A DNA stretch of 64,000 bases. It comes from Strigamia acuminata. Lineage: Eukaryota. The stretch's first letter is position 1. Each line of letters starts with the position of its first letter. The position numbers and the translations under genes were made by a program. Shown here one piece after another: positions 1 through 64,000 of this stretch. The stretch lies in contig OX442314.1 of the NCBI GenBank assembly GCA_949358305.1, forward strand, positions 7,502,001 to 7,566,000, written 5' to 3'. Under the pieces are notes generated by a model. That model saw nothing but the letters and a program-made list of their open reading frames with translations, did not search any database and was not told the origin of the DNA.

Positions 1-1
1 A

Positions 2-1684
2 CGACGTTTCCAACAAGAAATTAGGGATCAAACCTCAACGTTGAAAACCCCTGTTGATTTCAAGGCACAGCAGGAATTTCCGACTAGAAAATTTCCGGCC
101 GATCCGATCGAACGCTTCCAACAACGAGTTCGCGACGAAGTACGAGATGTGGACCCAAATCCAATTCAACCTCATACACATTTCGAGTCACCGCGAAGAA
201 GGCCGAACTTGCCTGCCTTGCGTCGGGAGAAGTCGCCGTCGCCAATTATTCCCCGTGCTCAAATAGGATATGAGGAATTTCGGCCAAATTACGAAGATTA
301 TCGGACGAATCACGGGTATAACTCCCCCAGCCAGGGGAGATTCCGTCGTTCCTCGCCACCGCGACCAGATGAGTTTCAACGCTCATATTCGCCACCTCCT
401 GCAAGGGGGAGTCGAAGAAATGAACCCCGTCCACCCCAGCCAGGGGGACAAGGGGGACAAGGAGGGCAAGGGGGACATCACGCCGATAATCCCAACTTGC
501 TCCCTCCCGGTTATTTTCAACGTTCATATTCTCCACCGCCACGGAGGGGAAACAGCGCGAGTAGCACTGCTCCCACCCTGTCGCAAGACGACATGAACTT
601 ACTAGTTCAGAGATTGTCGGGAAATGTGCGAAATACCCAATCGCAACCGCAACCAAATAGGAAATTCATCTGTAAAGGAATAGAAATCCCAGCTTTTGAA
701 GGAAAGCAGGAAGACGTGTCAAGATTTTTGGAAGTCGTGAAATCAGTTTCAATGTTACGAGAAATAACATTGGACAACATGGTACATGAAATCATTCCAG
801 GTTATTTACTGGGCCATGCGCAAACATGGTTCAAACAAGAGAAACGACGTTTCACAAGTTGGGAAATTTTCGAGGACGCTTTTCTAAGACGTTTCGATCT
901 CGTCCCGCTCACGCGAGCAAGACGACTGAAAAACGTAATCCAGAGAGCTGACGAAAGCTTATATGATTTTCTGTTGCGTTTTTCCAAAGCGCAAGGGAAA
1001 ATTGCACCCGGAAGCAGAGAAGGTATAGACCACCTGTTCGATAATGTAACTGATGAAAGCTTTATGTTATTGATGAACAAGGACCTGTACGGTGAAAGTA
1101 CAGTCGAAGAAATCATTTATTTCGTGGGAAAACATCGCTGTATGTTTGAAAACAAAAAGCAACATTCGGCGCGTCTCGAGTTTGACAACAGCGAATTCCC
1201 AACATCCAATGCCTCGACAAAGGCAAAAGATAACAAATTCGCATCTAAACCATCACTCAAGAGTTCCACTGTCGGTTATGAACCAAATACCCAAGTGGAA
1301 AGTGACATTGAAGTTGATAGTGGAGACGAAGAATCGATGGAGACCATCTATATTAACCACATGGAGACCAAGTCCGGGAAGTGTTTTTACTGTTATGAAA
1401 CAGGGCACTTCAAACGGGAATGCCCGAAATGGCTAAATAAGAATAAAGCAGATTCCGCAAATAAACGTCCGGCGAGCTCACAAGCTACGCCCGATGATGT
1501 AAAACGGCCTAGACCTAACTGGGTTACGACCGAACTTCTGGACAAGAAACTAGGCGATTTACAATCAACATTGCAGTCGTCTCTTCAAAAGTCCCTTCAC
1601 AGCTCAGTTACCGATCTACTTACAAAATTCTTGAAAGCTCCTACAAGCTCGACAGAAAAAGCAGAGGAGTCAAAAAACTGTTAA
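2..1684 (+). CDS. gag: Gag polyprotein (5' partial; frame open from window start)
   Basis: Retrotransposon capsid-like segment (IPAFEG...LLGHAQTWF...SWEIFEDAFLRRF); zinc knuckle CFYCYETGHFKREC; Pro/Arg/Ser-rich N-terminus with FQRSYSPPP twice and GGQ repeats. Confidence 0.93.
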   Translation, partial: RRFQQEIRDQTSTLKTPVDFKAQQEFPTRKFPADPIERFQQRVRDEVRDVDPNPIQPHTHFESPRRRPNLPALRREKSPSPIIPRAQIGYEEFRPNYEDYRTNHGYNSPSQGRFRRSSPPRPDEFQRSYSPPPARGSRRNEPRPPQPGGQGGQGGQGGHHADNPNLLPPGYFQRSYSPPPRRGNSASSTAPTLSQDDMNLLVQRLSGNVRNTQSQPQPNRKFICKGIEIPAFEGKQEDVSRFLEVVKSVSMLREITLDNMVHEIIPGYLLGHAQTWFKQEKRRFTSWEIFEDAFLRRFDLVPLTRARRLKNVIQRADESLYDFLLRFSKAQGKIAPGSREGIDHLFDNVTDESFMLLMNKDLYGESTVEEIIYFVGKHRCMFENKKQHSARLEFDNSEFPTSNASTKAKDNKFASKPSLKSSTVGYEPNTQVESDIEVDSGDEESMETIYINHMETKSGKCFYCYETGHFKRECPKWLNKNKADSANKRPASSQATPDDVKRPRPNWVTTELLDKKLGDLQSTLQSSLQKSLHSSVTDLLTKFLKAPTSSTEKAEESKNC

Positions 1685-1713
1685 GGGGGGTTGAACCAAC
1701 CATTTCAGCCCCC
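1672..1713 (+). promoter_or_regulatory. Programmed -1 ribosomal frameshift signal (slippery heptamer plus stem-loop)
   Basis: A AAA AAC at 1672-1678 in the gag frame just before the gag stop; hairpin GGGGGTTGAA (1686-1695) / TTCAGCCCCC (1704-1713); pol is in the -1 frame and open from 1672. Confidence 0.88.
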
Positions 1714-4700
1714 ATTAAAACAGACCCATTCGATTTCTCGGAATTTTCAGATGATTTATTTGAATTATCTGGAAAGGATCAGAAACCCCCACCAATTGAA
1801 CTTGCAACCCAATTAAATAAGGAACTATTCAAGTGGGACGACTTGAACCTTGATTTAATTCCTACAACGGAACGCGCCAACAGTAATACTGGTGGCGTGA
1901 GGGAAGGAATCGATTCAATGACGAAACAATTGGAGGGACTCAGCATCTTCAACCACGGTGGAAAATGGAACGTGAAGAAGTTCAGTAACCTTCGACGTTT
2001 AGACCAACGCGGAGTTACGGAATTTGTAAAAACACTGACTGACCGACATTCTGACGACCCTCGTATGAGAGTTCAGATTGGAGGTTTGAAGTTCAATGCT
2101 CTAATGGACTCTGGTGCAACCCAGTGTTTCATTGGAATGCAACTTCTATCTCAAACCAATGCAGAACCCGATTATATCCAAGAATGTCCTCGGGGAATGC
2201 GAGTTTGTGCAGTAGGAATTAGTCACGTACCACTTGGACAAATTACACTTTGTGTCAAGTGGGCAGGCGGACTAAAATATACACCAATCAACTTTATTAT
2301 CCTGAAACATGGAGTATGTGATCTTATCATTGGTCACAACTTCATGCGACGCGCCGGAATTGACCTGAGAGCTAAAAGAGGATCATTCACATGCGATTCC
2401 ATGCCTGGATGGTCGGCTCCCTACGAAACTAGAGAGTCCGACTGTGAATTGGCACGTATCCGTACACTCGATGCTAATGGCGCCGAGACTCACACGCCTG
2501 CTGATTGGGCTGAAAAGCTTGTCGCAGACTGTGATAGTACGGACGAACGTAAGGACCAACTAAAAGCTGTCATTTTAGCAATAAAAGACGTTTTTAGGGA
2601 CAAAGTAGGTTGCACCAACTTAGCCAAGCATAAAATCACTTTGAAAAAAGATGCGAAATGGCGAATCCAACCTTATCGAATGTACAACCCGGCCAAGAAG
2701 GCCATAATGACGGAGTTAGTCGAGGAGTTGGAGGCCGATGATCTAATCGAGCCTGCAACTGGCCCGTACATCAGTCATCCTGTGATAGTAGCCAAACCAA
2801 ACGGCAAATACCGTTTGTGTATTGACTACCGTTGGCTTAACGCCATTTCAATACTCGACACAATACAAATGCCTAGTATCGACCTGTTAATCCACAGTAC
2901 GAATAAGGCCAAGTATTTCACATCATTGGATTTAACTCAGGGATATCATCAGATGGAAATGGAAGAGGAAGACAAGTGTAAAACTGCTTTCTACACACCG
3001 AAGGGAAATTATCAATTTAAAAGGATGCCCTTCGGTTTGTGCAACGCACCCTGTTCCTTCCAGAACTTGATGAGCAGAGTGATGGGTGACTCGCTGCATA
3101 AGCATGTCCTCGTCTACTTGGATGATTTGATCATCTTCTCCCACTCCTGGAAAGAACACTTGGACCACATAAAGGACGTGTTAGAAAAGCTCCAAAAAGC
3201 TAATTTAACTATCAACAAAGCCAAATCAAAATTTGGAAGAACTTCACTAAAGTTCTTGGGTCATTATATCACACCGGAAGGTTTGAATGCTGACCCCGAC
3301 AAAATCAAGTCAGTCAAGGAATTCCCCGAACCCACCTGTTCAAAGGATATACAGAGGTTTCATGGTCTGTCCAATTTCTTTAGGAAGTTTATTCCTAATC
3401 ATGCGGATATCGCTAGACCACTCACCTCAATCATGCATAAAAATGCTGCTTTTGTGTGGGGCAAGGAACAGAAAGAGGCATTTGCAAAAATCAAAGAGAT
3501 TTTGTGCGATAAAAACCAAGTTCTACATATGCCTGATATGTCAAAACCTATGGTAGTAATGACTGACGCGTCCCATACAGGGCTCGGTGCAGTTCTCTGC
3601 CAGGATGTCGAGGTGTTTAACGAAAAAACACAGAAAATGATGATGGTCCCAAAACCCGTTGCTTATGCGAGCCGAGTTTTACGAGGGGCTGAAGAACGTT
3701 ATTCCACTCCCGAACTGGAATGTTTGGCAGTTGTGTGGGCAGTTGATCGCTTCCGCCCATACTTGGAATACACGACGTTCACGCTGGAGTCGGATGCGCA
3801 AGCGTTGGGTTGGCTAATGAGAACGCCAGAACCATCCGGCCGATTTGGTCGCTGGGCAGTGAAAATCCAGTGCGGAGCATTCAAGATTGTGTTCAGAAAA
3901 GGCGCCCTGAACCAGGTAGCCGACGCTCTATCAAGAGCGCCGTTATCTGCAATGGATACGCCTATTACCGATTACATTGAGCCGGTAGAAATTAACCAAT
4001 TCTATCCTCTATGGACCGGTAATAAGAAGACTCAAGTCATTCCAGTTGAAGGACGACGTCACTTTCTAACAAATGTGAATATTCGTTTTAACGATTTCTC
4101 CGAATTAAATGAAGAAAATTCAAATAATTCTGGAGAAAAGGGGGAAGTGAATGAGAAAGGCAAAACGAAACATCAAACAACAGTATTTAGTGCATTAACC
4201 GATGTACTAAATCAAGTTCCCCCAACCCGAGCTGAAATAATCGCAGAACAATTATTGGATGATGATTGTAAAAAGATTATGGCCCACTTGAAGTTAAGTG
4301 AGGAAGACCAAGAATTAGAGACAGATCTAGACTGGCTAAATACCATAGCTGGATACTGTTTGGATGAAAGTGGGGAGGACGGCAGTAAAATGCTCATTTT
4401 CTTTCGTCCCACCTTTGAAGAGGAGTTGAACGACTCCGGAAATGGGTTTAAGGCCGTGATCCCTAAATCTCTTGTAAGAAGAGCTTTATTTGCCTGTCAC
4501 GGCCACCCCCTTTGTGGACATGCAGGTATGAGCAAGACTCTGGAAAGAGCAAAGCTCATTTATTACTGGCCAAAGATGACTAGGGATACGCGCAACTATG
4601 TCCGTGGTTGCCCGCATTGCCAGCAGTACAAGCCAAGCCAGCACCGAAAACATCGAGCGGCTTACACGCCGCATAATATGACGAATCCATGGGAAACCGT

Positions 4701-5937
4701 GAGTATCGACTTGATGGGCCCCAAGCCCGCTGGTCGATCGAAGTTACAATGGATATTAGTGATAATAGACCATTGCACCAAATGGGTTGAAGTATTCGCG
4801 TTGACAAAGGCCTCTAGCGAGAGCATTGTCAACAAGATGAGTGACGTTTTTCATCGTTGGGGTTACCCCAAAAAGATATTGTCGGATAATGGAAGACAAT
4901 TCGTGTCCACCGTCTATAGTGATTTTTGTAAAAAACATCACATAGACATGGCACATGTCAGCCCCTATCATGCCTCGGCTAACCCGACAGAAAGGGCTAA
5001 CCGTGACTTGAAGATGATGCTGGCAATTTATTCTGATGTGCACTCTCACTGGCCACGATTCTTGAACGAATTCGCGTTTGCCACGAGAACGGCCATCTCA
5101 GATGCAACTGGATTTAGCCCAATGATGCTGAACACGGGTAGAACGGTACCACTACCATTCGATCCACGTATAGTGGAACACGGGGTAAAGTTTGATAAAA
5201 ACAAACCCGAAGAATACGTACATGGCATTCTGGATGTGCTTAGAAGAGCACATCAAGAAATGCACCGGAAAATCCAGGAGAATTATGTCCGACATGACAA
5301 GATTCACCGCAACAAATATCACATTTGTCAGTATGCTGTTGGCGATCTAGTCTGGAAAGCTACACATATTTTGTCAAATAAAGAAAAGGGAATCACCGCT
5401 GGTTTCGCCGAAAAGCGAGACGGCCCCTGGGAAATCACAGCAGTATTAAAAGGAGGCTCGTATTCATTACGAAAAGTTGCCGATGGATCAATTGAGAAAT
5501 CAATTAATATCCAGGATTTGTCACCTTATATCCCGTCATTTCCGGTTGAAGCTTGGTCGGAAAACCAAACTGAAGGCAGTGAGGGGATTCATCCAACCCC
5601 AAATTGGATGGACGAACACTTCCCTGTCTCGCAACAGACAGAAGAAGATGTTGTCCCTATGGAAACGGAGGATACAGTCGAAAACGATACCCTCCAACCC
5701 ACAGACGAGGCAGTCGAGGAAGTTATCGAAAATAACGAACTCGAACATATAAAACGCCGAAATAAAAAATTATTACGAGCTGAAAGACGTTCTAAAAGAA
5801 CTCCTAAGCCTAATCGACAATTTAGCGATGATTTCGTGCAAAAAATGCAGGAATTAAATATTTCGGAAAAGAATATTTATTTCACAAAGCATGCACACCT
5901 CTACTTTGAAGAGACGACTCATCCATGCTATTTTTAA
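1672..5937 (+). CDS. pol: Pol polyprotein (protease, reverse transcriptase, RNase H, integrase), expressed as a Gag-Pol fusion
   Basis: LMDSGA protease motif; RLCIDYRWLN, LDLTQGYHQ, MPFGLCNAP, YLDD (RT); TDAS...YST.ELECLAVVWA (RNase H); HHCC, SIDLMGP, SDNG, ERANR (integrase); GPW (GPY/F-like); ORF uninterrupted. Confidence 0.97.
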   Translation, partial: KKLLRGVEPTISAPIKTDPFDFSEFSDDLFELSGKDQKPPPIELATQLNKELFKWDDLNLDLIPTTERANSNTGGVREGIDSMTKQLEGLSIFNHGGKWNVKKFSNLRRLDQRGVTEFVKTLTDRHSDDPRMRVQIGGLKFNALMDSGATQCFIGMQLLSQTNAEPDYIQECPRGMRVCAVGISHVPLGQITLCVKWAGGLKYTPINFIILKHGVCDLIIGHNFMRRAGIDLRAKRGSFTCDSMPGWSAPYETRESDCELARIRTLDANGAETHTPADWAEKLVADCDSTDERKDQLKAVILAIKDVFRDKVGCTNLAKHKITLKKDAKWRIQPYRMYNPAKKAIMTELVEELEADDLIEPATGPYISHPVIVAKPNGKYRLCIDYRWLNAISILDTIQMPSIDLLIHSTNKAKYFTSLDLTQGYHQMEMEEEDKCKTAFYTPKGNYQFKRMPFGLCNAPCSFQNLMSRVMGDSLHKHVLVYLDDLIIFSHSWKEHLDHIKDVLEKLQKANLTINKAKSKFGRTSLKFLGHYITPEGLNADPDKIKSVKEFPEPTCSKDIQRFHGLSNFFRKFIPNHADIARPLTSIMHKNAAFVWGKEQKEAFAKIKEILCDKNQVLHMPDMSKPMVVMTDASHTGLGAVLCQDVEVFNEKTQKMMMVPKPVAYASRVLRGAEERYSTPELECLAVVWAVDRFRPYLEYTTFTLESDAQALGWLMRTPEPSGRFGRWAVKIQCGAFKIVFRKGALNQVADALSRAPLSAMDTPITDYIEPVEINQFYPLWTGNKKTQVIPVEGRRHFLTNVNIRFNDFSELNEENSNNSGEKGEVNEKGKTKHQTTVFSALTDVLNQVPPTRAEIIAEQLLDDDCKKIMAHLKLSEEDQELETDLDWLNTIAGYCLDESGEDGSKMLIFFRPTFEEELNDSGNGFKAVIPKSLVRRALFACHGHPLCGHAGMSKTLERAKLIYYWPKMTRDTRNYVRGCPHCQQYKPSQHRKHRAAYTPHNMTNPWETVSIDLMGPKPAGRSKLQWILVIIDHCTKWVEVFALTKASSESIVNKMSDVFHRWGYPKKILSDNGRQFVSTVYSDFCKKHHIDMAHVSPYHASANPTERANRDLKMMLAIYSDVHSHWPRFLNEFAFATRTAISDATGFSPMMLNTGRTVPLPFDPRIVEHGVKFDKNKPEEYVHGILDVLRRAHQEMHRKIQENYVRHDKIHRNKYHICQYAVGDLVWKATHILSNKEKGITAGFAEKRDGPWEITAVLKGGSYSLRKVADGSIEKSINIQDLSPYIPSFPVEAWSENQTEGSEGIHPTPNWMDEHFPVSQQTEEDVVPMETEDTVENDTLQPTDEAVEEVIENNELEHIKRRNKKLLRAERRSKRTPKPNRQFSDDFVQKMQELNISEKNIYFTKHAHLYFEETTHPCYF

Positions 5938-6465
5938 AACAAGATAGTGTAAATGAGTCATCAACCAATCACAGAGCTCGGTCTAAAAAATAGACACCTG
6001 CTTTGAGGTTGACCTGTGAACTCACTCTCGTTAGTTCCACTACAGCTGACACATCGCTTAACAATTGGTCATCTCGTGAAGTTTTCTGTCAACGCGAAAA
6101 ATCGGGTAAATTGTGAGTGAACTAATTTACACGAGTCTCGAAAAAGACAACTTTTATTCGGTTTTATTTTAGTTAAGAGGTTTGCCCAAACTTCGTAGCT
6201 AAACCACGTGGGTTTAGGCCCGGAAAACTTCGTCTCGTCGAATTTATTCGACAGTCACCGACACCGGACGTTAATAAACGCTCTTGTTTGGACAAACAAC
6301 GAGGTTTTTTCGTAAGTTAAATTTATTCAACGATAAATTTAATTAATATTTCCGGAGTTTTAAAATTTAACCGAATTTTAATAGGAAATTTCGTACGGAC
6401 AACATTAATTACGTCAGCAAAGAAAACGTCAATTTTTCCACGGATTTACGAGCAAAGATTCAACA

Positions 6466-9046
6466 ATGAGTGGTAAAGTGTTATTTTTGTATGATAAAAT
6501 ATTCAAATACACCGCCATTAACTCGAGAAGTTATCTAGAAAGATAAAACTCGCCAAGTCATGTTATAAAGTACAGGAAGTTCTCACTAGAGGGTGTTCGC
6601 CACCCTTTGAACACGTATCAGGAATCCAGTATCTGAATTATCGTCTTTTAATCGATTAAATTAAATTGTTAAATTTATTAGTCGGTTAAAGGACAATATT
6701 TATGATATTACGGACCTTTCCGAAAAAGGAAAATACGTAAATTAAGCTGTTCAATGTTCGATTTAAATATTTAAACTCAACCGTTTAAAAGTATTTGATT
6801 GTTCAGTGTTTCGCAATAATGACGGACAGGGCATTAGACAAAGTAATTCACCTTACTTCGCTAATTAACATCCCAATGAGAATAATCGAGAAGAACGAAT
6901 TGATATATTTACCTCAAAATAAATATATCAACGTTTAGGCGGTTTATTTGAATTGATGTATTTATTTTACGATAAATACATTAATTATCGGTGACTTGTT
7001 GGTATTTATATGTTTATGTCACGATAAATATATTAAGTATCGGCAATTCATCTGGATTAGGTTATTTTTCGATAACTTTAATTCATTTGATGTGATTTCT
7101 CGAATTTAGGAAAGGATCGAGGGCCACGTAGGTCACCTAATAAACGTCGCCACGTCCATTACGATCACTCGTCGACGTCAGGCGATTCAAGTCCCGACCG
7201 CGGTAGGCCGCCCCGAAACGAGGAGACTTCCAGGTCTGATGGCTTTCAAGCTGTATTGGACTGGGCCAAGGCACGAGGAAAGGAGTTACCCGACTACCTG
7301 AGGAAATTGTTAAAGTCTGCCGAGTCAGCGGGAACCTATTCTTCCGGCAGAGAATGTGCTCAGGCCATAATGGATTGGGCCAAAGCGAGGGGAAAAGAAT
7401 TGCCCGACTACCTGAAGAAGTTAGTGAAATCAGCGGAAGCTACGGGAACGTCCTCAAAGGAAAACACGCTTCAAGTCACGATTAGAGACGAGTCCTGGAA
7501 TCGGCCTTCCACTTCTGCGTCTCATTCCTCGCACTCCAGGGAGAGAAGCAGCCGCCATGTTCGTAGTGACAATCACCCGTACCGTCCGCATTTCCATTCT
7601 GAGAATGAACCACCACGTCCGTTGACTGAACAGCCACGAGTGGTCTATCATTACTCGTCGCAAAAGCCAGCTCGAACCAATACGAGTTCCAACTGGACGG
7701 AATATCGACCAACCCAGTATCGCAGCAGCCATGTCACTCAGAAAAAGAGAGAGACGAAAGCAGCAGCAAAGCCAGTTCCAGCCAAAACCACGCCGATCCT
7801 CCCTAAAGAAAAATTGGACGCAGCCACCACCGCAATCGTAAAGGAACTGAAGAAGGCCGCACCAATCGAGGGCACCAAAGCAGAGCGCAGAGAAATTGTG
7901 GAAAAGGCCGTTAACGTCATTCTTCCAAAATGTCGTCTCCCTTACGATGAACGTGTGGAGGTTACGTGCCCGTTTTGCAATGGCGGAGGCTGGGCGATAG
8001 GAATCGTGCAAGGATGTCATGCAATGCTGTGCCCGAATTGTTCCGGGTGGAAAATTCGTGAGAAAATCTCGCCGTGGAATGACAATGTCCTGCCTTACGT
8101 GGTGATGGGGACCTCGCAGCCTGGACCCCGTATATGGTCCACCTGCGACCCCTGTCAAGTGATTCACTCCCATTTAGGAGAGGTGATCCTAGTAGACCCA
8201 CGGTTCATCGTAGACAATCACCGACCCGGCGGTTACGAGGTTACCACTTGGACTCAGGACGAGGTCCGGATGCTCGCCAATTTAAGCTTAAAAGCTAAAA
8301 AGGCAAATGAAGAATTGGAAGTGAAGCAAGCGGCACAACTGGCGATGACTCCGGTCACCGAGGCAACGATCCAATGCGGAGCCACTCAACCAACTGAGAC
8401 GTCCAAGACCCCCACACCGGTGGAGTCTCCCAAGACGATCACACCTCCACCAGGCCCACCAGCTAAGAAGTTGCCGGCATTAAAATCGGTTGTGACGGCG
8501 TATCCTTTCGTGGTTCCGGCAGGCATCACAAATGAACACGCGGCCGAGTGCGAGATTGATCACTACACTCCCATCATCAGGGAAGCCGCCTTGGACATTT
8601 TCCGACGATTGAACCAGAAGCGCAACGTTTATTACCAGTTGCCCATTTTAGTTATGAGATGGATAATGAACCCGTTGCGTACCGAGCCCTTCCCTGTGTT
8701 GGAACACATATGGGCGCGTTTGCTCGAACGTGTGAGCCAACTTCCCGCCGCCATCCATATCCGCGCAGATTGGAGTGTCGAGCTACCAACGGCTGAAGAG
8801 GTGTTCAAGCAAGAACGACAAGCCAGGGACCCACCAATTGTTAGCTTGCGCCCGTTACCCGACGGATTTGCCGCCAGAATTGGTCGACCAAGTACGTCGA
8901 GAGGAATTTCCCCGAGTGTAGAGACCCCGCTGCCGAGAAGTTCGTCGGAGGACTCGACCAAACTTATCATTGACGAGAGCGCCGACCCTGAAGCAAGCCA
9001 GAAGGACGGGGAAAAGGAAGATGGTCGCCAGAGCCCCGTCATCTAA
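6466..9046 (+). CDS. Gypsy ORF3, non-Env accessory protein of unknown function; predicted join(6466..6472,7110..9046), about 647 aa
   Basis: 596-aa ORF from the track is open upstream to about 7091; acceptor TTTAG|GA at 7109/7110; CAACAATGAGTG|GTAAAG mini-exon gives the matching phase; conserved in copy 2 with synonymous changes; CPFC...CPNC motif; splice model is inferred. Confidence 0.8.
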
Positions 9047-9777
9047 AAAGAGAAGTTACGTCCACGCAACACGTCGTGTCGGACGATATTCGTCAAGTTG
9101 AGTTTTTTAGCCTGTTCAGGCGATCAAAACAATTGTTCTACGAGATCGTGTTGTGTCCATTCCTACTAAAACGAACTAATTGTTAAAAAACTTATGGTTC
9201 TCCACCGTAATGTGCAACTAAAGAGTTGATACATTTCTTAAACCGAACTAATTTTTGTAATGAAACTTTTTTTCGTGTTGTTTTCTACAGCCCAGAGGGG
9301 TGAATAATTTGAAGAGTTTGTTTTTTCAATTTAAGTTGAACAAAATAATTTAACTGTGATACTTTATTTTTTCATTTTAACAAATGTGACTTTAATCTTT
9401 GTAACCCGAAAATTTTATTGATACAGATAACATTATATTATTTAACGATAATTTATGTGTGTTTATTTTTCAAGAAATTAACAAGTTTTGAAAGAATAAA
9501 TAGAAAAACTTTCGTTTGAACATTTAATAATTTGGTGATTATTAAAGACTATTTCGGAGTTTAACGTGATGAATAAGTCCTGATGAACTATTATATATTT
9601 TCGTACGAGGATATATAATATACGAGATGAACTATTAAAATTATATACGGAAAAATATAAATTTCATTAGTTAGTACATGCGTTAGTTGACCCTAACTGA
9701 AGAAGATTTGTCATATATCGCAGTGAAGACGAATCAAGAGGGAATATTTTAAGATATGCCCCTTGATAAGGGGGATG

Positions 9778-11478
9778 TATGACGAACACGGTATTGTTTA
9801 TGCGATATCATGCCAAATCCCACCGATAGATGGCGCTGACGTCAATAAGCGGCAAATTCGAATAGAATTTGTCACTTGATGTAAAACCACATAAAATATA
9901 ACTTTTATGTGATTTTAAGACAGAGAATCGACTTTATCTTATATTTATGGAAATAAATACAGATATTATGTTGTTTTGTGGTAACTCTGCAAAGTTACCT
10001 CAAAAACTAGGTTTAGGGGATTAAATCTCCCCCTCGCACCTGCTCCAAGCGTGGACCCCCGCGGATCAAGTTGAAAGACTTAATCCAAAAGTGTTCCTCG
10101 CTATCCAGTTCCTGTCCCGACCTAGCAGAGAGCTATGGCCTGAGTATCCAGTTCCTGTTGACCACCTGGACTGGAAATGTGCTCTGAGTATCCCATCACC
10201 TGGACCAGTGATTGGGGGGATTTGCAGGACCATTGCTCTCATTGGAGCAATGGCCAAGCTATTGTTTTCCCCGAGTATATACTTCCTCGCAACAGGAAGT
10301 AGCTCGCTCTTGACCAGATATTTGACTATATGTTTTCTTGAGCCCATTCTACTACTCCGGTTGTCATGTTGATTGCGCAGACACTTGCTTGTCTGTTGAT
10401 TGCGCAGTCAATGCCCCTTATACTGCGGGCCTATGACAACCTACATACGGCGTACACTTGACGTGGAGATGGGTGATATGATGCCTCCATGTCCGGGTGC
10501 CCGATGACGGCTGTGTGGCCGTGAGGAGATCAGGTCGCGGCGATGAGTAGTAAGAATCCCGTCGGGCCGGATATAATTCAACAAGTGTTCCACAAGGCCT
10601 GCCAGTTACAGTAAACCACGGCTGCCGAACAGCGTGTCGAAAATGTAACATTAGGGTTGAAATAACTAAACTCGGAAAAGTTTAGTTAGATTAAATCCCC
10701 AGCTAGTTTATGTCACAACTCAACATTGTGCATAAACACGGATACTTCTTCCAGAACTGTACAAAACTGAAGACTAGCTACATTAGCATTTACTTGCCAG
10801 TAAATGTGTAGCTAAATTGCCAACTTTATGTAAGCAGAATTATTACGAGTATTTACTGAATAAGTAATACTCTAATAAATACATCCATTACACGGAACCA
10901 GAAGTTATGATTGTAAACTTGCAACAGTTTACTCTCGTATGAAGAACCATTTGACGTATCACACCAATTATAGATGTCTTAAAACATCTATAAGAGGTCA
11001 ATTGGTAAATGGCTCTCACAAGCCATTTAAACCAATAACCGCCCCAAGTTTGTGGCGATGCAGATACAGTCAACCGGAAGTCCTCGGATACTAACCCTTT
11101 CATTACAGATTCGAACCAGGACCAAATAATCAACCGATTCAGACGACATCTTACCAGGACGAAGCCGATTGATATTATTATAGCGCCGCACAGGCAACTA
11201 TATGTATAGTTTAATCGAGAATTCCTTTGGCCATTTGTCGGCATAGTTATTGTGTAACTATATTTTATGCAAATTGATTAATATAATCACTTTACGGTGA
11301 TTATATTTAGATATCAATAAATATGTTATGTCTTGATAACCGCATGTGTCATTATTTTACCCAGTTCACACTTTAGGTTTTGTCAATCCTATCTCTCAAC
11401 TACTGAATAGATAGACTAGCTTGTTATGCCAAAATACACATTTTGAGCGGATAGCGTCATCGAAAGGTCATCGTCACA
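9778..11478 (+). repeat. 3' LTR of gypsy copy 1 (about 1.7 kb)
   Basis: Follows the PPT; termini TATGACGA...TCGTCACA (5' edge could be TG at 9776); near-identical to 58660-60358 reverse complement. Confidence 0.93.
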
Positions 11479-11479
11479 A

Positions 11480-12586
11480 CGTAAAAAAATAAAAAATAAA
11501 AACCACTGTTTCACTTATCCCATGTTTTGCTTCATACCAGCATACGGGTATAGATTTTTTGAGCGAGATTTCAAAAACCTGATAAACCCATGCCCAACAG
11601 CGTGCAGTTAAAAGCGGGATAATACGGCCCAACGTCGGCATTTGTTCATGTTTCGTTTATTTTTTTATATTGTATTGACTGGGATATTCACGCTCGTGAA
11701 TATGTACGGTATAAACAAATTACCGCAATAATAACGTTGACGATGGCTCAACAATGAATCAATATGCTTTTTAAAACTGGGTTTGCTTGATAAACAACTG
11801 AAAGACGTAAAAATGATGTAATGTATAGTACTCACAAAAGTGGAAAAGAAACAGTTTCTTTACACGAAAACTCAAACGTTGCAAATAAATTTGAGAGACG
11901 TCTCGTCTGTTATAAATAATGATTTAGTTTCATAGCGTGCCAGAGAAAATTGATTGTAAAACTAATTATTAAAATGGAAAATAATTGTGACTGATATGGT
12001 CTTCGCTAGGGCAACTAGGGGACTAATTACACTGGTGTGGGACGCATACTCACGTAAATAACGGAAACTCCCACAATATTGGTTGGTTGACCTTTATTGC
12101 GTTGTCTAGGGGTATGGGGAATCCCGTTACCCGTTGTAGGGGTGCCACGAAGGCACGCCGCACCGGCAACCGGCCCGTCACACACTGGGCGTGAGCGCAA
12201 TGGGTAACGTGGTCGGTTCAACATTACATTCATGTCGTACGTACCTACGACCCGCAGTGGCCACTCATGGAGGCTGCACTATGGACTCCACCATAGTACT
12301 GAGCATCGCTGTGGTGAATGGGAAGGAATGCAGAGTCCTCACAGCCGGGACACGTCTTGTCCCCTCTAATGATTTAATTTCATAGTGTGGCAGAAAAAAT
12401 TGATTGTAAAACTAATTATCAAAATGGAAAATAATCATGTTCACTTTTAATGATATACGACGTTTCAAAACAACCTCAAATTCAATTAGGGTAAGTAGAC
12501 TTTACTATAGCAACCAAACAGAGAACAGTCGATTCTGAACTGAGCACAGGTAGACATCAAACAACTTTCCTTTATCATCTTCACAC
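11480..12586 (+). repeat. Duplicated segment including an inverted copy of the DEG/ENaC upstream region
   Basis: 11490-11990 matches 51960-52214 plus 55777-56010; 12370-12575 is the reverse complement of sequence upstream of the channel ATG (about 19630-19830 and 45930-46060). Confidence 0.7.
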
Positions 12587-12810
12587 TAGGGTTGTTAACG
12601 AGATTTTTTTCCTCAAAATTGCGCTGCGGTTTTTATAAAAAGCAGCAACACGATTAACTGCAAACCGCAAAAAACCTCAAATGTGCAAATTTTATTTTAT
12701 TAAAAAAAAATAAAATTAATTTTTATTTTTTCTTCTTGAATTTTGGGGTTTATAGGAGTTATTTTCTTGAAAAATTTTGGTTTTTGCGGCTATGTGGAAT
12801 TTTTGTTGGT
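12587..12810 (+). mobile_element. Left terminus of a hAT-like non-autonomous element
   Basis: Starts TAGGGTTGT, preceded by CTTCACAC; matching right end CAACCCTA followed by CTTCACAC at 35174-35189. Confidence 0.65.
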
Positions 12811-12899
12811 TTTAGATGGAGAAACGATTCATCGATTGTGTTGTTTTAATTTGTGTCACCTTTCATTTAATGTACAACTCCCGTCAGAGGGTCTCCACC

Positions 12900-14115
12900 G
12901 CTCGGGGGAGTGTCATTGTAATATCGTGAAACTCGAAACGTTGGCGTAACTTCTGGCCACGTTACGATAACGTGTGCGGTTCGTACGGTATCATCTGCGA
13001 ATAAACTTCTTCAAATCTAACTCGATCAATGGCAAACTTTTTCAACAATTAACAACAAAGGGTTATGGGCACCAGAAGTATCAGCTGTGTGAGTTTATAG
13101 TCTCTATTGAGTACTTTTCGGGCATTTTGACAATTTGACTGCTGACCGGACTATGTGGCACGAGGCCTAGCAAAATGGCGGATCGTGAATCAACGAGAAT
13201 AGAAAAGTTGGAAGACGACAATTACGCCACATGGGCATTAAAAATGCGGATTTTTCTCAAGTCGGAATTGTAGTGTACGATAGTGGTGGACGATGGACCA
13301 GCGGACGGAGCGGCGGCAGGGACGAGGAACCTTTGGCGTGGCAAAGACGACAAAGCCATTAACGCAATCATACAAGCTTTATCGCCGGCCTAGACTGTGT
13401 CCGTGATCAACAAGGACACGGCAGAAGCTGGAAGAAGTGCACCAAGGACGATCGACGCAGCGGCAAACCATTTGGCGGAGAGAGCTGACCAAGATGCGAT
13501 GGGAGAAAACGAAGACGGACACAAAGTTTCTGCAGCGCATGAAGTCGACGGTAAACCAGTTACCAGCGGTCAGAGGCGAAATTTTCTGAGCAAGAAGTTG
13601 GTGCCATGATCATTCAAAACCTGCCGAAAGCGTACTATAGCATTCCGAGAGCATTCGATATCTGCGACAATGATGCAGTGACAATGGTGAAGCTGCGCTA
13701 CATGATCCTGCAAGAAGAGTCGCGCCAGACGAGTGACGACGAAGTGCACGAACAGCTGCACAAAGTTAGTTTGTTGCACTGCACAAACCGCAACAATCGG
13801 GGCGGTGAACGCAACAGTGAAGGAAGCAGCGAGCAGAGCGGTGAACACAGACGAGATTTGAAGCACCTGAAGTGCTACAACTGCCAGAAGTTCGGGCACA
13901 TCGCGAGAAATTGTCTGAGCCAAGCGGGAACCAAAAACGAGCACGATGCAGACCACAACAAGCCAAAGCAGAACGCCAAGAAGGAGCAGCAGCCAGACGC
14001 AACCGTCAGGGCTGTGAAAACTGAAAATGAATTTGCATTTCAGACTAAAACTGAGGGACGAAATTGGAACCCCAATTTGGGCGCAATATGACATATTACA
14101 GGCAACCGGAGCTTT
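12900..14115 (+). mobile_element. Degenerate Ty1/copia fragment (LTR end, PBS, gag pseudogene, protease remnant)
   Basis: GGTTATGGGCACCAG at 13061, close to the copia half-tRNAiMet PBS; ATG at 13175 gives IEKLEDDNYATWALKM then stops/frameshifts; knuckle CYNCQKFGHIARNC. Confidence 0.85.
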
Positions 14116-14249
14116 CTGTTTTTACTTTTCGTCTTGCTGTTAGGTAAGGTTTGTCCAATTAAGCTAAAATTATCCGACATCAGAAATTGTTCATGGGAAC
14201 TAGAAAAAGAATGCACCTAAACAAATTCGTTTCCATCATTTTGAACATA

Positions 14250-14402
14250 CAGTCAAACATCGTTATAACGAACCATAATGTAACGAATGTCTTGTTGTAA
14301 CGAATACAGAGCTAAAAATAGCTTGGTTTATTGGTTGGCTTTAGAACACCATCTTAAAAAAAATTTGAATTAACAAACCTTCGTTATAATGAGGGTTGAC
14401 TG
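14250..14402. mobile_element. Tc1/mariner-superfamily (Tigger/pogo-like) MITE
   Basis: TA|CAGTCAAACATCGTTATAAC...GTTGACTG|TA; paralogous copy 30671-30818, partial copies near 34290-34378 and 38540. Confidence 0.75.
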
Positions 14403-15193
14403 TATTTAAATGACTGAAATTTTGAAAAGTTTTCCCAAATAACCGGGTCTATTCTGGCTGATACTTGTAATTATTTATTGCATTATTAATTCAAAAATAC
14501 ATTTAATATCACCTGTGTGTAATAACAAATCGCATTGTGTAGGAAAATACAATTGTATGTTTTTAAAAGCTTCATACGTTTGGTATTTTTAAGAACATTA
14601 ATATCTAACAAGAAGTAAATTATGAATTATGATCTACTGAAATAATCACAACATTGAGATATCAGCGTTTCATCATAATGTTGTATTTCAGTTAAAATGC
14701 AGCTTTAATATCTACTAGGTTATATTTCTAATCTAAAATACGTTTTTATTATTGGAACCAAAATACAAAATATGAGTGTATAAGGCATCAGAAGAATTAT
14801 TTTTATTTTTATGTAAATTTTAACTTGAATCACTCTACATTCACATCTGACTCCTAGGTGAGAATACAAAGTTTATTTCGAAGTGCAAAAGTAGCAAACT
14901 TACTGCAAATTAATGTTGTAAAAATGTTTGAACAAGTGCTTGTTGCATGTTATGAACGTTGCTAAGCAACTTTAACAATAATTTACAGTAGCGATATGAG
15001 TAAGAACAAAATTTCGCTGCATTAAACAGAAGCTTTGTGCAAAAATTAGTGCAACAATTTAATTTTGTAGCATTGTAAACTAGCCTTTAAATTAACAGCT
15101 GTAAACAATTAACAATACACTTAAACTTAGAACTAACATTAGAACAGGATTGAAAATTGTCTTGGTCATAGATAGATTTACCAAATTCATATT

Positions 15194-18100
15194 TTATTTC
15201 TTCTTTTGGAACCACACCGAAAAGCTCTTATTCTTAAACCAAGTAAAAGTGTTTAAAATGCAAATGTAGAAAGACAGCAAAGACATTCCTAAACCTAATC
15301 CTATGATGCTACCGACATCGCTTAGCAATTGAGATATCGGATATGCCTGTTGCTCTTCTACACTCTCTAAGAAAGTGTCAGGGAATTCAATAACCATTAA
15401 TGTGAAAAGAAAATCCAATAATTTAATCTCATTGCCATGCAAAACAATTTTGTAAAAACTATTTTCACAAGGAAGTCTGCATTTGCATTGTTTTTGATTT
15501 GAGTCAAAATTCTTTAAATATATTAAATGAGCGGTAGTAATTTCTGTCGTTGTGTTACAAACTGGCAAATCGGCTCTCCAGAAATAAGGTAATCTGAAAC
15601 ATTTACAAACAATTGTAGTACAGTATTTAACTTCACTGAAATGCATAGGAATTTTTTGAACGACGGGTGCATATCTATGTGTTGCAAACAGGACAAAATC
15701 ATAATTGAGATGTGTAGGAAGTGAAGTGTCTGGATTAGCATACCTGCAGTTAACGGTTTGAAACAGATTGTTTTGGATGCAAGCATTTTTACACTTGAGA
15801 TAAGCACTTTTGTTTTGCTCACATGGGTTTTGCTTTGTATTTCTTTGTATAGTCTGTTTTATAAAATCCAAATAAGTTAGAATGAAAGCGTGTAAGTATA
15901 GTTTGTTTAATCTATTACCTTAAGTGCTCGAAGTGTTACTATGTTCCACCAACCATACTTTAAAGTCATAGGTGCTAAGATGTTAACTTCTTCACGTGGA
16001 TTATTTAGGAAAACCTAAATGCCGTATTATTATTATTTCATAGTAATGAATATTTATCCATAATTGACAAAATGTTCTTTGACTAATCTTTGTATTTAAT
16101 TACTAAATTGGAGTGTTGAATGCAACAAATAATAAATAAATATTACCTTCAAATCCTGGTCACATGGTTTGTAGGGAAATTCATTATATAATGTAATAAA
16201 AAGGTAAGAATTTAGGTCTTTTGATATTTCTGCAAAACATTGCAAAGGATAGGAATTAAGCCCATTGGCCATTGTGTCTTTTTCTGTATCTTTTGCGCAC
16301 GTAGTTAAAGCGCGATTGCTCGATTTGGCCATCTCCCTCTAAGAGATCCCAACCAGTTTGACGCGGCATTGGTTTCTACGATAATCTGGTCGTTGACGAC
16401 AGCCATAACGGCACGTAACCTCGACTGGACTGTGGACACGCGCTGGGTTGGTACTGAACATATTTCCACCTGAGCCGAGCAAGGCATATGCCGCCCTTTT
16501 AAACAGTAAAAATATTTTTTGTTGAAAAAATCGGTTTGTGCGCCCACAGATGCCGTCCTAGAAATATGCCACCTGAGGCAACCGCCTCACCGCCTCACAC
16601 CTCGCACCAGCCCTGCAATTATTCTTGCTTTTTATAATTCCAAAGAACCCAAGCTTAATTCGTGAATGATCGAGCGAGGGGATACCTCGCCGCCACACTT
16701 CAGGCGGATTATCAAAAAATGAGCCATCGTTCAAACAAGGCTCTCCTCATTTTGTACCCGGCATGTCTTTCAAACGCGTTTACCATTTCTTATAAATTTA
16801 ATAAAAAAGCACATTATAATTACCTGTGTTAATTCGTGAACAATTACCAAAAGGAAGTGGAATAGGATGCATTGATATATTTAATTTAATTTTATATCCA
16901 TATAACATCTACAAAATTAATAATTTTCATTTCTGCGTTTGCTTTTGGAATAAAACATACTACTAGTACAGACATACCTCATTATCAATATCAATTGTGT
17001 TATGAACATTGAGTGTTTCCCAGATTTCTACAAGTGACAAGTCGTTATTGAACAATTGCCAAGGCGATATCTCACTGCAGGTTATGTTAGTGTGGTTCAG
17101 TAAATATGATCTGGCTTCGTCCATATCATCATTTTGGTTTTCAGCACAGAGGGTGACTGACGGAAATTTGGTATGACGACGTTGAACTATTCTAACCATT
17201 AATGTTACCGGTTCATCAATGTAGTAGTTGATACGAATTTGCAACCAATATAAAGTGAATCCCGCAGTCACAAATACCAGAACAAACTTAAGCTTTTTTA
17301 AGACACGAAATGTCATGGTTTTCTCTTCATTCTCGATGACTCTCATCTTGCATATCTCGTACAGAGCGCGAATCTTAACAACGGATGTTTTTTGGTGACT
17401 GTTAGTTGCAATATAATGTAAATACCCAGTGAGTTCAGGTAATGAAATTAATGCTAGACCGAGAAACAGGCCAAGATTGCCTCCTAAATCAGACAGAAGA
17501 GCAATTGCGTCGTACGTATATCGTTCTTCATACACGCTAATTTTGTCATTAGTAATTGCTAGAGATACTGATACAGTTTTTTTATCATCTGCTAGGCCTA
17601 TTTCAGTGGAAGGTGTAAAGGTTATTTGATGACATGGTCGTCGACAGAGACAAACATTAATGGGATTTGTGGTTTGAATCAACCGCTTTGCAGCAAAATG
17701 ATGCATGTGAATGTCCTTTGAACATTTGCAGAGTGGTAAATCGATCTTCATGAAGGGAAATCTTTAATGAAAGATTTGTAATCATTATTTTTTTTACGTT
17801 TTATCTGCACTAAGTGGGAGCGGAAAAGACGTAGAAAACGGAAATGATGTAGGGAACGGAAATGATTTATGGACAATTCAACCAGTTCTGCATCTCACTC
17901 TAAACGAAGTTGTACACCCAATGGCCAAAAGAGCAATTCATTTTTCTGCCGCCGGCAGCTGGAGCAGTCTGCTTTTACTGGATGTAACAGAAAGTTTACA
18001 TGTTACTAACACTGAGATTTTTAGTGAACTTAAAGCAATTACAGGATATTAAACGCCGGGGCATTTATTAATTTTTTCAACTGATTCCCGCCCCCCCCAT

Positions 18101-19529
18101 CCCCATGGTCGGATTCTATTCGGGGCGGCGCGCTGTGCAATAAATACCGCCGACTCCAGGCGTTTAAATGCGTCTCGGCATCTATTTAAACCCATCGTTT
18201 ATTCGAGGCAGTAGAGTCTTATATTATTTGAAGTCACAAAAATGCTCTGTAGTCTCATTTAAACTTTCTGTTGTCCCCCAAGAAAACTAGACTGATCCAT
18301 CTGAAAAATTAACTGCTCATTTGGAGCTGAAGCAGTGTGACTGCAAGTGAAGATTTTTATGGCCATAGGTGTACATTTTGCACATTAGGGACCTTGCTCC
18401 TTTGCAAATTTTTTCATCTTATACCTGCATGTTAGCTTCTCCTTAAATTTTTTCAATAGACACTTTCGATAGCATTCTCTGTATTCATCTTCACCGGAAC
18501 ATTTATTTATTGGTGAATTCAGAAAAATGAACTAAAATTATTGAATAAAATAAGGAGATCATAATAGTAATTGCGCAAGAAAAAAATTTTACTTTGTTAT
18601 AAGTTAAGTAAACTTTTGTTGTTCCACCGAGTTGTTGTGATCCCATGCCGAGGTTTTTTCCAAAATCATAGAAATGAAGAAAAACCTACAGGCAAAGAAA
18701 AGAAAAGTAGCCGACAATCATTTTTGCAATTTATTAAAATTACACTGTAAGGTGCTGCGGGGCACATGTAATCATCACTATTTCCTATTTTGACTGTTAC
18801 TTCTTGTCCGACAAATGATTCGCTAGATGCCTTAGCTAAATATCAATAAATAATACAGTGCATTGAAGTTGATAATGGAAAATATTCGATTTTACTTACG
18901 AAAATGAATTGATGAGCATATTCCAGCATGATTGCTCATTTCTGTCAGAACAAATGTTTTGTTTGAATTAGAATATCTCTATGCAAAATAAAAAGATTTA
19001 AATAATTTTTTAACTCATTAAAAATCACTTTATTCCATCTATTTACTTTTATCTTTACGGTCACTACTTCTTTCGTCAAATTACTCGCTTCCCAAATTTC
19101 TTCTAGATTGTAAGTTGGGATTGCCATCAGTGAAGTCACCATGCTCATGCAGCCGAAACCTGAATCTTTTGATTGTGCATTAGTTTGATTCCAAAGTCTG
19201 GCCATTTCTTTCGTATTGCCACTACATATCATCAAATTTGGTAGAACAACCTCTTCCGATCTACTTGTTACATCAACAGCCGTAGGATAACTTAGATAAT
19301 GCATTATCCTGTCATTAGTCTGATAAGTAAGCATGCACATGCAAAATGAGAACAATAGAACCCAAAACACGCGCTGGTGGCTCCCACGATGATTGGTATT
19401 GATAAAATCATCCAAGCCAATTAAGTTGCATCTAAGTTTATTTTCATCGTCCTTCAGTAATCGCTGAATCGCAAGACGTAGTTTTCGTAATCTTTGGCTG
19501 CTTATTTTGTTGAAATAATTATTCTGCAT
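15194..19529 (-). CDS. DEG/ENaC (pickpocket/ASIC-family) channel with two tandem subunit domains, copy A, about 797 aa; exons 19529-19065, 18978-18900, 18835-18744, 18685-18593, 18531-18425, 17761-16978, 16908-16824, 16229-16147, 16014-15919, 15853-15744, 15593-15194
   Basis: TM1 + YLSYP + LPNLMIC; GIC; Cys-rich thumb; TM2 LLSDLGGNLGLFLG; then second TM1 + YYIDEP + FPSVTLC, FGNC, thumb, TM2 LLSDVGSIIGLGLGMS; all introns GT-AG; exons sum to 2394 nt in frame; structure mirrored in copy C. Confidence 0.9.
17915..18371. mobile_element. TA-flanked MITE in intron 5 of copy A, containing a fragment of a second MITE
   Basis: TIRs CACCCAATGGCC / GGCCATAGGTG, same family as 24552-27121; internal about 18050-18215 resembles 22481-22648; absent from the short equivalent intron of copy C. 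Confidence 0.75.
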
Positions 19530-21484
19530 TGTATCCTACCTACTGTGTGTAGATTTTAAACTGATATATTGGAAACAATTTGTAATTATTGAAAATTGTG
19601 AGGTTTTACCTGCTTTTAGTCTTGTTAAGAAGATAAAGGAAAGTTAGATGGTGTTTGCCAGTGCTCAGTTCAGAATCGACTGTTCTTTATTTGGCGACTC
19701 TAATAACTTTTTCGTTCCTTGATCGAATTTGTGGTTGTCATAAATTATCATGTATCGTATAATAATTTACATGTTTACTTTTTCATTTTGATATTTTGTG
19801 TACAAACCTATTTACTCTGGCACGCTATCTAACCAAATCATTATCCAGAGACTAGATGTCTTTCCTGTTTAATGTATATAATTATGTTTAAGTTGTTGTG
19901 TAAAGAAACCATTTCTTCCACTGCCATCTGTGCCATAAAACGTCTCATTTCATTCTCTTTTTACTCGTTTATTACGCAAACTCAGCTGGCAAAAATAAAT
20001 TGACTCACTGTTAGACCATCGTCAACCTTATCATCAAAGTGCCACTTATCGACAGACTATCTTCACTTAAAGCCACAGTAAAATGTGCTGAATGATACAC
20101 TAGGCGCATTCAATTACTTTGGACCTAATATTTCGTCACACAATTTTTTAGACAAAATGACTTGTTTTCGAGTGAAATTGTTTGGTTAACGAATAAACTA
20201 GCATTACACCTTGGAAAAAAAATGGCCTTAAATGTCTTTTAATCGCTGAAAAGTTAATGTAAATTTGAACTTTTAGCTTTGTAAAGTCGCATGTACAAAG
20301 ATTGTAAAGTTTTGTTTTAATCAATAACTTTACATAAGTAAAAAGACAATTTACAATAAACACGCACAATAACTTTACTGTTTGTAAATTACAAATTTGT
20401 CAGCTTTAACAATAAATTTAATTTAATTTTAATCTTCTTAATTTTAACCCTTGGACGCATAAAGGTAAAATGTGTCGTTCTGGTATAAGCCATTACGGAT
20501 TTAGGGACAATTTTCAGGTCAATTCGTTGAAGCGCTGTTTAAGTTTTTTTGTAGTTCTTCACAAAATATATAGAGGGCGCAATATGTTAATGCAATAATA
20601 ATGAACTTTGAACCATCTGGTGATGGTTTTAAACACAATCAGTAAATGCAAAAAGGCTGTTAACTGAACCGCTCTTTACTAAAGCAGCAAAGTTTGTTTA
20701 AAAGTTTTGCTGGAGTTTTAAGAGACACCAATTTTGCAAGAAGAATAACTAATTAAATAAATAATGAATCAATACAAATTTAACCTGAGATTTACTTTAT
20801 TATCAGATAAACAGAGTCACAAATTTTCAGCAAAATGTGTTTCAACTTCCGGTTTGTGCAATTTTGTGTGTTTTTTCCAAAAATCAATTAACCATAAAAA
20901 AAAATTAAAATTTGGGCTTCGTCAAGCCCTAGATTCCACACATAGGTTATTCCACACATAATAAAAAAACTAAAAAAAAGACTCATTTTTAAGCGCTGTG
21001 TGGAGTGGAAGTACGAATTAAAATTCTGATTTACGGCAAACTGTAAGCAAACCCCTGGCGGAACCCATGTTCTTTAATGTTCGCCCGATACAAATTTTGA
21101 TGTTTGAGGCACTAAAAACGTATTTAAAAATTCTGAAACCACGCTCATTTGATTGGAAATAGCATTCTGCACAAGCCTGTATGTTACTCTTTTCGATTTG
21201 GTAAAAAAAGTACGTTTTTTTACAATCGTAGCGGGCGACCACATGGACAATTTAGTAAGAAATTTGAATTTGATCATAAAAACAAAAAATATGAAAAATG
21301 AACATTTTAAAAAATTAAAAATATGTTTCCTGTGCAGAATTTGCCGCTCTTTCAAATGGTGCTGATAACTTTTAAATCTGGGCTAAAAACGATTTGTCAT
21401 TTGACCAATTTTTAGTATGGATTCAAATTTCGCAGGGATATAGCATAAAAGCCTTTTTCAAAAACGTAGTTTTTTTATATACTT

Positions 21485-22380
21485 GTTCAACAATTAACAA
21501 CAAAGAGTTAAGGGCATCAGACGCATCAACTGTGTGAGTTTATAGTCGCTATTGAGTACTTTGCGGGCATTTTGATGAACTTTTGGCGTGGCAAAGACGA
21601 CAAAGCCATGAACGCGATCATACAAGCTTTAATCGCCGGCCCAGACTGTGTATGTGATCAACAAGGACACGGCAGAAGCTGGAAGAAGTGCACCAAAGAC
21701 GATCGAGGCAGCGGCAAACCATTTGTCGGAGAGAGCTGACCAAGATGTGATGGGAGAAAACGTAGACGGCCATAAAGTTTCTACAGCGCATGGAGTCGAC
21801 GGTAAACCAGTTGCAAGCGGTCGGAGGCGAAATTTCTGAACAAGAAGTAGACACCATGATCATTCAAAACCTGCCTAAAGCGTACTACAGCATTTTGAGG
21901 GCATTTGATATGTGCGACGATGATGCTGTGACGATGGTGAAGCTGCGCCACATGATCCTGCAAGAAGAGTTGCATCAGACGGGTGACGACAAGGTGCACG
22001 AAAAAATGCACAAAGTTAGTTTATCGCACCACACGAACGACAACAATCGGGGCGGTGAACGCAACAGTGAAGGAAGCAGCGAGCAGAGCGGTGAACGCAG
22101 ACGAGATTTGAAGCATGTGAAGTGCTACAACTTCCAGAAGTTCGGGCACATTGCGAGAAATTGTCGGAACTAAGCGGGAACCAAAAACGAGCACAATGTA
22201 GACCACAACAAGCCAAAGCAGAACGCCAAGAAGGAGCAGCAGCCAGACGCGACCGTCAGGGCTGAGAAAACTAAAAATAAATTTGCTTTTCAGACTAAAA
22301 CTGAGGGACTAGATGGGAACCTCGATTCATATGCGCAACACGACATATGACGGGCAACCGGGACTTTCTGTTTTTACTCT
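21485..22380 (+). mobile_element. Second copy of the degenerate copia gag fragment (part of a segmental duplication)
   Basis: High similarity to 13040-14140 with an internal deletion; same downstream flank (CATCAGAAATTGTTCATGGGAACTAG). Confidence 0.85.
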
Positions 22381-22480
22381 TCGTCCTGCTGTTATGTCCT
22401 GCTGTTAGGTAAGGTAAGGTAACATCAGAAATTGTTCATGGGAACTAGAAAAAGAGCCTTAGAGACTTAGAATGCACCTA

Positions 22481-22648
22481 CCGTACTGCCTCATTTAAAC
22501 GCTCAGGCGTTTAATTTTTTTTTGGGTCGATCTCCTCCCGGTAAAGTCGGTTCGGGGCGGCGCGCGGTGCAATAAACACCGCCGAAGCCCCGGCGTCTAT
22601 TCGGGCCTGGCGTTTGAATGAACCGAGCGTGTAAATGAGGCAGTACGG
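22481..22648. mobile_element. Tc1/mariner-type MITE
   Basis: TA|CCGTACTGCCTCATTTA...TAAATGAGGCAGTACGG|TA; empty site visible near 14218 in the paralogous segment. Confidence 0.85.
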
Positions 22649-22662
22649 TAAATGAATTCGTT

Positions 22663-24342
22663 TGTGACGGTTACAAAACCGTAGAAACGAAAGTTCATGC
22701 TAGGTGGCGCTGTTTAATCAACACGTGCGGTTTAAATACGGAAATCAAGAGTTGTAATAATTATTACAACAAAACGAATAAATATAAGATATTTATTGAC
22801 TTTAATAATGTGTTATTAATTACTTTATTGATTCTATTGAATCAATAATATATATTTTACTTACCTGTTGAAGAGAACCAATCGGATTCTATTGGGCCAA
22901 GTCTTCTACTAGGTCTGGACTAAAGTGTCCTGCGAATCCCGGATTCTGGTGTCCGATTGGCTACCACTAATCCTTCTGTTCTAAAGAACTATATAAGCTC
23001 TGGTTTTCCACCAGACCTTCGGCTTGTTTGAATATTGTTTGTATTGTATTGGTTGTTACCGTTTGATCTCACTTTTCTTTATCGACACATCAGGCCCCCT
23101 CGACTCTTAACAAATATGTATTATTACTATTACGTTATTGTCGTTGTATTGCTATTTCGGGAAGACTAACTCCGGTAAACAAATGGTCCCGTAGTTCTAG
23201 CTCGCTAACTTAAAGGATAGGGAGATTCTGTACGGTGGCTTAGTATATCGTAACTATACGGTAGAATTTGCCAGCTGTAAGTGGATCCCTCAGCTAGTTG
23301 CCTCCCTAGAGGTAAGAATGGTTGTTGTAAACCTTATTCTCAGGTTCTGGCACAAAGGTGACCAATGATCCTTCTGTGTTTGGGACATTATATGTCTCCA
23401 GTCAGTAAACGGTCTTCTCAGGGTCTGTTACTCAAGTAACTTGTGGATCTTTCTGTGTATTGGGCATCTAATGTCTACAGTCAGTAAAACATCGCTTCGG
23501 GTCCTGTTACTTAGGTAACTTGTTGGTCCTTCTGTGATACAGGCACTATTGTCTGAAGTCAGTGAAGTGTCTCTATACGGTAGGCCTTGCCAGTTGTAAG
23601 TGGATCCCTCAATTAACTGCCCCATTGCGGTAAGGATGGTTGTTGTAGACAATCATATATCGCAGTCTGATCGCCGGCAGTTGCACTGCCCGTAATCTCT
23701 TGGGTCTTCGTCTTTCTGTGGCTGGTCCTTCCGTACTTTAAAGGTCGTTGAAGGGCTAATATAATGTATTTTCTCCGGGTTGGTAGCCCGTGAACGGTAT
23801 AGAAAATACCGTGTTAAACAAACTACTAATTAATTACCTGGTGCTGGATCAAGAGATCTTGTCATCGTAAGGCATGCTGGCGGATGGAAGCCTCAAAACT
23901 TCCCATGATGGTTTCACAACCATCGTGACTGTCCCCGCCCATAAAAATAATAACTAACTTTTATTTGTTGCATTCTTATAGTTCTAGTTGTGTTTGAAGT
24001 CCGAGTCATTCAATTGAATGATTGCCAGATTTAGATCTCGGTGAATGCGAAGGATTCTTCGCATTCAAAACTATTCGTGCCACGGAGCCGAATACGTCTT
24101 CGTAGCGTTATTTGTGACAATGCCGCGAAGCCAGCCCTATCCCTTGGCCCGCTCAGATCCTCAACCAGTTGATGCCGCCCGTTTACACGTGCCCAGAACC
24201 CAGAACCAGTTGTATCTCGCTAATTAAACATGTAAAACCGTAAGTACCTATTATTCTGTTATTTATTCGCTCCGCACACATTTCGTAGCTTATCTCGGTT
24301 AGGTTATTGTTAGATTTAGCAATGTCTTCTTTCAACCGATTT
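22663..24342 (+). mobile_element. Truncated gypsy-type LTR
   Basis: Starts TGTGACGG; TAGGTGGCGCT motif and promoter-like blocks resembling the other LTRs; interrupted by the CACTA-like element; no CGTCACA end found. Confidence 0.6.
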
Positions 24343-25049
24343 CACTGCATGAAATTGGAACTTTCCTTACGGAAAAGTAATGAAAATTTGTTGTGAAAAG
24401 TTTAACTTTATAATGTTTGGATAGTTGTTGTGAAAGATTAATTGGAAAGCTAGCTTTACCAACATGAAAAGATGTTGTAAATGTTTATGCTGAAAAGTTA
24501 TGTAAATATGAAGTTATAAAGTTATGTAAACATACTGGAAAGATTGTTGTACACCTATGGCCAAAAAAATCTTCACTTGCTCTCACGCTGCTCTAGCTGT
24601 AAATGAGCAGTTCATTTTTCTGCCACCGGCGGCTAGAGCAGTCTACTTTTCCTGGGGGCAACAGCAAGTTTAAATGCAACTAACAGAGATTTTTAGTGAA
24701 CTTAAAAGCAAATTTAGTCGTGTCATTTTACCACGTTTTTGCACATATTTTAACACGTTTTTGCACACATTTTGCCACGTTTTGGCACACATTGTGCCAA
24801 GTTTTGCACACATTTTGCCATGTTTTTGCACAGATTTTACTACGTTTTTGCACACATTTTACCACGCTTTTGCACACATTTTGGCACACATTGTGCCAAG
24901 TTTTGCCACATTTTAACACGTTTTCGCACAAAAATGTTGTTTTTCACCAAAAATATGTTTTTTTAAGCCAAAATAGTGTTTTTTAACCAAAAATTGTATT
25001 TTTTTTTTGCTGAAAATAGTGTTTTTTGAATTTTAAATTGTTTTTTGCG

Positions 25050-25250
25050 CAAAAAATGGTTTTTTTGCCCAAAAAGTGTTTTTTTTGTCCAAAAAGTGTT
25101 TTTTTTGCCCAAAAAGTGTTTTTTTTGTCCAAAAAGTGTTTTTTTTGCCCAAAAAGTGTTTTTTTTGCCCAAAAAGAGTTTTTTTTGCCCAAAAAGTGTT
25201 TTTTTTGTCCAAAAAGTGTTTTTTTTGCCCAAAGTGTTTTTTTTGCCCAA
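25050..25250. repeat. 20-bp tandem repeat (CCAAAAAGTGTTTTTTTTG[C/T])
   Basis: About ten direct copies; explains the low-complexity ORFs in the track. Confidence 0.9.
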
Positions 25251-25258
25251 AAATATTC

Positions 25259-26256
25259 GAAAACTCTCACTTTAGCGACGCAAGTTTTAGCGATTGCTTA
25301 AAATTTGCGTTCACTTTAGCGACCGCCACTTTAGCTGTGCATGCTAAAATTCATCGCAGAATTGTGGTGTGTTTTAGCGAACTCCGTTTTAGCGACGGGT
25401 ATTTTTTAGCGACGTATCTGCGGTAACTGGGGTTCCGCAGGCATCAAATACGTTGCTGCTGCGTAGCATTCACGTCTTAGCGACGTGACACTCTAGCGAC
25501 CAGTATATAAGTGCAAGTGGATGGCATACAGAAATCATTTCACCTTCGAACAGGCGCAGTCGCAACAATGGCAATCGAAATGCTTAAAACAATCCGGGGT
25601 AAACCCAAGCTTTGTCTGCGTGGGTACTGTTATATCATTGAGAAACAGAAACCGGATAAGATTTACTGGAAGTGCGAAAGTTGGAAAACGAAGTGTGGCG
25701 GACGCGTAACTACTACTCGGAACACGGTGCAGCCAGTAATAACGATTGACCCAACGGCGCATAGTCATTGTCCTGATGCGAATCGAGCAGATGTCATCAG
25801 AGTGATGCAGGTTCTTAAAGAGCGTGCCGTGCTTACTTCATCATCACTGACTTCGAGATTGGTGCAATAAATGCAGCCAGAGAGGTTTTCCCGGACACCA
25901 TTATGCATGGCTGACACGGAACAAACCTGTGAAGGTATCTTCACTGGTGTGCAAAACCCTAGGAAGAGTCGCTTAGTCCAGCAGCGTGAAATTAGGATCC
26001 ACAGTTTGCTAAGGAACAGGCAACATACGCCTGTTCTGAAGTTTTTGCGGGGAATTGCGCGTAGTTACAGCAGATTCTAATAAAAAATTAATTTTGCCAT
26101 CAGACTGGTCCTTCTATAAAATATCAGGTGGTCAAAAAAATTTGACCTGGAGTGTATCTTAGCGGCGCCTGCAGACGCTAAAGTGTATCTGTCCCTAAAG
26201 TGGAGGTCGCTAAAGTCAACGTCGCTAAAATCGCGTCGCTATAGCGACCCATTCTC
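25259..26256 (+). mobile_element. Internally deleted Mutator-like element (MULE) retaining a FLYWCH zinc finger
   Basis: Imperfect G-start TIRs with TTTAGCGAC repeats; imperfect 9-bp flank AAAATATTC/AAAATATCA; 25568-25870 encodes RGKPKL..RGYCY...YWKC...CGGR...HSH; no DDE core. Confidence 0.75.
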
Positions 26257-27322
26257 AAAATATCAAAGATACATGCTTTTTTTTTTTTTACTTCTGATCC
26301 AGTGCCCAATTTTCATAATAAAAGTTAATTTCATTGGCATTTTCTAAAGAAATACTAGATAACTCATCATGTATTTATATGTATGGATAGAATTTTTTTT
26401 AGATGTTTTTATATATTTTGCTAGCTTAATTCTCCATTCTTTAGGAAATATTTCATGTTTTTCTCTCATCCCTCCATCCAGAAGTCCAGTTAATCGATTT
26501 CGCTGTTCTACACTGAATTTTGGTGCCATTTTTTGCAAACAAAGTGTTTAATTCTTTTCCTTTAACCATGTTAGGAGTTTGCAAATTTTGTGTGATGTTA
26601 GAGTTTGAATACATTAAGGAAATAAAATACAACAAAAGTTATGATTTATTTTTTATTATACTTGTATATTTAAAAATTTAATTTACTATAATCTGGTCCT
26701 GTTGAAGTGGATTTGGAATGATATTTATTTAATGTTCACATCAAACTGTATGTGGCAAAACTTTGCCAAAACGTGTGCCAAAACGTGGCAAAATGTGTGC
26801 AAAAGTGTGGCAAAATGTGTGCAAAAGCGTGGTAAAATGTGTGCAAAAACGTGGTAAAATGTGTGCAAAACTTGGCAAAATGTGCGCAAAACTTGGCACA
26901 ATGTGTGCCAAAACGTGTTAAAATATGTGCAAAAACGTGGTAAAATGACACGACTAAATTTGCTTTTAAGTTCACTAAAAATCTAAGTGTTAGTTGCATT
27001 TAAACTTGCAGTTGCCCCCAGGAAAAATAGACTGCTCTGGCCGCCGGTGGCGGAAAATTGAACTGCTCATTTCGAGCTGGAGCAGCGTAAGTGCTTGTGA
27101 AGATTTTTTTGGCCATAGGTGTACATCTCAAGGAGTGAGGACACACATTGTAGGTGGAAAGTTAACAAGTAAGCTTTATTTCTGAACAGGGGGTTAAATA
27201 CAGTTGTGGGATCAAGAGAGATCTCTCCCATTGGTCGGTCAAAAAAGGTCAGTGACAGTTCACGACCCTAAGTCTTCTCCCACTTTGTTCACAACGTCCT
27301 GTTCCTAATTATTAGGGGGCAA

Positions 27323-29056
27323 TCAACAATATGCATCACCAACGACTTTGGCTGTCCGTTTAATTCCCCACAAATTCCCCTCACGAACCGCCAATTTCGT
27401 TTGCTCATCGACACAATAAATATCAACTTCGGTCAGGTTTGCAGCTCGCTGGTCCCATATTTTTTGTCTGCTTCTCTTACGTCTTGCTCGCCGTTTGTAG
27501 CCCGGTCTCCTTTGTGTGATTTTCCCTTCGTGGCCCAATTCGAGATTATTGTGGTTATTTCTCGCATTACCTCGTCTTTCATTATCGTCTCGAATCGTCT
27601 CGTCTTCGCCTTGGATCGCTCCGTCTTCGTTTTGGATTGCCTCGTCTCGTCTCGTCTTGTTTTCGTCCCGATTCGTCTCGTCTTCGTCTCGAATCGCCTC
27701 GTCCCGCCTCGTCGCGTCTACGTCTTGAATCGCCTCGTCTCGTCTCGTCGCGTCTACGTCTTGTTCGGTCTCGTCTACGTCTCGAATCGTCTTGTCTTCA
27801 TCATCGTCGCTCTCGTCTTCATCGTCATCGCTCTCGTTTTCATCGCCATCGCTCTCGTCTTCATCGTCATCGCTCTCGTTCTCATCGCTTTCGTCTTTTT
27901 CTTCATCGCTCTCGTCTTTTTCTTCATCGCTCTCGTTTTCATCGCCATCGCTCTCGTCTTTTTCGTCATCGCTCTCGTTTTCATCGCCATCGCTCTCGTC
28001 TTTTTCGTCATCGCTCCACAAACAATATCCGTGTTCAATTATATTTTTCTTGTTCGCCCATGCTTCGTCATTCTTGCTTTGAGTGTCATCGTCCTCGCCT
28101 TCCGCACAATTGTCCTCGCTCTGCGCGTCGCTGTTCTCAATCAAGAATGCGCGTAAGACTCTTTCCTTCAGTTTTGGTGCGGTGTGTTTTCGGTTGTCTT
28201 CGATCGTTAATGCGCGTAGGGTTCTTTCCTTTGGTGTGTTATATCTTTGGTTGTTTCCCTGCCTCGGTTGGGCGCAGTTTGTCGCTTTGTGCCCCGTTCC
28301 TTGGCAGTTGAAACATTTCGTCGGATTTCTGCAATCGCTGGCCATGTGACCGGTCATGTCACAATTGTAACATCTTCTTTCGTCCGACCGCTTTTCGTAC
28401 CGTTTAACTGTCGATTTATACGCAGCATTCGATGGTTTCTCCTCGTCTTCTCGTTTCGTCCTTCTGTCTTCCGCTAATTTCAGTGTGTCTCGAATGTGTT
28501 GCATTGTTAGATTTTCTCGCTGTTCTAGCGCCAAAACGTTCTGGTCAAATTCCCTTCGCAACCCCTGCATCGCAAAGAATCGCACATCGTGATCGTCCAC
28601 CGCCTTCCCAAGTTGTAAACTCTCATTTTGTAGTGCTTCGATGCGGTTTAGATATTGGTCCACGGTCTCCGTTTTCGTCATCTCGAATCTCGATAATTTG
28701 ATGTTACACATTAGCTGGAGGTTTTTTGTTTTCGCCGCCATGCTGCTTTTGATTTTTGTCCATAATTTTCTTGCATTGTCTTCTGCTTGATGCCGTAGTA
28801 CCTGCTCCGCTGATAGCGTGTTGATGATAATTTCCATTGCCTCCGAATTTTCGTCGTCCCATTCGTCCCACTTCTTCTCCACTTCAGCGCAATTGTCGTC
28901 TTCTGCTTTGCCACGCGGCGGCTCGTCCGCCAAAATGACCTTCTTCCACAATTTTCGGCTCTTCAAAATCGTTTTTATCCGACGGGACCACAGCAGATAG
29001 TTTTTGTCGTCTAGTAGCTCCACTGCCGCAAACATGTTGAATTTCTTAGTCGTCAT
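27323..29056 (-). CDS. gag: Copia-type Gag with two CCHC knuckles, an acidic repeat tract and an RNaseH-like tail
   Basis: LLDDKNYLLWSRRIKTILKSRKLW copia Gag N-terminus; CYNCDMTGHMASDC and CFNCQGTGHKATNC; ESDDEKD-type repeats; ORF runs into the 3' LTR; probable ATG at 29056. Confidence 0.85.
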   Translation of the reverse strand: MTTKKFNMFAAVELLDDKNYLLWSRRIKTILKSRKLWKKVILADEPPRGKAEDDNCAEVEKKWDEWDDENSEAMEIIINTLSAEQVLRHQAEDNARKLWTKIKSSMAAKTKNLQLMCNIKLSRFEMTKTETVDQYLNRIEALQNESLQLGKAVDDHDVRFFAMQGLRREFDQNVLALEQRENLTMQHIRDTLKLAEDRRTKREDEEKPSNAAYKSTVKRYEKRSDERRCYNCDMTGHMASDCRNPTKCFNCQGTGHKATNCAQPRQGNNQRYNTPKERTLRALTIEDNRKHTAPKLKERVLRAFLIENSDAQSEDNCAEGEDDDTQSKNDEAWANKKNIIEHGYCLWSDDEKDESDGDENESDDEKDESDGDENESDEEKDESDEEKDESDENESDDDEDESDGDENESDDDEDESDDDEDKTIRDVDETEQDVDATRRDEAIQDVDATRRDEAIRDEDETNRDENKTRRDEAIQNEDGAIQGEDETIRDDNERRGNARNNHNNLELGHEGKITQRRPGYKRRARRKRSRQKIWDQRAANLTEVDIYCVDEQTKLAVREGNLWGIKRTAKVVGDAYC

Positions 29057-30360
29057 TTTGTCGCTTCTCTCGTGACTTGTAACAATCGTCGTGCTGTGTG
29101 TTTCTTTCTCAATAACCAGCGGTCTGCTACCATTTGTTGTACATCTGAAGGAGTGAGGACACACATTGTAGGTGGAAAGTTAACAAGTAAGCTTTATTTC
29201 TGAACTGGGGGTTAAATACAGTTGTGGGGTCAAGAGGGATCTCTCCCATTGGTCGGTCAAAAAAGGTCAGTGACAGTTCACGACCCTAAGTCTTCTCCCA
29301 CTTTGTTCACAACGTCCTGTTCCTAATTATTAGGGGGCAATCAACAATATGCATCACCAACGAGTTTGGCTGTCCGTTTAATTCCCCACAAAGATAAGTT
29401 ATTTATTTACTAGACAATTCGTATTAAAATTAACAATATCACACTTATAATTGCCTTGTTAGAGGGCAAACAACAATCATATTTCGATTATGGATTTTTT
29501 TAAAAACACACGCAAATCTTGTTAAAATTCTTTGAATCGGCATAAAACTGTCAGCATCCTCAACTTCTGTATTTTGGTCAAAAATTTCAACAGGTCTGCC
29601 ATACATCGTCTGATGCTTTCACGTAATTTGTAAACCAAACCAAGCAACCTTAAGAATAATATGATTTTTTTGTTCATTAGTTACTAAAACTTGATGTAAC
29701 CAAACTTCTTAAACTTTACATGACTTTACAGACTCATCACATGTTAGCCAAGATGCCATTACATAGGAAGATCGATGACTTCTACTGTTTTGTGAACCAA
29801 TGAATGTTCCCCCAAATCTGATATTTTTCACTTGTTTTATATGAATTATAACATGGATTTCATTGTTTCCATAGATTTTCCGGTAGCACTGTGCCAAATG
29901 AATTTTTTTTCTGCGGTGTCAAAACTTTCTCTTTCACATTTTTTAAGTTATACATCTCCTTATGTACTGTCCAGTCAAACTGATGAACCACATTTGATGG
30001 ATCAGCCATTTCACGCAATTTCAATTAATTATTTTACATTGAATTTAATCTATTAAAGTAATTGTAAAGCTATAAAAACCATACTTTATTTTCTCTAGTA
30101 AAGACATTCTAACCATTAACTTTACATAAATTGTAAAGTTGATTTTTAACTCAGGAAAGTTGTACTTGTAAATGCAGGCTTTTTATAGGAAAGTTGTTGT
30201 AGTAAAGTCAACTTTAGCACAACAAGTAAAGTCAACTTTAATAACTGTTAAAGGTGGGCTTTCCAAGAACTTTTCTGGTCATTCACAACATGGAAAGTTC
30301 CAATTTCATGCAGTGTTTATCTTGCTTAAATGACTAATAAATCAGCCATCATTTTGAACA

Positions 30361-30663
30361 TGTTATGTTTTCCTTGCATGAATAAACCACACGATCCCGG
30401 TCGTGTACTGGTATTTTATTCTTTGGTTGCTTTATTAACACTGCATTCTTTTTCATGCTAATTTGGTTAGTTTGTAATTTTACTCAACGCAATTCCGTTT
30501 ACATTTTTGTATATATGTTCTTATCGTTATGGCAACAGATGTGTGTGTTATTATTGTTGGTTCGAATATTGTTTTGTACAATCAAAATAAACAAATACAT
30601 AAATTCAATTATCCAATCAACATCATACTAATTATATGACTTCAAATCACGATAGACATAACA
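30361..30663. mobile_element. Solo LTR (303 bp)
   Basis: TGTTATGT...ACATAACA with 5-bp TSD GAACA; empty site at 14243-14247. Confidence 0.8.
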
Positions 30664-31697
30664 GAACATACAGTCAAACTTCGTTAAAACGAACCATAAT
30701 GTAACGAATTTCTTGTTATAACGAATAGTCAAAAATGGCTTGGTTTATTGGTTGGCTTAAGAACACCATGTTAAAAAAATTTGATGTAACAAACCTTCGT
30801 TATAACGAGGGTCGACTGTATTTAAATGACTAAAATTTTGAAAAGTTTTCCCAAATAACCGGGTCTATTCTGGCTGATACTTGTTATTATTTATTGCATT
30901 ATTAATTCAAAAATACATTTAAATCACCTGTGTGTAATAACAAATTGCAAAAGTGTAGAAAAATACAATTGTATGTTTTTAAAAGCTTCATACGTTTGGT
31001 ATTTTTAAGAACATTAATATCTAACAAAAAGTAAATTATGAATTATGATCTACTGAAATAATCACAACATTGAAATATCATTGTTTCATCATAATGTTGT
31101 ATTTCAGTTAAAAATGCAACTTTAATATCTGCTAGGTGATATTTTTAATATAAAATATGCTTTCATTATTAGAACCAAAATACAAAATGTCAGTGTATAG
31201 GGCATCAGAAGAATTATTATTATTTTTATTTTATGTAAATTTCAACTTAATGGCCGCATTTTGAATCGCTCTACAGTACATTCACATCTGAATCCATCAT
31301 TACAATAAAGACAGAAGATCACATTGCGTTATTTTTAAAACGCCAAATTTGTTGCAATTCTGATGTGAAAACTCAATGAGAATAGAGAGTTTATTTTAAA
31401 GTACAAAAGGAGGTAGCAAACTTAACTACAACTTGACGTTGAAACAAGTTTTTGAACAAGTGCTTGTTGCGTGTAATGAACGTTCCTAAGCAACTTTAAC
31501 AATAATATACAGTAAAGGTATGAGTCAACAACAATATTTTGCTGCATTGTGAACAGAAGCTTTAGCAAAATTTAGTGCAACAATTTAATTTCGTAGCATT
31601 GTAAACTAGCCTTTAAATTAACAACTGTTAACGATTAACAATACAGTTAAACATATGAACTAACTTTAAAAAGATTTAAAATAGTCTTGCCCATATT

Positions 31698-32674
31698 TTA
31701 TTTCTTCTTTTGAAACCACATCGAAAAGCTCTTATTCTGATACCAAGTATTAGTGTTTAAAATGCAAATGTAGAAAGACAGCAAAGACATTCCTAAACCT
31801 AATCCTATGATGCTACCGACATCGCTTAACAATTGAGATAGCGGATATGCCTGTTGCTCTTCTATACTCTCTAAGAAACTATCGGGGAATTCAATAACTA
31901 TTAATGTGAAAGAAAACCTCGATATTTTATTCTCATTGCCATGCAAAACAAATTTGTGAAAAGTATTTTCGCAAGGCAGTCTACATTTGCATTGTTTGTG
32001 ATTCGAGTCAAGATTCTTTAAATACGTTAAATGAGCGGTAGTAATTTCTGTTGTTGTGTTACAAACTGGCAAGTCCTGTCTCCAGAAATAAGGTAATCTG
32101 AAACATTTACAAACAACTGTAAACTGAAACGGCTAGGTGTTTTTTGAACAACTGGTGTATGTGTTTCAAACAGGATAAAATCATAATTGAGATGTGTAGG
32201 AAGTGAAGTGTCTGGTTTAGCTTACCTGCAGTTAACGGTTTGAAACAGATTGTTTTGGATGCAAGCATTTTTACACTTGAGATAAGCACTTTTGTTTTGC
32301 TCACATGGATTTTGCTTTGTATTTCTTCGTATAGTCTATTTCATAAAATCAAAATAAGTTAGAATGAAAGCACGTAAGTATTGTTTGTTTAATTTATTGC
32401 CTGAAGTGCTCGAAGTGTTACTATGTTCCACCAATCATAGTTTAAAGTCAAAGGTGCCATAATGTTAACGTCTTCATTCAGATTATTTAGGAAAAACTAA
32501 ATATTATTATTATTCAAAATGATGTATACAGTATAGTATTTATCCGTAATTGCCAAAATGCTCTTTGACTAATCTTTGCATTTAATTACGCCATTGGAGT
32601 GTTGAATGCAATAAATAATAAATAAATAGTACCTTCAGATCCTGGTCACATGGTTTGTAAGGAACTTCATTATA
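31698..32674 (-). pseudogene. DEG/ENaC copy B, 5'-truncated (exons 31698-32097, 32226-32335, 32401-32496, partial 32633-32674)
   Basis: Close paralogue of copy A exons 8-11; exon 8 broken at TA by an element starting CAGGGTG (32675); exon 9 donor is GC; upstream exons not found in the window. Confidence 0.85.
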
Positions 32675-32945
32675 CAGGGTGGAACAAAAGTCTGTTCCCC
32701 TCAAATATTTCCTCAGCAATTGCATCTAGGCCAACTTTGATGAAACAATCGTATAGGAAGTTGGGTGAGAGCAATCCAATGATGTCATCAAATTTGACCT
32801 TGAAGGCCATTTTCAAGGTTATTCACTTGCTAACTTCTAAACCAATCAGGTTAAAGCAAAAAAGTCAATTACAAAGTTGTAGAGCACCATCAAATTAGTA
32901 CTATCCAACTTATCCTAGTCATCTTAAGTTAAATGTTTTCCTAGC
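32675..32945. mobile_element. Tc1/mariner-like MITE end
   Basis: TA|CAGGGTGG start; similar inverted sequence at about 46560-46791 ending CACCCTG|TA. Confidence 0.55.
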
Positions 32946-33926
32946 GTGACCATCATCACTGACCGTGGGTCTAATATGCACGCACATGATGGTTTACCAA
33001 GTTATTATCACTGGTTTCCCTGCATCGATCACATCATCGCAACAATCGACGAGGAGATGCTGCTCGAGCTGATCACGTTCCTGCAACCGTTTAAAGAGGC
33101 GACGCTCGCGTTGGAGGTTTTTAAAGAGCCAACACTTCATCGTGTCCGCTACTTCTGGCACTTCCTCATTTTGCATTGTGATCCGGTCCATGAAGACATG
33201 TGCCGCACGGGGACCGATGGGACGAAGACGACGATCCCCAAGGATTCGGAGCATATTTTGGCAATTAAGCCTATCGTTCGGGATCTTATTGAGAAGAAGT
33301 TCGTCATCGAGCAGATCTATGTGATTGCTGCCTTGATGGACCCGCGCAGCAAGCGTCGTCTGGCCAAATTTGGCCTGACAGATGACCAGATAAACGAGGC
33401 CAAGGAACAGTTACGGGTAGTAATGATGGATCACGTACCCGATCCGGCAGAGCTTGCGCTGGCCCCAGAAGACATATGCCGTCCTCCTTCCAAGAAGGCA
33501 AAGGTAAATCACGCGCCATGTCGCCGCCCACTAGCGGAGTTCAGCGACGATGACGAGGACGCTGAAAGCGATGTAGGAGTCACCGAACTGGCGGAGGACC
33601 AGTCCGCCGACGCAGTCGATGCACACCGGGTTCAATCTGAACTGGATAAGTATTTTATGGACGCCTGTATGGACAATGATAGGATCGTGATTAAGGAACA
33701 CAGTCTCTTATACTGGTGGAAGACCCAGCAGACCAACTTTCCCATCCTCTCCAGAGCCGTGCAATCAATTCTATGCATTCCAGCATCCAGCGCAAAGTCG
33801 GAATGCAATTTTTCCGACGCCGGCAATACTATGACCGAGAAGCGGAACCGACTGGACCCGTCCAAGTTAAACGATTTAATGTTTTTGCGATCGATGTTTC
33901 AATCCAAATCGATTAGTAAAATGTAA
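32946..33926 (+). pseudogene. hAT transposase C-terminal fragment (internally deleted)
   Basis: IITDRGSNM catalytic Asp; CIDH; FLQPFKEAT; MDPR; hATC dimerisation domain WW...FPILS...IPASSAKSECNFS.AG...RNRL; CGGGTA-type subterminal repeats at about 34148-34255. Confidence 0.9.
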
Positions 33927-34380
33927 AGGTTTATGGTTAATGGTTTAGTTTTATAATAATAACGTAATAAATTGATTTATTTAACAAATTTGGTTTATTT
34001 TTATGTCATTCAATTAATATTTATACAAAAAATATAAAATTAAATTTAAAAAATTTAAGAAATTTGAAATGATGATGTTTTGATCAGCCTACCGTAGTTC
34101 ATTGTAAAATCGCACCGCCACCGCAATGAACAATGAACACGTAATCGCGGGTACGGGTAGGGTAGGGTAGGGGGATTCCGGGATAGCCCGGGTACGGGCG
34201 GGTACGGGTACGAAATTGTTTCGGCGACGGGTAACGGGCGGGTAACGGGTAAACTTTTTTCGCCAATGTTATTTTCTGCCGTAGAACACCATGTTAAAAA
34301 AATTTCGATATAACGAATTCTCGTTATAACGAATCGATTTTACGGTCCCTTGCGATTCGTTATAAAGAGTTTTGACTGTA

Positions 34381-34997
34381 GTAACTTGAGAACAAGTTAC
34401 CAGTTAAGTCAAGAGACTTAATTACTTTACATTGGACGTAATGTAACAATAAGTAGGCAACAACTTATCGGCGAAACATCTAAAGGAAATCACAATGTTA
34501 CGAATTAAATATAATTCGTAATTGGAATATTGGTAAGTAAATGAATACATTTACTTACACCAATATCCTCTCAAAGTTGTGGTGGTGCACGAAAGTCAAC
34601 CGCATCTCTCAGATCATTTGATTCATCGATGTGCGATGATTTACACAACGAACCAGAAACCACGAAGCCGTATCGGACTTCAGGACGCAGCTATCCGGCT
34701 TAGATGACATCTATAACCAGGTCGAGCGATGGGAAAACCGCTCCCAAACTCCGGACATGTAATGATATTATTATAGGGCCAGTTGGTCAATCGATTGTAT
34801 AGTTTAATAGTTTATTTAACTTGCCATTTGTCGGCATTAGTCCTATATATAACTTAGTTTTATTTCTATTGTTGGTAACAATAAACTATTATGTATTGAT
34901 AACTCTCTTGTCTCTTATACTTTATCTCTTGTATTATTCACTGTTTTATTGGGACCGGTACCATTGATAAATGGGAGTTGTGGTTGTCACCGTCACA
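34381..34997 (+). mobile_element. 3' part of a gypsy-type LTR
   Basis: Ends CCGTCACA; carries the shared AAGTCAACCG...TGTATAGTTTAA...GCCATTTGTCGGC block and AATAAA. Confidence 0.7.
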
Positions 34998-35181
34998 AGT
35001 TTATAGAGTTTATTTTCTTGAAAATTTGGGTTTTTGCGACTTTGTGGAATTTTGCGGTTATACAATTTCTTGCGGTTATGCGGTTTTTGCGATTTTATGC
35101 ACTTTTTGTGGTTTTGCGATATCTCGCGTGAATTGCAGAAACCGCACTGCACTTGCCAAAAATAATAACCGCACAACCCTA
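34998..35181 (+). mobile_element. Right terminus of the hAT-like non-autonomous element
   Basis: Ends ACAACCCTA followed by CTTCACAC; 34998-35055 resembles 12745-12800. Confidence 0.65.
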
Positions 35182-35221
35182 CTTCACACCATAAAAATCA
35201 AATAAAGTATTCAATAATGAG

Positions 35222-35266
35222 TACAAGAATCAGAACTTGTCGATGTGGTTCCAAAATAAGAAATAA
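35222..35266 (+). pseudogene. Inverted relic of the DEG/ENaC C-terminus
   Basis: Translates YKNQNLSMWFQNKK* (copy B ends YQNKSFSMWFQKKK*); followed by inverted copies of the 3' flank at about 35270-35490, 36525-36564 and 38295-38560. Confidence 0.75.
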
Positions 35267-36564
35267 AATATGAATTTGTTAAATCTATCCATGCACAAGA
35301 CTATAATAAATCTTTGTTACAATTGCACCAAATTTGCTATTTGAATTTTCTTTTAAAAATAAAAAAGAAAACAAAAAATTAATTTTTCTGATGCCCTACA
35401 CACTCACATTTTGTATTTTGGTTCCAATAATAAAAACATATTTTATATTTAGAAATATAACATGTAGTAGGTATTAAAGTTACATTTGTCAAGGTTCTGA
35501 CTTTAGACAGTAGAAATTTTTAAAATTTTAAGCGCATTTTGCGCCTTTTCCCTGATTTTTCCCATTTTAATTGGAAATTGTTTTGATTTTTCCAAATTAT
35601 TTCATTTTTTCCTAATTCCAAATTTATTATTTTATTTTATTTTCTTTCTTTTATTTTTATCATTTATCCTTAGTTTAGCCTGGTCATGCTCACCCGGGAC
35701 TCTATAACACGCGCAATATTGATAACCGCGATGTCGCGGGCATAAACAGCGGTGGTATTCTAAACCTCAAATCGTGCGTTCGCGGTTTTGAATATCGTGC
35801 GCATTATGGAACACCACTCACCCCATCCAGACATTCATGAGAATTTTGCCTTAAATTGATGCATTCGCACCCTAAAATTTGCATATTTTCCTCTGACCAC
35901 CTGTTTTTGCCCATTTTCCTTTTGGAAATAGACTTGGCCATGAGCATGTTATCAGAGGTGACTTGTTTCACCAAATTACTAAGAACAGACAGAATAATTT
36001 TTGCCTTTAGCATGTTCACATCTCCTGTCTTAATTGAGAGGTTTCATAGTGCGATTTATGGTGCGTATTAGCATATGGCCATTGTGCAGCCCGAATTCTC
36101 ATGGTTGGCTATTTGACCGCCTCATTTATCATTTGCCCATATTTTGCGTAACATTTTTTGGAGAAACGGCGTATCGACGGTCTTAGAAGATGCTGTTTGC
36201 GGTTCGGCATCTGTATGCGCGTATCCAGGAGAAGAAATATCCTCTTCATAAGAGCCCCTAGCGAGTGACGACATTTTCCCTTAGTGAAAAGCGATATTAC
36301 GATCTCAATACGAATATCAACGTTCGCCATTTTGCGCGGCGCCAGGGTTGATATTCTGCACTCATAAAAATACAGATTTCACGAACAGACGCTGTCTTTA
36401 CCTATCTACCACCCCCAGCAAAGTATTAAGACTCGCGGCGCCTGCGGACCCAATTTTCTGGTCATTACAATCCCTGGAAACCTAAAATTTGCGAAACTAT
36501 TGTTTGAAGTCAAATACGACGTGACAACATTTTTAACTGAAATACAACATTATGATGAAACAAT

Positions 36565-38294
36565 AGGTGCATTCAAAGTTAAAATCCAAATTTGACTTAT
36601 CATAATCTGAATTATCAATAATTCATATAAGTCATTTGGCTAAATTCCATACAAAGTGAACAATTATTTGGCTGATGTGACTGAAATATCTTACCAGTCA
36701 CAGGAAATGATGTAATTTACATCACTGAAAAGATAATTCAATTGCAATAAGTGGCCTATTGATAAGTCACTCCAATCATGACTTATCAATAAGTGGCTGA
36801 TGGAAAAATTCCTCCAATCATGGCTGAACACATGAATTATTTGGCCACTGGAATAAGCCATTCAAGATGGATGCCCCCAGTCAGTCTATCATGAAAAGAG
36901 GAATCCAGCAAGAAACTGGTCAAGGACTCAAGAAATGAGCAGTGCTCATTACCTAGCTGAACAGCCATACTTAGGCAAAAGCAAGGTTAGTAATTGCTGA
37001 CATTTTTAAACACAAATTTATGTTTTCGAGCGCACGCCGATCGTACGATTGCCAGGGCCGCACATTTCCGACACGTTCGCGGCGTTGACCGCTAATCGAC
37101 GAGGAACGTCGCACGGACGTTCGCGGACAACGAGGAACGTCGCACGGACGTTCGCGAACAACGAGGAACGTCGCCGAAACGTTCGCGAAGGACGTGCCGT
37201 GCAGCACAGAATGCGCCCAGACGACGATTTGTACCATTTGGACTCGTGCGAGGCATTTTTGAACGTTTTGCATGTTTTTGGACGTTTTTTGGACCCAAAT
37301 TTCGAGAGGAAAACACACGTGAAGTGTGGGAATCGATTTGGACACCATAGACCAGCAAAAATTGCGAATTTCGGACATTTTGACCAGAAAAATACACGTG
37401 AAGTGTGTGGATTGTTTCGGATATTTCAACCAGTAGAATTATGGATATTTTGGACCAGATTTTCAAGGAAAAGCACGTGAAGTGCACCAGATGACTTCAC
37501 AAACCTTTCAACTTCTTGAAAACATCATTTTTGAAGATTTTCTTGATTTATTTGAATTTTTGAATTTTTTTTGAAATTTTTTTTGAATTTATTCATTGAA
37601 TATTATTGTAAACTAGCTTAGTGTTGTGTTAGCATTTTACTAACCTAATTATAAGAGCGCTACTAACCTTGCAAATATTGAACCTCGTTTGCATGTAATT
37701 TATGTTTTGAGCATTTCCACTGGGCAGTGAAAAACAGGGTAAAAATTGTGAAAAATCATGAAAAACTGGGTGAAAATTGTAAAAAATCGTGAAAAACAAG
37801 ATAAAAATTGTGAAAAACTCGGTAAATATCGTGTAAAATCGTGAAAAACGATAAAAATCATGTAAAATCGTGAAAAATTGGGTAAAAATCGTGTAAAATA
37901 ATGAAAAACCGGTAAAAATCGTGTAAAATCATGAAAAACTGGGTAAAAATTATGTAATGTGAAAAACAAAGTAAAAATTGTGAAAAATCATGAAAAACTG
38001 GGTGAAAAGGGTAAAAATCGTGACAAACTGGGTAAAAATTGTGAAAGCCTCGGTAAAAATCGTCAAAAACTGTGTAAAAATCGTCAAAAATCGTCAAAAA
38101 TCATCGAAAACTGAGTGAAAAGTCTTGAAAAGCTTGTAAAAAATCATGAAAATAAGCAGATTATGAATTTTCAAATTTCGATTATCATCTGATGATGTAA
38201 ATTGCATCATTTCCTGTGACTGTTAAGTCAAATCAGTCAAATCAGTCAAATCAGTCATTTCAGTCAAATAATTCATTTGACTTTGAATGCACCT
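36565..38294. mobile_element. PIF/Harbinger-like non-autonomous element
   Basis: TIR AGGTGCATTCAAAGT; 3-bp TSD AAT, supported by the empty site in the paralogous flank near 31080; internal minisatellite about 37728-38150. Confidence 0.75.
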
Positions 38295-38796
38295 AATGTT
38301 ATTTCAATGTTGTGATTATTTCAATTGATCATAATTCATAATTAAATTCTCGTTAGAAATTAATGTTATTAAAAATACCAAACCGCACAAAGTTTTTAAA
38401 AACACATAATTGTATTTCTCTACACTACACGATTTGTTACTACACGTACACATGTGATATTAAATGTATTTTTAAATTAATAATAGTCAGAATAGACCCG
38501 GCTATTTGGAGAAAATTTCAAAATTTCAGTCATTTAAATACAGTCGACCCTCGTTATAACATTAAATTTACTGGCCAAATTTAGATAGAATACCTGTAAC
38601 GGCATTCAACTGGTTCCACCATTTGAACGCCGAGACATATTTAAATTGAATTAGTCAACTAGTTTTGGTTAATTCTCTGTACTTTTTGTATTGGGAAATA
38701 CAGGAACACAGGAACTAATCGCTGATTGGATCCCCTAATCCCTTGCGATCGTACATCATTGCGCACACTGCACATTGCTTGGCAACCAGTACTGGG

Positions 38797-39364
38797 CAGG
38801 GCTGTCTTAACACATTTCAGCGCCCTGGGCTTAAAAAAATCAGGCGCCCCTTCTCCCTTGTCGTAATTTAAAAAAAATGATTTTTACACTTACAATTTTA
38901 CAAGCCTGTTCTTAGGGTATACTTGTAGTGCACTCTCTTTTTTGGGCATGCTGGTGCCACACTCCCATCCCCCTCCAAAAGAAGTACAGGTACGGTAAGC
39001 ATTTTTGTGTAAAATTAATTTGAATTGAAAAATGCATTTTTGGACCTACAAATGCATTTCAAACATAAAAATGCATCTTTAGGGGTGGCGCCCCCTGACC
39101 TGTGGCGCCTGTGTGTTATACACACTATCAACAACGGGCCTACAAGTTCAGCTTATATTTGAACACTCATGAAGACTCTTTGTAGGAGGCGCCTGGCATA
39201 CTTCTCTGCCCGGCACCCCTCTCCGCCTAGCGTTCCTCTCTGCCCAGCGCCATTCTCTGCTCGGTGCCCTTCTCTCCGACCGGCATTCCTCTCTGCCCAG
39301 CGCCCCTCTCTGCCCGGCGCCCCTGGGCTGCAGCCCAGTTAGCCCAATGGTAAAGGTGGCCCTG
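38797..39364. mobile_element. hAT-type MITE
   Basis: CAGGGC...GCCCTG termini with exact 8-bp TSD GTACTGGG; GGCGCCC and CTCTGCCC internal repeats. Confidence 0.8.
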
Positions 39365-39435
39365 GTACTGGGGAGAAGCCATCATGATGGCAACATATTT
39401 AAAGAATTGTTTGCCAACTCCCGAGGAGGCGTGGA

Positions 39436-39822
39436 GTGGACTACGGACTTTTGGATGCAGTGCACATTCTTATATACCAAAGAAAAAGCGTCGAGAATGA
39501 AGAACTAAAAGTCACACAAGGAAAGGCTAACACCACATCCAGGATGATTACAATATCGCGATACGTTGTGTTTGACGAAAACAAAAGCGAAATATCCGGT
39601 ATTACTCCTGACCAAATTACTAATCTTCTCTTTACATTTATGGAAACGATTCGGACTTATGGCAATATTTTGGTGACAACAAATACTGATATCGTGGATG
39701 CTGAGGACATTATTGGGATTACTGTCCCTGATGCACCGATTGTAGACGCAAATGCCATAGATGTAATAATCGAATCTGAAGACGAGGATGATGATGCAGC
39801 AGCACTCGAACTTACACCTTAG
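39436..39822 (+). pseudogene. Copia pol remnant (post-integrase region)
   Basis: ITISRYVVFDE resembles the copia SRDVVFDE motif. Confidence 0.55.
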
Positions 39823-40277
39823 AAAGGCCGACCACAATGCAACTACGGGCCTCTGAAGTGTTTAAGCGCCACTTGGACATGAATAAATCGCATTGTTTTA
39901 AATACCAACCACATGAACGGTCAACTTTATTTCACATCACCAAAATCACTCTAAATATTTGGAAAAGAAACTGCACTGTCCAAAAGAAACAAACACTGGA
40001 ATCTAAAAAAAAAACACTTTAATGTTTTAAGTACGCATGTATGTTGTGCCGCATTCATAACCAACAAACTGATTTTTTTGTTTTTTTTTTTAAAAATGCA
40101 AATTTCAAACGTGTTGGAACTGTGACATAAAGATCTTTAACAATCTAGCATGTGAAAATCTGCGTACATTTGCCTGGTACATGTGACCTTTTTATTGCAT
40201 TATTAATTCAAAATTACATTAATATCAACTTGTGTGTAATAACAGATGGAATAGTGTGCGGAAATATAATTAATTTT

Positions 40278-41420
40278 GGGTCCCATTTATTGGTCCACTA
40301 AAATTCCTTGGATTTACACTGAAAAAAAACTAATTCTCCCACTTACTGAAATTTCCACTAACGCTCCTTTTTTGTTCCACTAAATTTATACACTAAAAAA
40401 AAAACTAAATTTTCCACTTAAATGAAATTATGGGGAAAATAACTAATATTACCACTACTACTTCCACTTTTTTTTGTTTATTGTGCTGTAGCTGTGCGAA
40501 CGTTTGGCTAACGTCGAGGACGACCTACCCTTCCCCCGCATGGTCTACGAGCGCCCCAACAGTCGCCCGCAACCGAGTCCCCGCCAAGGCCCGAGTCCTA
40601 GTCTCCAGTTCTAGTCACGTGTCGGGACCTAGTCCCAACTAGACCTCGGGGCCCCTCGCCGTGGCCATAGTCGCCCATCTCTCGCCGGGCGAAGGCTGGT
40701 TCGTCCGGGGCGCATTTGTTGCGTGTCTCCCCGTTCATTGACTCCCGTCGGTCCTAGTTACGTGTCGGGACCCAGTCCCAACAAGACCTCGGGGCCCCTC
40801 GCCGGCCCCAACATCTTTATGGACGACTATGGCCACGCGAATGTCTACGACAACACACCACCCTCGTTTGTTGACTCCTGCCGCTCCTCGATGAGCCGGC
40901 GGACTCCCCAATTGTTTGAAGCTCCGCAAGGCGCTGCAGCAATTGGGGAGTCTAGCGACCACGCCGTGGATTATCGGGGCGCGGCGGGAGTCGACGAACG
41001 AGGGTGGTGTGTCGTCGTGGACATCCGCGTGGCCAATGAAGATGGACCCGATGTGCATGCCGAAGGCGATGTTGTGGCCGGCGAGAGGCCCCGAGGTCTG
41101 GTTGGGATGAGGGAACTTGTTCTTGTCCTATTATTGAGCAGTACCTAAGTAGAACGTGCCTTTGGGCGAGAAAAGAAAGCGAGGTAGACCATCGAACCCC
41201 AGGAAGGCCTTCCTTTTGTAATAAAAAAAATTAGTAGAAATAGTGGATGTACTTAGTTTTTTATAGTGGGGAAAGTCAGTAGTGGGAAATTTAGTTTTTT
41301 TTTAGTGTATAAATTTAGTGGAACCAAAAAGGAGCGTTAGTGGAAATTTCAATAAGTGGAAGAATTAGTTTTTTTTTAGTGTAAATCCAAGGAATTTTAG
41401 TGGATTAATAATATATTCCC
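40278..41420. mobile_element. MULE-like non-autonomous element with long TIRs and a GC-rich internal hairpin
   Basis: About 180-bp inverted arms (CCACTAAAATTCCTTGGATTTACACT); G-start; exact 9-bp TSD ATTAATTTT. Confidence 0.75.
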
Positions 41421-41759
41421 ATTAATTTTTGACATTTGATAGCATTATAAAATTAAGTAATTTGAATAACATTAATTTCTAAAATAAGTTTAACTGTAAA
41501 CGTCTTAAATAATCATGACATTGAAATAACATTATTTCATAACGTGATGTATTTCAGTTAAAAATGTAACATTAATACATACAAGTAAACAGATTTTAAT
41601 GACATTAATGGCACTCTAAACAACAAACAATTTATCAAACCTAATAGGCCTAACCTAAATACAGTAGAAAATCTAAAGACCAAATTGCAAATTTGTTACA
41701 ATTACGACAGAAAGATTTAAAATATTTTTGTACATTGCTAGCTTTTGTCCAGTCATATT

Positions 41760-44700
41760 TTATCGCCTCTTTTGGATCCTATCCTGATACCAATTATAAG
41801 CATTTAAAATGCAAATGTAGAAAGACAGCAATGACATTCCAGAACCTAATCCCACAATGCTACCGACATCGCTTAGCAATTGAGATATCGGATATGACTG
41901 TTGCTCTTCTATACTCTCGACGAAAGTATCAGAGAATCGCAGAAACATTACCGTGAAAAAATTAACTAATAATTTATTTTGATACAAAATAATTTTGTTA
42001 AAACTATATTCGCAAGGCAGTTTACATTTGCATTGTCTTTGATTCCAGTCAAAATTTTTTAGGTACATTAAATGAGCGATCATAAATTCATTCGTTGTGT
42101 TACAAGGTGGCAAATTCGGCTTCCTTAGGTAAGGTAATCTAATACAAAACAATGGTGACATTTGCAAAATAAAAACTGTGGTATGTAACTGAAAAGATAA
42201 TTTTTAAACAACAGGTACAGTAGAATGCCGATTATCGGAACTAGTTGGGAAACATAGATGTTTATAAAATCAATTTATTCGCATGATCTGACATTGGGTT
42301 GATGTACGTAATGTATACTGTAGATGAAAGATCCATCACCTCTGTTCAGATATTCGGCATTTGACTGTATGTGTTAAACTGAGATGTGTAAAAACTGAAA
42401 TATTTGAAATAGCATACCTGCAGTTAACATTTTGGAGTAAATTGCTTTGGATGCAAGCGGTTTTACACATAAAATAAGCACTTTTGTTCTCTTCGCATGG
42501 ATTATGCTTTGTATTTCTTCGTACAGTCTATTTCATTAAATAAAACTGAGTTTGAATAAAAGCATATACGTGTGGTGACCCTGAAGTGTTTTTTATTTAT
42601 TTGGGAAATAAATTTGTCACCACTAAAGAAATTGTGTATTTTTATTTCATTTTGGTTTGGCGTGTGCCAAACTAAGTCACGTGATTACCCATATGGTTGC
42701 AAAATTTATTGCAATATATTTCGAAAAGTACAGAAATGTGTGCCAATATATTTTGAAATGTATTTACCATCGTCGTACATTTTGAAATATATTTCTGAAT
42801 ATATTTTAAATACATTTTAAATTATATTCTAAATGAAATACATTTCAAAATACATTTTAAAAGACATTGTAATTACAATATATTTCAAAATACATTGGAT
42901 AGTACATTCTAAAATACATTTTAAAACACATTGCACTTACAATATATAGTTTAATCTTTTAATCTATAACAAAAGATAGAATTGTCACAAATTTAAGCTA
43001 TTACCTTACCTGAACTGCTTGAAGTGTTACAGTGTTCACCCAACCATAGCTTAAGTCCAAAGGTGCCAGAATGTTAACTTCTTCTTCCAGATCATTTAGG
43101 AAAAACTATGAATATAATGACAATGCAAAATTAGATGTATTAGATATAAACATACCCTGTGAGTAGGAGCTAGCATGACCACTTGGCGAAGGGCCCCAAA
43201 TAAGAGGAGGCCCATCAAGGGAGCACAAAATCTGATTTGATCCCCTGAAGTGCTCGCTGGGGCAAATGGGGCAATTATTTTTCAAAAAATTCTTGAACCG
43301 ACATAAATCCTCAATCCGCCCAGGTTGTATTACCTTTAGATGCTGGTCACATACTTCTGAAGGAAACAGCATTTGAAAAAAAATTATTAAGTAAGCAGTT
43401 CGGTCGACTGATTTTTCTGAAAAACATTGGAAAGGTACAAAATATTATTTAGCAATATCAGGTAGGTATTTATTTTAATAATCAAATAATCCATAATAAA
43501 AGCTGTTGTGTATTTTATGTACATTGAGAGCTTATGGCCTAAATAACTGTGCAGAGTTTAGAAGGATAATAAAACGATTTTGTGATTGTACCCCACAGCA
43601 TTCAATCGGATGCTGACCCCTCCCTTTGTGTTGTTTCTTAATTACCTATGCTTATTTGTAATTAAGCGGCTTGATTAAAGACTATTGTTAATTAATAAAT
43701 GTAATGTGAAATAAAAGGTGAATGTAAAATTTATAAATTACCTGTGTTTATTCGTGAACAATTACCAAAAGGGAGTGAAATGGGATGCATTGATATGTTA
43801 AGTGCTATTTTATATCCATAAGATTTCTACAAAAAAATAGTTTTAATCGTTGAGTTTGGTTTTCTAATATTTTTGGAGAATGTACACTACAAGTAAGCTT
43901 AGTACCTCATTCTTAATATCAATTGTGTCGTGGACATTGAGTGCTGCCCAGATTTCTTCTAAGGACAATTCACTGCTGAGCAATTGCCACGGCGATATTT
44001 CATTGCAGTTTTTGTTAGTGTGTTTCAGTAAACGTGATCTAGCGTCGTCCACATCTTCATTTTGTTTTTCACCACAGACCGTGACAGATTGATATTCAGT
44101 GTATTGGCGTTCAACTATTCTAACGATTGTTGTTACCGGTTCATCAAAATAGTAGTTGATACGAACGTGCAAGCAATATAGAGTTAATCCTGAGATCAGC
44201 AATACTAGCACAAATTTCATCTTTTCTAACACTCCATTTGTTATGGTTTGCTCGTCGTTCGCAGTGACTTTCTTTTTGCATTCCTCATACAGACAGCGAA
44301 ACGTTTTGACGGATAATTTTTGGTCAATGTTAGTTGCAATATAATAAAAATACCAAGTAATTTCAGGTAATGAGATTAATGACAAACCGAGAAATAGGCC
44401 AAGATTGCCTCCTAAATCTGACAGTAGAGCAATAACGTCGTAGGTGTATCGTTCTTCATACACGCTAATTTTGTCATCAGTTATTGCAAAAGATGTAAAT
44501 GAAGTTTTAGCATTCTCTGCTAACCCTGTATCAGTGGTTGGTGTAAACGTTAATTTTTGACACGGATGTCTACAAAGACAATCTGTAAGTGGATTCGTGC
44601 TTTTAATAATTTGATTTGCACTGTTGTATTGCTCGTATGTGTTGTTCGAACATTTGCAAAGTGGTAAATCCGTCTTGGTAAAAGGAAACCTTGGAAAAAA

Positions 44701-45841
44701 AATATTTTTTTATTTTTCTAACGACGGGATATAATGGCAATATTCCTTACCTGCATTTTAGCTGTTCTTTAAATTTTCTCCCTAGACAACTCCGATAGCA
44801 TTCTCTGTGTTCATCCTCACTAGAGCATGGGTTTACAGGTGAATTAAGAAATTTGAACTAAAATTTTAAAACAGCATAAGATGATGAGTACTAAATTTAA
44901 ATTGTGGTTAAAATTTTACTTTCTTATAACTGAAATTAATTTTTGTTGTTGCACCGGGATATTGCATTCCTATGGAAAACTTTCTTCCAAAATCATAGGA
45001 TGCAAGTAAAAGCTAAGTGAAAAAAAAAGTAAGTGAATATCAATCAAAATTTGAATTTATTCAAATTACCGTATATGGCTCTGTAGGACATATGCCTTCA
45101 GAACTTTTTTCCATTTGTACTGTCAGTTCTCCAACAAATGTTTTAGCTATGTCAATGAATGATAAAGCATATTTTAGTCAATGTTTAAAATAAATATTTG
45201 ATATAATTACAAAATTTTATTGTTGAGCACATTCCGTGTAAACTGTTCATTTCGGTCAGAACAAATGTTTGGTTTGAATTGACATATCTCTGCTCGAAAA
45301 CAAGTTTCAATTTTGATTTTGTTTTAAATTAAAAAATATTCACCTTTAACTTTATTAACTTTAATTTTACGCTCACTACTTCTTTCGTCAAATTAGTCGC
45401 TTTCCAAAGTTCGTCTACATCGTAAGATGGGATTGCCATAAGTTTTTGCAGCATGTGATTGCATTGGTAGGTTTGAATTGTGAGGTGTCCATATGTTTTA
45501 AACCAAAGTCTGGCCATTTCTTCCGTATTTGTATTACAGATAATCAAATTTGGTAAAGTAACATCTTCCGATCTGCTCGTTACGTCAACAACGGTTGGAT
45601 AACTCAAGTAATGCATTATTCTATCATAAGTCTGATAAGTAAGCATGCACGTGCAAAATGAAAATAAAAGAAGCCAAAACAAGCGACGCTTGCTCCCACA
45701 ATGATTGCTATTGATACAATCATCCAAGCCGATTAAGTTGCATCTAAGTTTATTTTCATCGTCCATCAACAATCGCTGAATTGCAGGACGTAGTTTTCTT
45801 AATCTTTGGCTGCTTATTTTCATGAAATAATTATGCTGCAT
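41760..45841 (-). CDS. DEG/ENaC tandem two-subunit channel, copy C, about 785 aa; exons 45841-45377, 45289-45211, 45146-45070, 45012-44920, 44857-44751, 44689-43906, 43826-43742, 43416-43334, 43105-43010, 42527-42418, 42138-41760
   Basis: Same 11-exon layout and phases as copy A, all GT-AG, 2358 nt in frame; TM2a LLSDLGGNLGLFLGLS, TM2b LLSDVGSIVGLGSGMS. Confidence 0.9.
42218..42367. mobile_element. Tc1/mariner-type MITE in the last intron of copy C
   Basis: TA|CAGTAGAATGCCGA...TCGGCATTTGACTG|TA. Confidence 0.7.
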
Positions 45842-46966
45842 TGTATCTTATCTACTGTGTGTAGATTATAAACTGATATATTGGAAACAACTTGAAATTA
45901 TTAAAATTTGTGAGGTTTTACCTGCGTTTAGAAGATAAAGGAAAGTTAGCTGGAGTTTACCGGTGCTCAGTTCAGATTCGACTGTTCTTTATTTGGTGAC
46001 TCTAATAACTTCTTCTGTCCCTGATCGAATTTGTGGTTGTCTTAAATTATCATGTATCATACTGTCACGAGTACAGACCGTCCCGATCATGGGCCGATCT
46101 TTACTGCATGTTTTGATAATTAAAGTTACGAAATTTCACCAACAGATGGCATTAACATCTGATGATGTCATTTGGATCATTAAATTGAATAGCGGGAACA
46201 CAAGGTAACTTGGAAAGCAAAGACAATAACTAAAATCAGTTCTCTCTAGGATCCCGAGTTGAAAAGAACTCTCTTCAAACATGAATAAGGAGGCTTTGTA
46301 TCAGCCTATTACAGGCTCTACTTAACTAACCAAAAACTATCTATCATGTTGGAATGTATTTCCAAAATAAATTATTTCTTTTTGTTTGTGTTTCCTCTTT
46401 TCCACTTACAAGTGTGACTAAATAAAGTGTCCTAGTTGAGGATTAGCTTGGTTGCCTCAATAGTTTTAGGTTACAAAGCTAAGTTACAATGCTGAGTAGA
46501 CTAATGTTTCAGTCCTTTTTTCTCAAAACTTTTCAGTAAGAAATAATTTTTTTAAGAACAGTTCTAGACTAATTGGATGATGCTTTACAACTTTCTAATT
46601 TACATTTTTGCTCTAACTGTCACGGTTCTCGAGTTACCATATGGATGACCTTGAAGATGACCTCAGAAGTCAAATTGGATGTCATAATTGGATTTCCCCC
46701 GACATACTACCTTGACAATCATTTTGCTAAATCAACATCTAGAACAGTTTGGGAATTATTTACTGTGAACCAGACTTTCTGAACCACCCTGTATGTGGTT
46801 ACATTTTATTTTAATGTTTTGTGTACAAACTTATTTACTCTGGCACGCTATGTAACCAAATCATTATTCAGAGACAAGATATCTTTCCTGTTTAATATGT
46901 ATAATTATGTTTGAGTTGTGTAATATCCTACTCTGATTCGAATTATAAGTGTTTAAAGAGCAATGG

Positions 46967-48524
46967 TGTGACGGTTACACTGTCATACACTTTGCTGGTT
47001 AAGGACGACTATTTCGTCAATAGATGGCGCTATTGTGTTTTAGCAGTAATTTCGAATTTCGATCATTTTTAAGTGATTTAATATATAAATTATCATTTAT
47101 ATATTAATCCACTTTATCTCAGACAATTATTAAACATGTTAGATATGTTTTAATGTTGTTTTGATCAGTTTACTACATAATTCTATTAAATTATGTATAA
47201 ACTTCACACCTGGTGTAGATGTCCCTCACTACCCACCATGAGTAAAATTCCATTCCGGATTATAGTCAAAGACTTAATCCGAAATGTATCCTACGTATCC
47301 AGTCCCTAGGGAGGACCTAGTAGAAGACTATGTCCTTGAGTATCCACTTCTTATGATCTAGGATTGGATGGATTTAGCTACCCAGTGATCCGATTGGATC
47401 AAGGGACAGCCCATTCTTCTCACCGAGTATATATTCCGTGTAAACCGGATATATCTCGCTCTTGTCCTGTTTTCTGTTTTGTCACTTGTTACTTGAGCGC
47501 TTATTATACTTCACGTCGATCCAACAGTCCGTTGTAGAAATACTAGTTATTTAGTGTAAGCATCTAGAGTGGGTAGAAGACTCACAGACACACTGCCCGC
47601 CTCTTCAAGCCAACATCCCGTTGTAGAAATCGTAAGTTTACTTGCATTTAAGTGTAGATTCTAGAGTGGGATACAACCCACAGACGCACTCCCCCCGCTT
47701 CATGCCAACATCCCGTTGTAGAATGCAGATTCTAGAGTGGAGTAAAATTCACAAACGCATTGGTAATGTAGTATCTAGAGTGGAGTATTTATTATTTCAC
47801 AGACGCATTATCAGGATAACCGAGCGGAGTAATTTCCCGGTTATTCTCCCGCCAGCCAGAACCGAGTGGAGTAATTTCCCGGCAATGGATAACCCTTCCT
47901 GCGAGAGACTTCTTATTCAATTCGTTGTTGGACGATGGAACATCTTAATTATTATTTTGATGTTGATTGCACTCGGGGGAAAAATAGCTCGGCGCTATTT
48001 TAATTTATTCTTTATTTTTACAGTTATTTTATCCCGCTTCGTGAATATAATATCATGTGAAATTCTATCGAATTTACATGAATATTTATTCAACTTATTT
48101 CGTCATATTTATGACCGCGCTTTGCAATTATTAACAGTATAATAATTACAAGTGTGACGACTGCAGAAAAGTCAACCGCACCTCTCGGATATAATTCACC
48201 CAAGCCTAACCATTACACACCTTTCAGAACTAGCCCAGGAACCACGAAAATCCATACGAAGATGACATCTTTTACGTCCCGACAATAAGACCGTTACATA
48301 TTCTTATTTGTCCGACTGAAAACCGCAAGTGATATTATTTTAGGGCTTTCGCCAACCGATTGTATAGTTTAACTTGAAGTTAACTTCATAGTTTTTATAT
48401 AATCCTCATTCGTAATAAACTGTCATATGATTTGAGAAATCACAAGCCTCCGTATTTTACACTTTCACACGAGTTCTCGCTCTAATTTTCTAGCAATTTG
48501 TATCTCGTAAAGTCAATCGTCACA
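46967..48524 (+). mobile_element. Gypsy-type solo LTR (about 1.56 kb)
   Basis: TGTGACGG...TCGTCACA with 4-bp TSD ATGG; internal CCAACATCCCGTTGTAG repeats. Confidence 0.88.
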
Positions 48525-48529
48525 ATGGT

Positions 48530-48585
48530 AAAAAGAGAGACATTCCCAAACTTTATGCTACCGACACGCTTAGCAATTGAGATAT
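48530..48585 (-). pseudogene. Short degenerate relic of the DEG/ENaC TM2b exon
   Basis: ATGCTACCGACACGCTTAGCAATTGAGATAT matches 15306-15337 of copy A. Confidence 0.6.
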
Positions 48586-48895
48586 GGGCCGTCCATAAAT
48601 TACGTAATGCACCAAGGGGGGGGGAGGGGGTGGTTAATTTTGTTACGAGTCATTACTAAAAGAGAGGGGGGTTTCAAATTTTGTTATGTTCCATGTAAAA
48701 AAAAAAATTTTAAATTTTAAATAATCAAAATATAATCATTTTTTATGCTTTTTAGAAAATTTTGGGAGGGAAATTTCAGTTTTGTTACGTTATTAGGAGA
48801 TGGAGAGTTCGAGAATTTGTCACGACTACGTTTCAAAAGAGGGAAAGGGTCTAAAAAATCCCAAATTTAACATTACGTAGTTTATGAACGGCCCC
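48586..48895. mobile_element. Harbinger-like MITE
   Basis: TIRs GGGCCGTCCATAAATTACGTA / TACGTAGTTTATGAACGGCCC; TSD not resolved. Confidence 0.7.
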
Positions 48896-48971
48896 TTACT
48901 CAAAACACATAACAACAAATAAATTATATTTAATTAATTCTTGGCCTGTTATTAAATAACTAAGCTCAGTT

Positions 48972-51466
48972 AGGACTTCACATCTAGCAAAATTTCATTG
49001 TTAGACTGCAAAGCGATTCTGTCTCGTGATCGTAGCGCCATCCGGCCGAAACGGCACAAAACGACGTTTTTCTGCGGCGCAAATGGCGGACAACTGACAT
49101 GACATTCTGTATTTGCATTTTAAGAAGACTTATATATTTTATTTTTAAGTTAAAAATAATGTCTGAAAATTATTTATTACGGAGTACATTTTTAGATATT
49201 ATTTATAAATCGAATGTTAATTAAAATTTAACTACGGTACGTTATAACGTCCGCCAAAAATGTAAATGCGGGATGTCAATGGCAGAGTTTACAAATGACG
49301 TCATAGTGACGTCACACTACTATGAAAACGAGGCTAAGGGGTATGTTTGTATATAGTTTGTATACAATTCTGGATGAATTGTATGAATTTCTTTAAATTA
49401 AATTAGAAAATAGACAAGAGGATAGCAGCAGTAGTTCCACCAGAAGAAATGAAACAAAAAAATATATTTTTAGACTTTAAAATAAAAGTTTTCAAAAAAA
49501 GGGAGAAGTTTGATTACATTTTTACTAACAACAATCGAAATTTCGAATAAAAAACGTCTCTCTCTTTGGCATTTTCGATGCAGTTCGGGTCGTTTTCCAC
49601 ATTTTCCGTCGCAAATTCCGTCAACAAAGCGGAGAAAGTGCTCTCCGACGTTCCGCATGACACGTCGCACCGACCAATGACCGGCGACGGCTGCAATTCC
49701 CGTTCGGGTCACTCAATTTGCCTCGGCTTTGCACGATCCATTCTGTCTCGCAACCGTTTCGCACGTTTGCGGCAATTCGAAAGAATCGTCGACGGCGGCG
49801 TAGTCGTCCTCGGCTCGTCCGCCATTTCTTCCTCAGTCGCCGTCACTTGTTTCTCAGAGCTCGGCGCCGCTTTTATCAGCTCTTAATTGAACTTGTCCAA
49901 ACTCCTCTCGATCTTCTTGCGACAGATCGGTTTTTTTCCGCTCATTTCCCTCACGTAGTCGCCGAGCGAAGTAACCACCATAACGCATTTTTAAAATAAG
50001 TAATTTTTGCATGTTGGGCAGTTGGCCAGATTATTTTGAAAAATTACCGCCCATCTGAGCGCGGCATCTGAGTGGACAAAAACGGACCCATCTGCAGACA
50101 AGGTGTCGCGGGTTTCTGACTGTAAACATCTTGTTGGACCCTCGGAGTTGCTGGCTGCAGAAATTCGTCGAGAATTGAAGGCGGTCCTAGTATTGACGGT
50201 GGAGTCTGATACGGATCTTGAATTCGTTGAGCTCCAAACGAATCTCCCATTACCGTCAACACCACGGCCGCCTTCAATTCTGCACAAAATCGTCAATTCG
50301 TATTTTTACAGACATTTGTCGGGCAAAACTGCGCGGAAATTACACGCGATTTACGTTCTGAACGTGTCGTGTCCGTTGAGCGACTACGACGTGTGTTTCG
50401 AGCCGAGTAAAATGCTCGTGAAGTTCGCCGACTGGGATGTGGTGACGCGGTGCATCGAGCTGGCGCTAGACGCAGTATGGAGCGAGCCGGAGGAACTGCA
50501 ACGAAACGAGTGGTCGCAGTCGAAAAGTGCGACGAAAAAGCCGAAAACTGGATCGAAATGCGCGAGCTGAGAAGCGCGCTGACGTCGGGGCCGGCGAAGC
50601 GAAAGAGGCCGAAGTGCGTGACGCCTCCGAATTGTGGGGAAATGGTGCCCGTACGTGTGCGTAAACTTAAACTTAAGGATCTGGCGGCGCACCTGGTGGT
50701 TACTTTGCTCGACGACTACGTGAGGGAAAAGAGCGGAAAAAAAACGATCTGTCGCAAGAAGATCGAGAGGAGTTTGGACAAGTTCAATTAAGAGCTGATA
50801 AAAGCGGCGCCGAGCTCTGAGAAACAAGTGGCGGCGACTGAAGAAGAAATGGCGGACGAGCCGAGGACGACTACGCCGCCGTCGACGATTCTTTCGAATT
50901 GCCGCAAAAGTGTGAAACGGTTGCGAGACAGAATGGATCGTGCAAAGCCGAGGCAAATCGAGTGACCCGAACGGGAATTGCAGCCGTCGCCGGTCATTGG
51001 TTGGTGCGACGTGTCATGCGGAACGTCGGAGAGCACTTTCTCCGCTTTGTTGACGGAATTTGCGACGGAAAATGTGGAAAACGACCCGAACTGCATCGAA
51101 AATGCCGAAGAGAGAGACGTTTTTTATTCAAAATTTCGATTGTTGTTAGTAAAAATGTAATCAAACTTCTCCCTTTTTTTGTTTCATTTCTTCTGGTGGA
51201 ACTACTGCTGCTATCCTCTTGTCTATTTTCTAATTTAATTTCAAGAAATTCATACAATTCATCCAGAACTGTATACAAACTGTATACAAACATACCCCTT
51301 AGCTTCGTTTTCATTCTAGTGTGACGTCACTATGACGTAATTGTAAACTCTGCCATTGTCCGCCATTTTCCCGCAAAAAATTTTAACAATGCAAGGACAG
51401 ACGGTTCCTTCTTCGCATTTCTACGGGACAACTTAGATTTTAAAAAAATGACGGATGTGAAGTCCT
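48972..51466. mobile_element. Foldback-like element: inverted arms 49277-49980 / 50694-51358 plus shorter outer matches
   Basis: About 0.7-kb reverse-complement arms; outer matches AGGACTTCACATC (48972) / GATGTGAAGTCCT (ending 51466) and AAATGGCGGACA; TSD not resolved. Confidence 0.75.
50275..50500 (+). pseudogene. MLH3: MLH3-like (MutL family, transducer domain) gene fragment
   Basis: LHKIVN...IYVLNVSCPLSDYDVCFEPSKMLVKFADWD resembles the MLH3 motif Y.IN..C...YDVC.EP.KT.IEF..WD (recognised from memory, not searched). Confidence 0.7.
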
Positions 51467-52466
51467 GTGGTTAATCGTCCTAGTTTAAACCAACAACCAA
51501 CCAAAGATGTGGCAAGGCAGCAAAGTCAACCGCACCTCTTGGATCAAGACGCATTACATGACCAGGATCATACGATGCCAATCAGGACCCAGACTCGACA
51601 CACAGCCAGACCGGTTCAGACGACATCGTACACAAACTCACGGACACCAAAAAACATGTATATCATTTTAGCCGTATTACCCCGCTTTTAGCTGCGTGCT
51701 GGTGTAGTGCGAGTTTTACCAGCATGCCAATAAACCTCGTTTTTACCGGCATGCTGGTGTAAGTGAGTGCGAATTTTTATCAATAAGAAAGGAGCCTACA
51801 CAAAAAAATCCAATAAGAAGCATTTTTCTGTGTCCAAAATGTAAGAAATTGGCCTAAATTTCTATAAATGGTCCCAGATTTTAGTAATAATCTTCAAATT
51901 GTTAAGAAAGTTCAAATTCCACGCCAAAATTCCAACATAGGCTGTTTTAAGTGAAAAAAAAAAAAAAAAAAAAAAAACCAGCTGTTTCACTGATATCGAC
52001 ATGTTTCGGGTATAGATTTTTTGGGCGAGATTTCAAAAACCTAATAAACCCATGCCCAACGGCGTGCAGCTAAAAACGGGATAACACGGCCAAATGTCGG
52101 CATTTGTTCATGTTTCGTTTATTATTTTATATTGTATTGACTGGGATATTCACACTCGTGAATATGCACCGTATAAACAAACTAACGCAATAATAACGTT
52201 GACGATGAATCAATAGGTACGTTCAATTTGCAAAAGGAAAGAAGAATCTTTCCGTTCGTTACTTTCGCCACCGGAAGTGACGTCAAAATCGTCATTATTT
52301 CCGAAAGGAAAGTGGCCAAAGTTACTTTAGCCAAAGGTAGCGTTTGGGTCACTTTTCCTCCTTTCACTTTTTACTTTCGCGATCGGCGCATGCGCAATAG
52401 TCGGCCACACCAACAATCAAGACGAATACGGGTAAAATGTTCGTTTTCATGTTAAAATGTTCGTTT

Positions 52467-53827
52467 TGTGGTGACCCTGAAGTGTTTTTTATTTATATTT
52501 GAAATAAATTTGTCACCACTAAAGAAATTGTATCTTTTTATTTTATTTTGGTTTGGCACACGCCAAACCAAATTACATAATTAGAAGGAGAACTGCCCTA
52601 GCATATTCTCACCCCTATTTGGGGGAAAATCCGAAGTGTGCCAGGCCTGCAGGTGCAGGATTGCCACAATTAAATAATTATTTATTTAATTGTTTAATAT
52701 GGCACACGCCAAAAGTGTGACTTGGGAGCGGAAATCCCCCAGGCACACTTTATCCTCTTTGAGCCAGAGCATTACATCAGAGTGGTGATGGTGATGTAAT
52801 ACATCCTGTATTGCATCAAAATCAGCACTCTACGCATATTTTGTGCGCAGGATTAGAGAGTGCATAAAACCCCAAATTTTGGCGGTTTGACTCACTCTTG
52901 ACACATACACACCAACAACAACAACACAAATAATCATCGCTACGAACTTCAAACAAAAGGATTCTAGTGCTGACCGTGTTACACGTTTTGGTGAGTTGAG
53001 ATTCTGCTGTTTCCACCGTTCTATCGGTGGAACCAGCCACATTTGCGCACTGACTACAAATCTCGGGTAACGCCCGAGAAAACCCGCTCACCGTCGGCCA
53101 TCGCCGAGTCCCGTTGATTTCATCCGAGACTCGCCATCGCCGATCGAGCAAGCCACTGCTCGTGCACCATTGTGAGAAGACTGTAAACCACCGCGAGCTT
53201 CCTCTGGAGTTTACAGTTGATCGCCATCGAACGAGTAGAGGAAATTTGTACCGCTCGTTGTTAATTATTGTGTGCCCCGTGACTTGTTCCGGGCGCGCCG
53301 TCGTTGACACCGGCAAAACTCTCGTCGCGAACCATCTCCAATATCTGTGAACCACCGCGAGCTTCCTCCGGAGTTCACAGATAGAAAGCTATCGTACGTA
53401 CGAGAATAATATTTCTCAGGCAAGTCCAACTCGCCATTTTTCCAGCGCAACAAACAGCCGTTTGTTGCGCGCCAAATACTCGCGCTCAACGATTAACCGT
53501 CGTTGTTAGCGCCTTTCCTTTGTTTCGAGTGAGTCTCATCGCTCACTCGTCTTATTTCCTCTCTTTCTCACTCAATAACCTTAATTTCTAGTTATTAATC
53601 CAGTATTAGATTCACTTATTATATTTCACCAATCTTTATTGTAAAATACTGAATAAAGTTGTTTTGTATTATTTTTATTCAAACCAAAAACGAGTTATTA
53701 TTTCATAAAAATACCCCTAGACATTATTTTTCAGGCATCAGAGTTTAAGGCCTATAAACGGCATCTCAATTGCGACTTATTCACGGACAAGGTAAGTATT
53801 TTCGTGAATAAAATCCCGGATTGCAAC
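52467..53827 (+). mobile_element. Probable LTR-like insertion
   Basis: Starts TGTGGTGACCC (same start at about 42570 and, inverted, ending 57600); CGTTT on both flanks; 3' end degenerate. Confidence 0.4.
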
Positions 53828-53988
53828 CGTTTTAACGGTAAAACAGCAGTTTTAGGATTAAAAATTTCGATTTTATGACTAAAATGTTCGTTTTCACGTT
53901 AAAAATATTTGTTTTAATGGTAAAACACCAGTTCGAATAGTGAAAACATTTTTTTTTGATCATTTCTAACTATTTTTTTTAATTATAG

Positions 53989-55585
53989 TGTGACGATGAC
54001 TACCCGGGATAGGAATTATTGCTAAAAAGTACAAGTGAAACTGCAGAGTGTAGTAAAGTGCAAAGAATGAGGCGTTTATGTTTTCTCAAGAACATAGAAC
54101 ATTTATTCAAGTCAAATAAGTTATATAATAACTATGGCCGACAAATGGCCAGTAAAACACGAGTGTAACTAGCTATACAAACGAGTGGTTTAAAAGCCCT
54201 AAAATAACGTTAACAGTTGTGTTCAGCCTTGAAAATAAGAGTGTGTAAAGTTCTTATTTCGGGCGTAAAAGGTGTCGTCTGCAATCGGACTGATTGTCGT
54301 CTGCTTCGGTTGGTTCTGTGTAACTAAATTATCCGAGGAATGCGGTTGTCTTTGCTGCATCGTCACAACTTTGGGTGACCATTGGTTTAAATATCTATTC
54401 GTAGATATTTACCAATTGGTCTATTTATGATTATCAAAATAACCATAAATATGAGTTACTCAAAGTTAGACTTCGAATGAATAAATTGCACACGGATAAA
54501 TTGGTTTCCAACTTATCACGTACAGCAATTTGACTTCTGGATCCGTGGAAATATTAACCGGTAACTTATCGAAATAAGTTACAAGAATATTCGACCTTGG
54601 CTAAAAAACTCCTCAAGTGACTTCGCAAACCATGATGGAGTTACAAATAACTCCAATCATGCAAAGTTATGAATTGAATTATTAAATTACAAATAATCTA
54701 ATAATCAATCATAACTAAAAACCTGTATAAATAAAACGATTATGAAAAGACCCTGTCGATTCTGTTGCACCAAAGTGCAACCAGCCCAGAATTGAATCAA
54801 TGGCGCTCACGTCAATCCAACACTAGATTTGACTCTAATGTCTCGGCGGAAAAAGGAATTGAGCACGGCATAAAATGCACGTGCCCCTACAACGGAATGT
54901 TGGCATGTAGTCAGGTAAAGGGTTGAGCACGGAATTTAATGCACGTGCCCCTACAACGGAATGTTGGCATGTAGAAGGGAAAAGGAATGAGCACGGAATT
55001 TAATGCACGTACTCCCACAACGGAATGTTGGCATGAAGCGAAGCGAAGCGAAGCGTAGAATATGGGCTCAAGTAAGTATCAAACAGAAAACAAAAACAAG
55101 AGCGAGCTATTTCCGGTTTACGCTGGAATATATGCTCAGTAGAAACAATGAGTTGACCATTGCTCCAATAGGAACACTGGTCACTCAAAACTGTCCAATC
55201 CTAGTAAATAGGAAGTGGATACAGGAGACACAGTCTTCTACTAGGTCTGTCCCAGGAAGTGGATACAGAGGACACATTTGCAATTAAGGCTATTGTTTTA
55301 CTCTGCAAAAGTAGCTCAAACACCTGTGGGTGGCGAGGGGTGACTTAATCCTTTGACCAGGTGTTGTTATAATTTGTGTAAATTTTAGCACAACTGGAGA
55401 AATAAACACACAAATATATCATACTAATATGATATAATGTGAAAGGTAAAGTGGATTTATATAAAACCTTTAATTTTATATAAATATCACATAAATATTA
55501 GATGCATTCAAATTTCCCACTAAAATGGGAAATAGCGCCATCTAGTGGTGAACTTGGAAGTAAATATGACGTCATGACCGTCACA
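53989..55585 (-). mobile_element. Gypsy-type solo LTR (about 1.6 kb)
   Basis: TGTGACG...CGTCACA termini, 4-bp TSD ATAG, shared LTR motif blocks in reverse orientation. Confidence 0.88.
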
Positions 55586-56309
55586 ATAGGCTAAAATGAC
55601 TGCTCAATCAAACAGAAAAAACGGGCATTTGTTTGTACTAAAATCCGGATTTGCACATGCGCAAACGAAAGGAAAGTACCAATAATAAGTGCGTTCGTTC
55701 TAAAGTAACTTTTCTTCCTTTGGCGAAAGTAACGAAAGGAAAGATTTTTCTTTCCTTTCGCAAATTGAACGCACCTAATATGTTTTTTAAAACTGGGTTT
55801 GCTTGATAAACAACTGAAAGACATAAAAATGATGTAATGTATAGTACTCACAAAAGTGGAAAAAAAACAGTTTCTTTACACGAAAGCTCAAACGTTGCAA
55901 ACAAATAGAAGAGACTTCTCGTCTGTTATAAATACTAGTAATGATTTAGTTACATAGCGTGCCAGAGAAAATCGATTCTAAAACAAATTATCAAAATGGA
56001 GTATAATCATGTTCACTTATAATGATCTAACTTATGACAGTTCAAGACAACCTCAAATTCAATCAGGCTAAGTACTACTTAGCCTGATTGAATTTGAGGT
56101 TCAGTAGACTTTACTACAGCAACCAAACAAAGAACAGTCGATTCTTGCAAATAAATATGTTATAAATAATGATTTAGTAGTTACATAGAGTGCCAGAGAA
56201 AATTGATTGTAAAACTAATTATCAAAATGGAAAATAATCATGTTAATTTTAATGATATACGATAGTAAAAGACAACCTCAAATTCAATCAGGGTAAGTAG
56301 ACTTCACTA

Positions 56310-57412
56310 TGTGACGGTTATACTGTCATACACTTTGCTAGTTAAGGACGTTTATTCTGCCTATAGATGGCGCTAGTGTGTTTTAGCGGCAATTTCGAAT
56401 TTCAATCATTTTGAGTAGTTAAAATATAAATTATTATTTATATTTTAGTCTGCTTTCAGTTTAAATATTAAATATTTAAATATTTAAATATTTAAATATT
56501 TAAATATTTAAATATATTAAATATGTTAGATATATTTAAATATTGTTTTGATCAGTTTACTACATAATTCTATTGAATTATGTATAAACTTCACACCTGG
56601 TGTAGCCACCCCTCACCACCCACCGTGAGTTGGACTTATTCCGATTATAGTCAAAGACTTAATCCAAAATGTGTCCTGCCTGTGTATCCAGTTCCTAGGG
56701 AGGACCTAGTAGAAGACTATGTCCTAGGTATCCACTTCCTACAATCTAGGATTGGATAGATTTAGGTGCCCAGTGATCCCATTGGATCACTGGACAGCCC
56801 ATTCTTCTCATCGAGTATATATTCCAGTGTAAGCCGGATATAGCTCGCTCTTGTTTGTTTTCTGTTTCCTGAGACTACTTGAGCCGATTTGGTGGACTTA
56901 GGACCGCTTGGGTGAATTTAGTTCACTTTGTTGCACTTAGGGGCAATTGATAGCTATAGGCTATTGAAAGTAACATTTATCAATTTAACATTTATTCACA
57001 GAATTTCCGATTTGGCAGTTAAGTTAGTTATACTTATAAGCTCTTGCTCTTGTCTTGTTTTCTGTTTTGTCACTACTTACTTCAGCACTCATATACAATT
57101 CGCTTCATACCAACAGTCCGTTGTAAAAATAGTAAGATTTCTTGTTATTTAGTGTAAGAATCTAGAGTGAGCTGAAAACCCACAGACGCACTCCCACCTC
57201 TTCATGCCAACATTCTGTTGTAGAAATAGTAAGTTTACTTGCATTTAAGTGTAGTATCTAGAGTGGGGTACAACCCACAGACGCACTCCCTCCCGCTTCA
57301 TGCCAACATCCCGTTGTAGAATGTAGAATCTAGAGTGGAGTAATTCACAGACGCATTATTGGAGTAGCCGAGCGGAGTTATTTCTCTGTTACTCTCACGC
57401 CAGTCAGAACCG
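56310..57412 (+). mobile_element. Truncated gypsy-type LTR, same family as 46967-48524
   Basis: TGTGACGGTTA(C/T)ACTGTCATACAC start and colinear similarity; contains an (AAATATTT)n expansion. Confidence 0.8.
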
Positions 57413-58270
57413 TGTTATAGGTCAGTGTGAGGGGCCAGGCACAGCCAATGGGGGCTCGCCACTGGCCACCTCACTCCCCTCGGGGCAGGCGCTTCCCAGG
57501 GGGGGAAGGCGGAGCCTACGCAAGGAAAACAACTCATCATACATGGTGACTCAGAAGGATGGTATCCGCTGGAGAAATAATCTCCAACTGGGTCACCACA
57601 ACATTTCGCTGCCAGCCTTTGACCCTCAGATGTTCGATTCGTATTTGAAATTCGACTCGAGTTTAAACCTTGTATTAGCATGGTGCTAAATATAAATAAA
57701 TACCTCGTCCCTTGTACAGTTATCGCCCAAAATTGCACGACTTTTAGTTTTAAAACACTACAGTACACACAACGGTATCGTGCAGGGTGGAATCTGGTGG
57801 CGGATTTTGATATTTATATATAGATCGCGAAAAGCAAAATATACATTTTTTAAATGTTTGATTTCGAGTTTTTGATAGATTTGGTTAAAGTTAAAAAATC
57901 ATTTAGTGTTTAAATTTTTTAATTTTTTTCTCCAAAACTTGATTTAATTCTATTTATCATCGTGAGTTGGCGCTTATCAAACTGCGAAAACCAATCAATT
58001 GCACCTGCGTAGATTGGATTTTATTTGAAATTAGAAATTATATAGCACGTGTGGTGAAATATTCATGATTAGATTTTTATATAAAATAGTAAATGAAATG
58101 TCTGCATTTAGATTACATTTATTCAAGAAACCGCAACTTTTTTAGTTTTTACTTTTAAATTGGATTTTATTAGAAATTAGAAATTATACACCACATGTGG
58201 TGAATTATTGATGGATAGATTTTACAGTAATATAGAATAGTAAATTTAAAACTTCTTGAAGAGAATAGTA

Positions 58271-58628
58271 CCGTATAACCTCGGGTATAAGCCGACCCGT
58301 GTATAAGCCGACCCCCCCATTCTGAGGCACCATTTTGCTAATAAATGGTGTATGCGAGTATAAGCCGAGTACGTCAAAATGTTGTAAAATTTAGTCAAAA
58401 ATTGATGAAATTGACTACAATTTAGTCGAAAATTGATAAAGTTGACTACAATTTAGTCCAAAATTGTTGAAATTCACTGATTGTTGGACGGTTGGTCTTA
58501 TACACAATACAAAATATTACCAACGTAGCACTTAAGTTACATTTTTTTTGGTGCATATAAGCTGACCCCGCCAATTAGCGGCAAGGTTTTTGCAATAAAT
58601 TGCTCGGCTTATACCCGAGGTTATACGG
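58271..58628. mobile_element. Tc1/mariner (pogo-like) MITE
   Basis: TA|CCGTATAACCTCGGGTATAAGCCGA...TCGGCTTATACCCGAGGTTATACGG|TA. Confidence 0.88.
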
Positions 58629-58659
58629 TAAATGAAATTTTTGCTTTTAGATTACAGTT

Positions 58660-61600
58660 TGTGACGATGACCTTTCGATGACGCTATCCGCTCAAAATGT
58701 GTATTTTGGCATAACAAGCAAGTCTATCAATTCTAGTAGTTGAGAGATAAGTTAACAAACCTAAAGTGTGAACTGGGTAAAATAATGACACATGCGGTTA
58801 TCAAGACATAACATATTTATTGATATATAAATATAATCACCGTAAAGTGATTATATTAATCAATTTGCATAAACTATAGTTACACAATAACTATGCCGAC
58901 AAATGGCCAAAGGAATTCTCGATTAAACTATACATATAGTTGCCTGTGCGGCGCTATAATAATATCAATCGGCTTCGTCCTGGTAAGATGTCGTCTGAAT
59001 CGGTCGATTATTTGGTCCTGGTTCGAATCTGTAATGAAAGGGTTAGTATCCGAGGACTTCCGGTTGACTGTATCTGCATCGCCACAAACTTGGGGCGGTT
59101 ATTGGTTTAAATGGCTTGTGAGAGCCATTTACCAATTGACCTCTTATAAATGTTTTAAGACATATATAATTGGTGTGATACGTCAAATGGTTCTTCATAC
59201 GAGAGTAAACTGTTGTAAGTTTACAATCATAACTTCTGGTTCCGTGTAATGGATGTATTTATTAGAGTATTACTTTTCAGTAAATACTCGTAATAATTCT
59301 GCTTACGTAAAGTTGGCAATTTAGCTACACATTTACTGGCAAGTAGATGCTAATGTAGCTAGTCTTCAGTTTTGTACAGTTCTGGAAGAAGTATCCGTGT
59401 TTATGCACAATGTTGAGTTGTGACATAAACTAGCTGGGGATTTAATCTAACTAAACTTTTCCGAGTTTAGTTATTTCAACCCTAATGTTACATTTTCGAC
59501 ACGCTGTTCGGCAGCCGTGGTTTACTGTAACTGGCAGGCCTTGTGGAACACTTGTTGAATTATATCCGGCCCGACGGGATTCTTACTACTCATCGCCGCG
59601 ACCTGATCTCCTCACGGCCACACAGCCGTCATCGGGCACCCGGACATGGAGGCATCATATCACCCATCTCCACGTCAAGTGTACGCCGTATGTAGGTTGT
59701 CATAGGCCCGCAGTATAAGGGGCATTGACTGCGCAATCAACAGACAAGCAAGTGTCTGCGCAATCAACATGACAACCGGAGTAGTAGAAAGGGCTCAAGA
59801 AAACATATAGTCAAATATCTGGTCAAGAGCGAGCTACTTCCTGTTGCGAGGAAGTATATACTCGGGGAAAACAATAGCTTGGCCACTGCTCCAATGAGAG
59901 CAATGGTCCTGCAAATCCCCCCAATCACTGGTCACCGTGATGGGATACTCAGAGCACATTTCCAGTCCAGGTGGTCAACAGGAACTGGATACTCAGGCCA
60001 TAGCTCTCTGCTAGGTCGGGACAGGAACTGGATAGCGAGGAACACTTTTGGATTAAGTCTTTCAACTTGATCCGCGGGGGTCCACGCTTGGAGCAGGTGT
60101 GAGGGGGAGATTTAATCCCCTAAACCTAGTTTTTGAGGTAACTTTGCAGAGTTACCACAAAACAACATAATATCTGTATTTATTTCCATAAATATAAGAT
60201 AAAGTCGACTCTCTGCCTTAAAATCACATAAAAGTTATATTTTATGTGACTTTACATCAAGTGACAAATTCTATTCGAATTTGCCGCTTATGGACGTCAG
60301 CGCCATCTATCGGTGGGATTTGGCATGATATCGCGTAAACAATACCGTGTTCGTCATACATCCCCCTTATCAAGGGGCATATCTTAAAATATTCCCTCTT
60401 GATTCGTCTTCACTGCGATACATGACAAATCTTCTTCAGTTAGAGTCAACTAACGCATGTACCAACTAATGAAATTTATATTTTTATGTATATAATTTTA
60501 ATAGTTCATCTCGTATATTATATATCTTCGTACGAAAATATATAATAGTTCATCGGGACTTATTCATCACGTTAAACTCCGAAATAGTCTTTAATAATCA
60601 CCAAATTATTAAATGTTCAAACGAAAGTTTTTTTCTTTTTATTCTTTCAAAACTTGTTAATTTCTTGAAAAATAAACACACATAAATTATCGTTAAATAA
60701 TATATTGTTATCTGGATCTATTACAAGTTCCAATAAAATTTTCGGGTTACAAAGATTAAATTTACATTTGTTAAAATGAAAAACTCAAATATCACAGTTA
60801 AATTATTTTGTTCAACTTAAATTGAAAAAATAAACTCTCCAAATTATTCGCCCCTCTGGGCTGTAGAAAACAACACGAAAAAAAGTTTCATTACAAAAAT
60901 TAGTTCGGTTTAAAAATGTGTCGACTCTTTAGTTGCACATTTCGGTGAAGAAACATAAAAGTTTTTTAACAATTAGTTCGTTTAGCAGGAATGAACACAA
61001 CACGACCTCGGATAAATAATTGTTTTGATCGCCTGAACAGGCTAAAAACTCAACTTGACGAATATCGTCCGACACGACGCGATGCGTGGACGTAACGTTT
61101 CTGGCTAAATGATGGGGCTTTTGCGGCCATCTGCTTCTCCATCATTCTTCTTGTTCGGCTCAGGGTCGGTACTCTCGTCAATGATAAGTTTGGTCGAGTC
61201 CTCCGACGAACTTCTCGGCAGCGGAGTCTCCACACTCGGGGAAATCCCTCTCGACGTACTTGGTCGACCAACTCTGGCGGCGAATCCGTCGGGTAACGGG
61301 CGCAAGCTAGCAATTGGTGGGTCCCTGGCTTGTCGTTCCTGGTTGTACACCTCTTCAGCTGTCGGTAGCTCGACACTCCAATCTGCGCGGATATGGATGG
61401 CGGCGGGAAGTTGGCTCACACGTTCGAGCAAGCGCGCCCATATGTGTTCCAACACAGGAAAAGGCTCAGTGCGCAGTGGATTCATTATCCATCTCATAAC
61501 GAGAATGGGCAACTGGTAATAAACGTTGCGCTTCTGGTTTAATCGTCGAGAAATGTCCAAGGCGGCTTCCCTGATGATGGGAGTGTAGTGGTCAATCTCG

Positions 61601-64000
61601 CACTCGGCCGCGTGTTCATTTGTGATGCCTGCCGGAACCATGAACGGGTACGCCGTCACAACGGACTTCAATGCTGGCAACTTCTTGGCTGGGGGGCCTG
61701 GTGGAGGTGTTGCCGTCTTGGGAGACTCCACCGGTGTGGGGGTCTTGGACGTCTCAGTTGGTTGAGTGGCTCCACATTGGATCGTTGCCTCGGTGACCGG
61801 AGTCATCGCCAGTTGTGCCGCTTGCTTCACTTCCAATTCTTCATTTGCCTTTTTAGCTTTTAAGCTTAAATTGGCGAGCATTCGGACCTCGTCCTGAGTC
61901 CAAGTGGTAACCTCGTAACCGCCGGGTCGGTGATTGTCTACGATGAACCGTGGGTCTACTAGGATCACCTCTCCTAAATGGGAGTGAATCACTTGACAGG
62001 GGTCGCAGGTGGACCATATACGGGGTCCAGGCTGCGAGGTCCCCATCACCACGTAAGGCAGGACATTTTCATTCCACGGTGAGATTTTCTCACGAATTTT
62101 CCACCCGGAACAATTCGGGCACAGCATTGCGTGACATCCTTGCACGATTCCTATCGCCCAGCCTCCGCCATTGCAAAACGGGCACGTAACCTCCACACGT
62201 TCATCGTAAGGGAGACGACATTTGGGAAGAATGACGTTAACGGCCTTCTCCACGATTTCTCTGCGCTCTGCTTTGGTGCCCTCGATTGGTGCGGCCTTCT
62301 TCAGTTCCTTTACGATTGCGGCTGTGGCTGCGTCCAGTTTTTCTTTAGGGAGGATCGGCGTGGTTTTGGCTGGAACTGGCTTTGCTGCTGCTTTCGTCTC
62401 TCTCTTTTTCTGAGTGACATGGCTGCTGCGATACTGGGTCGGTCGATATTCCGTCCAGTTGGAACTCGTATTGGTTCGAGCTGGCTTTTGCGACGAGTAA
62501 TGATAGACCACTCGTGGCTGTTCAGTCAACGGACGTGGTGGTTCATTCTCAGAATGGAAATGCGGACGGTACGGGTGATTGCTAGTACGAACAGAGCGGC
62601 TGCTTCTCTCTCTGGAGTGCGAGGACTGAGACGCAGAAGTGGAAGGCCGATTCCAGGACTCGTCTCCAATCGTGACTTGAAGCGTGTTTTCCTTTGAGGA
62701 CGTTCCCGAAGCTTCCGCTGACTTCACTAACTTCTTCAGATAGTCGGGCAGTTCTTTTCCCCTTGCTTTGGCCCAATCCATTATGGCCTGAGCACATTCT
62801 CTGCCGGAAGAATAGGTTCCCGCTGACTCTGCAGACTTTAACAATTTCCTCAGGTAGTCGGGTAACTCCTTTCCTCGTGCCTTGGCCCAGTCCAATACAG
62901 CTTGAAAGCCATCAGACCTTGAAGTCTCTTCGTTTCGGGGCGGCCTACCGCGGTCAGGACTTGAATCGCCTGACGTCGACGAGTGATCGTAATGGACGTG
63001 GCGACGTTTATTTGGTGACCTACGTGGCCCTCGATCCTTTCCTAAATTCGAGAAATCACATCAAATGAATTAAAGTTATCGAAAAATAACCTAATCCAGA
63101 TGAATCGCCGATACTTAATATATTTATCGTGACATAAACATATAAATACCAACAAGTCACCAATAATTAATGCCTTTATTGTAAAATAAATGTATTAATT
63201 CAAATAAACCGCTAACATTCTAATATATTTATCGTGGAATAAATATATTAAGTCCTCCTTCCTGGATATTCTCTTTAAAGAGATTGGAATATTAAATAGG
63301 GGAGTAAGGTGAGTTACTCCGTCTATATTCTGACCGTCATTATTGCGAAACACTGAACAATCAAATATTTTTAAACGGTTGAGTTTAAATATTTAAATCG
63401 AACATAGAACATCTCAATTTACGTATTTTCCTTTTCGGAAAGGTCCGTAATATGATAAATATTGTCCTTTAACCGACTAATAAATTTAACAATTTAATTT
63501 AATCGATTAAAAGACGATAATTCAGATACTGGATTCCTGATACGTGTTCAAAGGGTGGCGAACACCCTCTAGTGAGAACTTCCTGTACTTTATAACATGA
63601 CTTGGCGAGTTTTATCTTTCTAGATAACTTCTCGAGTTAATGGCGGTGTATTTGAATATTTTATCATACAAAAATAACACTTTACCACTCATTGTTGAAT
63701 CTTTGCTCGTAAATCCGTGGAAAAATTGACGTTTTCTTTGCTGACGTAATTAATGTTGTCCGTACGAAATTTCCTATTAAAATTCGGTTAAATTTTAAAA
63801 CTCCGGAAATATTAATTAAATTTATCGTTGAATAAATTTAACTTACGAAAAAACCTCGTTGTTTGTCCAAACAAGAGCGTTTATTAACGTCCGGTGTCGG
63901 TGACTGTCGAATAAATTCGACGAGACGAAGTTTTCCGGGCCTAAACCCACGTGGTTTAGCTACGAAGTTTGGGCAAACCTCTTAACTAAAATAAAACCGA
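58660..64000 (-). mobile_element. Ty3/gypsy retrotransposon copy 2 (3' LTR 58660-60358, PPT, ORF3; remainder beyond the window)
   Basis: Reverse complement of about 6158-11478; different 3' flank (AACT vs ACGT), consistent with an independent insertion. Confidence 0.95.
61105..63692 (-). CDS. Gypsy ORF3, copy 2; predicted join(63692..63686,63041..61105)
   Basis: Intact, same length as copy 1, few amino-acid differences; predicted splice signals conserved. Confidence 0.8.

Follow-up and report, generated by a model that had tools for sequence, protein, structure and literature searches.

The locus described here raises the question of how a polypeptide that carries two DEG/ENaC units can take part in a channel built as a trimer, the standard view being that a DEG/ENaC subunit is a two-transmembrane (2-TM) protein with one unit per gene. 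The puzzle was correctly posed by a sequence-only reading of the window (the whole 64-kb stretch of DNA that was analysed), which listed four options: pairing with a single subunit, cross-linking of two trimers, exclusion of one unit, or cleavage. The explanation favored here, to which about even chances are given, is that two DEG/ENaC units in one frame make up a likely 4-TM chain and occupy neighbouring places in a single trimer as a fixed a-b pair, with the third place probably taken by a separate 2-TM subunit; it is in this sense that we infer which of the four options applies.

The gene under study (copy A) was spliced by coordinates on the minus strand, where all 10 of its introns are GT-AG. 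The product is 803 aa in one frame, or 799 aa via an alternative exon-1 donor common to copies A and B. Copy B is likewise an open 11-exon gene (787 aa), and the fragmentary copy C has a GC donor at exon 9; this copy count covers the 64-kb window. The features are as follows.

15194..19529, minus strand: copy A, DEG/ENaC gene with two units in 11 exons (799-803 aa); open frame, Pfam ASC matches at either end of each half
19047..19529, minus strand: exon 1, encoding the N-terminus, TM1a (about 19370-19302), and the beginning of ectodomain a; donor 19046 or 19058
18900..18978, minus strand: exon 2, ectodomain a, phase 1 at end
18744..18835, minus strand: exon 3, ectodomain a, phase 0
18593..18685, minus strand: exon 4, ectodomain a, phase 0
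18425..18531, minus strand: exon 5, cysteine-rich thumb of a, phase 2
16978..17761, minus strand: exon 6 (784 nt), in which the final exon of unit a and the opening exon of unit b are joined
17416..17511, minus strand: TM2a, aa 369-400; gate ring Asp376, Gly379; GLA for GxS in copy A, GLS in copy B
17293..17415, minus strand: linker, 41 aa, predicted cytoplasmic, equal in length in copies A and B
17227..17292, minus strand: TM1b, aa 442-463
16824..16908, minus strand: exon 7, ectodomain b, phase 1, corresponding to exon 2
16147..16229, minus strand: exon 8, ectodomain b, phase 0
15919..16014, minus strand: exon 9, ectodomain b, phase 0
15744..15853, minus strand: exon 10, thumb of b, phase 2
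15194..15593, minus strand: exon 11, remainder of ectodomain b, then TM2b (about 15325-15248; Asp763, Ser766 at gate ring; GMS), short tail, stop
41760..45841, minus strand: copy B, complete paralogue, 65% identical to A at the amino acid level, with 11 matching exons (exon 6: 44689-43906)
31698..32680, minus strand: copy C, 3' fragment (part of exon 8, exons 9-11), cut beside a hAT-type element

The order TM1a-ectodomain-TM2a-linker-TM1b-ectodomain-TM2b, claimed from the sequence at the outset, is borne out by the open spliced frame and by matches to the Pfam ASC profile (PF00858) in both halves. When exons 1, 6, and 11 were scanned, matches above the curated cut-off (23.6 bits) were obtained for exon 1 (profile 5-87, E 1.9e-10, 40.8 bits), the first 153 codons of exon 6 (347-453, E 6.6e-10, 39.0 bits), the last 120 codons of exon 6 (26-93, E 1.7e-6, 27.8 bits), and exon 11 (333-449, E 1.1e-11, 44.9 bits). 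Local TM1 and TM2 profiles place two membrane helices in each half, flanking an ectodomain of about 290-300 aa. The expected four helices were recovered only in part by hydropathy, with Kyte-Doolittle peaks of at least 1.5 at three of the four (TM2a, TM1b, and TM2b); TM1a fell below this threshold and was caught by the local TM1 profile. Alignments demonstrate a cysteine-rich thumb and a post-TM1 'P-x-C' strand in each half. The whole chain departs from canonical DEG/ENaC in having two 2-TM units in one frame, not one per polypeptide, and its product is, judged by sequence, a DEG/ENaC variant and not a canonical subunit. A third unit flanking copy A was ruled out, given a stop ahead of the ATG, another 17 codons past TM2b, and a tblastn search that returned no further ASC piece.

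The junction between TM2a and TM1b lies in one open 784-nt exon (exon 6, 17761-16978), and an exon of the same length is intact in copy B (44689-43906), both as had been claimed. The linker, earlier put at about 45 aa, exists but measures 41 aa by the boundaries used here, and it is ~14 aa shorter ahead of TM1b than the N-terminus of unit a is ahead of TM1a. One contig from each of two sequencing runs (X1 and X2) spans 17260-17488 with 0 differences; the runs belong to one study and are possibly the source of the assembly, so that the contigs exclude an assembly join yet do not constitute an independent sample. A contig of a third, diverged copy spans 17211-17559 with 60 differences and an open junction exon, and all three contigs with listed linker indels remain in frame (net -6, 0, and +3). 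An assembly artefact is ruled out by the difference-free contigs across the linker, the two copies, and the Strigamia maritima matches described below. Under a simulated 25% base change, exon 6 stayed open in 0.15% of trials and the linker alone in 29%; because the linker alone is so often open by chance, two open linkers carry little weight, which comes instead from the family. Contigs mapping to 5.1 kb number 980 and 858 in the two runs, which suggests many paralogues, and summed contig depth, not being a copy number, was not used as one.

The search of a related genome for the same fusion, proposed at the outset, found it in predicted proteins of S. maritima, three of which align through the junction at 52-54%. 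TM2 is followed by TM1 in 17/17 of the S. maritima proteins looked up, which were picked for spanning the junction, and 13 of these belong to the same family as the window gene. Entries with the a-b junction include T1JEH2, T1JGJ4, T1IYF0, T1JD34, T1ITL7, T1IPM9, T1J963, and T1JBK6, among others, all labelled 'Uncharacterized protein'; these are predicted gene products, many of them plainly incomplete or wrongly joined, and were compared as proteins. The spacing between TM2 and TM1 profile hits is 52-78 aa in the family and 54 aa in both window copies. These predicted proteins indicate that the fusion is old, expanded, and common to a large, deeply diverged family in S. maritima. In an IQ-TREE tree of 62 units (a short search without bootstrap, with long-branch warnings), 16 first halves lie beyond one branch (SH-aLRT 93) and 17 second halves beyond another (98); in a FastTree tree of 162 rows the window b halves fall outside the b group. 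Among the retrieved rows there is no stand-alone a-type protein, a b unit following in 16/16 rows of the a group. Complete single-unit relatives with Gly at the gate ring and a pre-TM1 loop lie in that part of the tree as well (the code-named rows P0015, P0030, and P0051).

Two- and three-unit chains also occur among predicted decapod, midge, and scorpion proteins; an AlphaFold2 model of a three-unit protein from the shrimp cluster (P0070, 8 sequences) reached a pLDDT of 49.9 and a pTM of 0.35. A profile search with alignment A1 matched 2 of 7997 candidates and named no new species, and none of 79 pattern matches in a metagenome scan was confirmed. Near the homologue P0012, the ESM Atlas contains ASC clusters of single-unit length only, which speaks neither for novelty nor for absence. 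No papers on multi-unit DEG/ENaC chains were found in the literature searched.

The two halves are 22-25% identical in the window copies and about 20-23% identical across the family. Intron phases are 0,1,0,0,2 in each half, at matching alignment columns (a/b: 169/168, 196/196, 227/231, 263/263, and 299/299). Such a gene probably arose by tandem duplication followed by loss of a stop and of intergenic DNA, through which the last exon of gene a would have merged with the first exon of gene b; the fused gene would then have multiplied as one unit. Between copies A and B, dN/dS is 0.52 (0.39-0.71) for half a and 0.48 (0.35-0.66) for half b, and 0.83 (0.32-2.55) for the linker, which has no measurable sequence constraint in this comparison. 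Co-divergence of the halves was considered and rejected, a Pearson correlation of 0.86 (13 chains) being due to closely related pairs (Spearman 0.22, p 0.05); between deep a and b lineages there was none (Spearman 0.01, p 0.48, 10 chains).

The AlphaFold2 model of P0012 (pLDDT 72.4, pTM 0.67) contains four helices and an identical helix and strand order in both halves; it was built from 24 sequences for a protein 24-26% identical to exon 6, and linker residues 406-419 have a pLDDT below 50. Half b of this model matches the centipede channel BRTNaC1 (8YMR) at Z 21.2 (rmsd 5.5, 336 aligned), and half a, barely covered in the fold comparison, has one row at Z 12.1 and a TM of 0.70 against an ASC model in the Atlas. 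For the homologue, the modelled fold is that of ASIC/ENaC.

The pore helices of the two halves differ systematically. Positions in TM2 are counted from its Asp, and mapping Asp+3 onto the ENaC ring uses alpha-S589, which we take to be the GxS serine. At Asp+3, Gly is present in 23/23 first halves, while nine second halves have Ser (6), Asn (2), or Gly (1), and single-unit rows have Gly in 19/21 parsed (8 of 29 rows could not be parsed). In PDPNaC1 and ASIC1 the lower gate lies at this position (PMC12714832), and the corresponding ENaC ring is Ser/Gly/Gly (alpha-S580/beta-G522/gamma-G534; PMC2217053). The TM2 motif Asp..Gly-Gly..Gly...Gly-x-Ser is complete in half a of copy B, and deviates in copy A, where half a has Ala at the final Ser, and in half b (Ser for the second Gly); second halves keep Asp, Gly+2, and Gly+10 in 9/9 cases and Ser+12 in 6/9, and the window half b has no acidic residue at Asp+18. 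The pre-TM1 His-Gly loop is not found: half a has an aligned IGLD segment with no His, and the window half b has no such segment. PDPNaC1 also conducts without a canonical HG motif (PMC12714832), so the loop is not required for DEG/ENaC membership. The Ala at GxS in half a of copy A, together with a half b that has neither the loop nor the acidic residue at Asp+18, would also fit a weakened or non-conducting half.

In the favored a-b-x assembly, the lower gate ring would consist of one Ser or Asn and two Gly, as in alpha-beta-gamma ENaC. The pore asymmetry is also compatible with two chains per channel (a-b plus a second chain's a), in which no partner gene is needed; the spare unit would dangle or nucleate a further channel, so that channels are linked in clusters. 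This arrangement, which is considered unlikely, would produce the identical Gly/Ser/Gly ring, agrees with the succession of a by b in 16/16 rows with no lone a-type protein retrieved, and recalls the dimer-of-dimers formed by ENaC beta-gamma when the third subunit is absent (bioRxiv 10.1101/2024.05.28.595834); however, it would leave one subunit surface unpaired, and single-unit relatives do occur in the same tree part (code-named rows). Less probable still is a double-barrelled assembly in which three chains form two pores (a3 plus b3, or a2b plus ab2); it would use all six units, would account for two complete halves under selection, and follows the nearest solved relatives in being built of trimers, those being homotrimers. 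It would, on the other hand, give a b3 or ab2 pore two or three Ser/Asn residues in its narrow lower gate, where 19/21 parsed single-unit rows have Gly, and would require a single 41-aa linker per chain to bridge two trimers; the pTM of P0012 (0.67) may weakly suggest a preferred a-b packing as well.

The third subunit could also be self-supplied, by skipping of any five consecutive exons including exon 6 to give an in-frame 2-TM a/b chimera that joins the 4-TM form. Such skips are open in 5/5 cases in copy A (412-415 aa) and 4/5 in copy B (401-407 aa), and skipping exon 6 alone in copy A shifts the frame, but the five-exon skips are in frame because the intron phases are duplicated and hence are no sign of use; the chimera would, moreover, fuse halves that are 22-25% identical and end in a Ser-type TM2b, and this route is regarded as improbable. 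A similarly low standing is given to separate halves, released by a cut in the linker or made from transcripts whose end or start lies in exon 6. In-frame Met codons do lie between TM2a and TM1b (exon-6 codons 139 and 149 in A, 157 in B) and the linker sequence is free to vary, but the Met positions are not the same in A and B, AATAAA/ATTAAA is absent from exon 6 of A and occurs once in B, upstream of TM2a, and 2A-like or R-x-K/R-R motifs are absent from exon 6. Half a meets a stop only by read-through past the exon-6 donor, yielding a 3-TM product, and the frame is preserved across a family whose halves are only about 20-23% identical. Scarcely credible is a single conducting half with the other as a tethered sensor or chaperone domain, since half b, though off the pore consensus (Asp+3, Asp+4, and Asp+18) and without a pre-TM1 loop in the window subfamily, belongs to second halves that keep Asp, Gly+2, and Gly+10 throughout (and Ser+12 in 6/9), and PDPNaC1 conducts without the canonical HG motif.

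As a further part of the favored explanation, the likeness to antennal channels of centipedes would point to a sensory role. It is tentatively proposed that centipedes possess a large family of hard-wired two-thirds channels, in which covalent a-b scaffolds with an asymmetric pore have their third place filled combinatorially by single subunits to give a sensory receptor code, and that arthropod DEG/ENaC genes fused several times, up to single-chain trimers in decapods. New beyond the sequence-only reading, as far as the sequences go, are the family-wide fusion in S. maritima, the systematic pore-helix difference, and the identity of the nearest solved relatives as centipede antennal channels. 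Because a two-unit chain found in nature sets both order and handedness for two subunits out of three, the rules of heterotrimer assembly become directly testable with no need for artificial linkers; the differences between the a and b pores offer a natural experiment in how gates behave when asymmetric. This family appears large in Strigamia and has so far been stored in databases as uncharacterised proteins; pipelines assuming one ASC domain would split, trim, or drop such genes. It hints at an overlooked expansion of sensory channels beside the centipede sensors of heat and acid that were described recently, and directs attention to the predicted three-unit chains in shrimps and crabs.

Amongst known systems, BRTNaC1 and PDPNaC1 are the best PDB sequence matches of both halves (E 1.5e-11 and 4.1e-7) and the best fold matches of the P0012 model (Foldseek E 1.4e-17; Z 21.2 and 19.6, versus at most 14.7 for ASIC1, which has the same fold). 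These antennal DEG/ENaC channels of Scolopendra (PDB 8YMR/8YMW/8YMX and 9JF7, respectively) are single subunits of 431 and 421 aa that form homotrimers (PMC9974506, PMC12714832). They have a similarly compact ectodomain and differ in having one unit per chain instead of two; since they fall outside the 50-row group that holds both halves, they are not orthologues. In vertebrate ENaC, the beta-gamma pair is fixed and the third place is variable (bioRxiv 10.1101/2024.05.28.595834). The alpha/delta-beta-gamma channel has one Ser and two Gly at the ring, comparable to b versus a here, but it is encoded by three separate genes of distant sequence with no covalent link, and the likeness is functional only. 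Subunit order has been set in the laboratory with engineered ASIC/ENaC concatemers, which join TM2 to TM1 head to tail; these are man-made and usually contain three copies, whereas the present chain is natural, with two unlike units and a short linker. Natural tandem fusions of membrane proteins include the two-pore K2P and TPC channels, the four-repeat Nav/Cav channels, and the urea transporter UT-A1, all of which resemble this gene in that duplication and fusion hard-wired unlike subunits. In K2P, TPC, and Nav/Cav, however, the number of repeats divides the symmetry, whereas three is not divisible by two. Among these, UT-A1 comes closest, with two units in a family of trimers, and there each unit has its own pore.

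The fused gene is real, no artefact, and wider than the sequence-only reading stated. Each half of its chain (a, the first, and b, the second) is a DEG/ENaC unit, and the whole chain is not a canonical subunit.

Copies of the two-unit gene
19529-15194, minus strand: copy A, ATG at 19529, stop at 15194, 11 exons joined by coordinates
17761-16978, minus strand: exon 6 of copy A, 784 nt, carrying the a-b junction
45841-41760, minus strand: copy B, 11 exons as in copy A; exon 6 (44689-43906, 784 nt) open
32680-31698, minus strand: copy C, 5'-truncated, with part of exon 8 and exons 9-11 only

Joined by coordinates, the exons of copy A encode 803 aa without interruption, and every intron (10 of 10) is GT-AG; the exon-1 donor is ambiguous (19046 or 19058; the choice common to copy B gives 799 aa). 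The earlier claim of a two-unit chain whose junction lies inside a single open 784-nt exon was confirmed by splicing and by Pfam ASC matches: exon 6 carries the C-terminal end of the profile first (347-453, E 6.6e-10) and the N-terminal start next (26-93, E 1.7e-6), and the remaining two ends come from exon 1 and exon 11. The intact exon 6 reported for the paralogue likewise stands, within the 11-exon gene of copy B. A linker is present as described, its length being 41 aa by the present boundaries instead of about 45; as for the four transmembrane helices expected, simple hydropathy finds three and a separate profile finds the fourth. In two public sequencing runs of one study (X1 and X2, possibly the source of the assembly itself), one contig in each spans 17260-17488 with 0 differences, X2 also has a diverged contig (17211-17559, 60 differences), and the frame is maintained in all three contigs with listed linker indels. 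Exon 11 of copy C is 85% identical to copy A, and the exon-9 donor of copy C is GC. Intron 10 of copy A (15594-15743, 150 nt) is open in frame and, if retained, would add 50 aa and no stop; its counterpart in copies B and C is not open.

The halves are 22-25% identical to one another, and copy A is 65% identical to copy B. Each half has the intron phase series 0,1,0,0,2, and the intron positions share an alignment column in three of five cases, with one shifted by 1 and one by 4. Because the phases match and the columns coincide or nearly do, the gene probably arose by tandem duplication of an entire gene, the final exon of the upstream gene having fused with the opening exon of the downstream gene to make a single exon. 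Comparison of copy A with copy B puts dN/dS at 0.52 (0.42-0.63) overall; half a by itself gives 0.52 and half b 0.48, each with an interval that stays under 1. The linker has identical length in both copies, and its value is 0.83 (0.32-2.55) over 41 codons; constraint on its sequence is therefore not demonstrated.

Other elements in the window
2-5934: LTR retrotransposon with gag, protease-like, RT, RNase H and integrase domains
6158-11479 and 58659-64000: inverted duplicate, 5.3 kb, 95.7% identical, with a 651-aa ORF in each (no convincing Pfam match)
13324-14210 and 21574-22455: Copia-type gag fragments either side of copy A, 88% alike
25511-25867: ORF for a FLYWCH zinc finger, probably belonging to a DNA transposon
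27120-29392: further copia gag ORF between 255-nt direct repeats, 98% alike
32928-33923: hAT-type transposase remnant adjoining copy C (31698-32680)

A search of related species for the same fusion found it in Strigamia maritima, where three predicted proteins are 52-54% identical to exon 6 in matches that run through the junction (2 of 1714 and 2 of 710 candidates), which points to a related centipede as the likely source of the window. The full phmmer scan gave 207 matches at E <= 0.001, the best 150 of which are listed. Among 163 collected sequences, 34 have one TM2-then-TM1 junction and four have two, a count that takes in both window copies and near-identical cluster members. Seventeen of the junction-bearing rows looked up are S. 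maritima entries, which are gene predictions, many of them fragmentary, read at the protein level; 13 group with the window gene, and eight more junction-bearing rows are of the same type. The other four (T1IU28, T1IZL2, T1ITG7 and T1IL99; P0008, P0009, P0010 and P0017 among the collected proteins) form a separate group in which the repeats are alike and two members have two junctions; this is a second, younger multi-unit group with up to two junctions, and so three or more units. Sixty-two units, taken from the part of a 162-row FastTree that bears on this family, were analysed with IQ-TREE under LG+G4 in a short search without bootstrap (long-branch warnings, outgroup not a single clade). 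The resulting tree has one branch separating 16 first halves (SH-aLRT 93), another separating 17 second halves (98) and a third setting off six units of the T1IU28 group (100). In the FastTree itself, which was built without close b-type rows, the window b halves stood apart. Median identity is 23% between a halves and 20% between b halves, and no co-divergence of the two was measurable among deep chains. The simplest reading would be a single ancient fusion, after which the fused gene expanded.

The same scan returned multi-unit chains from other arthropods.

Multi-unit chains among the collected proteins
P0070/P0155: Penaeus vannamei, XP_069977668, three TM2 motifs
P0081/P0160: Cherax quadricarinatus, three TM2 motifs
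P0146: Eriocheir sinensis, three TM2 motifs
P0150: Halocaridina rubra, three TM2 motifs, all three units scored by Pfam
P0050, P0052, P0092: three TM2 motifs
P0024: Polypedilum vanderplanki, KAG5672929.1, 1460 aa, three units, repeats closely related
P0102: Centruroides vittatus, XP_067131715.1, 920 aa, two units, repeats closely related
P0045, P0067, P0137: two- or three-unit ASC chains, repeats closely related

The chains with three TM2 motifs are candidates for a trimer made from one polypeptide; most have a short middle unit of about 200 aa and only two stretches scored by Pfam. The Penaeus protein has five Logan members (1001 aa, contigs of 3.4-4.0 kb), and a product of that length on a contig below 4 kb would fit a spliced mRNA. 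In the FastTree, decapod, midge and scorpion units group by lineage, away from the centipede family, which suggests separate fusions; given their closely related repeats, the Polypedilum and Centruroides chains, like P0045, P0067 and P0137, could be merged gene models. No description of multi-unit DEG/ENaC chains was found in full-text literature, chiefly outside subscription journals. In the accessible portions, PMC8438182 mentions Strigamia PPK candidates once and does not speak of fusion, PMC9822975 contains none of the terms looked up, PMC10148893 does not mention concatemers, and the main text of PMC4244043 names neither ENaC nor degenerin; PMC7510291 and PMC7067487 catalogue decapod ENaCs without architecture.

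A model of P0012, a complete homologue from S. maritima (T1JD34, 791 aa), was folded from 24 sequences (pLDDT 72.4, pTM 0.67) and shows the same series of elements in both halves. TM2a is modelled as helix 359-400, and the next helix (405-452) continues into TM1b, with pLDDT <50 at 406-419. The nearest structures are the Scolopendra antennal channels BRTNaC1 (Foldseek E 1.4e-17; Z 21.2, rmsd 5.5, 336 aligned on 423-787) and PDPNaC1 (Z 19.6, rmsd 3.6), with ASIC1 behind (Z at most 14.7); these two channels are also the best PDB sequence matches of exons 6 and 11. Half a is hardly covered in the structure-match list, and its residues 40-400 align with an Atlas ASC model (TM 0.70).

Numbered from the conserved Asp of TM2, Asp and Asp+3 are the upper and lower gate positions in PDPNaC1 (Asp372, Gly375) and ASIC1 (Asp433, Gly436) (PMC12714832). 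Asp+3 is Gly in 23/23 first halves and in 19 of 21 parsed single-unit rows (8/29 not parsed); in nine second halves it is Ser (6), Asn (2) or Gly (1). At Asp+4, 22/23 first halves have Asn and most second halves Ile or Val, and Asp+18 is acidic in 17/23 first halves versus 1/8 second halves long enough. None of the nine second halves has lost Asp, Gly+2 or Gly+10. The GxS serine of TM2a is Ala in copy A (17374-17376, codon 388), Ser in copy B and Ser in 21/23 first halves. The pre-TM1 loop segment is absent from the window's half b, degenerate in half a and kept in two S. maritima b halves. The ENaC ring mapping relies on alpha-S589, which we take to be the GxS serine. The residues at the homologous ring are alpha-S580, beta-G522 and gamma-G534 (PMC2217053).

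The fused frame, its family-wide conservation, selection on both halves and distinct pore helices are established. For assembly, an even chance is given to a chain that would be produced whole, with a and b occupying neighbouring places within one trimer and the third place filled by a separate 2-TM subunit whose gate-ring residue is Gly; the resulting ring would be Ser/Gly/Gly, as in ENaC. Complete single-unit relatives lie close by in the tree (P0015, P0030, P0051). That each pore is formed from two chains with one unit spare seems unlikely, and that three chains build two pores rather more so. It is improbable that the same gene supplies the third subunit by skipping five exons: such skips leave the frame open in 9/10 cases, but this is an automatic consequence of the duplicated intron phases. 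Cleavage of the chain, or separate transcripts for the halves, is just as improbable, exon 6 having no shared Met, no 2A-like motif and, in copy A, no polyadenylation signal. Least credible is that one half does not conduct. A sensory role may be supposed by analogy with BRTNaC1, which responds to heat (PMC9974506), PDPNaC1, which responds to protons (PMC12714832), and the expanded ENaC family of a mite (PMC5203786). An a-b pair completed by a separate third subunit would resemble ENaC, in which the beta-gamma pair is constant and the third place varies (bioRxiv 10.1101/2024.05.28.595834).
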